Below are positions 1 through 64,000 of a stretch of 64,000 nt of DNA, in pieces. This DNA is from Candidatus Poribacteria bacterium. Lineage in GTDB: Bacteria; Poribacteria; WGA-4E; WGA-3G. Position 1 is the stretch's first letter. Each line of letters begins with the position of its first letter. The position numbers and the translations under genes are program-made. The notes beneath the pieces are model-generated. The model was not told the origin of the DNA. It was given only the letters and a program-made list of their open reading frames with translations, and did not search any database. The stretch is taken from contig JAPOQK010000023.1 of assembly GCA_026710795.1 (NCBI GenBank), positions 1,525 through 65,524 on the forward strand, in the 5' to 3' direction.

Positions 1-295
1 CTATAATGAGCGTGCCTTCTGCTCGGTAACCTATTGACATATCTGTTTCTGTCTCTAACTCATTGACCCATTCTGGGTAGCGTGCTAAACTTTGATTGCT
101 GAGTTTGAGCAGGTCGAGTTCGTCAATATGTGCTTCCGCAATTGGACCGAGCATACCAGCGGCTGCCCAAGAAGCACCGCGTCCGGCTTGTCCGCGCTCA
201 TAAATGGTGACAGCGGCACCCGCTTTCGCCAGCTGCCACCCGATACCAAGTCCAATCACACCACCACCAATGATGATAATCTTCTTATTATTCAT
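1..295 (-). CDS. FAD-dependent oxidoreductase, N-terminal part only (glycine oxidase ThiO / D-amino-acid oxidase-like); 3' end runs off the window
   Basis: Reverse-complement of 1..295 translates MNNKKIIIIGGGVIGLGIGWQLAKAGAAVTIYERGQAGRGASWAAAGML..., a classic GxGxxG FAD-binding N-terminus of the DAO family. ATG at 295..293. The + strand ORF 92..316 in the track is antisense to this. Confidence 0.6.
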   Translation of the reverse strand, partial: MNNKKIIIIGGGVIGLGIGWQLAKAGAAVTIYERGQAGRGASWAAAGMLGPIAEAHIDELDLLKLSNQSLARYPEWVNELETETDMSIGYRAEGTLII

Positions 296-523
296 TATCC
301 ACCTCTTCTAACCTAAGTTACCACCTATAAAGTTTTTGATCCATAGGATTTGATCTATAATTTTATTATCGGAAGGTAGAATTTTCCGACACTATGTATA
401 AATAGTAGACAACATTTCATGACAAAAGTCAACTGTTTTGGAATATGGTTAAAATAAAAAAAGTCATTATATCACAACCTAAAGACTTGATTCTATGTGC
501 TACGGGAGGGTAATCACGAAAAC

Positions 524-3500
524 TTAAAATGTACTACCTATCCGAAAATAAAACGGAACTGTGAACACGTCGTCTAATGTGATAAGAGGAACTGCGTAAT
601 CTACTCCAAAAATTAATGGACCGAAGTTTAATCGTAATCCCATACCAACTGAAGACGGTATCCATTTGTACTCAATATCTCCTACGGAATCCCATACATT
701 ACCTGTATCAAAGAAGAGAACTCCATGAAATGGATTATAAATTGGAAAACGCATTTCGGTATTAAAAATGAATTGGACATTTCCACGATGTTTACCAGTA
801 CTATCTTCAGGACCGAGTCCTCTCTCCTCATATCCTCTCACTGTCGTACTACCACCTGCCCAGAATCTTTCAAAGGATATTAACTCTGCTTCATCGTTAT
901 TGTTTAATTGTAAACCGGGTGTATAACCGAACCGCAAGGCATTGGATAATACAAAGCCACGCACAGGTAATTGTCTATGATATTCTGTGTCTGATACAAA
1001 TTTTATAAATCCGCTTTCCCCACCTAAAACCCCACCAGCATATTCAACTGATACTTCGTTAAGCATGCCAGATATAGGGTTTATAGAAGGTATGCGATTA
1101 TCTTGTCTCCATAAGAAACTTAGACTACTAACTGTCGTAGATGGGTTCGATATCAACGGAATTACAGACGAAACTTTCTCAGTTGTATCCTTTAGATACC
1201 GATAGTTGTATTGCAGATTCAAACGGTGCGAACCAAGTAACTTTCTACTCAAAGTAAAACTACCTTGTAAAGCTCTGACATCGTCATCTTCTTCCAATTT
1301 GCGCCCCAGAAATTGTAAACTTCCACTTGTTCTGCCTATCAACCAAGGTTCAGTAAGTGTCGTATCATATATATATCCGCGCGTCCCCCATCTGCCACGC
1401 AAGTGAAATCGAATATTACGTTTGAATAGATTGAAATGACTAAATGCAATTGTACCACGTGGTCCATGAGACGTGCTATATCCAACACTGGCACCGTAGG
1501 TTCTTGGTAAGCGTTTCTGAAGTCGTATTGTGACATCGTTGACTTTCGGTTCAGGGAATGCCTCAACAACTTTATCATTATCACTTATGTTTACGGTATT
1601 ATTTACTTCACTTGTTGGAAAGTCGAACTTGGTTTGGATACCTGGTTCAAAAACTCTTGTGTTGTAAAGATTTTCGACAACAAGATCCAACTTTTCTGTC
1701 GTAAAAAGAGTTCCAGGTAAATTTGCAACTTCGCGATATAGAACCCTTGGAATAACTCCTGTGTCACCTGCAAAATTAAACTTCCCAAAGATAATCTGGT
1801 CACCTTCAACAATATCATATTGAAGAACACCATGTTCATAAACCGAAAGATGTTCCTTTTCTTGATCCAGTGTATAACGAGCGTTACCATCTACATCTTG
1901 GATACTCCATTCAGAACCAATACTTGTCAATGTACCTGAAAGTGAAAGACTGTGTTCACTAAATGCATCTCTCAATTTTTTAGGCAATGTGCCAGAATTA
2001 AGATTTCCTGAATAATCTCCTGAAATCTGAAAAACTGGGGTATCCACTTTATGTAAATATTCTGTTTTTTCTACTTTCGCATAGATATACCCTCGTTCCT
2101 GATATGCTTTTAATATGGCGTTTTCATACTTTTTCTGAACAAGACTGGCATTTGGTTCTGGTGGTTTACTTGGTAATGCATTGTAGAGAGTTACGTCATT
2201 AAGCACCCTGTTTCCCAGAAATTGACATCGGTTAATCATCTCTTTTGTAGGTTCAAAAATAAAGAGATTAATTGAGACTTCACCATCACGCTGTTTATTG
2301 TCGTTATGTTTAATTATTTTTGATGTTATTTCTACATTTCTATATCCTGCCTTTTCATACAAAATCTCTAATCTGTTAATATCCCTTTCAAGCGCAATGT
2401 TGGAAAAATAACGTTTTCTTATATGTCTTGAGAAGAAATTAACCGGCTTGGATTCCATTTCGCGAAGCAATTCTTTGTCGGAAAATGCCTCATTCCCTTC
2501 GAATTCTAATGTTGACACAAAATATCGGATACCATGTTTGACAGTAAATTCTATATGGAGAGGAGAATTCGTTAATGTCCTCGATTTTACTTGTGTTCCG
2601 TGATATCCCTTTGCCTCAAAATGAGTTCTAATTATATCTACCCAACGTGATCTATCGTTGATTAATTGTTCTATTTTTTCTCTCAACTGGTCTCTTTCTG
2701 GTACTACGGTTTCAATATCCAATATTGACAAAAACTGACGAAGAAAGGACTCATTTAGTATTGGTTTACCATTCTCATCCACAAAATCAAGTAAGAGTTG
2801 TTTACCTTCAATAATTTCGTATATCAATACACCACTATTGTGTTTAAAGGAAGACTTTATCACTGTACTTGGATAATACTTTTTTCTATATAGTTCTTGG
2901 ATTGATCTTATGTCTTCATTTACTGTAGATTTCCTATAAATCTGATCTACATTGAGATAACATACTTCCTTAATGTGTTCTGTGAATATCGATGAATTGC
3001 CAATAATTATAAATTCAGTAACATAAGTTGGTTGACCTATTTTAATTTGGTATGTGATGTTCCCTTTTTCAGGTATAGTATCTATTTCTACACTGACATC
3101 AAAATAACCGTTATCTGCACATATTGCTTTGATTGTATTAACATCATCATTAGCAATATACGGTATATATTTATTTCCTGCTTTTAATCTAATTGATGAA
3201 TCAATTACACGTCGAAGTTCATCTGAAACGTCCCCTACAATATTGACTTTTTGTATGTGCATCATCTTGGCTAATTCATATTTTAAAATAACACCTTCTG
3301 GAACAAAGGTAGTGTAAACATCAATTTGCGCATAGGTCTGTTCTGAATAGATAGAGGTAACGCTTTGCTGAACAGCATTCCGAGAAAACGGTGAACCTAT
3401 AGATATTTGAGTCAGTCTTAACAGTTTGCTGAGTAACTCTGTCTCTGTAACAGGAATTGCATCAATTACAAAATCAATCTTTACAATTGCATTCTGTTGA

Positions 3501-3661
3501 GAAGTTTCTATATTTGATTGATTGGAATTATTATCGTTGCAAAGGGCAGGAATTGTGTTTTGGTAAAAGAGGATAATACATAAAACAACAATTGGAATAC
3601 GACTCACAATACTAACAACAAAATTGGATTTCTGAGTATGTTTTTTTCCATGATTACACAT
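524..3661 (-). CDS. bamA: Outer membrane protein assembly factor BamA (Omp85 family), 1045 aa
   Basis: N-terminal signal/TM, long POTRA-like region, C-terminal beta-barrel with aromatic-rich terminal motif (...FYFRIGSTF) typical of Omp85. Sits directly downstream of the tamB-like gene. Confidence 0.8.
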   Translation of the reverse strand: MCNHGKKHTQKSNFVVSIVSRIPIVVLCIILFYQNTIPALCNDNNSNQSNIETSQQNAIVKIDFVIDAIPVTETELLSKLLRLTQISIGSPFSRNAVQQSVTSIYSEQTYAQIDVYTTFVPEGVILKYELAKMMHIQKVNIVGDVSDELRRVIDSSIRLKAGNKYIPYIANDDVNTIKAICADNGYFDVSVEIDTIPEKGNITYQIKIGQPTYVTEFIIIGNSSIFTEHIKEVCYLNVDQIYRKSTVNEDIRSIQELYRKKYYPSTVIKSSFKHNSGVLIYEIIEGKQLLLDFVDENGKPILNESFLRQFLSILDIETVVPERDQLREKIEQLINDRSRWVDIIRTHFEAKGYHGTQVKSRTLTNSPLHIEFTVKHGIRYFVSTLEFEGNEAFSDKELLREMESKPVNFFSRHIRKRYFSNIALERDINRLEILYEKAGYRNVEITSKIIKHNDNKQRDGEVSINLFIFEPTKEMINRCQFLGNRVLNDVTLYNALPSKPPEPNASLVQKKYENAILKAYQERGYIYAKVEKTEYLHKVDTPVFQISGDYSGNLNSGTLPKKLRDAFSEHSLSLSGTLTSIGSEWSIQDVDGNARYTLDQEKEHLSVYEHGVLQYDIVEGDQIIFGKFNFAGDTGVIPRVLYREVANLPGTLFTTEKLDLVVENLYNTRVFEPGIQTKFDFPTSEVNNTVNISDNDKVVEAFPEPKVNDVTIRLQKRLPRTYGASVGYSTSHGPRGTIAFSHFNLFKRNIRFHLRGRWGTRGYIYDTTLTEPWLIGRTSGSLQFLGRKLEEDDDVRALQGSFTLSRKLLGSHRLNLQYNYRYLKDTTEKVSSVIPLISNPSTTVSSLSFLWRQDNRIPSINPISGMLNEVSVEYAGGVLGGESGFIKFVSDTEYHRQLPVRGFVLSNALRFGYTPGLQLNNNDEAELISFERFWAGGSTTVRGYEERGLGPEDSTGKHRGNVQFIFNTEMRFPIYNPFHGVLFFDTGNVWDSVGDIEYKWIPSSVGMGLRLNFGPLIFGVDYAVPLITLDDVFTVPFYFRIGSTF

Positions 3662-3663
3662 TA

Positions 3664-6600
3664 TCAGAAACGCCGCTCCAATAGTTGGATGTCCACTCCA
3701 AAGTCACCCTTTTCATCACCTTCGACTTTGATTGACATATTATTAGGTAACGGATAGATAGCAATAATGTGGCGTTCCTCAGGATCAAAACCAGATGAGA
3801 CAGTGAAAGTGATTCCACCAATTGATCTTGATATCGAATTACCCGGTAATAGAAGTGCCAGTACTTCCGCTTCAGTAAGTGTTTCTGCTGTTGAAGAATT
3901 GAGTAACTCAGATATGTATGTAGGTTTATTATTCTGTAATGTACCCGTAATTGTTAACCTAACATTTACATCTGTTGTGCCTCCATCTTCAAGTAGAACA
4001 CCACGAATAGGATTTGGAAGTCTTAGTATAATATTTAAATCAGGATTAAATTCACGTGGGTTATGATTACGGATACTTGATCCTGGGACAATTTCGAAAA
4101 TCTGTGTGACAGTACTGATCCTTCCTTCAAGGAGGTATATATCCCCAACAAATATTGGTTCTTGAATCAGTCCTGTCAGACGTCCACTACCATTAATTTT
4201 AATGACGGTAGATCCACCAAGAGAGGATATGAATCTAATATTGTCTGGAATTTCAATACCAACATCTAACTGAAGGTTATTCAATATAGTATTACCAACT
4301 GCAAGTTCTACCTGACTTACAGTCGCACCACTAAACCACTCTTGTACGCTTTCCCAATTTTGTTCGTAATCACCCGAATGAATGATTATATCACCACTTA
4401 TGGTTAGATTAGACTGAATCGATTCATCTAAATTTCCATACAAGTGCAGATTATTGTCACCTGTACTGAGTGTTGCATTGTATTGACCGGGTTCAACAAA
4501 ACTGCAATTATCCATACTAACATTTAGATCCAAATAATTGAAACTAAACCAGTCAGAGTGAAGATATCCTGATGCGAAAAAATTACCATCGTTTAATTCA
4601 CCAAATATTGACACAATTTGCAGTTGGGATTCCGTTAATTCAATCTGAACATCTGTTTCACTTATGGAAATAGGAGAACCTTTAATTGAGAAAGATAATG
4701 CGTTGAATTCACCAATACCTGTAAGTTGTGGTTCATCAAGCGTTCCAAATATAGTGGCTGTGACCGAACCATCTCCCTGAACAGATTCAAATGTCGGTTC
4801 AATATCTGACAACATTCCTAACTCGTCCATCGTCAATGTACACTTGACTTCCATCGGGTCCATAACCGGTTCGACTTGCATATTAGAGAAAGAAATCAGA
4901 TAAGGAATATATCCTGAACAGGTAAGTTGATTTCCACCAGATTTTAGAAGTAAAGGGTTACTTTCCTCAATTAACCACTGTTTGGATCCACTGTTATAGT
5001 TGATTGCTCCATTGAATTCATCAATTTTTGCTTGATTAAGAGATAAGTTATCCCCTTCAAAACTAACAGTTATATTAGGTTCTGCATAAGTTCCTGTAAT
5101 ATTTATACCAGTTGATACTAAACCCCTTAGTTTATACGTATCAAGATTAGCTTCTGAAAAAAGCGGATCACAAATTGAAAGATCGAAATTGGTTAGTTTA
5201 AAGTTGAGTAGCATTTTTCCGCGCATATTCCATCTACCATAACTGCTGATTACCATTGGCAATATCGATTCATCTGCCTTGTTTGCGACTGTATTTTGTA
5301 GTTTTAGTTCAGAAACTGTGAATTCACCATTATTCAAATTTATCGGTATTGATGAAGGATTGACAAATCTGAAAAGTTGACCTAATGCAGTAAAACCACA
5401 GGAAAAATTATCAATCCTTAAATCAGCATAAGAATTCTGGCTAACAGCATCAAAGGTTAGTAATTTACTTATTTTAGGTAAAGGTATTCTGTCCCCATTT
5501 TCAAAAAAACTCTCAAACGGTATTATCAACTTCTCCAGAGTCGCGTTCACCGTTCCCTCTATATCCTGTATCAAATTACTTGATATATTCTGCTGTAATA
5601 ATGAACCAAGGGGGTATTCCTTTAATTTTAGACCATTTATCTCTAATCTTTTTGGTGTTAATCCATCCAATATTAACTGACTATGTTGGAATGGTAGAAG
5701 ACTTACCTCTCCTTCATCCAAATCAAATTGAAACTCGGTTAACTCAATAACGTCTTCTCCATTATTATGTTTACCAGCCTGAATTTGAATGATAACATTC
5801 TTAAATATTTGAGGTATATTTTTGTTACGAAGATGGGGGGCATGTACATATACATTTCCCTGTAAATGGAGCTTGGGCAAAGTGCCTGTTAATGCCAAAT
5901 TAATATCAGATACACCTTCAACTTCGGAAATTACATTATTAAGCCAAGGGAAAAAAGTGAGTGGTAATTCATTTCCACTGAGTGTGATATTTGTCGGCAC
6001 ATCTATGAATCTCTCAACAAACTTTTTATCCGATAAGGTCATATCAAATGGGATTATACCTGCAAGAGTCAGATCATTTTCATTGTCGGTTAGTTTTATT
6101 TCAAGTTTAATCTGCTTTTCTGTATATTGTATATTGCTATGCAACTCCAAAGGCATATCTATTTCATTCTGTTGTGAATGTTTTATTTTACCTTGTTGTA
6201 GGACCTCTACGGTTGGAGAGGTTAGGGTTCCACCAATTCGAGCGTCTACTGCAGTTTCAATTATTGGAGAAGTAATTTGGATAGGAAAATGGGAATTTAC
6301 ATTATTATTCTCTAAATTGAAGTCAATTCTTGAGTTATTGAATATATGAAAATCTTGAGTGTACAAATCCATTTCATCTATCTTACATTTAGCTGAAATA
6401 AGTTCAGACTTAATTCCTTTACCTTTTAAAGTAACAGACCCACCCAATGTACCTGTTAGAAAGGATTGGTCTTGACTGATAAATCTGACAAAATCATCTA
6501 CCTTCAATTTCTGAAAAGATACATCAAAATCATACATAATATCATCTCTTTCTTGAGTAGAAATTGATGTCTCACCAGTAATCTGGACACTTCCTTGACC

Positions 6601-9600
6601 AATATTTCCATTGATAACTAATTCCTGTATATTTACAGAATTCTTATTGATAGTAGTAAGAGCTTGGAATTGTTTCAATGTAATCGGTTCAGTCAACATA
6701 CCCAACTTTATGGGATAATTATCAATCGTATGAGCATTGAGATTAATGTTAGTTTCAAGAAAACTACCATTCAAGTTCACTGTTACATCCTGAACACCTT
6801 GAAGGAAAGTTGTATCTCCCAACATAAATTGGTCCAATGCATCTTCAGATAGAGCGTTTTTTACAATATTTGAAAACTGTGCCAAATCAAGATAATCGGA
6901 TATTATATCTATGTTTAGTCTTGACCTATAAAGGTCATTTTGATTGACAGAAACAGTACCACCTACCTGTACAGAATTATCCATTAAATTCAATTTAAAT
7001 GGTTTTATTGACAGAACGTGATTTTGATATGTCAATTGTCCATTTGTATTACTAAAACTAATATCCCCCAATTTAGTATCAACAACTAACGATGGTATTC
7101 TCCAACCTAATTCTACATTAGGATCACTTATCGTACCTGTCCATTTTAATTGATAATAACCACTTCCGGAAATTGGTATATCAAACACTTCACCTAAATG
7201 TGCAAGAACAATATTGTCATCTGAATTTGCTGAGATATCTACCTTCTCATTTTTCAAATTCAAACTACCGTTGAGATTAACGAATGACGTTTTTTCTCCA
7301 ACTACGGTCAGTGAACTATCAGCAATCGTAAGGATGTCATTCTCTAACAACATAAATATAGGCTTTGGATTTGTAAAGTTGACGGTTTTATACTGTAGTT
7401 GAGTATTGTTTATAGTTATTTCAACATCATAAGGATGAATAGGTTTATTGTTAGGATCCACAGAATTTGGCGTTAAATCAGTAAGTGTTCCTTCAACTTT
7501 AACGTTACCATCTGCGGAACCAGAAATGGTTTCAAGCCTTTTATCAAAAATACGGAGAATAGGTGTAACTGATATTCCATCACACTGCAATGTGAATTGA
7601 TAAGGATTATCTTTGATGTTGAAGATTTTTCCGTCAATCCTACCTGTGCCTTCAAATGCTTCACCTGTAAATTTAAAATAATCCAATTCTTCAGTATGTT
7701 TATTTCCCTCTACGAGGGTAGCAAACATAGTAGCATCACCGAGAGGATTTCCATCAAATGTCAAGTCAGAAAAGTCAAAGTCGACTTTAAAAACAAAATC
7801 TTCATTCAATTTCTGATACGAATCAACATGGATATCCAATTTTCCATCAAGCGGAAAGTCAGTTATGTCAGCAGCAAGGGCAACTTCTGCTAATCGAATA
7901 GGTTTGCCAACTTCATTCTTAAGACTAAAATTGAATGCCCCCTCATTCGTAACATGAGCATTAAAAATAACCAGTTGATTCCGTGTAGTAATTTCAAAAT
8001 TTGGAATAGTCAGGGAATAGTCGTCTATTTCAAGAGACATCATCACTGGATCTATATTTATCTCCCATGCATTACCAGATTCAATTGAAAATAGACCTTT
8101 ACCGTCGAGATGATCAATAAGGAACCCATATAAATTTAGTTCACCATTTATCACACCTTGTATAGGAAGTTCTTGCTGAAAAAAGAGTCTATTATAGTCA
8201 GAATCCAGAACAAGTGGGTCTGAAACTATGTTAAATGTTGCGGGTAGTTTATCCGCTAATTTGACATTCCCTTCAATAGAAACCTTTGTTTCTCCAACTT
8301 CACCTTTTTTAACAAGATGTGCATTTTCTATATATACAATTTTATCTGAATACCGAAAATACCCTGTTAATACGCCAAGTGAGATTGGTGTCATAAAGTC
8401 ACCATAAGAAGTTTCAGGGATTTCAACATATCCAGTAGCAGTCCAATCTTTCTTGATCTGTGCGGTAATACTTCCTATTCCTACGAAGGGAACAGTGTTT
8501 ACAATATCGCATATTTTGCCAAAATCAAAATTGTCTATTCTTAATTCAACCTGTTCCAATGAACCATTCATTTCAACAATTGCATCATCCAACATGCCAT
8601 TTACAGTTATTGTTGATCCTATGTTCTCTTCCAAATTAATGTTACAATTCAGAGATGAATCTTTCAATAAAACAGGTTCTGTCTGTCCATTTGCCTGTAA
8701 AGATGATTCTGATAGTTCAATATTACTTTCCAGATGAAATTCTCCTTCTGCGCCACCATTAATCTGTGCTGTTCCGTTCAATATGCCAGATTTAACCTGC
8801 GGTGCATCTTTAGGAATTTCTACTAACATTGATAAAAGAGAATTGAGTTCCATATCTGAAATTTGTAAATTACTTTCATATTTGATCGGATATTTGAAGA
8901 ATTGCTGTAGTCTATCAAAAAGATTACCTTGTATGCTACTATCTAATAAGACTTTTCCATTACCAGACAATGTGCCACCAGCGATATGCATATTGATTTT
9001 TTCTAAAATTACATTCGGTTCACTGTCTAAATTCAAAATAGTATTGATATTTAAATCAGTTATTTCAATCTTCCTTGATTTAAACTCAGAATTATCTGTT
9101 GATGCACCTATGTTGTGTTGGACAGTCAGTGCTTCTGAAGTGACGGTTAGATTACCTTGTAAAGTAGAATCTGTTCCGCTAAAATCCAATGTTACCTTAC
9201 CTACACCTGCAAGTTGAGTTTGTTCATCCAAAAAATATTGCACATCTGCGGCATCAAATGTTATTTGTAAACCTGCATTCCACAGTCCAGTACTCCAGTT
9301 TCTTTTATATTGATTAACAACTATTAAGGAGTTTCCAATTTGTAATTGAAGTGGTTGAAGTTCCTCACTATTCGTAGCTAGTGCAAACTTCACACCATGA
9401 ATCCGTTCAATTGGCATCTCCACACCATTAAGTGTGATGTTACCTTTACCTATAGAGAAACTACCTGAATGATCCCATTTATCTAACTTACCACTTAACT
9501 TAACCTCTATTTCTGGAATACTCACTTCAAATTGCTTTTCCTTATCAACAAAGTATATCTCACCACCATTGACTTTAAAGTTGGATATTGCAAACGCGAA

Positions 9601-10038
9601 ATCATTATCAGATTCTGTTGCAGAATCTGATTCAGGTTTCTGTAACAAATGCATTAGGTTTACCTGTCCATCCGACTGACGAACAACGACAACTTTTGGA
9701 CCTTCAATTTCAAACTCAGTAACAAGGAATTTGCGTCTAAGTAAACCAAGAATGTTGTATCTAAGAATTATCTGTTCTGTTGAGAGGATAGGTAGTTCTG
9801 TGGATTTTGTATCTACTATAGAAAAGTCATCAACGACAACACCTGTGAGGACATTTCCCCGCAATTTTTGTATTTTTACTTCATAATCTTCGTTAATTTG
9901 GTCTTCTAATGCTGTTATTAGACGTTCTCTGATATAATTTTCAAGAAAATAATCTGAACTTATAAAAAAATATCCTCCAATTCCACATAGCAAAATGAAG
10001 AGTGATATTGAAATAAACAGGATTTTGCGTCGTGTCAT
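3664..10038 (-). CDS. Giant TamB/AsmA-family translocation-and-assembly-module protein (2124 aa) with N-terminal membrane anchor
   Basis: N-terminal TM helix (ILFISISLFILLCGIGGYFFI), very long beta-rich repetitive body, C-terminal DUF490-like region. Stop is 2 nt before bamA, so the two are probably co-transcribed. Confidence 0.65.
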   Translation of the reverse strand: MTRRKILFISISLFILLCGIGGYFFISSDYFLENYIRERLITALEDQINEDYEVKIQKLRGNVLTGVVVDDFSIVDTKSTELPILSTEQIILRYNILGLLRRKFLVTEFEIEGPKVVVVRQSDGQVNLMHLLQKPESDSATESDNDFAFAISNFKVNGGEIYFVDKEKQFEVSIPEIEVKLSGKLDKWDHSGSFSIGKGNITLNGVEMPIERIHGVKFALATNSEELQPLQLQIGNSLIVVNQYKRNWSTGLWNAGLQITFDAADVQYFLDEQTQLAGVGKVTLDFSGTDSTLQGNLTVTSEALTVQHNIGASTDNSEFKSRKIEITDLNINTILNLDSEPNVILEKINMHIAGGTLSGNGKVLLDSSIQGNLFDRLQQFFKYPIKYESNLQISDMELNSLLSMLVEIPKDAPQVKSGILNGTAQINGGAEGEFHLESNIELSESSLQANGQTEPVLLKDSSLNCNINLEENIGSTITVNGMLDDAIVEMNGSLEQVELRIDNFDFGKICDIVNTVPFVGIGSITAQIKKDWTATGYVEIPETSYGDFMTPISLGVLTGYFRYSDKIVYIENAHLVKKGEVGETKVSIEGNVKLADKLPATFNIVSDPLVLDSDYNRLFFQQELPIQGVINGELNLYGFLIDHLDGKGLFSIESGNAWEINIDPVMMSLEIDDYSLTIPNFEITTRNQLVIFNAHVTNEGAFNFSLKNEVGKPIRLAEVALAADITDFPLDGKLDIHVDSYQKLNEDFVFKVDFDFSDLTFDGNPLGDATMFATLVEGNKHTEELDYFKFTGEAFEGTGRIDGKIFNIKDNPYQFTLQCDGISVTPILRIFDKRLETISGSADGNVKVEGTLTDLTPNSVDPNNKPIHPYDVEITINNTQLQYKTVNFTNPKPIFMLLENDILTIADSSLTVVGEKTSFVNLNGSLNLKNEKVDISANSDDNIVLAHLGEVFDIPISGSGYYQLKWTGTISDPNVELGWRIPSLVVDTKLGDISFSNTNGQLTYQNHVLSIKPFKLNLMDNSVQVGGTVSVNQNDLYRSRLNIDIISDYLDLAQFSNIVKNALSEDALDQFMLGDTTFLQGVQDVTVNLNGSFLETNINLNAHTIDNYPIKLGMLTEPITLKQFQALTTINKNSVNIQELVINGNIGQGSVQITGETSISTQERDDIMYDFDVSFQKLKVDDFVRFISQDQSFLTGTLGGSVTLKGKGIKSELISAKCKIDEMDLYTQDFHIFNNSRIDFNLENNNVNSHFPIQITSPIIETAVDARIGGTLTSPTVEVLQQGKIKHSQQNEIDMPLELHSNIQYTEKQIKLEIKLTDNENDLTLAGIIPFDMTLSDKKFVERFIDVPTNITLSGNELPLTFFPWLNNVISEVEGVSDINLALTGTLPKLHLQGNVYVHAPHLRNKNIPQIFKNVIIQIQAGKHNNGEDVIELTEFQFDLDEGEVSLLPFQHSQLILDGLTPKRLEINGLKLKEYPLGSLLQQNISSNLIQDIEGTVNATLEKLIIPFESFFENGDRIPLPKISKLLTFDAVSQNSYADLRIDNFSCGFTALGQLFRFVNPSSIPINLNNGEFTVSELKLQNTVANKADESILPMVISSYGRWNMRGKMLLNFKLTNFDLSICDPLFSEANLDTYKLRGLVSTGINITGTYAEPNITVSFEGDNLSLNQAKIDEFNGAINYNSGSKQWLIEESNPLLLKSGGNQLTCSGYIPYLISFSNMQVEPVMDPMEVKCTLTMDELGMLSDIEPTFESVQGDGSVTATIFGTLDEPQLTGIGEFNALSFSIKGSPISISETDVQIELTESQLQIVSIFGELNDGNFFASGYLHSDWFSFNYLDLNVSMDNCSFVEPGQYNATLSTGDNNLHLYGNLDESIQSNLTISGDIIIHSGDYEQNWESVQEWFSGATVSQVELAVGNTILNNLQLDVGIEIPDNIRFISSLGGSTVIKINGSGRLTGLIQEPIFVGDIYLLEGRISTVTQIFEIVPGSSIRNHNPREFNPDLNIILRLPNPIRGVLLEDGGTTDVNVRLTITGTLQNNKPTYISELLNSSTAETLTEAEVLALLLPGNSISRSIGGITFTVSSGFDPEERHIIAIYPLPNNMSIKVEGDEKGDFGVDIQLLERRF

Positions 10039-10064
10039 CGTATCATATCCGTTTTGTCTGAAAC

Positions 10065-10886
10065 TTATGAATAAAATTCGTGATGAGCTAAATTAACTAT
10101 ATCGTTAATGAAATCGGTTTCTCTTAGTGGTAGGATAGATTCAATTTCAGATTGTGTTTTATCTGTATGTTGAAGCCAAAGCAGATATTCAATATTTCCA
10201 ATGTCTTGATATACTGGTGAAAATGTCAACCCCAAGGCAATTGTAGAGCAGTTTTCATAAGCAAAATCAATTAGATTATTCAATATTTGCTTATGGATAT
10301 CTGGATCATCAACAATTCCACCTTTTTTTATGTTAGTACGACCTGCCTCAAACTGCGGTTTAACTAATGCGATTACTTCCGATACCTGCAACTTTTCTAT
10401 GACCACAGGTAATATTTTGCATAAGGAGATGAAAGAGACATCAATAACTGCAATATCAAGTGGGTGAGAGAACAACTGTTTGTCAATATAACGAATATTT
10501 GTCCTGTCAATGACTTTCACACGTGGACTATTACGTAACTTCCATGCAATTTGACCATAACCCACATCAACAGCATAAATAAAACCAGCACCATGTTGCA
10601 GCAAACAATCAGTAAAACCACCAGTCGATGCACCAACATCAATCGCGACTCTATTCTGAATAATAATATTAAAGGTATTAATAGCCTTTTCCAGTTTCAA
10701 TCCACCACGACTGACATATTTGGGTGGCAGTTCTATCTCAATTTCAGAGTCAAGCGAGATACGTTGTCCCGGTTTAAGTTGTGAATTATTGTTTACTTTG
10801 ACTGATCCTGCTAAAATTAGTCGTTTTGCTTGTTGACGACTTTCAACTAAACCTTGTTGTACTAAAACTACATCTAACCTTTCCAT
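10065..10886 (-). CDS. tlyA: TlyA-family rRNA 2'-O-methyltransferase (hemolysin A-like), S4 domain + FtsJ-like MTase
   Basis: N-terminal S4 RNA-binding motif (RLDVVLVQQGLVESRQQAKRLILAGSVKVN) and SAM MTase motif (AIDVGASTGGFTDCLLQHGA). Confidence 0.85.
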   Translation of the reverse strand: MERLDVVLVQQGLVESRQQAKRLILAGSVKVNNNSQLKPGQRISLDSEIEIELPPKYVSRGGLKLEKAINTFNIIIQNRVAIDVGASTGGFTDCLLQHGAGFIYAVDVGYGQIAWKLRNSPRVKVIDRTNIRYIDKQLFSHPLDIAVIDVSFISLCKILPVVIEKLQVSEVIALVKPQFEAGRTNIKKGGIVDDPDIHKQILNNLIDFAYENCSTIALGLTFSPVYQDIGNIEYLLWLQHTDKTQSEIESILPLRETDFINDIVNLAHHEFYS

Positions 10887-10923
10887 CTTAATCTATTGCA
10901 TGAGTATAATTCATAAGACATAT

Positions 10924-12807
10924 CTATGATCCTACTGCTAATGCAACACCAGAGCGAATAATCGCTTGTGTGTCATAAGCATAACGGTCGTACAATGTAT
11001 TCACATCGCCATGTTCAATAAACTTATCGGGAACACCAAGTGTAGTAACACGGACATCTGTAACACCTTCTAAAGCAAGTGCTTCTAATACTGCACTACC
11101 AAAGCCTCCCATTAAAACTCCATCCTCCACAGTAATAACTTTACCAATATCTTTTGCCATTTCAACTATCAATTTTGTATCTAATGGTTTAACAAAACGG
11201 GCGTTGATGACTGAGGCGTTGATACCTGCTTCACACAAAGTTTCTGATGCTTCAAGTGCTGGATAAACCCTATTTCCTAAAGCAACAATTAACAAATCTT
11301 CTCCTTCACGACATATTTCAGCTTTTCCTATGTGCAGTGGTTTAGCTTCAGATGACAACTTTACTCCTATTCCAGTTCCACGTGGATACCTAAGTGCGAT
11401 TGGACCCTCTTCATAGGTCAATGCTGTTTTCAACATGTGCTGCAATTCATTTTCATCTTTTGGAGACATAGTAACAATATTAGGTATTGAACGTAAGTAC
11501 GCAATATCAAAAACACCGTGATGTGTTGGTCCGTCTGCACCGACAAGTCCAGCACGGTCAATAGCAAAGATGACTGGTAAATTTTGTATACAGACATCGT
11601 GTAGGACTTGGTCATAACCGCGTTGTAAAAAGGTTGAATAGATCGCCACCACAGGTTTTAGTCCCTCGGTAGCTAAACCAGCGGCAAAAGTCACTGCACA
11701 CTGTTCTGCTAATCCGACATCAAAACATCGATCTGGAAACGCGTCCGAAAACTTATCTAAACCCGTTCCTCCCGGCATAGCAGCAGTAACACCAATAATG
11801 CGTTTGTCCTTTTTTCCCTCTTCGATTAATATACGACTAAATACATCCGTATACTTAGGTATAGCGGAAACTGGTTTGAGTGATTTACCGGTTTTCAGAT
11901 CAAACTGACCACTGACACTGTAAAATCCAATTGGGTCTTCTTCTGCAGGCGCATATCCTAATCCTTTCTTCGTTACAACGTGCACTAAAATTGGACCCGA
12001 TAACTCACGTATTCCTGTCAGAACTGGTATGAGTGATTCCAAATCGTTTCCATCAAGTGGACCGAAATATCGGAATCCAAATTCCTCAAATAAAGTGCCA
12101 GGTTTCAACGATGCTTCAATCTTCTGTGCAAGTGCCTTTGCATCAGATGATATGAAATTCATCAATTCTTTTGCACCAGAACGAAGTCGGTTGTATCCGC
12201 GCGAACTAATTAATCTGTGAAAATGTTTTGAGATAGCACCAATAGTTGGTGAGATTGACATTTGATTGTCATTGAGAATTACAAGCATATCCTTTTTAAA
12301 GTCACCCGCTGCATTCAATCCTTCAAGTGCCATTCCACCCGTCAAACCACCATCTCCAATTATGGCTACAACATTGAAATCATCGTTGTTAACATCACGC
12401 GCTGTAGCAATGCCTAAGGCAGCAGAAATTGATGTACTTGAATGTCCTGCTCCAAAAACATCATACTTACTTTCATCACGGCTTAGAAACCCACTGATAC
12501 CATCTGTTTGTCGCAACGTATCAAACGTGCCAAAACGACCAGTTAATAGTTTATGTGGATATGCTTGATGTCCAATATCCCATATCACTTTATCGTATGG
12601 TGTGTCAAAAACAGTGTGTACTGCTATTGCAAGTTCCACAGTGCCAAAGTTAGGTGCGAAGTGTCCAGGATGCTTAGATAGAACTGTCAATAAATAGGCG
12701 CGCATTTCCTCTGCGAGTGTCTTAAGTTCACTTATATTTAAGTTCTTCAAATCCGATGGGTCGTTAATTTTTTCCAATACCATCCTATTCTCCGTTTTCA
12801 TTTTCAA
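10924..12807 (-). CDS. dxs: 1-deoxy-D-xylulose-5-phosphate synthase
   Basis: 627 aa. TPP-binding motifs (GDGGLTGGMALEGLNAAG, GHSSTSISAALG), transketolase-like pyrimidine-binding and C-terminal domains. Overlaps xseB by 23 nt. Confidence 0.95.
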   Translation of the reverse strand: MKMKTENRMVLEKINDPSDLKNLNISELKTLAEEMRAYLLTVLSKHPGHFAPNFGTVELAIAVHTVFDTPYDKVIWDIGHQAYPHKLLTGRFGTFDTLRQTDGISGFLSRDESKYDVFGAGHSSTSISAALGIATARDVNNDDFNVVAIIGDGGLTGGMALEGLNAAGDFKKDMLVILNDNQMSISPTIGAISKHFHRLISSRGYNRLRSGAKELMNFISSDAKALAQKIEASLKPGTLFEEFGFRYFGPLDGNDLESLIPVLTGIRELSGPILVHVVTKKGLGYAPAEEDPIGFYSVSGQFDLKTGKSLKPVSAIPKYTDVFSRILIEEGKKDKRIIGVTAAMPGGTGLDKFSDAFPDRCFDVGLAEQCAVTFAAGLATEGLKPVVAIYSTFLQRGYDQVLHDVCIQNLPVIFAIDRAGLVGADGPTHHGVFDIAYLRSIPNIVTMSPKDENELQHMLKTALTYEEGPIALRYPRGTGIGVKLSSEAKPLHIGKAEICREGEDLLIVALGNRVYPALEASETLCEAGINASVINARFVKPLDTKLIVEMAKDIGKVITVEDGVLMGGFGSAVLEALALEGVTDVRVTTLGVPDKFIEHGDVNTLYDRYAYDTQAIIRSGVALAVGS

Positions 12808-13015
12808 TTACCGATGCCCCATCGGTGTCACCACTGTTTTCGTTTGACAGGTTGTGTACACGGAGTTCTGCCTCTTCAAGGAGTTTCCTACACGAACGAA
12901 CTAAACCCACACCTTCTTCAAAAAGCGTTAGAGATGCGTCCAATTCCAACATGTCTGGTGACTCCAACTGGGCTACAATTTCTTTTAGTTTTTCAAGTTT
13001 CTCTTCAAAAGTCAA
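12785..13015 (-). CDS. xseB: Exodeoxyribonuclease VII small subunit
   Basis: 76 aa; MTFEEKLEKLKEIVAQLESPDMLELDASLTLFEEGVGLVRSCRKLLEEAELRV is the XseB signature; immediately downstream of xseA. Confidence 0.8.
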   Translation of the reverse strand: MTFEEKLEKLKEIVAQLESPDMLELDASLTLFEEGVGLVRSCRKLLEEAELRVHNLSNENSGDTDGASVIENENGE

Positions 13016-13104
13016 AGGTTTCTCCTTAAGTACTACACTGTGGTTATGCTATCCTACAAATCTCAATATTTTAATCTATTAATATCAAGTATTGGATATA
13101 CTAT

Positions 13105-14325
13105 TCATTCTGAATATTCCTTAACAGTACAAACAAGTCCTCCCTCTGCAAGTTTTACATCAAGCTGTTCTCCTACGTTAGTCTGTTGAATTGAGGTAAC
13201 AATATCTCCATCTGATGTCCTACAGATGCTATATCCACGTTTTAGTGTAGCTAATGGACTCAGCGAATTTAACCTATCAGCTAAAGACTGTAGCCGAATG
13301 TTCTCATCATCCAATATATCCATTATCACTCTATTACAGGTAACCTCAAGACCATCAACCGATTGGGACAGTTGATTAATAGTATCCATTCTTCTGGATG
13401 GAGAAAGACCTTCATCCAATGAATCAAGATGAGCGAGATATGTAGTAAGTCTTTGTAGGATGAGATGGTTAAGACGTGACGTTGTAGCGGAAAGTTGTGT
13501 TATCAATTCCTGTTGATCTGGAACTATATGCTCAACTGCAGCTGAGGGAGTAGGAGATCGGTGATCCGCTACCATATCAGAAATGGTGAAATCTGTTTCA
13601 TGACCAACAGCCGAAACTACAGGTATTCGAGATTCAAATATCGCTCTTGCTACAATTTCTTCATTAAATGCCCACAAGTCTTCCATTGAACCACCACCCC
13701 GTCCAACAATCATCACATCTATGTCTGTCCTATTGTTCATCACACGAATGGCATGTGCAATCTGTCCTCCTGCAGAATCACCTTGAACGAGAGTAGGGTA
13801 TAAATGTAATTCTGCTAAAGGAAAGCGTTTCTGGAGTTGTTGTTGAATATCTTGTATTGCAGCACCTGTCTCGGATGTGATTACTCCAATTTTCTTCGGA
13901 AATATAGGTAATGGCTTTTTATATCTATTATCAAATAGACCTTCCTCAGAGAGTCTTTGTTTCAAATCTTCAAATTCTCTTTGTAATGCACCAATACCAA
14001 GTGGTTCAGCTTTCGTGACTGTTATTTGATATAGACTACCAGCTGAGTAGATACCAATCTGTCCCCGTACCAATATCTCCTCACCATCGCGTGGCAAGGA
14101 TTTTAGCTGTGAGACACTACTTTTCCATATAACTCCTCTGATATTATTGTTCTCATCTTTCAGTGTGAAATAAATATGTCCGGATGAGGGTTGACTCAAA
14201 TTTGAAACTTGACCCTTAACCCATACATCTTGAAGCACAGGTTGTTCCCGAATAATACGCGACAAAGCACTTGTGATTTGAGTTACACTGAATATTGTAC
14301 GAGGTATGGGTATATCTAATGGCAT
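13105..14325 (-). CDS. xseA: Exodeoxyribonuclease VII large subunit
   Basis: 406 aa; N-terminal OB-fold (VWVKGQVSNLSQPSSGHIYFTLKD) and catalytic core (GRGGGSMEDLWAFNEE). Confidence 0.9.
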   Translation of the reverse strand: MPLDIPIPRTIFSVTQITSALSRIIREQPVLQDVWVKGQVSNLSQPSSGHIYFTLKDENNNIRGVIWKSSVSQLKSLPRDGEEILVRGQIGIYSAGSLYQITVTKAEPLGIGALQREFEDLKQRLSEEGLFDNRYKKPLPIFPKKIGVITSETGAAIQDIQQQLQKRFPLAELHLYPTLVQGDSAGGQIAHAIRVMNNRTDIDVMIVGRGGGSMEDLWAFNEEIVARAIFESRIPVVSAVGHETDFTISDMVADHRSPTPSAAVEHIVPDQQELITQLSATTSRLNHLILQRLTTYLAHLDSLDEGLSPSRRMDTINQLSQSVDGLEVTCNRVIMDILDDENIRLQSLADRLNSLSPLATLKRGYSICRTSDGDIVTSIQQTNVGEQLDVKLAEGGLVCTVKEYSE

Positions 14326-14391
14326 CTAAGATTTCCATTTCATGTTAACTTCATTGTATCTAAAGTATTGAATATAGATCTGAATAACTTA

Positions 14392-15180
14392 TCATATCTG
14401 ATATTGAATTCTCTCTATATTCTCAGCTAAACCTGTTTGTTCATTCAATTCAATCTGAACAGCATTTAACCTAATATTGTCTTTGGCAACACCAAACCGG
14501 GAAGGCATCAATGTTAAAAAACTTTCAATGACCTGCTCTGTTTTGCTACCTATAACCGAATCGTGTGGACCTGTCATACCGACATCTGTAATATAGGCAG
14601 TTCCTTTAGGTAGAATGCGTTCATCTGCAGTCTGAACATGTGTATGTGTACCGACCACTCCACTAACTTGACCATCTGCATACCAACCCATAGCAATCTT
14701 TTCAGATGTTGCTTCAGCATGAAAATCTAAAATAATATAAGGTGTTACTTCTTTAACAGTAGTTAAGGTTGAATCCAGTACATGAAACGGATTAGTGTAC
14801 CTATTCATGAATATCTGACCTGCAAGGTTGATTACCCCAAGTTTCTTAGTGTCATCAGCAGAGGAAACTATTGTAAAACCACGTCCAGGAACATTCACTG
14901 GATAATTTGCAGGACGAATCAACTGTGGAGTAGTGTCAATAAAATCAAGTATTTCCTTCTGTGCCCATACATGGTTACCCGATGTAATAACAGAAACACC
15001 TGATGCTAACAATTGGTCTACAATATCAAAAGTTAACCCTTTTCCTCCAGCAGCATTTTCACCATTTGCAATGATAAAGTCATATTGATCCGTAGAATGT
15101 TTGTTTATTTCTTTTAGATATTCAACGACTACCCTTCTCCCCGGATTTCCAACAATATCTCCAATAAATAGTATTTTCAT
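14392..15180 (-). CDS. YmdB-like TIGR00282-family metallophosphoesterase (2',3'-cyclic nucleotide phosphodiesterase-like)
   Basis: MKILFIGDIVGNPGRR...IIANGENAAGGKGLT...DFHAEATSEK...GTHTHVQTADE motifs of the YmdB calcineurin-like family. Confidence 0.8.
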   Translation of the reverse strand: MKILFIGDIVGNPGRRVVVEYLKEINKHSTDQYDFIIANGENAAGGKGLTFDIVDQLLASGVSVITSGNHVWAQKEILDFIDTTPQLIRPANYPVNVPGRGFTIVSSADDTKKLGVINLAGQIFMNRYTNPFHVLDSTLTTVKEVTPYIILDFHAEATSEKIAMGWYADGQVSGVVGTHTHVQTADERILPKGTAYITDVGMTGPHDSVIGSKTEQVIESFLTLMPSRFGVAKDNIRLNAVQIELNEQTGLAENIERIQYQI

Positions 15181-15337
15181 TTTTTTGTATTCGCATTTCT
15201 CGTAATTATTTTACGTTTCACTTGTGCAATTTTATTGTAGTGAAAACTGTTATTTTTAAAATATACTAATATCCCAATTCACTGCACAAGTTTGTGATTT
15301 TTGTGAATTTACTTGTTAGTATTTGTATCGTACAATA

Positions 15338-15871
15338 TTATGGTGATGCAATTTTTGTTTCTAACTCGTCAAGCGTATATACTGATGAAAACGAACATCC
15401 GAGTGCGTTTATTTTTTTCTCTCCCCCTGCTTGACGGTCAATGACTGCTACAACATGTTCAACTATATGTCCTTCACCACGAACCTGTTCTATGGATGTA
15501 CATACCTGTCCTGCAGTCGTTATAACATCTTCTATTACAACAAGTTTACTATTCTCCTTTACACCTCCTTCTATTAGATCACTTGTTCCGTAAGTTTTTG
15601 CTTCCTTACGAACATAATAACATGGAATACCCGTTTTTAGTGAAATTGCGGTTGCAAGTGGGATACCCCCTAATTCCAATCCGGCTAAACCATCAAAATC
15701 TTTCGGTAGTAGTTTTACCATCTCTTCAGCAATGGCTATGAGTAGTTTTGGATTACTTTCAAAACGATATTTATCCCAATAAAAGTTGCTGATATTTCCA
15801 GAACGGAGTTTGAATTCACCCGTGAGATACGATACTGCGCGTATCTGTTTTGCTAAGTCTGCTTTTGTCAT
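15338..15871 (-). CDS. pyrE: Orotate phosphoribosyltransferase
   Basis: 177 aa type-I PRTase; PRPP-binding motif VVIEDVITTAGQ. Confidence 0.85.
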   Translation of the reverse strand: MTKADLAKQIRAVSYLTGEFKLRSGNISNFYWDKYRFESNPKLLIAIAEEMVKLLPKDFDGLAGLELGGIPLATAISLKTGIPCYYVRKEAKTYGTSDLIEGGVKENSKLVVIEDVITTAGQVCTSIEQVRGEGHIVEHVVAVIDRQAGGEKKINALGCSFSSVYTLDELETKIASP

Positions 15872-15895
15872 AAATGATCACCATTCAAACGTGGA

Positions 15896-16942
15896 TTATT
15901 CCACATCAATGTGTGCTTCATCTCCTGCGATCACTTCACCAATAACGGAGGCTTCTGGACAATCAGCAGCATGTAGTTCTTTTAAAGCTGCATCAGCATT
16001 TTCAGCTGGAAGGGCAAATAATAGTCCACCAGATGTTTCAGCCTCCATCATAATATGTCGCAACTCTTTCGATACTGTTGAATTAAATGAGACTTTATCC
16101 GCAAGGAACTTTGTATTTGCTGTATAGGCTTGGGTGTATGTATTCTTTGCAACCAAATCGGGAGCATCATCAAAGTAAGGGATAGATGAACTATTAAATC
16201 GTAACCGTATATTATTACCTTCCGCCATTTCAGAGGCATGTCCTAACAACCCATAACCTGTGACATCGGTGCATGCTGATACACCATGTTTTAACATTAC
16301 CTCAGACGCAGATGCATTGAGTCGTGTCATCGATTCAACCAATGTTGGTAGAATTTCATCACTTATTTTATTGAATTTAATTCCCGTTGTAAGTATTCCT
16401 ATACCAAGTTTTTTCGTTAATATAAGGACATCACCAATTCGTGCTCCGAAATTTTTTACATATCTATCAGGATGAACAATGCCTGTTACAGCCAAGCCAT
16501 ACATCAGTTCAGGGGATTCCACTGTATGTCCACCCACAAGTGCAGCACCGGATTCAATTGCTTTTTCTGCTCCACCCCTGACAATATCACCCAGAATCGA
16601 TATTTCAAGATCTTCTTTTGGCCAGCACGTGATATTTAAGGCTGTTTTTGGAATACCACCCATGCTATATACATCGCTGAGTGAATTCGTTGCTGCAATT
16701 GCACCGAATGTATATGGGTCATCAACAATAGGTGTAAAGTAATCAACCGTATTGACAAGTGCAAGGTCATCAGAAATGCGGTATATTCCCGCGTCATCCG
16801 AGGTTTCAGTACCTACAAGTAGATTTGGGTCAGTAGATTTGGGAAGACAGTCTAAAATGTGTGATAGCTCACCCGGAGCCAATTTTGATGCTCAGCCAGC
16901 ACATTTAACTGTTTCTGTAAGGCGAATCTTTTTCTTTTTCAT
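15896..16942 (-). CDS. selD: Selenide, water dikinase SelD, a selenoprotein with in-frame UGA (Sec) at 16894..16892; true gene extends 60 nt upstream of the ORF-track call
   Basis: The track ORF (start 16882, TTG) is preceded in frame by ATG(16942)-AAA-AAG-AAA-AAG-ATT-CGC-CTT-ACA-GAA-ACA-GTT-AAA-TGT-GCT-GGC-TGA-GCA-TCA-AAA-TTG. This reads MKKKKIRLTETVKCAG-U-ASKLAPGELSHIL, which aligns residue-for-residue with E. coli SelD IRLTQYSHGAG-C17-GCKISPKVLETIL. The UGA sits at the catalytic Cys17 position. The rest of the protein is a canonical AIR-synthase-like SelD. Confidence 0.85.
16866..16880 (-). promoter_or_regulatory. Candidate SECIS-like hairpin 12 nt downstream of the selD UGA (GGCUC-CGGGU-GAGCU)
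   Basis: mRNA UGA-GCAUCAAAAUU-GGCUCCGGGUGAGCU: a 5-bp stem (one G-U) with a 5-nt G-rich loop. It begins 12 nt after UGA, the same spacing as the hairpin in the UGSC selenoprotein gene. Small, so low confidence. Confidence 0.3.
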
Positions 16943-17071
16943 TAGTATATGTAATGTAATTTTATAAGTGAATCAGGTTGAATGTATTAGAATAACAGGT
17001 TAATGTTTGTATGGTTTAAAATCCTATATAATTCGATACTTTATACATGAATTTTATTATGTATTTTAACT

Positions 17072-17971
17072 TTATGATTTATGGTCACTTAAAACTGATT
17101 TTACATACGCTACACTCCGACCATCTTGATGGAACTGGTCACCATATCTGACTCCCTCAATTGCAAGATAACCGTCGTAGTTGACATCTAATAATGCCGT
17201 AATAGCAAAACGATAGTCTATTTCACCATCTGGAAGTGGTACTTGAACGTATATGGCAGTTTCTAACTCTGGTATATGTACACGATAAAGACTCTTACAA
17301 TGCCAATAATTGACATGCGAAGCTAATGCAACAATTGCATCTTCACACGTTTCCTCTGGAATATCGTATGTCCAATAGATATTTCCTAAATCAGGATTAA
17401 TCCCAACATTCGGTGCATCAATTAACGACAACAAATGTAAAGCAGACCAACTGTTGTCTACGATTGAATTTTGATGCACCTCAATAGAGATAGAAACATT
17501 TAAATCGTCTGCATGCGATGCTACTTCAGAAATTGCACTTGCTGTCTGCTCAAAATCTATTGAACTTGCCTGACGACTGGACCCTTGAGAAACAGATTCA
17601 CCACGATACGTGCCTTTACCGTTTGGATCTGTAGGTGGGGTAGTTACCGTTGAATTGACAACTTCAGCACCAATTTTGGCAGCAAAATTTACAGCATTTA
17701 TCATAGCTTGTTTGTTTCCAGCAGCAACACGTGGATCTGCAGCACCTCCTCCACCGCGTACTGCAACACACGGCATACCTGCATCTTCAAGTTGTGAACG
17801 CAGCGTATCTACTTCTGTATCAGATATGGTCATTCTCGGAAGTTCAATACCCTCAAACCCAATCTCTTTTGCTTTTTTCAAGAACTGTTGTCGATTGGCG
17901 GAATCACTTGGAAGTCCGCCACCGTTATATGGATACAAGGCACACCGACGAAACGCATACGCAATTTTCAT
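17072..17971 (-). CDS. Sugar phosphate isomerase/epimerase (xylose-isomerase-like TIM barrel)
   Basis: 299 aa; resembles AP-endonuclease 2/xylose isomerase-like TIM barrel proteins (…GFEGIELP…, metal-binding E/D/H pattern). Start abuts the stop of the HD-domain gene. Confidence 0.55.
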   Translation of the reverse strand: MKIAYAFRRCALYPYNGGGLPSDSANRQQFLKKAKEIGFEGIELPRMTISDTEVDTLRSQLEDAGMPCVAVRGGGGAADPRVAAGNKQAMINAVNFAAKIGAEVVNSTVTTPPTDPNGKGTYRGESVSQGSSRQASSIDFEQTASAISEVASHADDLNVSISIEVHQNSIVDNSWSALHLLSLIDAPNVGINPDLGNIYWTYDIPEETCEDAIVALASHVNYWHCKSLYRVHIPELETAIYVQVPLPDGEIDYRFAITALLDVNYDGYLAIEGVRYGDQFHQDGRSVAYVKSVLSDHKS

Positions 17972-18628
17972 TTATTGACCTTCAAAGATATACATTACAA
18001 CTTGTTGTAGTTGTTCAAAAATAAAGTTGAATTGTTTTTGGACTACTCCACTGTTCGAATCTTTTATCTTAGATTCTTTCTGTGTTCGCAGACTATCCAA
18101 AACGCTTCGGTAATACCATTCTTGTGCTTCAAGTCCACCATGGAATCTATCCCAAACTGCTTCACCAATGTTATCATATTCAGATATGACAGTCCTAAGG
18201 TTGTGAAGTTTATCAGCACAGGTTACAATACAAATCTCTGTACTAGCAGTCTTTAACGCCTCAATCCGTTCTGTCTTTCTCTCACGCCATCGTAGGGACT
18301 TGTTCTCAGAACAACCATCTACAATATCTGCCACAGTATCACCAAAATCTTTACGAATGGTATCTAATGTCAATTCGGTATCCTCTACAGTATCATGGAG
18401 GATACCCGCTATTATCAATGTTTCAGAACACCCTACCTCCATTAATAATAAACCAACAGCATACGGATGAGTAATATACGGAGTAGAAGTGCCTTTCCTA
18501 AATTGTCCATTGTGAGCCTGTGCCGCGACTTCTATGGCTTCTTCAATACTGTTTTTACAATTGCCTTTTTCCGTCATGCTTTCTTTCACTTCTTTCTTCT
18601 TATCCGTAACTGTGAGTTTGCTAAACAT
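17972..18628 (-). CDS. HD-domain (p)ppGpp hydrolase-like small alarmone hydrolase (RelA/SpoT HD family)
   Basis: EAIEVAAQAHNGQFRKG…PYITHPYAVG…AGILHDTVEDT match the RelA/SpoT-type HD hydrolase motifs. 218 aa, with no synthetase domain. Confidence 0.6.
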   Translation of the reverse strand: MFSKLTVTDKKKEVKESMTEKGNCKNSIEEAIEVAAQAHNGQFRKGTSTPYITHPYAVGLLLMEVGCSETLIIAGILHDTVEDTELTLDTIRKDFGDTVADIVDGCSENKSLRWRERKTERIEALKTASTEICIVTCADKLHNLRTVISEYDNIGEAVWDRFHGGLEAQEWYYRSVLDSLRTQKESKIKDSNSGVVQKQFNFIFEQLQQVVMYIFEGQ

Positions 18629-18794
18629 GTAGGTATAAATTTGGAGATTAAAACTGACTTAAATGATACACTAATTTAGACTCTCCGTCAAGATATTTTT
18701 AAAATAGGCTTATATTGCTAAAAACGATTTATCAAAAATTGAGTTTACGCTCCGATGCGTTTTGTAAAGAAATAAAGACGACAAAGGATAGAAT

Positions 18795-20248
18795 ATGCAT
18801 AACATTGCTATCGGTGGAATAATGCATGAATCAAACACATTCAATAACACATTAACTGATATTGATGACTTTTCATGTATTCTTGGTGACGATATATTAT
18901 CATTTTGGAAGGATTCACATCATGAGGTAGGTGGATTTGTCCACGGTTTAGAAGTATTGGGTTTCTCTCCATATCCTACGTTAATGGCAGCTGCAACACC
19001 TGCTGGTCCCGTATCTGATTCTGCCTTCGATACACTCACTAATATGTTGATACAACAACTAAAAGCAATTCCAATTTTGGACGGTTTGCTGCTGGCACTA
19101 CATGGTGCAATGGTTGTTGAGAGTTATCCAGATGGTGATGGAGAAGTGTTGCGAAGACTACGAGAAATATATGGACAATCTTTCCCTATAGTTGTAACAC
19201 TTGACCACCATGCGAATGTATCTCAACAAATGGTTGAACTATCAACAGCACTTATTATTTACAAGACAAATCCACATATTGATCAAAAACAACGTGGGAT
19301 ACAAGCAACAGAATTGATGATAAGTATTCTCAAAGAGGAAGTATCACCTACTCAGATACTTGCTAAACCACCAATGATTCTCAATATCCTATATCAGAAC
19401 ACAAGTGCAGAACCTATGTCATCCATAATAAATTTTGCTAATCAAATGGAGAACGATGACAACGTACTTGTTGCTAATGTTGCAGCGGGGTACCCTTATG
19501 CAGATGTTCCAGAGGTAGGTCCATCCTTCGTTGTTGTGACAAACCACGATTCTCATCTTGCCCAGTTAAACGCAGATAAGTTATCAAGTATATTGTGGAA
19601 TACACGTGACAAACTTACGCTTGATTTACCTGATGCTGCCGAAGCAGTCCAACAAGCAATTCATTCTAATGAACAACCTGTGATTCTTGTAGAAATGGGT
19701 GATAACATTGGTGGTGGTTCACCAGGGATAGTACTATCATTCTGACAGAATTGATACGACAGAAAGCATCTGGATTTGTAGTTGTTCTGTATGATCCTAA
19801 TTGTGTTCAAACCTGTATACAGGAAGGTATTAGCAATGAAGTTTCCTTACAGGTTGGTGGAAAAACAGACAAACAACATGGTAAACCTGTTCCAATACAA
19901 GGAACAGTCCGCCTAATTCATGATGGACATTTTATTGAGACAGAACCTCGGCACGGAGGACAGAAGTATCATAATCAAGGTTTGACAGCTGTTGTTGCGA
20001 TAGAAGACGCATTTGTTGTTTTGACAAGTAAACGACAAACCCCATTTAGTCTACAACAACTGCTGAGTCTCGGAATCAACCCAGTTGAAATGCGTATTAT
20101 TGTCGTCAAAGCTGCCATCGCATATCGCGCTGCTTATGAACCAATTGCTGGTAAGATCATTGAGGTAGATACACCTGGGTTGACAGCAGTAAATCCGCAA
20201 CATTTTACATATCAAAATGTGCGAAAACCCCTATTTCCTCTCGATTGA
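18795..20248 (+). pseudogene. MlrC/M81-family metallopeptidase (microcystinase C-like) interrupted by a -1 frameshift at a G-run (19725..19727)
   Basis: ORF 18795..19745 (MHNIAIGGIMHESNTFN…, MlrC N-domain) and ORF 19751..20248 (MlrC C-domain) are consecutive. Reading ccaggg|atagt… in the +2 frame gives PG-DSTIILTELIRQKASGFVVV, continuous with the second ORF. One extra G at 19725..19727 would restore a ~485-aa protein. Confidence 0.65.
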
Positions 20249-20718
20249 TCCCATCTAAACATCTGGGACAACATATATACTTATAGAATTCAATATGCAA
20301 TATGTATATATAACAGACACATTTAATTGTCACGAATCGCATGTATTGAAGCGGTTCCTAAACGCAATTCACACACATTTATTGATGTATTATGGTTTCC
20401 AAACCTAACTAAAAAAGTTTTAGAGTCAATTCCGACTAAAATTGTCATATATAAGCCGTTAATCCTGTTCTGATAAGGGTTTTTAGCACTATACGAAAAA
20501 TGACAATATTATAATTGACTCTAAAAACTCTAAAGTATGACATTTAAAACCTGTTAATTGTCGTCAATATATTGTAGAAACGGATCAATCACTCCTACTT
20601 CAAATCTATTCATATTTCAGATATATAACAATTGATGTCTCTGATATATACAATCAAAATATTTGACTTCAGATTGAGTATGTGTTAACATAACATCAAT
20701 TTATGGAAGGAAGTTATT

Positions 20719-21048
20719 ATGTCTACACAAGAAGAACTATATGATGTCGCGCTTACACATTTTGCTGATAATGAACCTGATAAAGCCGTGAATGCGTTTA
20801 ATGTCCTTATTGAGAAATATCCAGACTATATAGAAGGATATCTGGGACTTGGGCATGCGTATGAAAGATTAGGACAATACGATGAGGCAATTGAAGCTGT
20901 TCAAAAAGCAATTGAAATCAATCCAAATGATCCACTCGCATACACCAGTTTGTCTATCTGTTACCAACGAAAAGGGATGATTCAGGAAGCAGAAGATGCT
21001 ATGGCAAAATCTCAACAGATTCAGTTGGAAACTTCCACCGAATCATAA
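20719..21048 (+). CDS. TPR-repeat protein (109 aa)
   Basis: Three TPR-like repeats (AVNAFNVLIEKYPDYIEGYLGLGHAYERLGQYDEAIEAVQKAIEINPND…). Confidence 0.6.
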   Translation: MSTQEELYDVALTHFADNEPDKAVNAFNVLIEKYPDYIEGYLGLGHAYERLGQYDEAIEAVQKAIEINPNDPLAYTSLSICYQRKGMIQEAEDAMAKSQQIQLETSTES

Positions 21049-21058
21049 TTGGAGATTG

Positions 21059-21592
21059 ATGACTATGGAAAATATCACATTACTTGATCCCACCTCTCAA
21101 GGTGAAACGACTGAGAAATATCTTGCTCCACGACTTGAGAAATTAGATGGAAAAGTCATGGGAATTCTGGATATTACAAAGAATGGTAGCGATATATTCC
21201 TTGACCGTGTTGAAGAATTGTTCTGTGACCGATTTGAGATATCCGAAGTTGTCCGTATAAAGAAACCGACATTTGCACGACCAGCACCAACCGAACTACT
21301 CGTGGATCTTGCAGAACGCGTTGATTTTGTCATTGAAGGACTTGCTGACTGAGGTTCCTGTATATCGTGCAGTATGCACGATGGATCAGTTTTAGAGGAA
21401 ATGGGTGTTCCGAGTATAGCAATATGTTCAGAGGTGTTTTTCTCTGCAGGAAAAGTTCAGGCACGTGTTCTTGGATATAATGATTTAGAACCTCTCACCG
21501 TTGTCCATCCCATCCAAAGTCTTACTTCAAAACAGATACAAGAACGTGCTGACAGTGTTGTTGATAAAATCATAGAACGCCTGATAAAATAA
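21059..21592 (+). CDS. UGSC-motif selenoprotein: single gene spanning two ORF-track calls joined by in-frame UGA at 21350..21352
   Basis: ORFs 20996..21352 and 21374..21592 are in the same frame and separated only by TGA: …VIEGLAD-U-GSCISCSMHDGSVLEEMGV…. The UGA is followed by GGT TCC TGT, giving an exact U-G-S-C motif (the motif after which the 'UGSC family (seleno)protein' is named). Likely start is ATG 21059 (MTMENITLL) with GGAG 5 nt upstream. Confidence 0.6.
21364..21382 (+). promoter_or_regulatory. SECIS-like hairpin (AUCGUGC-AGUAU-GCACGAU) starting 12 nt after the UGA of the UGSC selenoprotein gene
   Basis: Perfect 7-bp stem with 5-nt loop inside the coding sequence. Spacing from UGA matches the bacterial SECIS arrangement and the selD hairpin in this window. 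Confidence 0.4.
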
Positions 21593-21602
21593 TATAAAAA
21601 TA

Positions 21603-21665
21603 GCAGGTACACTTGTGTATTCTGAGAATAATTCGAAGTATACCTGCTACTGTTTATATTATACC
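21603..21665. terminator. Bidirectional intrinsic terminator (nested hairpin flanked by U-tracts on both strands)
   Basis: AGCAGGTAcAC…(tattcTGAgaata)…GTATACCTGCT followed by ACTGTTTATATTAT on + and preceded by TAAAAATA (U-run on -). Lies 11 nt after the stop of the UGSC gene. Confidence 0.5.
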
Positions 21666-21722
21666 AATTCTAATATTTATTGTCCCATTACTGGATTCAA
21701 CCATTGTTATTGATTGGAAATC

Positions 21723-21812
21723 TTTCTTCTGTAGGATCGACCCGGTGAATGCCTAAATGGCATTCATACCGTTGATTTGCTGGTCGCGACCGGGAGGTCG
21801 CTCCTACAAGTA
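21723..21812. repeat. MITE-like intergenic repeat element with imperfect terminal inverted repeats (cTGTAGGAtCGACC … GGtCGCTCCTACAAG) and internal hairpin GAATGCC-taaat-GGCATTC
   Basis: Termini are inverted copies of each other. The internal GAATGCC…GGCATTCATACCGTTGATTT core recurs at 53000..53100. The terminal motif cTTCgTAGG…CCTACAAG recurs at 26687..26775. Also contains the perfect palindrome GGTCGCGACC. Confidence 0.45.
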
Positions 21813-21850
21813 GTCCTCAGCAAATGGCACTTTATTTATTAGAAATGATA

Positions 21851-24439
21851 TTATTTACGAGTTTGTTTGAAAAGAAATTGACCTTCCTTGAACTCAACTT
21901 CCACATCATCACCCTCATGGAAGTTACCTTCAAGTATATCAATCGCCAATGGATTGAGAATATCTCGTTGCAGTGTGCGACGAAGTGGACGCGCACCATA
22001 CACTGGATCAAAACCACGATTTACTAATTCCTCTGTCGCTGAATTAGTTAACGTAAGAGTCATATCCATTTCAGCAAATCGAACACTCAGTTTGGATAGT
22101 TCAAGTGTTACAATCTGTTTCAATTCCTCAATACCGAGACGGTCAAAAATAATCATATCATCCACTCTGTTCAGAAATTCAGGTGGGAAATGGGATTGTA
22201 AAGCATCCATTACCTTTCGACGAATTTCTTCAGTGGCGAGATTTGATTCACTTATCCATTGACTACCAATATTAGATGTCATGATGACAACCGTATTCTT
22301 AAAGTCAACAGTACGTCCTTGTCCATCAGTCATTCTACCGTCATCAAGCATTTGGAGTAACACATTAAATACTTCTGGATGTGCTTTCTCTACCTCGTCA
22401 AGAAGAATAACACAGTACGGGTGTCTCCTGACTGCTTCAGTCAGTTGTCCTCCTTCATCAAATCCAACATAACCCGGAGGTGCACCGATAAGTCTGGAAA
22501 CGGTATGTTTCTCCATGTATTCACTCATATCAATACGGACTATGGCGTTAACATCATCAAACAGGAATTCTGCAAGCGATTTTGCCAGATGTGTTTTCCC
22601 AACACCCGTAGGACCCATAAATAGGAATGAACCAAGTGGACGTTCTGGATCACCGAGACCTACACGTGAACGACGTATAGCGTTTGAGACTGCAGAAACC
22701 GCTTCATCCTGTCCAATTACCTGTTCACATAAACGTTCTTCCATGTGAAGTAGTTTCTGTGTTTCACCTTCCATAAGTCGATATACTGGAATACCTGTCC
22801 ATTTTGCGACTATTTCAGCAATATCCTCCGCGCTGACACGTTCTCTCAACATGTGAGTGCCGTTGCTGACTTCTTCTAACGCATCACGCAGAGAATTCAG
22901 TTGTGCTTCAAGTTCAGGTATTTTACCATATTCAAGTTCTGATGCTTTCGCTAAGTCACCACTACGTTTTGCTTGTTCGGATTCTGTGCGGAGCACTTCA
23001 ACCTGTTCCATCAATTCGCGTATCTGTTTTAGGTTCGTTTTCTCATTTTTCCAATTTGCTTTGAGTACATTTGCTTTCTCTTGTAATTCAGCAAGATCAA
23101 GATTCAATTTGTCTAAACGTTGTTTTGAGGCATCATCGTCCTCTTTTTCCAAAGCCTGTTGCTCAATATGAAGCTGGATTATTCGTCGTTCTACTTCGTC
23201 AATTACCTCAGGAACACTATCAATTTCAATGCGTAAACGAGATGCTGCTTCGTCAACTAAATCTACTGCTTTATCCGGTAGAAAACGATCCGAAATATAA
23301 CGTTTTGATAGAGTTGCTGCAGAGACAATGGCATTGTCCTGAATTTGAACACCATGATGTGTTTCATACTTTTCCTTCAAACCACGTAGTATAGCAATAG
23401 TATCTTCTACTGACGGTTCGTGGACCTGGACAGGTTGGAATCTGCGTTCAAGTGCTGCATCTTTCTCAATATGTTTTCGGTATTCATCCAAAGTTGTGGC
23501 ACCGATACACCGCAATTCTCCGCGTGCCAACGCTGGTTTTAACATATTAGATGCATCCACTGATCCTTCAGCAGCACCTGCCCCTACGATGGTATGAAGT
23601 TCGTCAATAAAAAGAACTACCTCACCTTCTGCTTGTTCAACATCAGCGAGAACGGCTTTGAGTCTATCCTCAAACTCGCCGCGATATTTACTTCCTGCAA
23701 CAAGTGCTCCCAAATCAAGCGCAATAAGTCGTTTCTCGCGTAGGCTTTCTGGCACATCACCATCTGCAATCCTCTGAGCTAATCCCTCAACAATTGCTGT
23801 TTTACCGACACCAGGTTCTCCAATCAGCACAGGATTGTTTTTTCGTCTACGTGATAGAACTTGCATTACACGACGTATTTCATCATCCCTACCAATAACT
23901 GGATCAAGTTTGCCGGACATTGCCTCTTGAGTGAGTTCTCTACCAAATCTTGTGAGTGCTTGGTATTTATCTTCAGGATTCTGATCTGTTACACGTTGTG
24001 TTCCGCGTATGTCAATAAGTGCCTTTAGGATATTATCCTTCGTTACTCCTACCTCGCATAGTATTTGTCCCACATCGCTCTGTTTTGAATCCGAACATGC
24101 TATCAAAAGATGTTCTGTGCTTACATATTCATCTTTCAGTGTGTTTGCCTCTTTAAGTGCCGCTTCAAGAATTGATTGTAATGAACCTGAAACGCGAAGG
24201 TCTGAACTGTCTCCTTGAACTTTTGGTGATTTCTGTATTTTCTCCTCAAGGGCAGTTACTATTCCTTGAATATCTGCTCCTAATTTCTGCAAAATTGGGG
24301 TTACAATCCCATCCGTTTGTCTGATGAGTGATAGCATAAGATGCTCAACACTCATTTCTGGATTTTGATATTCACTTGCTAAAACTTGTGCTGTTTGTAG
24401 TGCTTCTTGTGCTTTAATTGTAAATCTGTCTAATCTCAT
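21851..24439 (-). CDS. clpB: ATP-dependent chaperone ClpB
   Basis: 862 aa; Clp N-domain repeats, two AAA+ modules ([15 protein letters not shown]…; [15 protein letters not shown]…), long coiled-coil M-domain between them. Confidence 0.95.
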
Positions 24440-24605
24440 TTTGTGTCTCCTTGAACTTTACTAATTTATCCTACTTAGAAGCAATATTTATGCCAATGTT
24501 TTCTATGAAAACAGCACAATGTATGAGAGAAATTGTATTCACCAAATAAAAATTCAATTTGAATGGACAAATCTGGCAGGCATTGTGTCAATATGGCAAG
24601 CCATT

Positions 24606-24654
24606 TTTATACTGTTAAAAATATAAAGCGCGGAGGATATACCACCACGCTTTA
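24606..24654 (-). terminator. Intrinsic terminator downstream of the LamG-like gene (24693..25520)
   Basis: On the - strand: TAAAGCG-(17-nt loop)-CGCTTTA stem followed by AUAUUUUUAAC. Confidence 0.4.
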
Positions 24655-24692
24655 TGTTATAGTTTATAAATTAACAATCGTTGAAGGAAAAT

Positions 24693-25520
24693 CTATCGTA
24701 ACCTATCTGATTTAAGTGTACCCCATGTCGTAGTAAATTTGTCTTGTGGTTCAACACTTGTCGCAGCTTGAATTACATCAGCAAATTCAGAGAAATCATC
24801 ATCATCAAAAGCTGAGTTATATACTAACACTTCATCAATTGCGCCACCGAAGTAATGTATGTCTGTTCCACCACCATCGTCATCGTGGAATACAGCATTT
24901 TGATTAGTGTGTGCGATACCAGTATTATCACCATGTGCGAAAAGTTGTCCACCGGGTTCACTTGCAATCTTTACACCATCAAGCCACATCTCAAATTTGT
25001 CATCTTCAACAGCATTTGATCCATCTCTTATCACAAGAGCTACGTGATACCATCTATCAGACTCTACTTCTGCAGAGGGCCACGCACCTGTCCAATTGTA
25101 CTCTGCCCGGTTCCACGCACCAACATAGACCTTTCCCTCATACACATTTATCACAAAACCACGTGTTCTTCCACCTTCATCAAAAATCGTCTGTTTATGA
25201 TCAGAGATACTAACATCAGTGCATTTAAAATATGTAGCAATCGTTCTGTTCATGAAAGGACCGCCAGTATTCAAGCCATTTGAATCAGGTAGTTTGACAC
25301 CATCATCTACACCATCAAATAGTAGAGCCTTTCCAACAATTCCGTCAACAACTTCAGGTTCACCAGCAAATGTACCGTTGACATCATGTCCTGAAGTATC
25401 AGCGGCATCTCCTTCATCAAAAGTCCAAATTGCTCTAACAGTTGCTTCGTCCCTTGCTGCAAAAGCCGCAAGTGTGAAAATCATTATGAAAATGCATAAA
25501 ATTGAGACATTCTTTATCAT
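24693..25520 (-). CDS. Secreted LamG/concanavalin-A-like lectin-fold protein (paralog 1)
   Basis: N-terminal signal peptide (MIKNVSILCIFIMIFTLAAFAA). Motifs GGPF…RT(I/V)A…F(K/N)C…Q(T/V)IF(D/E)EGGRTRG…GKVY(V/G)GAWNRAEY…RWYHVA(L/V)VIRD shared with the adjacent paralog. Jellyroll/pentraxin-like pattern. Confidence 0.5.
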   Translation of the reverse strand: MIKNVSILCIFIMIFTLAAFAARDEATVRAIWTFDEGDAADTSGHDVNGTFAGEPEVVDGIVGKALLFDGVDDGVKLPDSNGLNTGGPFMNRTIATYFKCTDVSISDHKQTIFDEGGRTRGFVINVYEGKVYVGAWNRAEYNWTGAWPSAEVESDRWYHVALVIRDGSNAVEDDKFEMWLDGVKIASEPGGQLFAHGDNTGIAHTNQNAVFHDDDGGGTDIHYFGGAIDEVLVYNSAFDDDDFSEFADVIQAATSVEPQDKFTTTWGTLKSDRLR

Positions 25521-25587
25521 CTGTTTGAACTCCTTATTATAACTTTTGTCACATTTGTATTATATGAAGATATAACCAATTATATCA

Positions 25588-26433
25588 TCATTGATTTTTC
25601 AGTTTTGCCCATGTAGTTGTGAATTTACCTTGTGGTTCAACATTTAGCGGTATTGTCAATTCAAGTATATCCGCTTTAACAAAGGATGAACTGTAGACAA
25701 TCATTTCATCAATCATTCCACTGAACCAATTGATGTTAGTACCATTACCCCCATCATCGTGAAAAACGGCATTTTGATTAACAAAACCAATACCGTTATT
25801 ATCACCATGTGCATGAAGTTGACCACCATCCGTTGAATCAATGAGTTTACCATCCAACCACATTTCAAATTTATCTTTTTCCACTTTTCCAGCAGCATCT
25901 CGTATGACTACAGCAACGTGGTACCATCTATCTGAATTTATGTCCGCTGATATCCATTCTCCTTGCCAATGGTATTCTGCTCTATTCCAAGCTCCACCAT
26001 ATACTTTACCATCAAATACATAGATTGCTAATCCACGCGTTCTTCCACCTTCTTCAAATATAACTTGGTGTTGATCTTTGTCAACATTGTCACAGTTAAA
26101 AAAAGCTGCGACAGTTCGCTTGGGAAATGGTCCTCCAGTATTGATTCTGGGTGAATCGGGAATCTGTATTCCGTCACTACTCCCATTAAATCTCAAGGCA
26201 TCATTTACTATCCCTTTTACGGATTCAGGTTTACCGACAATTGTTCCATTTAAAGATTGATTAGAACTATCCTTAGCAGTTCCATCGTCAAATGTCCAGA
26301 TTCCTGCAACGGTTCCTTCATCACGTTGTGCTTCCACAGGTGTGAAAATAAAAAATGACAACGTAAAAATTATGATAAAAGTAGGAAAGATAGGATTTTG
26401 TAAAACGTTGCAATTTTTCAATACTTGAAACAT
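25588..26433 (-). CDS. Secreted LamG/concanavalin-A-like lectin-fold protein (paralog 2)
   Basis: ~50% identical to 24693..25520 over the whole length, including TTTWG(T/A)LK near the C-terminus. Signal/TM at N-terminus. Confidence 0.5.
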   Translation of the reverse strand: MFQVLKNCNVLQNPIFPTFIIIFTLSFFIFTPVEAQRDEGTVAGIWTFDDGTAKDSSNQSLNGTIVGKPESVKGIVNDALRFNGSSDGIQIPDSPRINTGGPFPKRTVAAFFNCDNVDKDQHQVIFEEGGRTRGLAIYVFDGKVYGGAWNRAEYHWQGEWISADINSDRWYHVAVVIRDAAGKVEKDKFEMWLDGKLIDSTDGGQLHAHGDNNGIGFVNQNAVFHDDGGNGTNINWFSGMIDEMIVYSSSFVKADILELTIPLNVEPQGKFTTTWAKLKNQ

Positions 26434-26686
26434 TTAGTTGCCTCCTATTTATCATTGTATCATTAATATAACTTGTTATAAGTTAGATGCTTTTAAATTT
26501 CTATAAATTAGATTATATATAATATACAAAAACATTATTTTTTTGTCAATATATGACACGATATTTCCAAGATTAAATTATTCTTAACTTTTTGGAATAT
26601 TAAACAACAAGCGTAAATACATTAGAATATATTCGTTGGTTGGGTTTGACTATGCTCAACTCATAACTGACATTTTAAGTTCTTCG

Positions 26687-26775
26687 TAGGTCGGAGCGAG
26701 TTTGCGACCTCCGACACGTATCATTTCATTAGGGTTCACATGTCGGAACGAGTTTGCGACCTCCGACCTACAAGA
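26687..26775. repeat. MITE-like palindromic repeat element (TIRs cTTCGTAGGTCGGAG / CTCCGACCTACAAGag) with internal 19-nt direct repeat CGAGTTTGCGACCTCCGAC x2
   Basis: Terminal motifs match those of the element at 21723..21812. Internal sequence is different but also strongly self-complementary. Confidence 0.45.
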
Positions 26776-26868
26776 GAATCCAACACTAAATTGAAACCTA
26801 AATAACCCTGAGTCTATCTATTTTGAATTGATTTATCTCTATATATTTGGTATAATTTCTGTCAAATT

Positions 26869-27717
26869 TTGATTGAGGAGAACACTGTCATGGCATACGC
26901 TCTTGAAGATGAATTTGGTGACATCATTGGTAAAGCCCGTCGTGGACAAAATAAAACACATGCAGATATTGCTGCCGAAGCTGGTATTACTGAATCCGAT
27001 CTAACTCGTATGGAACAGTATACTTTAAAACCTACAGAAGTACAAGTTCATAAACTTGCAGAAGTCCTGAATTTAAACGGAAAGAAACTACTTGAAATAG
27101 CAACAGAACAGTGGGAACCATCGCCTATTGCACAACATGATGATGAAAAACTCAATGTTATCACAGTAAGTACACCTTTTGGTGGATGGCCTGTTAACGC
27201 ATATCTACTAATCTGTAAAGCAACAGATGAAGCTGCAATTATTGACACTGCGGCAAGTCCAGAACTTATATTAAAGCAATTAGATATACATAAAGTCAAC
27301 CCAACTGCTATCCTTTTGACTCACTCACACAAAGATCATACTGATGGGTTACCAAGATTACAAAAAGCTACAGGTTGCAATACCTACATCCATAAGAAGG
27401 AACCGAAGCCACAAACTGCAGCCAAATTGCATGAAGTTATCCATTCTGATGTTGTGAGTATCGGTGATATGATGGTGACAGTCCTTGACACTCCCGGACA
27501 TACACCCGGTGGCTGCAGTTTCCTAACTCACACATCTGCATTCGTTGGGGATGCAATATTTGCTGGTTCAGTTGGTGGACCAAATATTTCATATCAAGAT
27601 GAAATTAATAGTGTTCGTGATAATATCCTTTCACTTCCTGATGATGTTAGACTATATCCTGGTCACGGTCCAACAACAACTGTCGGAGAGGAGAAGTTAC
27701 ATAATCCATTTTTCTAA
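26869..27717 (+). CDS. XRE-family HTH domain fused to MBL-fold metallo-hydrolase (glyoxalase II-like)
   Basis: N-terminal HTH (RRGQNKTHADIAAEAGITESDLTRMEQ) followed by the metallo-beta-lactamase motif LLTHSHKDHTDG and downstream H/D ligands (…DTPGHTPGG…, …PGHGP…). Confidence 0.7.
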   Translation: MIEENTVMAYALEDEFGDIIGKARRGQNKTHADIAAEAGITESDLTRMEQYTLKPTEVQVHKLAEVLNLNGKKLLEIATEQWEPSPIAQHDDEKLNVITVSTPFGGWPVNAYLLICKATDEAAIIDTAASPELILKQLDIHKVNPTAILLTHSHKDHTDGLPRLQKATGCNTYIHKKEPKPQTAAKLHEVIHSDVVSIGDMMVTVLDTPGHTPGGCSFLTHTSAFVGDAIFAGSVGGPNISYQDEINSVRDNILSLPDDVRLYPGHGPTTTVGEEKLHNPFF

Positions 27718-27770
27718 AGGAATCTCACTATAATATAAATATGTTATCAGTACCGTGTGAGGATTGAATA

Positions 27771-28793
27771 TTGCTCTCATATTTAATCCAACGCTTCCTA
27801 TCCATCGGTTTATCTCTTCTTGGAGTTTCTCTCCTTGTCTTCATGATGGTACACCTCATTCCTGGTGATGCTGCCCTCACCATTGCAGGTGAACGTGCGA
27901 CCGAAGAGGTACTCGCACAACTCCGTGAAGATATGGGACTTGATAAACCCTTATATCATCAATTTGGTAAATTTCTTTGGGATCTTGCCCACCTTGATTT
28001 AGGACACTCATTTAAAACAAAAGAACCAGTTATTGACGAGATCAAACGTTATTTTCCTGCAACTGCAGAGTTAACACTTGCTGCTATGGCATTTTCAATC
28101 ATATTTGGCATAATGGCAGGAATTATAGCGTCTGTCTATCGCGGTAAATTTTGGGATTACACATCCATGTCAATATCTCTGGCAGGAATCTCCATGCCAA
28201 TCTTCTGGTTAGGTTTGATGCTTATTCTCATTTTTTCCTATTATCTTGGGATTTTCCCTGCTACAGGTCGATTGGACTCTATAATGAGTTTAGATATTGA
28301 AAATCGTACCGGTTTCTACCTAATTGATACACTATTGATGGGGAACTTTGCTGCCTTCAGAAATGCAATCTCACATCTTATACTTCCCGCGATTACTTTA
28401 GGAACAATACCTTTAGCAATTATCGCACGTATGACCCGTTCAAGTTTGCTTGAAGTATTAAACCAACCATACATTACGACCGCTTATGCAAAAGGACTGT
28501 CAAAGTGGAACGTTATCATCAAACATGCATTGAAAAATAGTATGGTTCCTGTACTAACGGTCATAGGTCTTGAATTCGGATATTTGATGGGTGGTGCAAT
28601 CTTAACAGAACACATATTCTCATGGCCCGGACTCGGTTCATGGCTACGCGATGCTGTGGAATCACGCGATGTCCGTGCTGTACAAGGCGGTGTGCTTTTT
28701 GTTTCATTTCTATTTATGTTTGTGAATCTTATTGTTGACTTGTTGTATGCCTATGTGGATCCACGCATTCGGGTAGGAGATGAAACAGTATGA
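27771..28793 (+). CDS. ABC transporter permease, DppB/OppB-like (peptide/nickel type)
   Basis: 340 aa, 6 TM helices, conserved N-terminal MLSYLIQRFLSIG…L and the EAA-like loop typical of binding-protein-dependent permeases. Confidence 0.85.
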   Translation: MLSYLIQRFLSIGLSLLGVSLLVFMMVHLIPGDAALTIAGERATEEVLAQLREDMGLDKPLYHQFGKFLWDLAHLDLGHSFKTKEPVIDEIKRYFPATAELTLAAMAFSIIFGIMAGIIASVYRGKFWDYTSMSISLAGISMPIFWLGLMLILIFSYYLGIFPATGRLDSIMSLDIENRTGFYLIDTLLMGNFAAFRNAISHLILPAITLGTIPLAIIARMTRSSLLEVLNQPYITTAYAKGLSKWNVIIKHALKNSMVPVLTVIGLEFGYLMGGAILTEHIFSWPGLGSWLRDAVESRDVRAVQGGVLFVSFLFMFVNLIVDLLYAYVDPRIRVGDETV

Positions 28794-29644
28794 ATACAAT
28801 CCAATCTGCAACAGGACAACACCTTGTCTTACGTAAACTACTCAGACATCCATCTGCAACAATCGGCGCATCAATTATTATCTTTTTCATAATGTTGGCA
28901 ATCCTGGCACCATTAATAGCAACACACGACCCAATGCAAACAGATATAGCAGAACGACTGAAAGGTAGTTCAGGTAAACATTACCTTGGTACTGATGGCA
29001 CTGGTCGTGATATTTTCAGCCGCGTGCTCTACGGTTCACGAATCTCTCTGAAGGTAGGTTTGATCGCAATCACTTTTTCTCTGGGATTTGGTACATTGTT
29101 TGGTGCAATCGCTGGATATTTTGGTGGTTGGTTAGACAACCTGACTATGAGAGTTATGGATATGCTCCTTGCTATGCCAAGTATTCTACTTGCTATGGTT
29201 ATTGTAACCATATTAGGACAGAGTCTAACCAATGCTATTATTGCTGTTTCAATAGTTTATATCCCACAATATGCGCGGATCCTACGGGCATCTGTCCTAA
29301 AGGTGCGAGAGTTGGATTACGTTACTGCTGCAAAGGTTGTTGGGGCAAGTGATATACGAATTCTGGTGACTACCGTACTACCGAATTGTCTTGCTCCTTT
29401 GATTGTTCAAGCTACTTTAGGCATCGGTGCAGCGATATTAGATGCTGCTGGATTGAGCTTCCTCGGACTTGGCGCGGAAATCGGTGTCCCTGAATGGGGG
29501 GCAATGCTAAATGAAAACACAAAACACATTCGCAAAGTACCTTTAGCTGTTACTGCACCGGGTATGGCAATCTTTCTCGTAGTATTAGGTTTTAACCTGC
29601 TTGGAGATGCACTACGAGATGCCCTTGACCCACAAATAGATTAA
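28790..29644 (+). CDS. ABC transporter permease, DppC/OppC-like
   Basis: 284 aa; overlaps the upstream permease by 4 nt (ATGA). HYLGTDGTGRDIFSRVLYGSRISL is the canonical DppC N-terminal signature. Confidence 0.85.
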   Translation: MNTIQSATGQHLVLRKLLRHPSATIGASIIIFFIMLAILAPLIATHDPMQTDIAERLKGSSGKHYLGTDGTGRDIFSRVLYGSRISLKVGLIAITFSLGFGTLFGAIAGYFGGWLDNLTMRVMDMLLAMPSILLAMVIVTILGQSLTNAIIAVSIVYIPQYARILRASVLKVRELDYVTAAKVVGASDIRILVTTVLPNCLAPLIVQATLGIGAAILDAAGLSFLGLGAEIGVPEWGAMLNENTKHIRKVPLAVTAPGMAIFLVVLGFNLLGDALRDALDPQID

Positions 29645-29737
29645 GAACAATCTGATTTGGTCTGTTTTCTTGTGTTTTCTGTCAGAACCCCAAATTTAAT
29701 GAAAATTCAATAAAATATCTATAGTCAATATATTAAT

Positions 29738-29766
29738 TTGACATATACAAAAGAATACTATATAAT
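29738..29766 (+). promoter_or_regulatory. Perfect consensus sigma70-type promoter TTGACA-N17-TATAAT (copy A of a duplicated module)
   Basis: TTGACA 29738..29743, 17-nt spacer, TATAAT 29761..29766, with A/T-rich upstream. The same module, including the flanks aatTTGACA…caaaaaga(a)tacTATATAATtaaca..tgtttagaata, recurs at 53177..53205. Confidence 0.5.
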
Positions 29767-29883
29767 TAACACGTGTTTAGAATAAAGATGTATCGGGTTC
29801 TATGTTCTTTCAAAAGGTGAAACAATTTTCGTAGATAAGATTGAATAAAACAGATAAAAAGGAATTTAAAAAAACACGAAAAT

Positions 29884-29947
29884 CGCGTCACTTTCCTTGT
29901 CCAGACTGGATTCTAAACGTCACAGTGACGTGCAAAACGTCACATTT
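29884..29947 (+). promoter_or_regulatory. Conserved 64-nt palindrome-rich block (copy A), possible operator cluster or RNA element in the 5' leader
   Basis: CGCGTCACtTTCCTTGTCCaGACTGGATTCTAAACGTCACAGTGACGTGcAAAACGTCACATTT. Nearly identical to 53417..53481. Contains the perfect palindrome ACGTCAC-A-GTGACGT plus two further (C)GTCAC half-sites and TCCAG-A-CTGGA. Confidence 0.35.
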
Positions 29948-30205
29948 AAAACAGGCAAAATACGGAAGATTATAAAGAAAAAATGTTAGGACTTTGAATT
30001 GGAATGGATAGATGTTTATTGGATTCACCTTTTATTATCTGAACCAGGATTTCCCAAATCCTGCGTGAAAAACCTAAAACTAAATGATCCTGCCTATTAT
30101 TGTTATTGATTGAATTTCGTATTTCTAATAAAATACAACAGTGGATTATTCCTTTTAAAGCTATAAATTTGATTGTTATTATAAATAAGCATAAGGTATT
30201 AGAAT

Positions 30206-30661
30206 ATGAACATCCTCGTCCTACACGGACCGAATCTGCATCTATTAGGAAAACGCCAACCAGAGATTTACGGACACCAAACACTGAATGATATCAATAG
30301 TGCGCTTGATCAGTTTGTAGCGTCATCACCCCACGATGTAGTACTAAAAATCTTACAATCCAATCATGAAGGTGAAATTGTATCTATTATTGGTGATCAT
30401 ATAGAATGGGTAGATGGTATACTCATTAACCCTGCTGCATACACACATACAAGTATTGCGATCCGAGATGCACTCTCAACAGTTGCAGTCCCCGTCGTTG
30501 AAGTCCACTTATCCAATATCTATTCACGGGAAGAATTCCGACATCATTCCTATATTTCTGGGGTTGCAGCGGGTGTAGTAAGTGGTTTTGGTGCATATAC
30601 TTATATACTTGGACTTGAAGCGATGATACATATTCTGGGACCTAAAACAAACGAAACATAG
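30206..30661 (+). CDS. aroQ: Type II 3-dehydroquinate dehydratase
   Basis: 151 aa; MNILVLHGPNLHLLGKRQPEIYG… and …NPAAYTHTSIAIRDAL… are diagnostic AroQ motifs. Confidence 0.9.
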   Translation: MNILVLHGPNLHLLGKRQPEIYGHQTLNDINSALDQFVASSPHDVVLKILQSNHEGEIVSIIGDHIEWVDGILINPAAYTHTSIAIRDALSTVAVPVVEVHLSNIYSREEFRHHSYISGVAAGVVSGFGAYTYILGLEAMIHILGPKTNET

Positions 30662-30665
30662 ATGA

Positions 30666-31832
30666 ATGTCTGATAAGGAATCACTTGTGGAACAAAAACC
30701 TTTTATACCCTTCAGTCGTCCTTGGATCGACGATACAGAAATTGAAGCAGTAAGTCAAGTTCTCGCTTCAAAATGGATAAGTAGTGGTGCAAGAGTCCGT
30801 GAGTTTGAACGGGCATTTGCTGAATACCTCGGTGTAAAACATGCAATCGCAGTAAGTTCATGCACTGCAGCATTACATCTTAGTCTTGTGGTTACAGGTA
30901 TCGGTATTGGGGACGAAGTCATTACAACACCATATACCTTTACTGCCACCGCAGAAGCAATCCGATATGTCGGTGCCAAACCTGTATTCGTAGATATAGT
31001 TCCAGATACGTTAAACATTGACATTGCTAAGATTGAACAAGCGATTACAACAAAAACAAAAGCGATAATGCCAGTTCACATCGCAGGTCTTCCCTGTGAT
31101 ATGGATGTATTACAGAAAATATGTCACAAGCATAATCTCATTTTGATTGATGATGCTGCACATGCTTTACCCACTCAATACAATGGACACTACATAGGAA
31201 ATATAGGTGACCTTTCAGCATTTAGTTTTTATGCGAACAAAAATCTAACAACAGCCGAAGGTGGCATGATTACTACCAACAATGATGCTTATGCTGAACA
31301 ACTCCAGACAATGCGTCTACACGGTATTGACAAAGATGCATGGTCACGACAGTCTCGACGTAGTATTTGGAGATACGACATCACCTCTGAAGGATATAAA
31401 TACAACATGACCGATATTCAAGCAGCAATCGGTTTATGCCAACTCATGAAACTTAACAAACAGCATGAACGCAGACGAAAGTTCGCTGAAATATATCACT
31501 CTGAACTACAGAAATTCTCACAAATTAGAACTCCCTTCGTCCCAGATAACGAAACTGAACATGCATGGCATTTGTATATTATTCAACTACAAGAAACAGA
31601 CCGTGATGAATTCGTTGAAACCCTACGCGAAGAAAATATTGAGTGTAGTGTACATTACATTCCATTACATCTATTTGATTTTTATCAGAAACAATACGAC
31701 TACAAAGAGGGAGATTTTCCTTATGCAGAGGAAGTTTTTGAGCGCGTCGTTAGTCTTCCTCTACATCCGGGGATGACTAATGATGATATCTATATTGTGA
31801 TTGAAGCAATTGGTAAAGTGCTGAAAGAATAG
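30666..31832 (+). CDS. DegT/DnrJ/EryC1/StrS-family PLP-dependent sugar aminotransferase
   Basis: 388 aa; …SFYANKNLTTAEGGMITTN… (PLP lysine region), typical DegT fold pattern. Confidence 0.85.
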   Translation: MSDKESLVEQKPFIPFSRPWIDDTEIEAVSQVLASKWISSGARVREFERAFAEYLGVKHAIAVSSCTAALHLSLVVTGIGIGDEVITTPYTFTATAEAIRYVGAKPVFVDIVPDTLNIDIAKIEQAITTKTKAIMPVHIAGLPCDMDVLQKICHKHNLILIDDAAHALPTQYNGHYIGNIGDLSAFSFYANKNLTTAEGGMITTNNDAYAEQLQTMRLHGIDKDAWSRQSRRSIWRYDITSEGYKYNMTDIQAAIGLCQLMKLNKQHERRRKFAEIYHSELQKFSQIRTPFVPDNETEHAWHLYIIQLQETDRDEFVETLREENIECSVHYIPLHLFDFYQKQYDYKEGDFPYAEEVFERVVSLPLHPGMTNDDIYIVIEAIGKVLKE

Positions 31833-31867
31833 AAAAATGAATAAGTAAGAGAATATAAACATATTAA

Positions 31868-32317
31868 ATGAGCCTATGGCAGTTTTACTTTTCCATTAAA
31901 GGAAGAATCAGTCGATCACAATTTTGGTTTAAAGGTGTTCCGTTATTTGTTGGGATTTATCTGTTTATCTATCTAATCAATATCATTATACCGATCGAAC
32001 TATATGAAGGTATTTCATTTATAATCATTTACCCGATAATACTGCTAAATTCATGGTCGGTTTTTGTTCTAATGGTAAAGAGGATACATGATCGCAACAA
32101 ATCATTTTGGTACCCACTTGAAAAATATGCTGATTTACCTAAACCGAATACAATAGATTATCTATTTTTGGGTGTTATTTTTATTGTATTTATTATCCTC
32201 TTTATCTATATGATACTAATATGGATTTGGCTATTTATCATTGAAGTTCCATTCCTAAAAGGCACAAATGGTCCTAATTTCTTTGGTCCTGACCCATTAA
32301 ACAGTGAATATAAATAA
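31868..32317 (+). CDS. DUF805-family small membrane protein
   Basis: N-terminal FSIKGRISRSQFWF motif typical of DUF805 (YhaH-like), followed by TM helices. Confidence 0.55.
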   Translation: MSLWQFYFSIKGRISRSQFWFKGVPLFVGIYLFIYLINIIIPIELYEGISFIIIYPIILLNSWSVFVLMVKRIHDRNKSFWYPLEKYADLPKPNTIDYLFLGVIFIVFIILFIYMILIWIWLFIIEVPFLKGTNGPNFFGPDPLNSEYK

Positions 32318-32867
32318 CATTCCGATTGCTCAACTATATCAAATTATTCCCAGTCAAGTATGCTTCTCCTGCGATGTTTGCTGTCGTTTTTTGGATGTAG
32401 ATAGTCCACTCGCACCTATCTTTACACATACTGAAAAGCAACAAGTAATATCTACCGGGGTAAATCCAACTTTATTCAATCCACAAAAAGATGACAACAG
32501 TTCACAGATTAAGCTGAAACCATACAAAGACTATTTTATATGTCCTTTCTTTGAACCGGAAACGAGCAGATGTACAATCTATGCTAACCGTCCCTTTGAC
32601 TGTCAACTTTACCCATTTACTTTGATGTTCAATGAAGACAGAAGCAATGTTGTTCTGGGAGTGGATATGCTCTGTCCGTTTAGTGAAGCACATTTTGATT
32701 CTGAAGCATTTCAGCAGCATCTTCAACACGTAATTGAATATGTTGAATCCGAACAGATAATCACACTTATTCACAAAAACTGGAACTTAATCGGTGAATT
32801 TCGAGATACTGTAAAAGTATTTCATACGCTGGAATACAATGTAGAGATATGCAACTCAGTCCCTTAA
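32304..32867 (+). CDS. YkgJ-family cysteine-cluster (zinc/iron-chelating) protein
   Basis: CxxCxxCC motif (FSCDVCCRF) near the N-terminus plus downstream Cys pairs, as in UPF0153/YkgJ. Confidence 0.55.
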   Translation: MNINNIPIAQLYQIIPSQVCFSCDVCCRFLDVDSPLAPIFTHTEKQQVISTGVNPTLFNPQKDDNSSQIKLKPYKDYFICPFFEPETSRCTIYANRPFDCQLYPFTLMFNEDRSNVVLGVDMLCPFSEAHFDSEAFQQHLQHVIEYVESEQIITLIHKNWNLIGEFRDTVKVFHTLEYNVEICNSVP

Positions 32868-33817
32868 CACTTGAAGACAAACCGATTTTTGACAAATATG
32901 TTGATCAACCTTATACACCATTATCCAATTATGCTTTTGCACCTCTTTATATCTGGCAAGACTATTTCGATCTGTTATTTACAATCTGTAGTTCTCCAAA
33001 ACATACCACTTCGGACCAAATGGATTATCTCTGTGTATATGCAAAACATGACGATGACTACTTTATGCCGATTCTACCGATTCCATGTTCTATCAATAAT
33101 CCAACCTATTTAGAGGTGGTAAACAAAGCATATCAATTTATGATTGATTCAAACCAAAATCCGCAGATTGCACGTATTGAAAATGTCCCAAAAGAAATGC
33201 TTTCTGTATTTAATACATTGGGTTTTGATGATTACGTAAAAGAAACTGAATATGTATATAGTACTGAAGAAATGAGTGAATTACGTGGAAATGGTTACAA
33301 ACAACAAAGAAATGCTTATAACGCTTTTATTACACGGTATCCGTTGGCAGAATATACTCACTATCAATCATCTCATAAAAATGCATGTTTAGAATTATAT
33401 GAGAGTTGGCGTAAGAAACGCGCAGGGAAATATGATGATCCTATCTATCAAGCAATGTTGAATGACTCACAATCAGCACATCGGATTGGGATTACTCATG
33501 CAGAAGAATTGGGATTAGTTGGCAGGGTTGTTCGTATCAATGGACAATTATGTGCTTACACTTTCGGATATGAACTGAATAGAGATACCTTCTGTGTCCT
33601 ATTTGAAATATCAGATCTGAACAAAAAAGGATTAGCACAATTTATATATCGTGAATTCTGCAAAGAATTATTGGGGTCATATAAATGGATAAATGCAATG
33701 GATGATTCAGGATTAGAGAATCTAAAGCAGGTGAAACAGGCATATCATCCTAAGCGATTGATTCCTACCTATAATATCACAAAAAAATATAATGAAAACT
33801 GCACGCATCTTTCTTAA
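32849..33817 (+). CDS. DUF2156-like (MprF C-terminal/GNAT-like fold) protein
   Basis: 322 aa; N-terminal LSPLTLEDKPIFDKY…YAFAPLYIWQDYF pattern resembles DUF2156 proteins. Assignment from memory only. Confidence 0.4.
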   Translation: MQLSPLTLEDKPIFDKYVDQPYTPLSNYAFAPLYIWQDYFDLLFTICSSPKHTTSDQMDYLCVYAKHDDDYFMPILPIPCSINNPTYLEVVNKAYQFMIDSNQNPQIARIENVPKEMLSVFNTLGFDDYVKETEYVYSTEEMSELRGNGYKQQRNAYNAFITRYPLAEYTHYQSSHKNACLELYESWRKKRAGKYDDPIYQAMLNDSQSAHRIGITHAEELGLVGRVVRINGQLCAYTFGYELNRDTFCVLFEISDLNKKGLAQFIYREFCKELLGSYKWINAMDDSGLENLKQVKQAYHPKRLIPTYNITKKYNENCTHLS

Positions 33818-34514
33818 TGGATACTACGATTTAAGAAATATTGATTTTTATAGGTTAGAGATTGATACTGGAATTGATAATGGTGACCTAACCTTATGTG
33901 CTGATGGTGGTTTGCGTATCTTTGATGAATTGAACAAAATGGAGGGTAACAACTTTATTCCCGATATCTTAATCGGTGACCTTGATTCCGTGAATGGAAC
34001 TACAACGAAAACTAAGCAGGTAGTTGAACAGTGGGTTGGACAAACAGATAAGGATTATACAGATGGACAGTTAGCTGTAAAATATGCAATAGAGAAATAT
34101 AACTGTCAATGTATTCTACTTTATGGAGGGTTACCTCGTCCTGAAGAATATGAGACAGATCATTTTCTTGGGAATCTAAAACTGTTGCGTTTCGGTCACT
34201 ATCTGCACAGAGATACAGGTATTATTTATATTGCTGAAATGCGCGACCCACAGCAAACAATCCATTACTTGCTTTCAAGTTTGCGTATATATAGAAAAGA
34301 CAGTGGCGTACAGCGCGTTTCTCTCATTGCAGAGGAAGTAAACGTTATGGTAGAAAATAGTCAAAATTTACGTTGGGACTTGACCAGCCTAAATATTAGT
34401 CCAGACCTGACAAATGCACTTCGGAATGAATTTGTTAAAGGTGCGGATTGGGTGGAGATTCAATTGATGAAAGACTCTCCACCCGTATATGTAATACACA
34501 ACTGGTATACTTAG
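33792..34514 (+). CDS. Thiamine pyrophosphokinase-like protein
   Basis: …LCADGG…DILIGDLDSV…DKDYTDGQLAV… matches the TPK catalytic pattern (GDxDS; DKDxTD). Confidence 0.5.
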   Translation: MKTARIFLNGYYDLRNIDFYRLEIDTGIDNGDLTLCADGGLRIFDELNKMEGNNFIPDILIGDLDSVNGTTTKTKQVVEQWVGQTDKDYTDGQLAVKYAIEKYNCQCILLYGGLPRPEEYETDHFLGNLKLLRFGHYLHRDTGIIYIAEMRDPQQTIHYLLSSLRIYRKDSGVQRVSLIAEEVNVMVENSQNLRWDLTSLNISPDLTNALRNEFVKGADWVEIQLMKDSPPVYVIHNWYT

Positions 34515-35473
34515 GAATAAGTCAAAACTTCTTTAAGCGTATCCAAATCTAAATTTCCGCCACTCATTATCATGGCTACGTTTTGGCCTGCTAAAGTGTC
34601 TGACAGTTTAATCGCAGCCGCAAGAGCAGCAACACCTGCACCTTCTGCTAAATTGTGTGTATAACGAAGTGCTGAAAGGATTCCTTGTTGAATCTCTTCC
34701 TCACTAACTAATACGATGTCGTCAATTCCATCACTGATGATTGAGAAGGGTATTGGAAATGGAACCCGCGTAGCAAGTCCATCGGCGATTGTATCACATG
34801 TATCGGTTTCTACATGTTTACCTGCTTTCCAAGAACGGTAGACTGCAGGAGCATTCTCTGCCTGTACACCTATGACCTTAACATTCGGATTAATTGCTTT
34901 TGCGACTGTAATCGCACCACAGACACCACTACCACCACCTATCGGGACAATAATAGTGTTAACATTCGGTAGTTTTTCAAAGATCTCTAAGGAATAGGTT
35001 CCTACACCATGGACAAGTGCAGGTTCCATACAAGGGTGAATGTAGTACAGACCACGTTCTGCTTGAAGTGTATCACATAATTCGCGTGCTTCATCAAAAT
35101 CATTGCCGTATTCAATCAGTTCTGCACCAAATGCCTGCATAGCACTGTTCTTCTCCGGATTGTTTCCATGGGGAACTACGATAGTTGCTTTTACACCAAA
35201 CTGTGCAGCAGCATAAGCAATGGACTGTCCGTGATTGCCACGCGTGGCTGTGACTACTCCCTGTTTTTTCTGTTCAGCAGGTAAATTAAACATGAAATTG
35301 ATCCCGCCACGCACTTTAAAACTTCTGGTCGGTAGATGATTTTCATGTTTAATATATGCTTCAAAACCGAGTTCATCAGATAATTCATGATAGTATCGTA
35401 ATGGTGTTGGTTGTAAATACTTGTTTATTATATGTCTTGCAGCGACAATTCCGTGAAATGTTACTGTTTTCAT
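34511..35473 (-). CDS. PLP-dependent threonine/serine dehydratase (Trp-synthase beta-II fold)
   Basis: 320 aa; PLP-lysine motif SFKVRGG, glycine-rich loop GGGSGVCG. Convergent with the upstream gene, overlapping by 4 nt. Confidence 0.8.
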   Translation of the reverse strand: MKTVTFHGIVAARHIINKYLQPTPLRYYHELSDELGFEAYIKHENHLPTRSFKVRGGINFMFNLPAEQKKQGVVTATRGNHGQSIAYAAAQFGVKATIVVPHGNNPEKNSAMQAFGAELIEYGNDFDEARELCDTLQAERGLYYIHPCMEPALVHGVGTYSLEIFEKLPNVNTIIVPIGGGSGVCGAITVAKAINPNVKVIGVQAENAPAVYRSWKAGKHVETDTCDTIADGLATRVPFPIPFSIISDGIDDIVLVSEEEIQQGILSALRYTHNLAEGAGVAALAAAIKLSDTLAGQNVAMIMSGGNLDLDTLKEVLTYS

Positions 35474-35769
35474 TTTACTCCTACTATTATTATTTGACAG
35501 TGTTTATATGTTTATTTATATGTTTATTAGTATGCTTTGTAGCATAAAGAGATTTTACAGGTTTTTATTATGAGATTTGTGTATTCAAGAGCATTTATTC
35601 CAGAAATTACTTTAAATGAAAACCGAGTGTGTTACTTCGGTTTGACCAAAACATGGATATACTAACATAAATCTTACCAAATTGGTAATCTTTTTGACTT
35701 TAATTTTCTAAGTAATTACTGTTAGTATAATACTTTCAATCTATAATATAATTCATAGGAGCAATTTTT

Positions 35770-36120
35770 ATGGACTCTACACTAAATTTTCTACTGACAA
35801 CGGTTACTCTTGTATTCCAAATTGCATTTATGGGATGTCTCCTGTATTTATACATTAAGACAAAAATAGCAGGAGTTTTACTGATTTGGATTTCTCTATT
35901 AATGTGGAGAATCATGAATTGGATTCTTGTAAAGATTCTCTTTAGTTTACATACGGGATCTACACAAATAGGTGGTCTAAGTAAAATGATGATATATAGC
36001 ATTATTTCTCATGCTACTGTATGGTTGTTCTTGGTAATTTGCTCATTAGGGATAATGTGGATATATCATGAATTGAAAAGTGGTAAATTAGATAATTTTT
36101 CATCATATGATAGGTTATGA
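35770..36120 (+). CDS. Small hypothetical membrane protein (3-4 TM)
   Basis: 116 aa, highly hydrophobic. No recognisable motif. Confidence 0.35.
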   Translation: MDSTLNFLLTTVTLVFQIAFMGCLLYLYIKTKIAGVLLIWISLLMWRIMNWILVKILFSLHTGSTQIGGLSKMMIYSIISHATVWLFLVICSLGIMWIYHELKSGKLDNFSSYDRL

Positions 36121-36227
36121 CTTGGTAATCATTACACAACATTGTGCAAAAGTAACATTTTGTAACTTTGTCCTCAATAGATATAACAAAACAAATGAAC
36201 TGATAACATCCTTTCCATATACAAACA

Positions 36228-37121
36228 ATGCAAGACGAACTTACACCCTTCATTCCTTTTGAGAAACTGAGAGGAAGAACCCTCGTGTGTTGTTTCTTTC
36301 TCTCAGCTTTCTTGAGTGGTGGCATCCACTTTGTACTTCACCTTGCTTGGTCTGACAATAGCCAAAATCTATCAGACGCAGTTGGAGGTATACTCTTTCA
36401 TGTAATCTTTGTAATTTGTATTTCCCCGATCCTATTGCGTTCGCGTTTATCTTACAAACAATTGTTTGGTGTCTATCCAACTTGGTCTATGCTTGGAAGG
36501 TACTCTTTATGGACATTTCCACTCATAATCTTTTCTACTATAATCCTCTATTTACAATATTTGACTTTACACTATCTTATCCCTGAATTCGCAGATTGGT
36601 GGTTTTTCACAGATAACTCATCTATTCCAAATTCTGCAGGTGAGGGATATGCACTTGTAAATGTGTTAGTTTTTATTGACTTAGTACTATTTGTTCCTAT
36701 AGTTGAAGAGTTTTTCGTACGAGGTATTTTGTTAACGCGATGGTCCATAAAATGGGGTACACCTAAGGCAATCTTAGTTTCATCCCTATTTTTTGGCATA
36801 CTTCATGTTGATGTCATTGGTGGTTTTTTCTTTGGTTATGTCTTATCTACCTTATATATACGTACAAAGTCACTGTTTATCCCAATTTGTATTCATATAT
36901 TAAATAACCTCATTGTATGGGTAATTGGGGTTATTCTGAAACCTCTGGATGAAACACTTCCAGATAATGAACAATTCCTGATGGAAGGATCTGATTGGGT
37001 ATTGCTTACTTTAGGGTCAGTAATTATTATACCTTGGACTATCAACTTCATTAGGAGAAACTTGCCAAATAAAGAATGGCGTGTTCCTTACCTCGCCAAA
37101 ACCGTTCCATTGAATAATTGA
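36228..37121 (+). CDS. CPBP-family (CAAX/Abi) intramembrane metalloprotease
   Basis: Multi-TM. EEFFVRGILL (EExxxR) and FFGILH (FxxxH) motifs diagnostic of the CPBP/Abi family. Confidence 0.7.
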   Translation: MQDELTPFIPFEKLRGRTLVCCFFLSAFLSGGIHFVLHLAWSDNSQNLSDAVGGILFHVIFVICISPILLRSRLSYKQLFGVYPTWSMLGRYSLWTFPLIIFSTIILYLQYLTLHYLIPEFADWWFFTDNSSIPNSAGEGYALVNVLVFIDLVLFVPIVEEFFVRGILLTRWSIKWGTPKAILVSSLFFGILHVDVIGGFFFGYVLSTLYIRTKSLFIPICIHILNNLIVWVIGVILKPLDETLPDNEQFLMEGSDWVLLTLGSVIIIPWTINFIRRNLPNKEWRVPYLAKTVPLNN

Positions 37122-37295
37122 ATCATTATGTATTGTTATTTGTAAGTTTGGTATTTTCCATGTCATATATTTCACGGTTATTTTTATAACAATGGTCATT
37201 TTCAGGTATCATCAGAAAATGAAAATGTCTTACGTATACCGATAGAATATGGTATACTTTAAGTTAGTGTCATTACATTATTTGGGGAAGAGAGT

Positions 37296-38645
37296 ATGAG
37301 TATTACACAATTCACATTGGAAGAGGTACGCTGCTTCGGAGAACGACAAACTCTTGAAATTCGACCTTTGACCTTTTTAGTCGGAGAAAACAGTACTGGC
37401 AAAACTACTGCCCTCGCTTGTTTCCATGTGTTGGTTAACTATTTGCGTGGAAGAGGAGTAGATTTCAATGAAAAGCCTTCAAATCCTCATCCTTATTCAT
37501 TGGGAACCTTTAAGGATATCGTCAGAAACAGTAATAATAAAGAAAAAGCCTTTAAACTTGGTTTTACTTCTAAATACGCTAACGATGATATAGAATGGAC
37601 AGTTGAATTTATTGAAAGGCAGGAAGCAGTTGAACCTAGTATCAGTTTAGTATCCATTGTATTTCCAAATGGTGAAGTCGTTTTTAAAATCAAAGACTCA
37701 TTGGAAAAACCCTTTGGTATGGAATCCTTTGATAGTAATAGACACCAATATCATTTAGTTTGTAACTCTAACATAATTTCTCAATTTCCACTGAGTCATA
37801 TCTTGGATAATTTGGATCATCTACCAATAAATTTATTTAAAGAAGACTTACAAAGTGCAATGGCACTTGTAAAATATTTGAAGAGTCTTACTAATCCTAT
37901 AGAAGTCATGGCTGAACCATGGGATTTGTGGTACAATCTTTCTATATTAAGTACATCACCAATACGTTCCCGTCCTGAACGCACCTACGATCCAATGAGA
38001 GAGTTTAACGATCCTGAAGGAAGCGATATTCCCCTGTTGTTAATGCGATTAGATGCAGCACAAAAAAATGAATGGGAAGGAATAAAAAAACACCTAGTAA
38101 AATTTGGTAAGAGTTCAGGCTTATTTCAGAATATAAGAATCAAAAAACTAGGACATTCACTGGGTGATCCATTCCAATTGCAATTCAAAGTCAGAGGTCC
38201 TTCTTCTAATATCATGGATGTGGGTTACGGTGTAAGTCAAATTTTACCTGTTTTGGTTCAAGTATTATATCCTAGTATTTCTCGTAACAATAAACGCACT
38301 TATTCAATGCCGTCCTACGCTTTACTACAACAACCTGAAGTGCACCTACACCCAAAAGCACAAGCAGAATTTTCTTCTCTGTTAGCAAAATTGGCAAACC
38401 AGGGTAACCAGTCATTCATAGTTGAAACACACAGTGATTATATGATTGATCGGGCACGGATTGAAATCAGAAATGGTAACATCAAACCTGAAGATGTATC
38501 GCTAATCTACTTTGAACCGAAAGGAAATATTGTCAAAGTACATAATATAGGTTTTGATGAAATGGCGAATCTAACTAATGTGCCAAATCATTATAGACAG
38601 TTTTTCCTTAATGAATCTAAACGACTCATGGGATTTGAGGGTTAA
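37296..38645 (+). CDS. ABC-type AAA family ATPase (AAA_15/AAA_21-like; DUF3696-type C-terminal region)
   Basis: 449 aa. Walker A (LVGENSTGKTT) near the N-terminus. Long insert. Walker B/D-loop LLQQPEVHLHP and H-loop ETHSD near the C-terminus, typical of the OLD/AbiL/Septu-like ATPase clade. Confidence 0.7.
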   Translation: MSITQFTLEEVRCFGERQTLEIRPLTFLVGENSTGKTTALACFHVLVNYLRGRGVDFNEKPSNPHPYSLGTFKDIVRNSNNKEKAFKLGFTSKYANDDIEWTVEFIERQEAVEPSISLVSIVFPNGEVVFKIKDSLEKPFGMESFDSNRHQYHLVCNSNIISQFPLSHILDNLDHLPINLFKEDLQSAMALVKYLKSLTNPIEVMAEPWDLWYNLSILSTSPIRSRPERTYDPMREFNDPEGSDIPLLLMRLDAAQKNEWEGIKKHLVKFGKSSGLFQNIRIKKLGHSLGDPFQLQFKVRGPSSNIMDVGYGVSQILPVLVQVLYPSISRNNKRTYSMPSYALLQQPEVHLHPKAQAEFSSLLAKLANQGNQSFIVETHSDYMIDRARIEIRNGNIKPEDVSLIYFEPKGNIVKVHNIGFDEMANLTNVPNHYRQFFLNESKRLMGFEG

Positions 38646-38646
38646 T

Positions 38647-39075
38647 ATGTGTGCGATTTTGGATACAAATTCTTTCCATAAATTCAAAGACAGCACAGAT
38701 GAAGATATGGAAGAGGTATGGAGGTGGTTGGAAAGAAGAAACGGTAAAATAGTCTACTCAAATATCCCTAAATTTGAAGAGGAATGGTTTAAAGGTGGAA
38801 TGCATCCTTTGAGAGACCAACTTCTACGCTCTGGACATCTCAAGTTGGTATCTAAGGGTGTCCAAGAAAAGTCAGATGAACTTATAGGAAACATTAAATC
38901 AGACGATAATCATATTATTGCGTTGGCAATAATTGCTGGTGTAAAAATTCTCATTACCAACCGTAAGGGAGACAAAGATTTAATCACAGATTTTAAAAGT
39001 AGCGAATTTGTTAATGGGAAGGTATATACAACAAAAAAGCATGCTCACTTACTAAAGAAAGACACTTGTCCTTAA
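38647..39075 (+). CDS. Small PIN-like domain protein translationally coupled to the upstream ATPase
   Basis: ATG at 38647 lies 1 nt after the ATPase stop (TAAtATG). MCAILDTNSF… (PIN strand 1 with Asp), acidic stretch DEDMEE…, then DNHIIALAIIAGVKILITNRKGDKDLITDF resembles the PIN hhT-N…DF motif. The track's 38578 start gives an unlikely N-terminal extension overlapping the ATPase. Confidence 0.45.
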   Translation: MCAILDTNSFHKFKDSTDEDMEEVWRWLERRNGKIVYSNIPKFEEEWFKGGMHPLRDQLLRSGHLKLVSKGVQEKSDELIGNIKSDDNHIIALAIIAGVKILITNRKGDKDLITDFKSSEFVNGKVYTTKKHAHLLKKDTCP

Positions 39076-39164
39076 CTAATGATAAAATGTGTTAGATTGT
39101 TACATATCCGACAAGACGATAGTGGTATAATAATACATAATCAAGACTTATATGGAGATTTCTT

Positions 39165-39797
39165 ATGCCAACAATCGAAAAAGTATTCGACTCGCCAGGT
39201 CCACAACCAAATGGAATGCAAGCCACCGAAGACGGACTCTGGATTATTGATCAACAGAGCAATGAAGTCCATCTCGTATCCTATGATGGTGTAGTGAAAA
39301 AGACACTTACGACAGGTTCAGACAAAGGTAGTGGTATTACACACACTGGAACTCATCTTTGGCTTGCTTCTACTTATAGTTGTGAAATCCTTTCAACTGA
39401 TCCAGAAAGTGGGGATACGCTTGCTACTTATGAAACACCCGGTGCTGGACAAACAGGTGCACACGGCTTGGAATGGAGAGACAATAAACTTTGGATTGCA
39501 GTACCACCCTCTGCAACTATCTACCAAGTCGATGTTGAAAACGATTTTAAAGTGATTCATACAATTCCTGCTCCTGATGATAGGCCACACGGTATCGCTT
39601 GGGTCGGAGACGATCTTTGGTGTGTTGAGACGAACCATCGTGCAATATATAAACTCAATCCAAAAGATGGCAGTCATTTGGACAAAATTGAGATACCGGA
39701 ACCGCATCCTGAACCACATGGAATGACCTATTGGGATGGAAACTTCTGGTATTGTGATGCACACACAACTGCTGTCTGCAAAGTTGCTATATCCTAA
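39165..39797 (+). CDS. Beta-propeller repeat protein (Vgb/glutaminyl-cyclase-like blades)
   Basis: Repeated (P/A)HG(I/L/M)xW.D.xLW blades (AHGLEWRDNKLW; PHGIAWVGDDLW; PHGMTYWDGNFW). GGAG RBS 6 nt upstream of ATG. Confidence 0.4.
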   Translation: MPTIEKVFDSPGPQPNGMQATEDGLWIIDQQSNEVHLVSYDGVVKKTLTTGSDKGSGITHTGTHLWLASTYSCEILSTDPESGDTLATYETPGAGQTGAHGLEWRDNKLWIAVPPSATIYQVDVENDFKVIHTIPAPDDRPHGIAWVGDDLWCVETNHRAIYKLNPKDGSHLDKIEIPEPHPEPHGMTYWDGNFWYCDAHTTAVCKVAIS

Positions 39798-40585
39798 TGA
39801 ATACTGTTGGACGCCTTCTGGTTATGGAAAAGAACTGTGCATCGATGAATATGGCACTTGACGAGGCAATATTGATCGCACAGAAGGAACTTCCGACACC
39901 AACTTTGCGTTTTTACGATTGGGAAACTCCCGCATTCAGTTTTGGATATTTTCAGGATATACCCAAGGAAGTTGATGTGGAAGTTTGTAGAAAAGAAGGG
40001 ATTCAATTGGTAAAGCGGATGACAGGTGGAGGAACGGTGGTGCACGGTTGGGATCTCACATATTCTCTGATTCTGCCCCGTCATCCAGGTGAAGTGACTG
40101 TTTCAGAGACATATCAAAGTATCTGTAATTGTCTTGTAAAAGCCTTTATTAATCTTGGAATTACTGCATATTGTTTTGGTTCAAAGACTAATGTCAAACA
40201 ATCAACACAAAATATCTGCCTAACAAATCCCGCTGAACACGATGTGATGTGCAATGATAAAAAATTGGCTGGTGTTTCAGTAAGACGAAACCGTAACGGT
40301 ATCATGTTTCAAGGATATATTTCGTTGGATATGCCTCCTGAAACAATCCTAAAACATGTTTCAAAACACACCGACGTTCAACAGATGTTGCGTGAAAAAA
40401 CATCTGCTGTTAATATAGATGGACGTTTCATAAAAAGAAAAACGCTTATACAAGCAATCACTGAAACATTCGACTTAGAAATTACGTTTAATCCTGATAA
40501 TATTTCTTTATCAGAAATGGATCACGCCGAAAGATTAGTTAATACCAAATATGGTACTGAAGCATGGAACTTTAATTCACAATAA
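39797..40585 (+). CDS. Lipoate-protein ligase / octanoyltransferase family protein (BPL/LPL catalytic domain)
   Basis: …RFYDWETPAFSFGYFQ… and KKLAGVSVRRNRNGIMFQGY (catalytic Lys) match the LplA/LipM family. Confidence 0.7.
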   Translation: MNTVGRLLVMEKNCASMNMALDEAILIAQKELPTPTLRFYDWETPAFSFGYFQDIPKEVDVEVCRKEGIQLVKRMTGGGTVVHGWDLTYSLILPRHPGEVTVSETYQSICNCLVKAFINLGITAYCFGSKTNVKQSTQNICLTNPAEHDVMCNDKKLAGVSVRRNRNGIMFQGYISLDMPPETILKHVSKHTDVQQMLREKTSAVNIDGRFIKRKTLIQAITETFDLEITFNPDNISLSEMDHAERLVNTKYGTEAWNFNSQ

Positions 40586-40637
40586 GTTTATTGAATACTA
40601 AAGAACAGCAATAGTTTTAGTTAATAAGAGGTTACCT

Positions 40638-41486
40638 ATGGACCCGCTATGTTTAGAACACTGTCTGACTGAATCAGAACAACAACAATTTGAAGACAAT
40701 GGATACTTTGTTGTAGAAGATGCAGTTCCACCAGAGATAGTTGAAAAGTTGATAGTCGCATTCGACAGAATCGGTGCTGAACACTTAAACAAAAATGAAC
40801 TTCCTTCGAATGCAAGATTCAACATACTTGATTTCGTGGGGAGAGATGATATCTTCATAGAGATGCTTGATTGGCATACTACTTTTCCTAAAGTTTGGGG
40901 TATTTTGGGTTGGAATATCAAACTCTACCACTCCCACATGATTGCCTTACCCCCGCTTCCACCTAAAGAGCGAGATAAACAGAGACGACTTGGATGGCAC
41001 CAAGATAGTGGCAGACTCAATATCGAATTAGAAGGAAATCCACGTCCACGGGTTTCATTAAAAGTAGCATATTTCTTGACTGATACATCTGTACCAGGTA
41101 GAGGAAATTTCAGCGTGATTCCCGGCAGTCAAAAACACAATAAGGTCAAAATGCCAGACGATGATAAAACTAATCCTGATGGTGCGACACCAGTGTTTGC
41201 TAAACCGGGTACAGCAGTATTTTTTGATCGTAGACTGTGGCATGCAGTAGGTCAGAATACTTCAGACATCACACGTAAGGTGATTTTCTACGGATATAGT
41301 TATCGTTGGCTTCAACCACGTGATAACATGACGGTGGAACATTATCTGGAAAAGGCTGACCCGATTCGCCAACAGATTTTAGGTAAAAGCACTGGAGGAA
41401 TGGGTTATACGTCACCTGGAGATAAAGATGTACCGCTTCGGGCATGGATTCAGGAAAATCTTGGATCAGATGCTGTTGCACGATAG
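40638..41486 (+). CDS. Phytanoyl-CoA dioxygenase (PhyH) family Fe(II)/2-oxoglutarate oxygenase
   Basis: HxD…H pattern (WHQDSG…; …LWHAVGQNTSDITR) characteristic of the PhyH family. Confidence 0.7.
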   Translation: MDPLCLEHCLTESEQQQFEDNGYFVVEDAVPPEIVEKLIVAFDRIGAEHLNKNELPSNARFNILDFVGRDDIFIEMLDWHTTFPKVWGILGWNIKLYHSHMIALPPLPPKERDKQRRLGWHQDSGRLNIELEGNPRPRVSLKVAYFLTDTSVPGRGNFSVIPGSQKHNKVKMPDDDKTNPDGATPVFAKPGTAVFFDRRLWHAVGQNTSDITRKVIFYGYSYRWLQPRDNMTVEHYLEKADPIRQQILGKSTGGMGYTSPGDKDVPLRAWIQENLGSDAVAR

Positions 41487-41535
41487 ATTAAATCAATAAG
41501 CAAGGTTTTTGGGTTTAACCAACCCTATGATTTTT

Positions 41536-42723
41536 CTACCAATCTCCTCGCTTGTCATCCCATAAATGTGCCTTGACAGCCTCCTCATTGAGTTCAGTAC
41601 CCCATCCAGGACGAGTTGGGATCTTCATATAACCATCTACAATTTCTGGCGTATGAGTTGTCAAGTCATCTTTCCAAGGAACATCGTCAATATCGACCTC
41701 CATAATGCGTACATTAGGTAATACTGCACAGAGACTCGCACTGATATATGTAGCAAGATGACTGTAATAGTTGTGTGGAGCGACATTGAATTGGTAGACT
41801 TCAGCCAAATCACCTATCTTCTTAGACTGTGCAAATCCGTTCCAAGGAACATCTACCATAAAGACATCTGCAGCCCGTGTCTCAAAATATGGGATATATT
41901 CACGCATATAGTATAGGTTCTCACCAGTGCAAATCTTAGTAGAAGTAGAATCTTTGATTTGACGAATAGCCTCGTGGTCATACATATCAATCTCTAACCA
42001 TAACAGGTCATACGGTTCCAAGACCTTCGCAATACGCATACACGCTTCCGGTTTGAAGTTAAAATTCAGATCAAGGTTCAGACCGACATTTGGTCCGATG
42101 GCTTCTCTAAATGTGGAAATTAATATTTCAATGTGATTCAGTAATTCTGTCGAAACGTTGCCATCTGTGGAACCAGGTCCTTGACCGAATCCACTAAAAT
42201 AAACAGATGCAGGATCTCCAGGAATAACAATGTTTGTTTTTAAGGCAGAGAAACCTTTATCAACCACTTCACAACCTAATGCTGCTATGTCGTCCATCGA
42301 TCTAAGAGGTGGAACACCTATTAGTTCATAGTAGTTTGCACGAGATGATCCGCAATGTGACCAATAGACTCGTATGTCATTACGTGTTGGACCGCCAAAG
42401 AGTTCAACAACAGATATATCCAGTGCCTTTGCTTTGATGTCAACAAGTGCCAATTCGATACCTGCTATTGCCTTTGCTGCTATACCACCGGGACTCTGCC
42501 TTGAACCACGAATCATATCCCAAAAAAGCATCTCGTAAGCACGTGGGTCACGACCTATTAACAACGGAGTCAAATCTCTTATTGCACCTACAACACCATT
42601 CGGATTCCTACCATCACTGCATTCACCGTACCCAGTAACACCATCGTCAGTTTCAACTTTGACAAAAATCCAAGGTCTCCATCCACCATCTACAATGTAT
42701 GTTTCAATGTTTGTTATCTTCAT
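41536..42723 (-). CDS. Enolase-superfamily dehydratase (D-mannonate/D-galactonate dehydratase-like, MR/MLE family)
   Basis: MKITNIETYIV…WIFVKVETDDGVTGYGE N-terminal capping domain plus TIM-barrel metal ligands. Start at ATG 42723 is preferred over the track's 42792 start, which would overlap the upstream Gfo gene by 56 nt. Confidence 0.7.
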   Translation of the reverse strand: MKITNIETYIVDGGWRPWIFVKVETDDGVTGYGECSDGRNPNGVVGAIRDLTPLLIGRDPRAYEMLFWDMIRGSRQSPGGIAAKAIAGIELALVDIKAKALDISVVELFGGPTRNDIRVYWSHCGSSRANYYELIGVPPLRSMDDIAALGCEVVDKGFSALKTNIVIPGDPASVYFSGFGQGPGSTDGNVSTELLNHIEILISTFREAIGPNVGLNLDLNFNFKPEACMRIAKVLEPYDLLWLEIDMYDHEAIRQIKDSTSTKICTGENLYYMREYIPYFETRAADVFMVDVPWNGFAQSKKIGDLAEVYQFNVAPHNYYSHLATYISASLCAVLPNVRIMEVDIDDVPWKDDLTTHTPEIVDGYMKIPTRPGWGTELNEEAVKAHLWDDKRGDW

Positions 42724-42736
42724 AAGTGCCTTCGGT

Positions 42737-43729
42737 TTAAATGTGAACGATTTCTTCTTGTTGAGCGGATTCAAGCAAGGCATCACATACACGCATCGTG
42801 TTGACTGCTACATCTGACCATTGCGATTCAAGATTGTTCGACTGCACTATAGAGGAAAATCTCTCAATCATATTAACCTCCTGGATACAAGTACCTGTCT
42901 CGTGTTTGGTATTTTCCGCACCGTGTATCCAAAAACGCGCAGATTCTACGGAGTTTGGAATAGTGAAATCATCACAGACGAGGGACGCATGAGTGCCAGC
43001 TACTTCAAACCACTTTCTGTGACCAGTATCAAATCCACAGTCTAAAGTTGCAATACGCTCATCTTCAAACCAGAGTATTCCTGACAAGTTAAAGTCAACA
43101 CCGACCTTGTACCGGGCAGTGGCATAAACCTGCTTTGGCATCTCTTCAAATGCCCACAGAATCGCACGAACGCAATAGTAGCCAAGGTCACCGAGACATC
43201 CACCCGCTAATTCTGGGTTCACACGTATATTATTGGTAGGAATATTTTCCCAATTGAATGTGAATGCTGCAGTTACTCTACGTAGTTCTCCTAAATCAGT
43301 TAATTTCTGCTTCATCATGTTGGTACGTTCATGATGAACCCACATCACACCGTCCATAAGTTGAACACCGTTTTGACGGCATGCATCTGCCATAAGGGTC
43401 GCTTCTTCTGAATTAGCAGAAAGCGGTTTTTCACATAGCACATGTTTTCCTTGTTCTGCCGCCTGAATAGTCCATTGTGCATGCATTGAAGGAGGAAGTG
43501 GAATATAAATTGCATCTAAAGAGGAATCGGATAACAATTCATCATAACTACCATAAGCGGTTTGGATGTTGTGTTTTTGTGCCCATGCGGTTGCCCGTTC
43601 TTCGTTACGACTGGCAATCGCAACCAATTTGGCATTATGTGCCAGACCTATTGCGCGGGCAATTTTATTTGCTATATTCGCTGTACTGAGAATTCCCCAA
43701 TGCACTGACTGGTTTGAATCTTTTTTCAT
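42737..43729 (-). CDS. Gfo/Idh/MocA-family NAD(P)-dependent oxidoreductase
   Basis: N-terminal Rossmann (VHWGILSTANIANK…), EKP motif (VLCEKPLS). Confidence 0.8.
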   Translation of the reverse strand: MKKDSNQSVHWGILSTANIANKIARAIGLAHNAKLVAIASRNEERATAWAQKHNIQTAYGSYDELLSDSSLDAIYIPLPPSMHAQWTIQAAEQGKHVLCEKPLSANSEEATLMADACRQNGVQLMDGVMWVHHERTNMMKQKLTDLGELRRVTAAFTFNWENIPTNNIRVNPELAGGCLGDLGYYCVRAILWAFEEMPKQVYATARYKVGVDFNLSGILWFEDERIATLDCGFDTGHRKWFEVAGTHASLVCDDFTIPNSVESARFWIHGAENTKHETGTCIQEVNMIERFSSIVQSNNLESQWSDVAVNTMRVCDALLESAQQEEIVHI

Positions 43730-43921
43730 ATAACCCCATTCAAAATTTTAATATAAAGCATGAGTTTACACTCTTACTATACAGGATTATCTAAAATGGG
43801 TCAAGGTATGTGAATCATAGTCTGATAATATTACATCTTGACATGCGTTATTTAATTGATATAATTGTATGTTGTGGTATAACATAATTGATACATTTAT
43901 CTGAACAAATTTACCTGCACA

Positions 43922-45112
43922 ATGTGTGCACATTATAGGAGTCTTATGAACACTTTTAGAAGAAGTATTTTTATGTTGGCATTGGTAATAACTGTAGTGT
44001 TAGTGTTCGTATCTGGTTGCGAAAGAGTAAAACAAGTACTTGATACAGACTCTTCAACCGACGAAGTATCTGATGAAAAAATATTAATTGGAGTTGTTAT
44101 ACCTCAATCAGGTAGACTCGAACCAGCATTTGGTGTGCATATAGAAAATGCATTGAAGTTGGCACGTGATGAGATTAATGAAACACTACTTGCGGGGTTG
44201 CAACTAGAGTTTATAATTGAGGATAGCAATAGCACACCTGAAGGTGCAGTTTCAGCATTTAATAAGCTAATCAATGAAGACAATGTTAAAGTTGTCATTG
44301 GTCCTGCGACTTCATCAGCATCAAAACAGATTTTTCCAATTGCTCATGATGAACAGGTTGTAACAATCAGTCCGACTTCGGCTGCGCGTGGACTTAGTGC
44401 AATTAGTGATTATGCATTTAGAATTGCACTGACTACTGAATTGCTGGTTCCAGATGGAATAGCAACGACACATCCGATACTTAACTATCAAGAGGTTGCT
44501 ACCTTATATGATGAAGCAGATGTATTTTCCACCGATGCGGATACTGCATTACAGGAAGCGTTTAAAACTAAGAATATAAAAGTTTTGATTACAGAGACGT
44601 TCAGGGGTGGTGATGATGACTTTACGGACCAGTTAACACGAATACAAGTGTTGGAACCAGATGCTATATTTGTCTCATCTTTACCACCAGAAAAGTCTGG
44701 AATCCTTAGCAAAGCCCATGAACTCGGTATATCTGTTCCAATATTTATACGCACCTTAACCGATGCAGATGTTGAAGCAACGGGTAAGGCAGCACAAGGA
44801 GCTATCACTTTTGTCGGTTGGGGTTCTGCACTTGAAACTCCGGGTAATCAAGACTTTGTCAATACTTATAAAGCTACCTATGGAATAAAACCTAACAACT
44901 ATGCTGCCCGTTCGTATGCAACGCTTTATATTCTGGCAAAAGCAATTGCAAATGCCGATTCAACTAATCCAGATGATATACGCGACGCACTTACTAACAT
45001 CAAGGATTATGATACTATATTAGGAAAATTCTCATTTGATGAAAATGGTGATGCAGTATATGATACAAAAGTCCTGATTGTTAAAGAAGGTAAATTAGTG
45101 CTTTTTGAGTAA
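43922..45112 (+). CDS. ABC transporter substrate-binding lipoprotein (type-I periplasmic binding fold, branched-chain amino acid type)
   Basis: Lipoprotein signal (…VFVSGC), Peripla_BP_6-like pattern (…KVVIGPATSSAS…). True start may be the internal MNTFRR. Confidence 0.7.
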   Translation: MCAHYRSLMNTFRRSIFMLALVITVVLVFVSGCERVKQVLDTDSSTDEVSDEKILIGVVIPQSGRLEPAFGVHIENALKLARDEINETLLAGLQLEFIIEDSNSTPEGAVSAFNKLINEDNVKVVIGPATSSASKQIFPIAHDEQVVTISPTSAARGLSAISDYAFRIALTTELLVPDGIATTHPILNYQEVATLYDEADVFSTDADTALQEAFKTKNIKVLITETFRGGDDDFTDQLTRIQVLEPDAIFVSSLPPEKSGILSKAHELGISVPIFIRTLTDADVEATGKAAQGAITFVGWGSALETPGNQDFVNTYKATYGIKPNNYAARSYATLYILAKAIANADSTNPDDIRDALTNIKDYDTILGKFSFDENGDAVYDTKVLIVKEGKLVLFE

Positions 45113-45143
45113 TCTACGATAAGATAGTGTGAATTCCGTAGGA

Positions 45144-46268
45144 CTACAGAAACCTTTCTAATCGATAAGGTTCAAACCAGTCTATACACACATCGTCCAT
45201 AATCTCCATAGTAGACATTTCACCTACCAACGGTGCTAAGGTTACACCACTATGCATTACTGCTACATACATATTGGGTACGGACTTTGTAAAACCTATT
45301 ATTGGAAATCCATCGAGTGGCATTGGACGGTAACCAACAGGTGTAGTAATAGCATTGGCATCACCTATTGCTGGTAGATATGTTTTGGCTCGTGATAATA
45401 ACGCGTCAGCGTATTCCTGTGAATCGTCATTGTTAATACCTTCCTGTGTTCCCTGCCCAATTCTTAGACTGCCATCGGATATTTGTCTGAGATGTATGTG
45501 TTGATAGCCTACATCTTTGGGAGGTGCATGGATAACTGCGGCATTCGTTAGAATAGTATCACATGGAGTTGTCTTGATAACAATACCCGGACTTAGTTGT
45601 TGCGGTATATGAATATTTACCAAAGAAGCAAGTTCTGTAATGTGAATACCATTTGCCAATACGACAACATCACACGGAAATTCGGTGTTCTCTGTCTTCA
45701 CTGAGACAATTCTATTATTCTGTATTCCAAAATCTATGACTTTGGATTCTGTATGTAATTCTGTTCCAAATGCTTGTGCAGAATTAAGACATGCAGATAT
45801 AAATTTGTCAGTTTCTACATGGATATCAGCATTTGAATAGGATGCGGATTCTACATTTCCTGGATTTAACCTTGGTTCTAATTCTAACATCTCATCGTGG
45901 GAAATGAGTTGACATGGATAACCCCAAGTTTGTAGCTGCTTTATTCGTCGTTGTAATTGTGATGCGCGTTCCTTCGTATTCTCCCATCGCATTTCACCCC
46001 CATAGTGAATGCCAATATCAGCATCAAGATGATGTTCCATCCTATACCACATATCCAATGAACGTCGATTAAGTGTATGGTAATCACGCGGATCTTTTCC
46101 AAATGCATTTACCCAAGCAAAAGAATGTCCAGAAGCACCAGATCCTGCAGTTTCGCGCTCAAGAATAGTTATATTGCTTTGGGAACGCTGGGAAAGGAAA
46201 TAAGCTATTGATGCTCCTATTATACCTGCACCAATTATGACTATCTGTGTTGATTTAGATGATGACAT
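45144..46268 (-). CDS. FAD-dependent oxidoreductase (DAO family; sarcosine/D-amino-acid oxidase-like)
   Basis: N-terminal IVIIGAGIIGASIAYFLS dinucleotide-binding motif. 374 aa. Confidence 0.75.
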   Translation of the reverse strand: MSSSKSTQIVIIGAGIIGASIAYFLSQRSQSNITILERETAGSGASGHSFAWVNAFGKDPRDYHTLNRRSLDMWYRMEHHLDADIGIHYGGEMRWENTKERASQLQRRIKQLQTWGYPCQLISHDEMLELEPRLNPGNVESASYSNADIHVETDKFISACLNSAQAFGTELHTESKVIDFGIQNNRIVSVKTENTEFPCDVVVLANGIHITELASLVNIHIPQQLSPGIVIKTTPCDTILTNAAVIHAPPKDVGYQHIHLRQISDGSLRIGQGTQEGINNDDSQEYADALLSRAKTYLPAIGDANAITTPVGYRPMPLDGFPIIGFTKSVPNMYVAVMHSGVTLAPLVGEMSTMEIMDDVCIDWFEPYRLERFL

Positions 46269-46361
46269 ACGACTATTACATTCAATCTAAGGAGATAAGT
46301 AGATATAGTATTTTGGATGATTTCGACTTAGGTGGGTAAAATTGTCAATAAGTGATAACTA

Positions 46362-46988
46362 TCATCTGTGCGCAACAACAATAAAACCTGTTAGACCAGT
46401 GAGAAGAATTTGAAAACCTGTTTGATAAAATAGAATAAAGAATGGTTGGCAAAGAAACAATAATCCCAGACCTATTAATCCAATAGAAATCCGTTCACAC
46501 AGAACTTTCTGTGTGTTGACAATGGTAAAAACAATGATTCCCGGCAGAAGTAGGTAAAGCGATATACCACTAAGTGAAGGTACAACTGTTTGATATAAGA
46601 ATACTATACCTAACAGGATGCATATTGTTGATGCAAATGTCGCGATACGGGTTGATGTTGTAGTCATCCCAAATGCAATTGAACTTGCAAACAATAGGTG
46701 AAATGCCGATCCTTGAAGAATAGTAGGTACAGGAAAAAACAAAAAACTATACCCTATTCCTATACCGAGTAAAGAAATAATAACGATTCGCTGCTTATTG
46801 TTATAAACTAAACTTGCATGTATCGCTGCGATACTCAGTATTACAAATGAAATTCCTCTAAGTAAGACATCAATTTTTGTTATTAATTTTGGTAATGATG
46901 TGATGTTTTTGAGTTCTAAATAGAGAAAAAGGATACCAATAAATAACAATCCGATTGAAATGAGGTGTCTACTTCTTTGTTGTGTCAT
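46362..46988 (-). CDS. Hypothetical polytopic membrane protein
   Basis: 208 aa, ~6 hydrophobic helices. No recognisable motif. Confidence 0.4.
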   Translation of the reverse strand: MTQQRSRHLISIGLLFIGILFLYLELKNITSLPKLITKIDVLLRGISFVILSIAAIHASLVYNNKQRIVIISLLGIGIGYSFLFFPVPTILQGSAFHLLFASSIAFGMTTTSTRIATFASTICILLGIVFLYQTVVPSLSGISLYLLLPGIIVFTIVNTQKVLCERISIGLIGLGLLFLCQPFFILFYQTGFQILLTGLTGFIVVAHR

Positions 46989-47024
46989 TGCATATTAATT
47001 CAACATTTGGTAATGAAAATTGGT

Positions 47025-47456
47025 TTAATCACCTGTCTTGAATAATCTGTCTTTCCAAGATTTTGGCTTTTCCTCCTGTAAATTATTGATTTGAATTCGT
47101 AAGTCAGCTCTTTCTTCTTGAAGGACTCTAATATCCTCACGAAGTTTAGCAATTTCTGTTTCCAATTTTTCATTATTTTCACGAAGATATGCAATATGTA
47201 CAACTTGACAAATCAAGTTTTCAATAATCTCATCTGTTGGAATATTGAAACTTAACTGTGTGATTAGTGGTGCTAACCCATCAATGCGCATTTGGAAAGT
47301 GGCTTTTGGTTTCTCCCCCTCTATTTCTGAAGGTGAAGAAACAACACGCAGAAATGGTTCTATCTCAGGATATTTGCGGTCCAAAGTCTGTTTAATTATT
47401 TCTTCATCAACACCAATTACTTCCGAGATATCAGAAGGACTCAGATATAGATCCAT
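47025..47456 (-). CDS. Hypothetical coiled-coil protein
   Basis: 143 aa with C-terminal heptad-rich segment (…EKLETEIAKLREDIRVLQEERADLRIQINNLQEE…). The overlapping ORF 47000..47203 is judged spurious. Confidence 0.35.
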   Translation of the reverse strand: MDLYLSPSDISEVIGVDEEIIKQTLDRKYPEIEPFLRVVSSPSEIEGEKPKATFQMRIDGLAPLITQLSFNIPTDEIIENLICQVVHIAYLRENNEKLETEIAKLREDIRVLQEERADLRIQINNLQEEKPKSWKDRLFKTGD

Positions 47457-47521
47457 TATTGTTTCCTAACCATGTTGTATATTCTATATAGTAAATATAT
47501 AGAATAAATACCAGATACTAA

Positions 47522-48154
47522 CTAATTGTCCAGTACTGTTTTAGATTGAATTGATTCAGTTTTTAAGATGTTTATCATATGTCGTGAATAACTAACAAAT
47601 GATATGACTACAAAAACTATAGCTACATATAGACAAAAATATTCTATCTTATTTGGTAAATGTATATCCATTGAACGCATTAGAAAGAGTATACAGGCAA
47701 TGGAAAGTGAAAAACTTGTGCATTTACCCCACCAATTTGAACGTGTTATCATTTTTGCCTTATATGCAAGGTACACATTACCTAATACGATTGCAATATC
47801 TCGAGAAACAACAATTATGAATGCTAATAACGGAAATTTTGTTTGCGACAAAACGAGTGCAAATATTCCTGCACCAATAGCGAATTTGTCTGCAATTGGG
47901 TCAAGAATAAAACCCAGTTCTGAGTGTTGTTTTAGTAATCGCGCAAAAAACCCATCCAATAGATCTGAAATAATTGCGACTCCACCAACAACAACAGCGA
48001 GTGGATAATTTTCCTTATAAATGAACCAAAACAAGATAGGAACTATCAACAACCTAAACAAAGAGAGAAGATTGCTTACATACAAAAAGTCTCTACCGGA
48101 TATGTTAATAGTTCGTGTATCAGTAAATCGGTTTTTTGTAGACCTGAGTGCCAT
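47522..48154 (-). CDS. CDP-alcohol phosphatidyltransferase family protein (PgsA-like)
   Basis: D-x2-DG-x2-AR…G-x3-D-x3-D motif: SDLLDGFFARLLKQHSELGFILDPIADK. Confidence 0.75.
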   Translation of the reverse strand: MALRSTKNRFTDTRTINISGRDFLYVSNLLSLFRLLIVPILFWFIYKENYPLAVVVGGVAIISDLLDGFFARLLKQHSELGFILDPIADKFAIGAGIFALVLSQTKFPLLAFIIVVSRDIAIVLGNVYLAYKAKMITRSNWWGKCTSFSLSIACILFLMRSMDIHLPNKIEYFCLYVAIVFVVISFVSYSRHMINILKTESIQSKTVLDN

Positions 48155-48226
48155 GAATCTCTTTCACCCGTTTGTGTCATGTGCACCTATGTATCAATGT
48201 TTAATCACGTATCCTATTGAATGAGA

Positions 48227-48943
48227 TTAATTATTTCTCGCTGCTAATTGGAAAGCTATCTGTCGGTTAAAGTCTTTTAATATTTCAATCTCACGTTTTA
48301 GGAGTTCATCAAAAGAAATAATTTCCAATAGTTCCTGTTTTTCATTATTTGGAATACGTAACCTTGATCCGATTTGAAATGCTAATTGTTGTGGATGTTC
48401 TGGATTTTCTTCAGGTGGCTGCCAACCAAACCTTAAAAAACTTGATAAGGATTCGTATTCAATGTATAGTTGACGCGTTTCAGAAGCAATTTTCTCAAGT
48501 TTTTTGTCTGCTTCCATATCATAAGCATCTAAAATGCGTACCCTTCCAACCAAATATGGGAGTTCGTTGTCTACCTCCAGTATTTCAAAACGTGAATGTC
48601 CTGATGTTACGATATTCATGCGCCCATCAGGAAAACGGTCTACCTCTACTAAATCAACAACAGTACCAATTTTGCACGGTTTTGCTGCTTCACCTGACTC
48701 TTCACCATCCTTTATCATGACAATTCCAAAGGAGGATTCATGCCTAATACAATACTTTACCATTTCGCGGTAACGCTGTTCGAAGATGTGTAAAGGTAGC
48801 ATACCACCAGGAAAAAGAACAACATTTAAAGGAAAAAGAGGTAGATTTTGTTCATCAATAGAATCTGGGTCGGTATGCATGTTAGCTCCTATGTTTGTCT
48901 TGATGATATTGTAGTATGATTCATATACGAAATATTTATACAA
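48227..48943 (-). CDS. LON N-terminal substrate-binding domain protein
   Basis: LPLFPLNVVLFPGGMLPLHIFEQRYREMV is the Lon-N signature. No protease or AAA domain. True start may be the internal MHTDPD. Confidence 0.65.
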   Translation of the reverse strand: MYKYFVYESYYNIIKTNIGANMHTDPDSIDEQNLPLFPLNVVLFPGGMLPLHIFEQRYREMVKYCIRHESSFGIVMIKDGEESGEAAKPCKIGTVVDLVEVDRFPDGRMNIVTSGHSRFEILEVDNELPYLVGRVRILDAYDMEADKKLEKIASETRQLYIEYESLSSFLRFGWQPPEENPEHPQQLAFQIGSRLRIPNNEKQELLEIISFDELLKREIEILKDFNRQIAFQLAARNN

Positions 48944-49133
48944 GAAATCAAAAGTATTGCATTGTATTCAGTTTTATTTTTACATATAAATTTACATTTT
49001 GTCAAGTCTAAATTGATGAATATCAATATAATTACAATTGATTATTTGAATGGAGAGTGATAAAATAAAGTGTTTTATACTCAATTTCTATGTAAAGCAA
49101 TTCTGAGATATTACTGGAGATACCAACATTAAC

Positions 49134-50267
49134 ATGAGCAAAATTTCAAATGTAGAAATATACCCCACTGCTATTGCAATGAAAGATGTATTTACTATTG
49201 GAACAGGATTTGTAGGAGATTCAGATTCAGCGGGAGATCACATATTTGTCAAAATCACAACTGATGATGGTTATTCTGGTTGGGGGGAACAACGCGCACT
49301 ACCCACATGGAGTTATGAAACAACAGAGTCAATTTCATCAACGATTCGTTTCCATATTGCCCCTTTACTCTTAGGAAAAAACCCGCTGAACCTAAACGAA
49401 ATTCGTAGTTTGATAGATCATGCCTTAAAACCTGCAGTGAGTAACGGACATCCATTTGCAAAAGCTGCGGTTGACATTGCCTTGTATGATTTGTGTGGGA
49501 AAATTTTAAATGTTCCGATCCATTCAATTTTTGGTGGTAAACAACATAATGAGATACCCTTGAGTTATGCGTTGAGTATTGATACACCAGAAATTATGGC
49601 ACTAAAGGCAAAAGCATTATTTCCCTGTTCCTGTTACAAAGTAAAAGTTGCTGGTAATCCAATCGAAGACGAAGATCGAATATTGGCTATACATGAAGCT
49701 GTTCCTCAAGCAAAACTCTGGATTGATGCCAATCAATCTTACACACCCTCCAATGCATTAGAATTGTTAAAACGCGTGAAAGACATACGCGAAATCTATT
49801 GTATAGAACAACCGGTATCAAGTCAAGACTGGTTTGGTATGAAACGTGTACGAGAGTCAGCTGCGATTCCTATTGCCATTGATGAAGGTTGTTTCTCATA
49901 TTATGATCTCGGTAAAATTGCCCGACTTGAATGTGCAGATGCTGTTGTATTGAAGATCTGTAAATCGGGTGGTCTGTTAGATTGTCTCAAAAGTGTTTAT
50001 GTTGCTGAAGCGAATGCACTGGAACTTCTCGGTAGCGGGTTAACAGAAGCAGGTGTTGGTTTCATTGCAAGTGTTCATTTATTTTCAACAATCGACTTAG
50101 TTCTTCCTGCTGAGCTGAACGCTCCTGTGTTTTTAGATGCTTTAGCAATTGATGGAGCAGAAATCGTTGACCATGTGGTAACTGTACCTGATGGTCCTGG
50201 ACTTGGTATTTCTGTCAATGAAGATTACATTAAAGAGCATCCGCTGACATCCAATTCTTTGAAATAA
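49134..50267 (+). CDS. Enolase-superfamily dipeptide epimerase (L-Ala-D/L-Glu epimerase-like, MR/MLE family)
   Basis: KVKVAG…, WIDANQSY, metal-binding D/E/D positions and the catalytic Lys pattern of the MLE subgroup. Confidence 0.7.
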   Translation: MSKISNVEIYPTAIAMKDVFTIGTGFVGDSDSAGDHIFVKITTDDGYSGWGEQRALPTWSYETTESISSTIRFHIAPLLLGKNPLNLNEIRSLIDHALKPAVSNGHPFAKAAVDIALYDLCGKILNVPIHSIFGGKQHNEIPLSYALSIDTPEIMALKAKALFPCSCYKVKVAGNPIEDEDRILAIHEAVPQAKLWIDANQSYTPSNALELLKRVKDIREIYCIEQPVSSQDWFGMKRVRESAAIPIAIDEGCFSYYDLGKIARLECADAVVLKICKSGGLLDCLKSVYVAEANALELLGSGLTEAGVGFIASVHLFSTIDLVLPAELNAPVFLDALAIDGAEIVDHVVTVPDGPGLGISVNEDYIKEHPLTSNSLK

Positions 50268-51420
50268 TAAATATTTCTAATCCAATTGCGAATAATATTA
50301 CCACAGCACACAAAAGATATGGACTTTGCGGTCCCAAAATTGAATCGGCTGCAATACCTCCTAACAATGGTCCTAACAAGCTACCTATTCCTAAAATTGC
50401 TTCGTGCCATCCGCTCTTATTTCCCTTATCCAATTGCATGTGTAACCCATAATATAGACTACTGAAATAGCTGAACGCTACGGAGACACCAATCAATGCA
50501 AAAGCACATATCCAAAAAAGTGTGTGTTGAACTTTCCATATTCCAATAAAGCACAATATTGCTAATATTTGAGTTATTAATAACGGTGTGAATCGATAGT
50601 GCCAACGTGTTGAATAACCTGTACCAAGGAATAGAAAAGTAATAGTTTGCACTCCACCAAGTGCCAGCATATAATTACCGAATGTAGTAGGGAGTATTCC
50701 TGTCTCCATTGTAAGTTTAGGGGCGAGTCGTCGCAATACTCCCAGTGTGAACCATGATGCAAAATTGGCACAACGACCTAAATTGAGATAAGTTTTCCGA
50801 ACAGATGTTGATGGAAATAGGATTTCAGTCCGTTCATGTGTGTTATCGGTAATAAAGTCAGTTGAAGTTGAACCGGATTTTTGGACAAAAATGACACATA
50901 AAGTGAGTAATCCACTGACACATGCCAAATAAAAAGGTCTGTATGGATTTATATCCTGATATAGATAGCCAGATATTGCTGGTCCTAATGTTACACCTAT
51001 ACTCCAAAACAGATTGAATAGCATCACACGATGAAGCAATTTACCTTCATCTTCCCGTTCTGCCAACCAAGCTTCATAAGCAGGCCAAAAAAGAGCCATA
51101 CTAATACCAATACCCGGAAAAAGTAGGAGCAGGTGGTATTTGTTTGAACAGAATCGAAGTCCAATGCTAACGACTGCGAGTAAGAAACAGCCAGTGTATA
51201 GCATATTTTTACGATTAACCCGATCAGAGAGTTTCCCAAATGGTATTGCAAGGAACGTAAAATGTGTCAATGCAATAGCCATCAGCAAACCTAAAAAAGT
51301 TGAAGATAGTTTAAGATCACTGGTGTAAAATGCAGAATTTGTTAGGACACTACTTAGCGCAAAATCAATTAATAAGGCGGGTAAATAAAGGGTGAAATTA
51401 AGTTTAGGTTTTCGGGACAT
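50230..51420 (-). CDS. MFS transporter
   Basis: 396 aa, 12 predicted TM helices; loop motif SDRVNRKNMLYTG between TM2-3. Confidence 0.75.
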   Translation of the reverse strand: MSRKPKLNFTLYLPALLIDFALSSVLTNSAFYTSDLKLSSTFLGLLMAIALTHFTFLAIPFGKLSDRVNRKNMLYTGCFLLAVVSIGLRFCSNKYHLLLLFPGIGISMALFWPAYEAWLAEREDEGKLLHRVMLFNLFWSIGVTLGPAISGYLYQDINPYRPFYLACVSGLLTLCVIFVQKSGSTSTDFITDNTHERTEILFPSTSVRKTYLNLGRCANFASWFTLGVLRRLAPKLTMETGILPTTFGNYMLALGGVQTITFLFLGTGYSTRWHYRFTPLLITQILAILCFIGIWKVQHTLFWICAFALIGVSVAFSYFSSLYYGLHMQLDKGNKSGWHEAILGIGSLLGPLLGGIAADSILGPQSPYLLCAVVILFAIGLEIFIISKNWMSADAL

Positions 51421-51496
51421 TTATCTCTTCATTTTCTCAGAGATAGCACAATAATAAACTGATGTAAATATGGATTATCCGATGATGTTGACATAT

Positions 51497-52489
51497 CTAT
51501 GGTTCTATAATTTTTGTGTCAACAGTATGGTAACCTAAAATATCTACAGGTGTCTTCTTTAGTCCAATTTCGTCTTGTGTGATTCCGCTGTTTGTTGTTG
51601 CTCTTGCATATATTTCAACAGGTCCAGTTTTCTTTGGTATCTGCCAGTCCCATTTCCAGAGCACCCATGCTAATGGAGTGTCCTTTGCCCATATCTCTGT
51701 TTCATTCCAAGTTTGTCCGTAATCAACGCTGACTTCAACTTTTTTGATTCCTTCATGATGTCCAGCGTCAAATGCAGCACCGCTTACAGTATAATTTTGC
51801 CCTGCGAGTAATTCTTCATCAAGACTGGGTGTGCCAATGACGGTAGCGAGTTTTACATTTGCAACAGGGTCCCATCCACGTTTCTCCCAATAACTTTGAT
51901 GTTCTGCAGCTAATTGTATATTTACAATCCATTTTGGGTTCTTAGTACCGTAATGCCCCGGATTAAGCAATCGTACAGGAAACCCATGTTCTTTTGGCAA
52001 GGGTTCTCCGTTCATTTCATACGCAAGAATGGTGTCTTCATGCATGGCATCTTCTAATGGTATTGCGGTGTGATATCCATCTGCACATTGAAACACAACA
52101 ACTTTTGCCTTATCTTTTACGCCAGCCTTCTTAATCAGTTCCTGTAACCGTACCCCTTTCCACTCAGCATTTCCCATCTGCTCTGTGCCGATAGGATCAC
52201 CAATGCACTTCAATGTCCGCATTGTAACAACAGAATCCATTGCAGTGATTTCTTCGTATAGAAATGAAGTAATTGGTTTCTCAGCCAAACCGGTAATAAC
52301 CAAACGCCAGTTGTTCACATCAATTTTTGCCGGGTCTCCAATTTGGAGAATGTAGAATTCATCATTAGGTGTTTTAAATGTGCGTGGTTTCAACAAACGA
52401 ACATTGTCTTCTTGTGCTTGTAATTTTATAGGTAATACCATCCCTGCAGCACTCATCGCGCTCAATTTTATGAAATTTCTTCGTTTCAT
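51497..52489 (-). CDS. Tat-exported molybdopterin-dependent oxidoreductase, sulfite-oxidase family (YedY/MsrP-like)
   Basis: Twin-arginine signal MKRRNFIKLSAMSAAGMVLP. Mo-domain pattern (…CIGDPIG…, …HGFPVRLLNPGHYG…). Confidence 0.75.
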   Translation of the reverse strand: MKRRNFIKLSAMSAAGMVLPIKLQAQEDNVRLLKPRTFKTPNDEFYILQIGDPAKIDVNNWRLVITGLAEKPITSFLYEEITAMDSVVTMRTLKCIGDPIGTEQMGNAEWKGVRLQELIKKAGVKDKAKVVVFQCADGYHTAIPLEDAMHEDTILAYEMNGEPLPKEHGFPVRLLNPGHYGTKNPKWIVNIQLAAEHQSYWEKRGWDPVANVKLATVIGTPSLDEELLAGQNYTVSGAAFDAGHHEGIKKVEVSVDYGQTWNETEIWAKDTPLAWVLWKWDWQIPKKTGPVEIYARATTNSGITQDEIGLKKTPVDILGYHTVDTKIIEP

Positions 52490-52701
52490 TTTACCTCCTC
52501 TTTATGCGATTCGTGCTTAGGATTCTTTCTACGCATACGCATTGTTATCTTTATTACACCTCTTACCATAATTGCAGTTCCGAAGGAAAGGAACAGTGGT
52601 AATCCCCACTTCCAATGGTATATATAATATGCTATAAAACAGATAACCATCAGAAATATGAATATATTTAATAATGCTCTATTGTCATACCATTTTTGCA
52701 T
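52486..52701 (-). CDS. Small single-pass membrane protein, overlapping by 4 nt with (and presumably co-translated with) the Mo-oxidoreductase
   Basis: 71 aa, one TM helix, basic C-terminus (RMRRKNPKHESHKEEVK). Confidence 0.35.
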   Translation of the reverse strand: MQKWYDNRALLNIFIFLMVICFIAYYIYHWKWGLPLFLSFGTAIMVRGVIKITMRMRRKNPKHESHKEEVK

Positions 52702-52865
52702 TTCTATTACAATTCAATATATATTTTTTTGGGTTCTAAATAGTTAATTCTACTTTAAATAATATCATTTATGTGATAGAAATTCAACTCAATTATTGCC
52801 ATTGCAGGGTTATTTAGTTTTCGGTTTTTCGCACAGGATTTGTTACATATGTGGATAATGGTATT

Positions 52866-53122
52866 TGTTTATTGTCTGAACCAGGATTTACAGGATTATG
52901 AGCTGGTGTATATATTCCGTTTCAAAGGATGTAAGGTTACCTTATGCAAAGGGATATAGGAATATCAAACTCTTATCCTGCTAATCCTATAATCCCGGGG
53001 AATGCCAAAAGGCATTCATACCCGACAAATGCCATACGCGCATTTGGCGTTGATTTGGGGGAAATCCAACAGGCGTTCATACCGTTGATTTCTTGATTTG
53101 GTAAATCCTGGTTCAGACAAAC
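52866..53122. repeat. Composite MITE-like element bounded by inverted repeats TGTCTGAACCAGGATTTAC / GGTAAATCCTGGTTCAGACA, containing GAATGCC-aaaa-GGCATTC and related hairpins
   Basis: Terminal 19-20 nt are inverted copies. Interior contains two copies of the GGC(A/G)TTCATACC…GTTGATTT core shared with 21752..21780. A third copy of the TCTGAACCAGGATTT unit lies at 30036..30050. Confidence 0.45.
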
Positions 53123-53176
53123 ACAGTTTAATATAAAATACCAATATATATCCAATAAAACATTTCACTTTTTAAT

Positions 53177-53205
53177 TTGACACCCACAAAAAGATACTAT
53201 ATAAT
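53177..53205 (+). promoter_or_regulatory. Perfect consensus sigma70-type promoter TTGACA-N17-TATAAT (copy B of the duplicated module)
   Basis: TTGACA 53177..53182, 17-nt spacer, TATAAT 53200..53205. Flanking ~55 nt conserved with 29735..29795. Confidence 0.5.
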
Positions 53206-53416
53206 TAACATTTGTTTAGAATATAGAATTATATCTGTGACACGAATTGAGATACGTTAGAAGGAAGTATAAACACAAATTCACCTATTGTGTAATGTTT
53301 GATTTTTGATTCTAAGGGACTGTATATGGGTTTTCTAAGTTTCATGTCTTGCAAATTATGAAGGTAGGTCAAGGCAAGTAAAAAAACCAAAAAGGCGCAA
53401 AAAAAAAAGCGAAATT

Positions 53417-53481
53417 CGCGTCACATTCCTTGTCCTGACTGGATTCTAAACGTCACAGTGACGTGTCAAAACGTCACATTT
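53417..53481 (+). promoter_or_regulatory. Conserved palindrome-rich 65-nt block (copy B)
   Basis: CGCGTCACaTTCCTTGTCCtGACTGGATTCTAAACGTCACAGTGACGTGtcAAAACGTCACATTT. Matches copy A at 29884..29947 in about 62 of 65 positions. Lies ~390 nt upstream of the DUF1501 gene. Confidence 0.35.
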
Positions 53482-53872
53482 GAATGCACATATCGGTAAT
53501 CAACATAACACTAATTTGACAGATATAGGTTTGCTTCGCTGTACAGACTACGATATAACTATTAATAACACCAATCTACAGATTATTCTTAAAACATAGT
53601 AAACTTGGTGTGCAGTTTTTTACTTGTATTTGATTTATATGTATGGTATTATATAGTCAATGTCCATCATTATATGAAGAATAGTATTGTGTGTAGAATC
53701 CAATTAAATATTTAGTGAGTATTTACGGTATCAAGGTAATTGTATTTACAACGTCAACTAATTATATCTACCCCGCAGGTGTAGGCACTACAACAGACTT
53801 TCTAAGCGGGACAATATTAAGGAGAGGCATTCGTTAGCCAATAGGCTTCCGTTTAATTGCTATAAACTGAAA

Positions 53873-55180
53873 ATGAGATCAGGATTATGGGTACCCGAAT
53901 ACGATACACCTGAACTATGGCATAAAGAGATATCCAGACGTAGTTTTTTCAAATATGGAGTCAGTAGTTTTCTGGGGCTTGTTGCAATGCAGCACTTTGG
54001 TACAACGGGTAATGCCCAGTTAGAAAATATAATCCCGTGTGCCAAACGTTGTATCGTTATGTTTATGAGTGGTGGTCCGAGTCAATTAGATACTTTTGAT
54101 CCCAAAGATCAATCTGTAAAAAATAGTGGTCCATTCCTTCCAATACCTACAAGTGTTAATGGGATACAGATATCAGAACATCTACCAAATGTGGCTGAAC
54201 AAGCACATCATCTTTCTATTATTCGCTCAATGGTATCCCGTGAAGGTAATCATGAACGCGCACGTTATCTATTACATACCGGATATGCGCCAGGTGGTGC
54301 AGTAAGGCACCCAACAATTGGATCATTGACATCATATTATCTTGACGATGACGAATCTAAACTACCGAGCAATGTCAATATCAATTCTCCTACATATTCT
54401 GCTGGTTTTCTTGGTGCCGCTCATGATCCGTTTATGGTTAATAATCCAATGAAACCGGTTGATGACATATCCTATCCAGAACAAATGGACACAAACCGAT
54501 TTCGTGAACGTTTGAAAATGCTGAAAAACCTTGAGCAAGACTTCGTTTCCAAACGCACAGGTTTGGGAACAGAAACTCATGAAGCCATATACAAAAAAGC
54601 TGATGAACTAATCAATTCTCCCAAGATTAAAGCTTTTGAACTTGATGAAGAACCGAGTGAAATCAAGGAAGCTTATGGTATGAATAGGTTTGGACAAGGT
54701 TGTTTAATGGCAAGAAGATTGATTGAATCTGGTGTTAAATTCGTTGAAATAACACTTGATGGATGGGATACACACGAAAATAACTTTGAAAGAACAAAAG
54801 AACTACTTGAAATTGTTGACCCAGCCTATGCAATGTTGATAAAAGACTTAAGCGAAAGAGATCTGCTGGACGAAACAATTATCCTATGGATTGGTGAATT
54901 CGGAAGAACACCGAGAATCAACCAAAATGATGGGCGAGATCATCACCCGAACGGTTGGTCTGCTGTAATTGCAGGTGGTGGTATACGCGGCGGACAAGTC
55001 ATAGGTAGTACCAATGAAGATGGAACAAAAGTTGTATCCGCACCAGTCGGAGTACCAGACCTATTCGCTTCTCTCTGCTTCGCATTAGGCATTGACTATC
55101 AAGAAGAGAATATGTCTCGTTCTGGACGACCAATACGGGTTGTCAATGATGGGAATATAGTAGAAGAACTGTTTGTTTAA
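53873..55180 (+). CDS. DUF1501-family (sulfatase-like fold) protein with twin-arginine signal
   Basis: Tat motif SRRSFFKYGVSSFLGL. DUF1501 hallmarks (…CIVMFMSGGPSQLDTFDPK…, …GRDHHP…). Confidence 0.75.
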   Translation: MRSGLWVPEYDTPELWHKEISRRSFFKYGVSSFLGLVAMQHFGTTGNAQLENIIPCAKRCIVMFMSGGPSQLDTFDPKDQSVKNSGPFLPIPTSVNGIQISEHLPNVAEQAHHLSIIRSMVSREGNHERARYLLHTGYAPGGAVRHPTIGSLTSYYLDDDESKLPSNVNINSPTYSAGFLGAAHDPFMVNNPMKPVDDISYPEQMDTNRFRERLKMLKNLEQDFVSKRTGLGTETHEAIYKKADELINSPKIKAFELDEEPSEIKEAYGMNRFGQGCLMARRLIESGVKFVEITLDGWDTHENNFERTKELLEIVDPAYAMLIKDLSERDLLDETIILWIGEFGRTPRINQNDGRDHHPNGWSAVIAGGGIRGGQVIGSTNEDGTKVVSAPVGVPDLFASLCFALGIDYQEENMSRSGRPIRVVNDGNIVEELFV

Positions 55181-55312
55181 CTACCACTAAATTGATGTCT
55201 ATAATATAGAATCCATTATAGATTACGAATCAACTTGAAAAAGCATCGTATTCTTCTATGGGTTACTAAAACGGTCATATTAGAAGTATAGATACCTATC
55301 CAGGTTGTCGTA

Positions 55313-55894
55313 ATGCGGGTCATTTCTGGCAAATATAAAGGTAGACGCTTAGTTACACCAAAAGACTTGTCTATACGACCTACAAGTGATCGTGTGAAAG
55401 AGTCTGTTTTCAGTAGCATAAATCATAAAGTTAGAAATGCTAATTTTTTTGACCTATGTTCTGGTACAGGCAATATAGGTATTGAAGCACTAAGTAGAGG
55501 AGCAGATAAGGTAACCTTCTTGGATCATAATATAGAATGTCACAGATTGATTGAAATGAATCTGTTGAAATGTGGTATAGAGAAAAAAAGTCCACAGATA
55601 AAACTAATTCACAGTGGCATAACAAAAGGTATAACAATTCTTCAAAACTGTTCTGAGATATATGATCTCATCTATTTTGATCCACCTTATAATGCAGGAC
55701 TTTACACAAAATGTCTCTCTTTTATCTCGGCTGCAAGTTTACTGAAACCTTCAGGGTTAATTTTAGTAGAACACGAAAAGAGAACCGATTTACCAAATGA
55801 GATTGGAATATTTAGCCGAGATAGATTCAAGCAATACGGAAACACACATGTAACTTTTTTTCGACATCAAAACTTTTCACAAATTGCGAAGTGA
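55313..55894 (+). CDS. rsmD: 16S rRNA (guanine966-N2)-methyltransferase RsmD
   Basis: MRVISGKYKGRRLVTPKDLSIRPTSDRVKESVF… N-terminus and DPPY motif (FDPPY) diagnostic of RsmD. Confidence 0.8.
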   Translation: MRVISGKYKGRRLVTPKDLSIRPTSDRVKESVFSSINHKVRNANFFDLCSGTGNIGIEALSRGADKVTFLDHNIECHRLIEMNLLKCGIEKKSPQIKLIHSGITKGITILQNCSEIYDLIYFDPPYNAGLYTKCLSFISAASLLKPSGLILVEHEKRTDLPNEIGIFSRDRFKQYGNTHVTFFRHQNFSQIAK

Positions 55895-56192
55895 ATTATA
55901 CTGTGTGTTCACGACAAAGATTTTGATATACTGTTATTGTAAGAATGTCTGTTGATATTATTGATTATATGTCAGACATTCAAATGCGGGTATACATGAT
56001 ACCTTAGCAAGCAAATTTAGTGTTTTGATAATCAACCCGATTTATTAACTCATTTTAAGTTGATGCTAACGTAACACCTTTCTTTATTTATTGATGCATC
56101 TATGCAAATATAAAACATTTGGTCGCAAATAATGTAATTGCAATGATTGTGTTAATAGTATGCCTGCAATAGGAAACATAAGGAATAGGTGA

Positions 56193-58817
56193 ATGAAACT
56201 TGACGATTTAGTCGTATCGCGGCGAGGGAAAAATGTCGTTTTAAACCATCAACAATATCAAATTGAATTTAATTTAGCTAAAGGAATATGGAATTATAAC
56301 GATAAAAACGGTAAAACAATTATAAAAAATGGTTTCACGCAAATTTGCCTTAAGGATGGCACCACGTTAAAATCACTTGACTCTGGTTACCGTGAATTTC
56401 ATAGTGAACCTGTACAAAATGATGCATTCGGAAATTATCAAACCTTAAAGTTTACCTATGAAACCGTAGTGACTGACAAGAAAAGCAAAAAATCAAGTCA
56501 AAAAAGGAATTCAAAGAAAACGGCATCTTCTAATAACCCACCGAATACAAACGATGCCGATGATTCACAGCAAAACACTATAGAAAGTAGTGAAGATGTT
56601 TCCCAAGGAACAGGTATCCGTATACACACTTATCTCACCTGCTATGCGGATCATCCCTATATTCTATTGAAAGTGGGTGTTGAGAATCTAAGACATACTC
56701 CTATATGTCTAACCAATATAACACTTATTGATATTTCTTCTCAGCAGGGGACTCTCCAATTAGGTGGTCACCCCACGCAATACAATCTCTTCCTAAAAAT
56801 GCCTCCAATTTCTCCAGATGCAAGTGTACATCATAAAATCTATGACGGATTCCGTTTGGATGGTGAAAAAATGTTACAACCTTGCCAAGAAGGTGTTTTA
56901 CACGACACTGTTAGCAAAAAGTCAATCCTATTTGGGTTTATTACAACAAATAAATTGTGGCCCAGAATCCAATTAGGGTATCAAGTGTCAAAACAAAAAA
57001 CACAACAAGGATTGACAACATGGGCGTTATATCATGATTGTGAAAACATGATATGTCAAACCGGTGAAGAGATTACTTCGGAGATAGGCTATCTGGATTA
57101 TTCTGAAGATGCACATTCATCATATAAACGTTATACTGAACGTCTCGCTGCGGATATCCCTACTCAGTCTACACAAAACCTACCACAAGAAAGCTACACA
57201 GACACATCACCTCAACCTGTTTTCCACCAACAGATATTTAAGGGTTGGTGTTTTTCTTCGGAAAATATAAATGGTAAGTTTGGAGCGAAAACTATCAAGG
57301 AACAAATTGATGCAATCACTGAAAACTCTCTTCTGAAACCAATGGTTGAGAGTGGAATGGATTACATACATTTGGAAACGGGTTGGCAGGCAAGTCCTGG
57401 TAACTTGACGCTGAAAAAGGATTGTTTCCCTGAAGGAATGCGTAATATTGTTGATCAGATACATCAGAGCGGTTTTAAAGCTGGAATTAGTATAGATCCA
57501 TTCGCTATTGATACCAATACTGATTTGGTGCAAAAGTCCCCTGAAGTATGCCTGCGCCATAATGGCAGAGAAAAGACAAAATCACCTGATAAAAAACAAC
57601 ATCGACCTATTGAAGTACATCTTCCAAACAGAGAATCTGCACTTGGGATTTTAGATGTATCCCATCCAAAAACCCAAAAACATGTAAAGACAATATTAAA
57701 ACAGATTATAGATGATTGGAGTTATGACATTATCAAGGTTGATTTATCCAGTTATACGAGCGGTATGATGTCTATCTCACAAAATGCAGATTGGCACGAC
57801 AACTCACTCACATCTACTGAACTATATCGGAAAGCTATCTCATTACTGAAAGAGGCAGTCGATATGGCTGAAAAGGATGTTCTTCTTGCAGGATATAACA
57901 TCATTGAGAGTGTAAGTATGGGGACTTTCATGCTCAATTTCCCACTTATACGTCAGAAATATGTGGATAACAGCGATTCATGGCATCACCAAAATGGAAC
58001 AAAGCAAAGATTAAGACGCTATACCGGATATCTAAATGATCCTGACTCTGTATGGGAACATGTATATGGAGATTTATGTATTGATGAACCACGTCCTGTA
58101 AATGAGGCAATCGTTGAGATGACTGCAGCAGCATTGAGCGGAAACTCGATATTATGCATGAATATACCATCTTCCTTATCTACACATAGGGCAGAATTGA
58201 TGGCAAAATTATTTCCGCTTTCAGGAAATGCTGCAAAAACTGTTGATCGTTATGAGGAACCATTTCCACAAATATGGCATTTACCTATTGAAACACAACG
58301 AGGATCATGGGATATACTCGGAATCTTTAATTGGAAAGATCAACAAGAAGATGTTAATCTAAATTTAGAGACTATCGGTCTTCAACCTGACAAAGCCTAC
58401 CATGTGCATGATTTTTGGATGCGTCAATACTTAGGTGTCGTATCAAAAAATGTTACACTTATAAACATTGCTCCACGGTCAGCAAAGTTGCTATGCTTCA
58501 GGGAAGAACAGCAAACACCTCAGTTGCTTGCCACTGATATCCATTATACACAAGGGAGTGTTGAGATTCTGTCTGAAGGATGGGATGATCGTAGTCAAAG
58601 TTTTCTCGTTATCTGCAAACCTATACGCCAATCCGAGGGTTCATTATTCTTTTATGTTCCTGAAAGCTATATTCCTATTGGTGTATCTGCCTTAGGAAGC
58701 GAATATCAGTATCGTTGGGATAAGCCTATTTACCAATTGACTTTTAATTCAAATGAATCATTGATACATGCAAGTATTCAATTTACTAAGACTGAAGGTG
58801 GTTCGCGTATATCATGA
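56193..58817 (+). CDS. Large glycoside-hydrolase-like protein (alpha-galactosidase/GH36-like catalytic core) with a Lys/Ser-rich low-complexity insert
   Basis: 874 aa. …GWQASPGNLTLKKDCFPEGMRNIVDQIHQSGFKAGISIDPFAI… resembles the melibiase/GH36 (FP-G…VH…G-K-G-W-eP) core. Residues ~95-130 are KKSKKSSQKRNSKKTASSNNPPNTNDADD. Confidence 0.45.
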   Translation: MKLDDLVVSRRGKNVVLNHQQYQIEFNLAKGIWNYNDKNGKTIIKNGFTQICLKDGTTLKSLDSGYREFHSEPVQNDAFGNYQTLKFTYETVVTDKKSKKSSQKRNSKKTASSNNPPNTNDADDSQQNTIESSEDVSQGTGIRIHTYLTCYADHPYILLKVGVENLRHTPICLTNITLIDISSQQGTLQLGGHPTQYNLFLKMPPISPDASVHHKIYDGFRLDGEKMLQPCQEGVLHDTVSKKSILFGFITTNKLWPRIQLGYQVSKQKTQQGLTTWALYHDCENMICQTGEEITSEIGYLDYSEDAHSSYKRYTERLAADIPTQSTQNLPQESYTDTSPQPVFHQQIFKGWCFSSENINGKFGAKTIKEQIDAITENSLLKPMVESGMDYIHLETGWQASPGNLTLKKDCFPEGMRNIVDQIHQSGFKAGISIDPFAIDTNTDLVQKSPEVCLRHNGREKTKSPDKKQHRPIEVHLPNRESALGILDVSHPKTQKHVKTILKQIIDDWSYDIIKVDLSSYTSGMMSISQNADWHDNSLTSTELYRKAISLLKEAVDMAEKDVLLAGYNIIESVSMGTFMLNFPLIRQKYVDNSDSWHHQNGTKQRLRRYTGYLNDPDSVWEHVYGDLCIDEPRPVNEAIVEMTAAALSGNSILCMNIPSSLSTHRAELMAKLFPLSGNAAKTVDRYEEPFPQIWHLPIETQRGSWDILGIFNWKDQQEDVNLNLETIGLQPDKAYHVHDFWMRQYLGVVSKNVTLINIAPRSAKLLCFREEQQTPQLLATDIHYTQGSVEILSEGWDDRSQSFLVICKPIRQSEGSLFFYVPESYIPIGVSALGSEYQYRWDKPIYQLTFNSNESLIHASIQFTKTEGGSRIS

Positions 58818-58857
58818 GAAACGGTTAATGTTATAACCGACACTTAAAAACACACGC

Positions 58858-59859
58858 ATGTGTTATATGAAATATATTAGTATGAAAAAGAAAATACAGA
58901 TTGCAATAGAGTCAGTACTAAAGGCAGGTGAACTATGTCAACAGGTACAGGCAGAAATGGTCTCATCGGATGCTATACAAAAAAGTGACCGTAGTCCAGT
59001 AACAATTGCTGATTATGGATCACAGGCATTGGTATGTAAAGCAATTGCAGATGCATTTCCTAATGATTCCGTTGTTGCTGAGGAAAACTCACAGTCCTTA
59101 AAACAGAATACACATCTATTGGAGAGGGTTACTAATTATGTTAGTCGCTATTTATCCGAAGACACACAACAAAAGGATAATATCTCTGATCGTGACGTAT
59201 GCGACTGGATTGACCGTGGAAGCGGGGAAATAGGGGATTGCTTCTGGACACTTGATCCAATTGATGGCACAAAAGGCTTTCTAAGGCAAGATCAATACGC
59301 AATTGCATTAGCTTGGATTGTTGATGGTCAAGTTCAACTCGGAGTTTTAGGATGTCCAAATCTTCCACATCAATTGGATGATGCAAATTCTGAACGTGGA
59401 TGTTTATTTGTCGCTGTTCGTGGAGAAGGCACATCAATATATACGCTTAAAGGAAAGCTGATAACAGCAGTGTGTGTGTCTGACAAAGCATCGAGATTAG
59501 CAGAGAGTTTTGAGTCTATGCACGGTGACAGCACAACACATATCAAAATAGCAAAGAAACTTGGACTGCATAAACCTCCAATTCAAATTGACAGTCAAGC
59601 AAAATACGGTATAGTTGCGCGTGGTGATGCATCGCTCTATATCCGTTTGCCAAATCCCTCATATCCTGACTATAGAGAATGTATTTGGGATCATGCTGCA
59701 GGACAAATAGTAGTTGAGGAAGCAGGAGGTAAAGTGACTGATGCAAATGGAAAACCACTCAACTATCTAAGTGGAAGACGCATGCAGGACAACCGTGGTG
59801 TTGTTGCGACAAACGGTTCGTTACATAACGAAGTATTGTCAGTCCTGTCTGCTATGTAA
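58858..59859 (+). CDS. 3'(2'),5'-bisphosphate nucleotidase / inositol-monophosphatase-family protein (HAL2/CysQ-like)
   Basis: W-x-DP-IDGT motif (WTLDPIDGTKGFL) and downstream …WDHAAG… motif of the IMPase superfamily. Start may be the internal MKKK. Confidence 0.7.
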   Translation: MCYMKYISMKKKIQIAIESVLKAGELCQQVQAEMVSSDAIQKSDRSPVTIADYGSQALVCKAIADAFPNDSVVAEENSQSLKQNTHLLERVTNYVSRYLSEDTQQKDNISDRDVCDWIDRGSGEIGDCFWTLDPIDGTKGFLRQDQYAIALAWIVDGQVQLGVLGCPNLPHQLDDANSERGCLFVAVRGEGTSIYTLKGKLITAVCVSDKASRLAESFESMHGDSTTHIKIAKKLGLHKPPIQIDSQAKYGIVARGDASLYIRLPNPSYPDYRECIWDHAAGQIVVEEAGGKVTDANGKPLNYLSGRRMQDNRGVVATNGSLHNEVLSVLSAM

Positions 59860-59891
59860 ATAGGATAATTGGAAATTGTAAAGGAGTATAT

Positions 59892-60857
59892 ATGAAAGCA
59901 GGTCGAATTGCTGCTCCGTATCAGATAGAAATTATTGATATTGACAAACCCAAACTTGATGACTATCCAGATGGTACAGTCATGATCAAAACTTTACATA
60001 GTGCTATCTGTGGTAGTGATATGCCGCACTTTGTGTTGGAACATTTAGCAGATAGATATCCAATGGGTAATGGTCTGTCAATACACGAGGTCATTGGTGT
60101 TGTCACAGAAAGTAAATCAGATAAATTTCAAGTTGGGGACGAAGTCCTTGCACTTCCAAGACATATCGGTGGATGTTCCGAATACTTTCTATCGGACGAA
60201 AAAGTAACGACTCCGTTGGTGGATTTTCATCGAAAAGATTGTATTCTGATGTCACAACCACTTGGCACTGTTGTTTGGGCATGTCGAAAGTTAGGAAACT
60301 TGCTCAATCTTGATGTTGTTATTATAGGACAAGGACCGATGGGGTTGTTATTTACGAGTATGATAAGCAACTTAGGGGCAAGAACAGTTATCACATCTGA
60401 TTTAGTAGATTTGCGTCTTGAAGTGTCTAAACAGATGCGCGCTACTCATACCGTAAATCCTGCTAATGAAGACATTGTAGAAGCTGTTAAAGAGATTACT
60501 GATGGTAGAATGGCTGACCTTGTGATTGAAGTAGTGGGTCATCAAACAGAAACGATCAACACGTGCTTACAACTGCTAAAACGCGATGGTACGCTTCTGG
60601 CATTCGGTGTACCGGATGATGAAGTATACAATTTCCAGTTTGCGGAATTCTTTAGAAAGAATATCCGATTCATCGGTTCAGTTGGTCCGGATGTTTCCAA
60701 TGACTTTCCATTAGCCATGGATATGATTGCACAAGAACGTATTGATGTTTCACCGATTATTACACACCATTTACCATTTACAGAAGCACAAAAAGGCTTT
60801 GAAATGGCATTACACAAGAAAGATGAGGCTATCAAGATCGTGTTTGATTATCCGTAA
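59892..60857 (+). CDS. Zinc-dependent medium-chain alcohol/polyol dehydrogenase (MDR family)
   Basis: Catalytic Zn ligands (…CGSDMPH…), NAD Rossmann IIGQGPMGLL. Confidence 0.8.
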   Translation: MKAGRIAAPYQIEIIDIDKPKLDDYPDGTVMIKTLHSAICGSDMPHFVLEHLADRYPMGNGLSIHEVIGVVTESKSDKFQVGDEVLALPRHIGGCSEYFLSDEKVTTPLVDFHRKDCILMSQPLGTVVWACRKLGNLLNLDVVIIGQGPMGLLFTSMISNLGARTVITSDLVDLRLEVSKQMRATHTVNPANEDIVEAVKEITDGRMADLVIEVVGHQTETINTCLQLLKRDGTLLAFGVPDDEVYNFQFAEFFRKNIRFIGSVGPDVSNDFPLAMDMIAQERIDVSPIITHHLPFTEAQKGFEMALHKKDEAIKIVFDYP

Positions 60858-60891
60858 TGCTTATCGGTGCAGAATAAACACGTTCTATATG

Positions 60892-61947
60892 CTATACAGG
60901 TAAAGGCAATTCAACAATACGACCTTCACGACTGGATTGATAGATAGCAAGGATAATTTCTACGGATTTGCGTCCTTCACGACCATCAACGAGATGTGAT
61001 GCATCGTGTTCAAGACCGTTGATAAAGTTTTCCATCTGTCGTCTGTGGTTAGCATTATTGATAGCGCGTGGATCGGAGGCACCACCACCTGTATCTGTCT
61101 GTTTGGCGAATTTTTCACGGATCTCAGCATCTTCAGGAAGTTCTGGATCAAATTCCCATTTGACTATATCCTCTTCTTCCAAGATTGCTGTGCCATTAGT
61201 TCCACAGATTTCGGTTTTCTTGAACATACCGGGATAAGCAGCCGTTGTTCCTTCAATAACACCTAATGCACCGTTTTCAAACCGTAAAGCAGCAACAGCT
61301 ACATCCTCTACTTCTATACGTTCATGTGCTAAAGTATCAGTAAATGCTTGCACAGATTTGACTGAACCCATATAATACTGGAGTAGATCAATAGCATGGA
61401 TAGATTGATTCATTAGAGCACCGCCACCATCAAGGTTCCACGTGCCGCGCCAACCACCGCTATCGTAGTATTCTTGGGAACGATACCACTTGATATAGGC
61501 ACTACCTAATGTTAATCGTCCGAAACGTCCGCTATCTATTGTTTCTTTGATGAGTTGTGCTCCCTCTGTAAAACGGGAATTAAATATGGCACATAGTCGT
61601 ACATTTGCCTTATCACAGGCTTGGATTATTTCATCGCAGCGTTGTAAGGTAATTTCCAAAGGTTTTTCAACTATAACATGTTTACCTGCTTCGGCAGCAG
61701 CAACCGCAGGTTCAAGATGTGCTCCACTTGGTGTACACACACAAACAATATCAAGGTCATCGCGTTTGAGCATATCTTTGTAATCGGCATAGCCATCGAC
61801 GTTATATTTATCTGTGAGTCGTTTTGCGTTGTCAGCATTCCGCGAACTCACAGCAACTAACTGACCATGTTCTAAATCGGCAATCGCAGCTGAATGAAAA
61901 TCAGAAATCATACCGCAGCCAATAATACCAAAACCGTAATTTTTCAT
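60892..61947 (-). CDS. Gfo/Idh/MocA-family oxidoreductase
   Basis: FGIIGCGMISDFHSAA Rossmann, VIVEKPLE motif, C-terminal GFO_IDH_MocA_C-like region. Confidence 0.8.
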   Translation of the reverse strand: MKNYGFGIIGCGMISDFHSAAIADLEHGQLVAVSSRNADNAKRLTDKYNVDGYADYKDMLKRDDLDIVCVCTPSGAHLEPAVAAAEAGKHVIVEKPLEITLQRCDEIIQACDKANVRLCAIFNSRFTEGAQLIKETIDSGRFGRLTLGSAYIKWYRSQEYYDSGGWRGTWNLDGGGALMNQSIHAIDLLQYYMGSVKSVQAFTDTLAHERIEVEDVAVAALRFENGALGVIEGTTAAYPGMFKKTEICGTNGTAILEEEDIVKWEFDPELPEDAEIREKFAKQTDTGGGASDPRAINNANHRRQMENFINGLEHDASHLVDGREGRKSVEIILAIYQSSREGRIVELPLPV

Positions 61948-62004
61948 ATTGTGGTAATTCCTTCTATGAACTAAATCTTCAGATAATATATATCAACTTT
62001 ATTT

Positions 62005-62646
62005 ATGTCTATAAGCGAAGAACAAACTCACGAGTCTAAACAAATAGAAAATAGTGATTCTGAACAAACTCCAACAAATAGAGTTTTTAGAATCGGATGT
62101 ATGACCTTTTGTATTGCTGTAACCCTACTTTTTTTATGGGTTTGGCACCACCAATCGCAATTCAACGATAACTATCGACAAGCATCATTTCACATAAATA
62201 ACGGTGAACCAGAACAGGCAATTGCGGCATATCAAAAAGCAATCAAGAATAAGGAACGGACTATATTCTTTAAGAATGCACCAACTGCTTACAACAATCT
62301 TGGAGACGCATATTTGAAGGCTGGACAATATGAACAAGCTATTTCAACCTTTAAAGATGTAATAAAGATTGCCCCCAACATGGCTGAAGGATATGTCAAT
62401 TTAGCAACTGTCTATTTGCAAAAAGGTGAACCAAGTAATGCTCGTGAGATATGTCTACATGCCTTGCAAAAATTCCCTGATGCTGCACTTCTGCATTTTA
62501 ATCTTGCTTGTGCTTACTCACTATCGGATGAACCAACAGAAGCTAAAGCTTCGCTAAAATCAGCATTGAGTATTGATGCGGACCTCATCAATGATTTGTT
62601 ACAACAAGAAGAGTCTTTACAACACATTTTGCCTGAACTTCAATAG
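62005..62646 (+). CDS. Membrane-anchored TPR-repeat protein
   Basis: One N-terminal TM (FRIGCMTFCIAVTLLFLWVW) followed by 3-4 TPR repeats (…AYNNLGDAYLKAGQYEQAISTFKDVIKIAPN…). Confidence 0.6.
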   Translation: MSISEEQTHESKQIENSDSEQTPTNRVFRIGCMTFCIAVTLLFLWVWHHQSQFNDNYRQASFHINNGEPEQAIAAYQKAIKNKERTIFFKNAPTAYNNLGDAYLKAGQYEQAISTFKDVIKIAPNMAEGYVNLATVYLQKGEPSNAREICLHALQKFPDAALLHFNLACAYSLSDEPTEAKASLKSALSIDADLINDLLQQEESLQHILPELQ

Positions 62647-62779
62647 TCTATCAAGTATTATATCATTTTAAATATATCGTGAATCATTGTCTGTGGATCC
62701 GTTGTATGACTTTTTATCGGTAGCGAATTGGAATTCACACCTACAGAAGATATGTCATACAGATATTTCACTCCAAATT

Positions 62780-63907
62780 TTACGGTATCTCAGCGACATA
62801 AACTTGTGAATGTCCCGAAGCATCTGAGGTATAGACTACAGCTTTTTCATCAGGACTAAAGGATGGGTGTGGATGTGTCCATTGTGGTCCATATACCGTA
62901 TCTACCTTCATCTCCATCCAGCTCAATGCTTTCTCTCTGTCTCCTGTCTGTTGTGCTGCTGCCCAATCTTCTGCAACAGCATACCTGTCCTTTTCCCATT
63001 GACTTCCACTTGAGGAACTCTGTGGATAACATATAGGGGTGTGTTCTCCAGTTTCTACATCAACTAACCTTAACCCTATATCCGGATGGACTGTATCACA
63101 CAATACTTTTGTCCCCGCACGATTGCTCGCAATGTGCCATGCATTAAAATCTGAGATTGTTCGCATCTCAAGTGTCGTTAAAGATATACGACGTAATGCA
63201 TAATGCCAATGAGTGACAATCAATTCGTCCTGTGTTCCGAGAAAAGTTTCATGAACAAGGAACTCATTATTATCATGTTCATAGAGTTTACGGTTGTCTG
63301 TCCCATCCCGTTTTATTGTCCACATTCTTGGTGCTGGGTCTCCTGAGTATGCTATCAGGTCAGCATGTTTAGGATGAAATTGTGGATGGATTATTGTTTG
63401 GTCTGGTGATATGTAAATAATCTCTCCACCACTACCATCAATAGCAGTAACTGTGATATGGGATTTCCCATCCAGTTTCATCGCTGTTACAATATACTCT
63501 TCATCAGCACTTACGCTACACTCTCCAAGACTACCATCCTGAAATACAGCGAGGATCCTTTCCTCAAAGGTCTCAAGATGGATCGCCTTTATGGAGTCAC
63601 CTTCAGTATAAAAGAGTTCTGTTCCATCTTTTGAAATTACTCCTGAATAGCCATGTACATCGTCAGCATGGGTCAACTGTACGATTTCACCATCAGGAAA
63701 TTGAAGTTTATAGAAATTCGCTTTTCCAGAACGATATGAGGTAAAGATCAAGTGCTTTTGGTCAGGTGTAAATGATGATGTAAGGAAATATAGGTTATGG
63801 TTGATAGTATTATCGTTTGTCAGTTGGTAGATATGAGTACCTGTGTCTTGATCCTCAAATTCACTTAATTCAGATGGATGCACCGAACCTTTTGCATGCT
63901 TTTTCAT
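62780..63907 (-). CDS. Oligogalacturonate-lyase-like / TolB-like beta-propeller protein
   Basis: 375 aa; N-terminal …FEDQDTGTHIYQLTNDN… resembles the Ogl (PL22) family N-terminus. Beta-propeller-like repeats. From memory; moderate-low confidence. Confidence 0.45.
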   Translation of the reverse strand: MKKHAKGSVHPSELSEFEDQDTGTHIYQLTNDNTINHNLYFLTSSFTPDQKHLIFTSYRSGKANFYKLQFPDGEIVQLTHADDVHGYSGVISKDGTELFYTEGDSIKAIHLETFEERILAVFQDGSLGECSVSADEEYIVTAMKLDGKSHITVTAIDGSGGEIIYISPDQTIIHPQFHPKHADLIAYSGDPAPRMWTIKRDGTDNRKLYEHDNNEFLVHETFLGTQDELIVTHWHYALRRISLTTLEMRTISDFNAWHIASNRAGTKVLCDTVHPDIGLRLVDVETGEHTPICYPQSSSSGSQWEKDRYAVAEDWAAAQQTGDREKALSWMEMKVDTVYGPQWTHPHPSFSPDEKAVVYTSDASGHSQVYVAEIP

Positions 63908-64000
63908 GAATCCTCCCTGATGCGAACACTTCTATGGTATGTATTTCAATGTATGTACTTTAATTCTTAATTTATAATTCCATAAGGTCAATTAGTTGCT

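What the first reader, a model, noticed from the sequence alone, without database searches (positions are those of the whole stretch)
53173..53481. Copy B of the promoter-plus-palindrome module, embedded next to a composite MITE-like element upstream of the DUF1501 gene
Same module as 29735..29947, here located immediately downstream of a hairpin-rich element (52866..53122) that is flanked by 19-nt inverted repeats. The arrangement (TIR-element, then outward-facing strong promoter, then conserved block) suggests the promoter-bearing module may itself be mobile or have been recruited repeatedly. A third TCTGAACCAGGATTT unit lies just downstream of copy A (30036..30050) but in a different order, indicating recombination among these modules.
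Basis: seen in the sequence. Interest (0 to 1): 0.5.

Follow-up and report, generated by a model that had tools for sequence, protein, structure and literature searches.

The report
Truncated copy of Poribacteria non-coding repeat
The 'promoter-plus-palindrome module' is real, but it is a cut-down copy of a larger, previously undescribed 0.8-kb non-coding repeat of sponge-symbiont Poribacteria that carries its own very strong promoter and a heavily base-paired, RNA-like core.

Summary
Copies A (29720-29950) and B (53146-53481) share two conserved segments: a perfect TTGACA-17-TATAAT promoter, and an ~85-nt block of CGTCAC motifs. A MITE with 20-nt perfect inverted repeats lies next to B.

The module is not a unit in its own right. 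Four full-length relatives were found in three Poribacteria assemblies and one unnamed metagenome contig. In these, promoter and block are the two ends of a ~780-nt element. Its order is promoter, a ~620-nt core closed by a ~37-bp long-range helix, a variable tail, an A-run plus small hairpin, and the CGTCAC array.

A and B are independent internal deletions that lost the core. At least three B-type copies with the same deletion exist.

The element is non-coding and matches no Rfam family, plasmid or phage. Its flanks differ at every locus. It is co-oriented with the downstream gene in all 5 scorable cases, and it is absent from the oppC-aroQ spacer of related species.

Most likely it is a dispersed, non-autonomous repeat carrying an RNA gene. 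The truncated window copies mainly keep a strong promoter pointing at DUF1501 and aroQ.

Still unproven: which strand is transcribed, whether the core is a functional RNA, and how the element spreads. Interest is moderate.

The parts
53134..53176 (+). Copy B: conserved AT-rich segment upstream of the -35 (CAATATATATCCAATAA...). This is the left end of the repeat unit.
   Evidence: It aligns with copies C, D, E and F upstream of the promoter. nhmmer places window 53134-53264 on profile positions 10-140.
53177..53205 (+). Copy B promoter: TTGACA, 17-nt spacer, TATAAT (12 of 12). The inferred start of transcription is near 53212.
   Evidence: The same 12/12 promoter is present in A, C and E. The start site is inferred, not measured.
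53212..53264 (+). Copy B: remnant of the first ~55 nt of the full-length core, i.e. part of the 5' arm of the long-range closing helix.
   Evidence: nhmmer; alignment; helix defined.
53265..53329 (+). Copy B: junction segment left by the internal deletion. It is shared by the B-type copies B2 (L002) and B3 (L004).
53330..53398 (+). Copy B: variable 3' tail, homologous to the tail of full-length copies.
   Evidence: nhmmer places window 53330-53482 on profile positions 709-862.
53399..53419 (.). A-run (10 A, 53399-53408) followed by the small hairpin GCGAAATTCGC (53409-53419), then a U/C-rich stretch. It resembles a bidirectional terminator: read on the minus strand it is a hairpin followed by U10.
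   Evidence: The stem sequence differs in A, B, C, D and E but a stem is kept. The scanner flags the minus strand in A and the plus strand in E.
53419..53481 (.). CGTCAC array. Motifs lie at 53419-53424, 53451-53456, 53458-53463 (inverted) and 53472-53477. The 15-nt palindrome ACGTCACAGTGACGT is at 53450-53464. This is the right end of the repeat unit.
   Evidence: Similarity among all copies ends just after GTCACA(A)TTT.
52872..53120 (.). MITE-like element with 20-nt perfect terminal inverted repeats (TTGTCTGAACCAGGATTTAC). Its interior is built from GC-rich REP-like hairpins and varies between assemblies.
   Evidence: I25.
29720..29950 (+). Copy A, an independent and larger internal deletion of the same element. 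Promoter 29738-29766, A-run 29868-29874, hairpin 29873-29889, palindrome 29916-29931.
   Evidence: nhmmer places it on profile positions 40-113 plus 768-861.
29982..30062 (+). Solo left end of the MITE downstream of copy A. A 66-nt left-flank segment is followed by TCTGAACCAGGATTT, which folds back on AAATCCTG.
   Evidence: It is 92-94% identical to the sequence left of the MITE in L002 and L003.

Best explanation
Copy B is an internally deleted member of a dispersed, non-coding repeat family found so far in Candidatus Poribacteria MAGs and in unnamed metagenome contigs. Copy A is a second, independent deletion of the same element.

The full-length unit is about 780 nt and reads in this order:
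- an AT-rich upstream segment and a perfect sigma-70 promoter;
- a ~620-nt heavily base-paired core, whose first ~40 nt pair with nt ~585-621;
- a variable tail;
- an A-run, a small hairpin and a U/C-rich stretch, which together look like a bidirectional terminator;
- an array of four CGTCAC motifs that includes a palindrome.

Shown here: the family exists, its architecture, that it does not code for protein, that A and B are deletion derivatives, that copies sit in unrelated contexts, and that base pairing is conserved.

Inferred: the unit behaves like a non-autonomous mobile or duplicative DNA element. Its two ends would act in cis, which is why they survive in the deleted copies, and its cargo would be a promoter-driven structured RNA read from the plus strand.

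In copies A and B the core is gone and the leftover RNA is no longer unusually structured. What they can still do is fire a strong promoter toward aroQ and DUF1501, damped only by the weak terminator-like hairpin. They can also serve as homology for recombination between copies.
For: Full-length copies:
- C: L006, contig Ga0209544_1000007.
- D: L032, Poribacteria MAG VYFM01000149, and E: L033, Poribacteria MAG JAJEAG010000015.
- F: L035.

Deletion mapping: B covers profile positions 10-140 plus 709-862. A covers 40-113 plus 768-861.

Non-coding:
- Mismatches show no 3-nt periodicity.
- 1- and 2-nt indels shift the frame.
- ORFs are not conserved between copies.

Structure:
- z-scores are -3.8 and -4.0 for the two strands, with 0 of 20 shuffles folding as well.
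- 12 compensatory pairs appear among three sequences.
- On four sequences with a Watson-Crick-only consensus, 5 pairs change on both sides, against 2.1 +/- 1.0 in shuffles (3 of 500). The covariation score is 0.079 against 0.059 (0 of 500). Slid controls give 0-1.

Strand: deviations from Watson-Crick pairs are G-U 11 against A-C 4, and the promoter reads this strand.

Uneven conservation: the 5' half of the core is 92-93% identical, the 3' half about 80%, and the tail about 59%.

Dispersal:
- The flanking genes differ at every locus.
- The downstream gene is co-oriented in A, B, C, E and L044, which is 5 of 5.
- The element is absent from the orthologous spacer in L036 and L040, about 315 nt against 561 nt, with no nhmmer hit.
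- B, B2 and B3 share one deletion but differ at about 17 sites.

Mini copies are not significantly structured: z -1.15 and -1.41.
Against: - Only four full-length copies were obtained, two of them 92% identical to each other, so the covariation evidence is thin.
- Both strands fold equally well. The same pairing could equally reflect DNA hairpins or correlated inverted repeats.
- No transposase or reverse transcriptase sits consistently next to the element. No target-site duplication or terminal inverted repeats of the unit were found.
- The flank swapping between samples could be a k=141 assembly artefact rather than real recombination.
- Copy F shows no block in the 190 nt left before its contig ends, so the block may not be obligatory.
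- There is no expression evidence.
Confidence: 0.6

Rival explanations
1. The full-length unit is simply a lineage-specific structured RNA gene present in a few copies. It is not mobile. A and B are decaying pseudogene relics of old duplications, and both ends survive only because internal deletions keep ends by definition.
For: There is a strong promoter, a closed structured core and uneven conservation with a 92-93% identical 5' domain. No mobility gene or target duplication was found.
Against: - The flanks differ at every locus and in every genome.
- The element is absent from the orthologous site in relatives.
- At least three copies carry the same deletion.
- It is tightly associated with a MITE.
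Confidence: 0.22
2. The conserved block is a small RNA gene of about 85-95 nt on the minus strand, ending at the hairpin plus U-run. The plus-strand promoter would then make an antisense partner.
For: - A hairpin followed by 7-10 U on the minus strand is present in all copies.
- The G-U wobbles in the stems of A and C are valid only on the minus strand (sequence).
- The minus-strand fold is a few kcal/mol more stable.
- Minus-strand promoter-like sites lie next to the block in A and E.
Against: - Those promoters lie outside the conserved unit, and none is found in B or C.
- Similarity stops at the would-be 5' end of the RNA.
- Stems are only 4-6 bp. In D and E the wobble favours the plus strand, and the scanner calls a plus-strand terminator in E.
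- z-scores are only about -1.5 on either strand.
Confidence: 0.1
3. The CGTCAC array is an operator or binding-site cluster for a DNA-binding protein such as a regulator, recombinase or replication initiator. The module would then be a regulatory cassette placed in front of genes.
For: There are four CGTCAC motifs, arranged as two direct, one inverted and one direct, spaced 33 and 20-21 nt apart. They are conserved in A-E while the sequence between them varies. The array always lies upstream of a co-oriented gene.
Against: The downstream genes are functionally unrelated: aroQ, DUF1501, a sulfatase, an enolase-family enzyme and a LolA-like protein. No candidate binding protein was identified. 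This reading is compatible with the best explanation, where the array would be the cis-acting end of the element, rather than exclusive of it.
Confidence: 0.08
4. A and B arose by a local segmental duplication within this 64-kb stretch.
For: Only two copies lie in the window, in direct orientation and 23.5 kb apart.
Against: Related copies occur in other contigs and other genomes. Nothing flanking the two copies is duplicated. The two copies carry different deletions.
Confidence: 0.01

Closest known systems
Putative mobile promoters (Matus-Garcia, Nijveen and van Passel 2012, PMC3488235; Nijveen et al. 2012, PMC3575422)
   Same: Near-identical promoter-bearing intergenic segments lie upstream of unrelated genes, within one genome and across related genomes.
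   Different: Here the promoter is one end of a defined ~780-nt unit with a structured core and a specific 3' end. It primarily drives the unit's own transcript, not the neighbouring gene.
Promoter-carrying MITEs such as Neisseria Correia elements, and modular repeats such as pneumococcal BOX (from my own knowledge)
   Same: These are small non-coding dispersed repeats with internal length variants. They can supply promoters or terminators to neighbours and form hairpins in RNA.
   Different: The unit itself has no terminal inverted repeats and no target duplication was detected. The full-length form is much larger and has a 620-nt structured core. A true TIR MITE sits beside it as a separate element.
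REP / BIME / REPIN repeats (REPIN population paper, PMC8049555)
   Same: The neighbouring GC-rich hairpins (GTAGG... palindromes at 21655-21853, 26683-26767 and inside the MITE) look like REP mosaics. They vary in number and orientation between strains.
   Different: The promoter-core-block unit is AT-rich, asymmetric and far longer than a REP doublet. No RAYT gene was seen.
Large structured bacterial non-coding RNAs: OLE, GOLLD, ROOL, HEARO (IscB omega-RNA). Rfam families; description from my own knowledge.
   Same: Size class (more than 600 nt), no coding potential, extensive conserved pairing with a long-range closing helix, and patchy lineage-restricted distribution. Some ride on mobile DNA.
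   Different: No match to any of these models at E up to 10. There is no associated protein gene. Truncated copies are common.
IS200/IS605-derived palindrome-associated elements and their omega/reRNAs (from my own knowledge)
   Same: These are non-autonomous derivatives that keep both ends, have a sub-terminal palindrome at the right end, and lack terminal inverted repeats and target duplications. A TnpB gene lies 1.7 kb from copy E.
   Different: No left-end hairpin or conserved target tetranucleotide was found. TnpB is not adjacent, and none was seen near the other copies. The RNA core is far larger than known omega-RNAs.

Membership tests
MITE (applied to the 52872-53120 element) | Terminal inverted repeats | tested here: met
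   20-nt perfect inverted repeat (I25).
MITE (applied to the 52872-53120 element) | Short, non-coding and multi-copy | tested here: met
   It is 249 nt long. The same inverted repeats occur in L032, L033, L043 and next to copy A. A 50-aa ORF called inside it in L044 and L045 has no Pfam family on record.
MITE (applied to the 52872-53120 element) | Target-site duplication | tested here: inconclusive
   The flanks ...GTTTA| and |ACACA show no obvious direct repeat.
Putative mobile promoter | A highly similar promoter region upstream of non-homologous genes | tested here: met
   The promoter is 84-94% identical upstream of aroQ, DUF1501, an MR_MLE enzyme, a LolA-like gene and a sulfatase.
Putative mobile promoter | Promoter activity and control of the downstream gene | not testable with these tools
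   Only a 12/12 consensus match is available.
Large structured non-coding RNA | No protein-coding potential | tested here: met
   Frameshifting indels, no codon periodicity and no conserved ORF.
Large structured non-coding RNA | Conserved secondary structure supported by covariation | tested here: inconclusive
   5 both-sided changes against 2.1 +/- 1.0 in shuffles, score exceeded by 0 of 500 shuffles, slid controls 0-1, z about -3.8. This rests on only 4 sequences, and both strands fold alike.
Large structured non-coding RNA | Transcribed as a discrete RNA with a defined strand and ends | not testable with these tools
   A promoter is present. G-U against A-C is 11 to 4, favouring the plus strand. 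There are no expression data.
Known Rfam family | Covariance-model match | tested here: not met
   No hit at gathering thresholds in the window. Only chance-level hits at E up to 10 on A, B, C and E.
IS200/IS605-type non-autonomous element | Sub-terminal hairpins at both ends and insertion next to a fixed short target | tested here: not met
   A right-end palindrome is present, but no left-end hairpin. The left flanks differ (..AAAAT..ATAC..AAAA..ACAC).
Type I toxin-antitoxin | A conserved small hydrophobic ORF with an overlapping antisense RNA | tested here: not met
   The tiny ORFs in A and B (10-11 aa) are unrelated to each other. The 49-73-aa ORFs in C-F are hydrophilic and broken by frameshifts.

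The most novel reading that the evidence does not exclude
The full-length unit encodes a new class of large (~620-720 nt) structured RNA restricted to sponge-symbiont Poribacteria. The RNA is expressed from a consensus promoter and carried on a self-propagating, protein-less cassette. The CGTCAC-array end would be recognised in trans by an unidentified recombinase or transposase. The window's copies A and B would be its MITE-like deletion derivatives, which now act as portable strong promoters.
Probability: 0.3. Interest if true: 0.75.

Novelty: new variant of a known kind. Interest (0 to 1): 0.55.

Why it matters
If the core is a real RNA, it adds a new large non-coding RNA class, and in an uncultivated symbiont phylum. 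Few such classes are known in bacteria, and their functions have been hard to find. This one comes with a natural set of deletion variants.

If the unit is mobile without any protein gene, its CGTCAC end points to an unknown trans-acting enzyme.

There are also practical consequences:
- The unit and its partner MITE break or mis-join metagenome assemblies of Poribacteria at these loci.
- The strong promoters may rewire expression of neighbouring genes, here aroQ-DegT and DUF1501.

Tried and rejected
- **Rfam.** Gathering thresholds on the whole window, and E up to 10 on four regions, gave nothing relevant.
- **tRNA and tmRNA.** None in the window.
- **First genome-contig scan.** The block 20-mer gave 0 hits.
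- **Viral contigs.** The 20 hits to the 17-mer palindrome have unrelated flanks and are chance matches. A conserved core 23-mer gave 0 hits.
- **Plasmids and phages.** blastn in distant mode found no match.
- **Clostridia hit L034.** Only the 25-nt pattern matches. There is no profile hit, so it is chance.
- **Long-range pairing GTTTAGAAT / ATTCTAAAC.** It is present in A, B and C but not kept in D and E, so I dropped it.
- **Small-peptide or toxin-antitoxin reading.** Rejected, because the ORFs are not conserved.
- **Group II intron idea** (5' GUGUU, a GAGCCGU motif). No Rfam intron hit, and the motif is in the wrong place.
- **Finding more copies through spurious ORFs.** One hit, P0001, led to L035. 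A concatenated six-frame query found nothing.
- **Literature.** Nothing on Poribacteria non-coding RNAs.
- **Strand assignment by folding energy.** No difference between strands.
- **One script timed out** and was rerun in simpler form.

Full report

Yes. Copies A and B share two conserved segments separated by an unrelated middle of about 50 nt in A and about 145 nt in B.
- The promoter segment is 29733-29793 against 53172-53232, at 84%.
- The block is 29846-29937 against 53379-53470, at 83%. By blastn it is 84 nt at 91.7%, E 4e-26.

Both copies contain a perfect TTGACA-17-TATAAT. The palindrome AACGTCACAGTGACGT occurs nowhere else in the window, with 0.38 matches expected by chance.

The neighbouring hairpin-rich element has 20-nt perfect inverted repeats at 52872-52891 and 53101-53120. 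TCTGAACCAGGATTT occurs exactly three times, and the third is at 30038-30052, downstream of A.

**2. Setting.**

The window is 37.6% G+C. It belongs to an uncultivated Candidatus Poribacteria, a sponge-symbiont phylum. Two things show this:
- The closest named proteins are Poribacteria DegT aminotransferases.
- The only named genomes carrying the promoter-leader pattern in the genome collection are two Poribacteria MAGs.

Copy A lies between an OppC-type permease gene and aroQ. Copy B lies between a divergent molybdopterin oxidoreductase gene and a DUF1501 gene.

**3. What the module really is.**

One JGI metagenome contig (L006, copy C) contains the block. About 1 kb upstream of it, on the same strand, lies the promoter segment.

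A genome-collection scan with the promoter-leader pattern found two Poribacteria MAG contigs: L032 (copy D) and L033 (copy E). In both, promoter and block are again the two ends of one conserved stretch.

A spurious ORF inside this stretch led to a fourth full-length copy, L035 (copy F).

After removing a REP-like insertion in C and a 90-nt insertion in D, the unit is about 775 nt from the inferred start site to the end of the block. Pairwise identity is 81-92%.

A profile built from C, D and E places copy B on positions 10-140 plus 709-862, and copy A on positions 40-113 plus 768-861. A and B are therefore independent internal deletions of the same element. No further copy lies in the window.

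**4. Anatomy of the full-length unit.**

- **(a) Left end.** An AT-rich segment (CAATATATATCCAATAA...) and a 12/12 promoter.
- **(b) Core.** The core is about 620 nt. Its first ~40 nt pair with nt ~585-621 in a ~37-bp helix that encloses many local hairpins.
- **(c) Tail.** A poorly conserved tail, about 59% identical.
- **(d) Terminator-like hairpin.**
  - An A-run of 7-10 is followed by a 4-6-bp hairpin whose sequence differs between copies while the stem is kept. A U/C-rich stretch follows.
  - On the minus strand this reads as hairpin plus U-run, and the scanner flags it in A.
  - On the plus strand the scanner also flags it in E.
  - I therefore read it as a weak bidirectional terminator.
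- **(e) Right end.** Four CGTCAC motifs, one of them inverted, form a 15-nt palindrome with its neighbour. All similarity stops after GTCACA(A)TTT.

**5. Coding or not.**

The unit does not code for protein.
- Mismatches between C and E show no 3-nt periodicity.
- 1- and 2-nt indels shift the reading frame.
- The 49-73-aa ORFs differ in start, frame and stop between copies.

**6. Structure.**

The core folds better than shuffled versions of itself, with z of -3.8 on the plus strand and -4.0 on the minus strand. In each case 0 of 20 shuffles folded as well.

RNAalifold finds 12 pairs with compensatory changes among three sequences.

On four sequences, using a consensus predicted with Watson-Crick pairs only:
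- 97.8% of cells pair.
- Five pairs change on both sides, against 2.1 +/- 1.0 in shuffles (3 of 500).
- The covariation score is exceeded by 0 of 500 shuffles.
- Slid controls give 0-1.

This supports conserved pairing, but four sequences are too few for proof. The same signal would also arise from DNA hairpins or co-evolving inverted repeats.

Folding energy does not separate the strands. Two weaker clues favour the promoter strand:
- Single-sequence departures from Watson-Crick pairs are G-U 11 times and A-C 4 times.
- A perfect promoter sits exactly at the 5' end of the closing helix.

Conservation is uneven. The 5' half of the core is 92-93% identical, the 3' half about 80%, and the block 88%. 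This argues for constraint rather than neutral decay.

The truncated RNAs that A and B could make are not unusually structured, with z of -1.15 and -1.41.

**7. Is it known?**

No Rfam family matches at gathering score or at E up to 10. Nothing similar was found in plasmids, phages or viral contigs. A literature search on Poribacteria non-coding RNA found nothing relevant.

**8. Dispersal.**

The flanking genes differ at every locus:

| Copy | Upstream | Downstream |
|---|---|---|
| A | oppC | aroQ |
| B | oxidoreductase | DUF1501 |
| C | a gene I read by eye as katG-like (not family-scanned) | MR_MLE enzyme |
| D | ankyrin and MORN genes | contig end |
| E | a Lar_N/DUF362-like gene | LolA-like gene |
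| L044 | oxidoreductase | sulfatase |

In all five cases where it can be scored, the downstream gene has the same orientation as the unit.

In two related species (DegT 84-87% identical) the oppC-aroQ spacer is about 315 nt rather than 561 nt. It gives no profile hit. Copy A was therefore gained in the window's lineage, or lost in the other two.

B, B2 (L002) and B3 (L004) have the same deletion and the same length. They differ at about 17 positions in their first 180 nt. So at least three B-type copies exist, and the deleted form itself has multiplied.

**9. The MITE and structural variation.**

L043, however, shows the same MITE with unrelated DNA to its right. The MITE is therefore a separate element that is often, but not always, adjacent.

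Its interior is a mosaic of GC-rich REP-like hairpins and differs between assemblies.

Contigs from different samples join the DUF1501 side, or the oxidoreductase side, to different neighbours. The switch points fall inside the MITE or the module, and several contigs end there. This is either real recombination between dispersed copies or repeat-induced mis-joining by a k=141 assembler. I could not decide between the two.

**10. Most likely explanation, and what is inferred.**

Shown: the family, its architecture, that it is non-coding, the deletion origin of A and B, the unrelated contexts, and the conserved pairing.

Inferred: the unit is a non-autonomous, DNA-level repeat. Its two ends are needed in cis, and its cargo is a promoter-driven structured RNA. 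Copies A and B have lost the cargo. They remain as strong promoters pointing at aroQ and DUF1501, probably with read-through past a weak hairpin, and as substrates for recombination.

The rivals and my weights are in the Rival explanations section:
- an ordinary non-mobile RNA gene with decaying duplicates;
- a minus-strand small RNA over the block;
- a protein-binding array or regulatory cassette;
- a local segmental duplication.

The duplication is excluded. The minus-strand small RNA is weakened by three points:
- Promoter-like sites next to the block occur only in A and E.
- Those sites lie outside the conserved unit.
- The stem wobbles point to different strands in different copies.

**11. 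Verdict.**

The interpretation that the module is a reused, possibly mobile promoter is partly right. The important correction is that the module is a remnant of a larger, undescribed, structured non-coding element of Poribacteria. Interest is moderate. It would rise if transcription and a genome-wide census confirm a new large RNA class on a protein-less mobile cassette.

Noticed in passing
window 21655-21853; L006 10278-10472: A ~200-nt repeat is shared with L006 at 79% overall. Its central palindromic segment (GTAGGAGCGACC...GGTCGCTCCTAC) is 96% identical but inverted relative to its flanks between the two copies. This suggests an invertible or bi-orientable REP-like hairpin.
   Followed up: partly
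window 26683-26767: Two tandem REP-like units (GTAGGTCGGAGCGAGTTTGCGACCTCCGAC), spaced 52 nt start to start. Related perfect palindromes occur in L006 at 10000-10088 and inside the L002 and L003 MITEs.
   Followed up: partly
window 52490-53120 and L002, L003, L004, L043, L044: Assemblies from different samples join the DUF1501 side and the oxidoreductase side to different neighbours, and several contigs end here. This is either a recombination hot spot or a repeat-induced assembly breakpoint.
   Followed up: partly
window 24693-25520 and 25588-26433 (minus strand): Two tandem paralogous Laminin_G_3 genes, with about 69-72% DNA identity over up to 481 nt.
   Followed up: no
window 37296-38645 and 38578-39075: An AAA_15/AAA_21 ATPase gene with a small partner ORF. 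The pair is present in some relatives (L038) and absent in others (L036), so it may be a variable defence-type island.
   Followed up: no
window 52486-52701 (minus strand): A 71-aa ORF with no Pfam hit is called directly upstream of the oxidoreductase gene and overlaps its start by 4 nt. The truly non-coding spacer may therefore begin near 52702.
   Followed up: no
L033 28-1104 (minus strand): An IS605 OrfB/TnpB gene lies 1.7 kb upstream of full-length copy E, separated from it by another gene. No such gene was seen near the other copies.
   Followed up: partly
L036 471-2250 and L040 420-2209; L038 1054-5826: In relatives, the region a few kb upstream of the oppC-aroQ locus (L036, L040) or directly upstream of aroQ (L038) carries restriction-modification genes: EcoRV-type endonuclease with a D12 methyltransferase, and an Eco57I-like methylase with a PLD/helicase. 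None of these is in the window, so this neighbourhood is variable.
   Followed up: no
window 524-10038 (minus strand): Two very large adjacent ORFs of 1045 and 2124 aa. I did not examine them.
   Followed up: no
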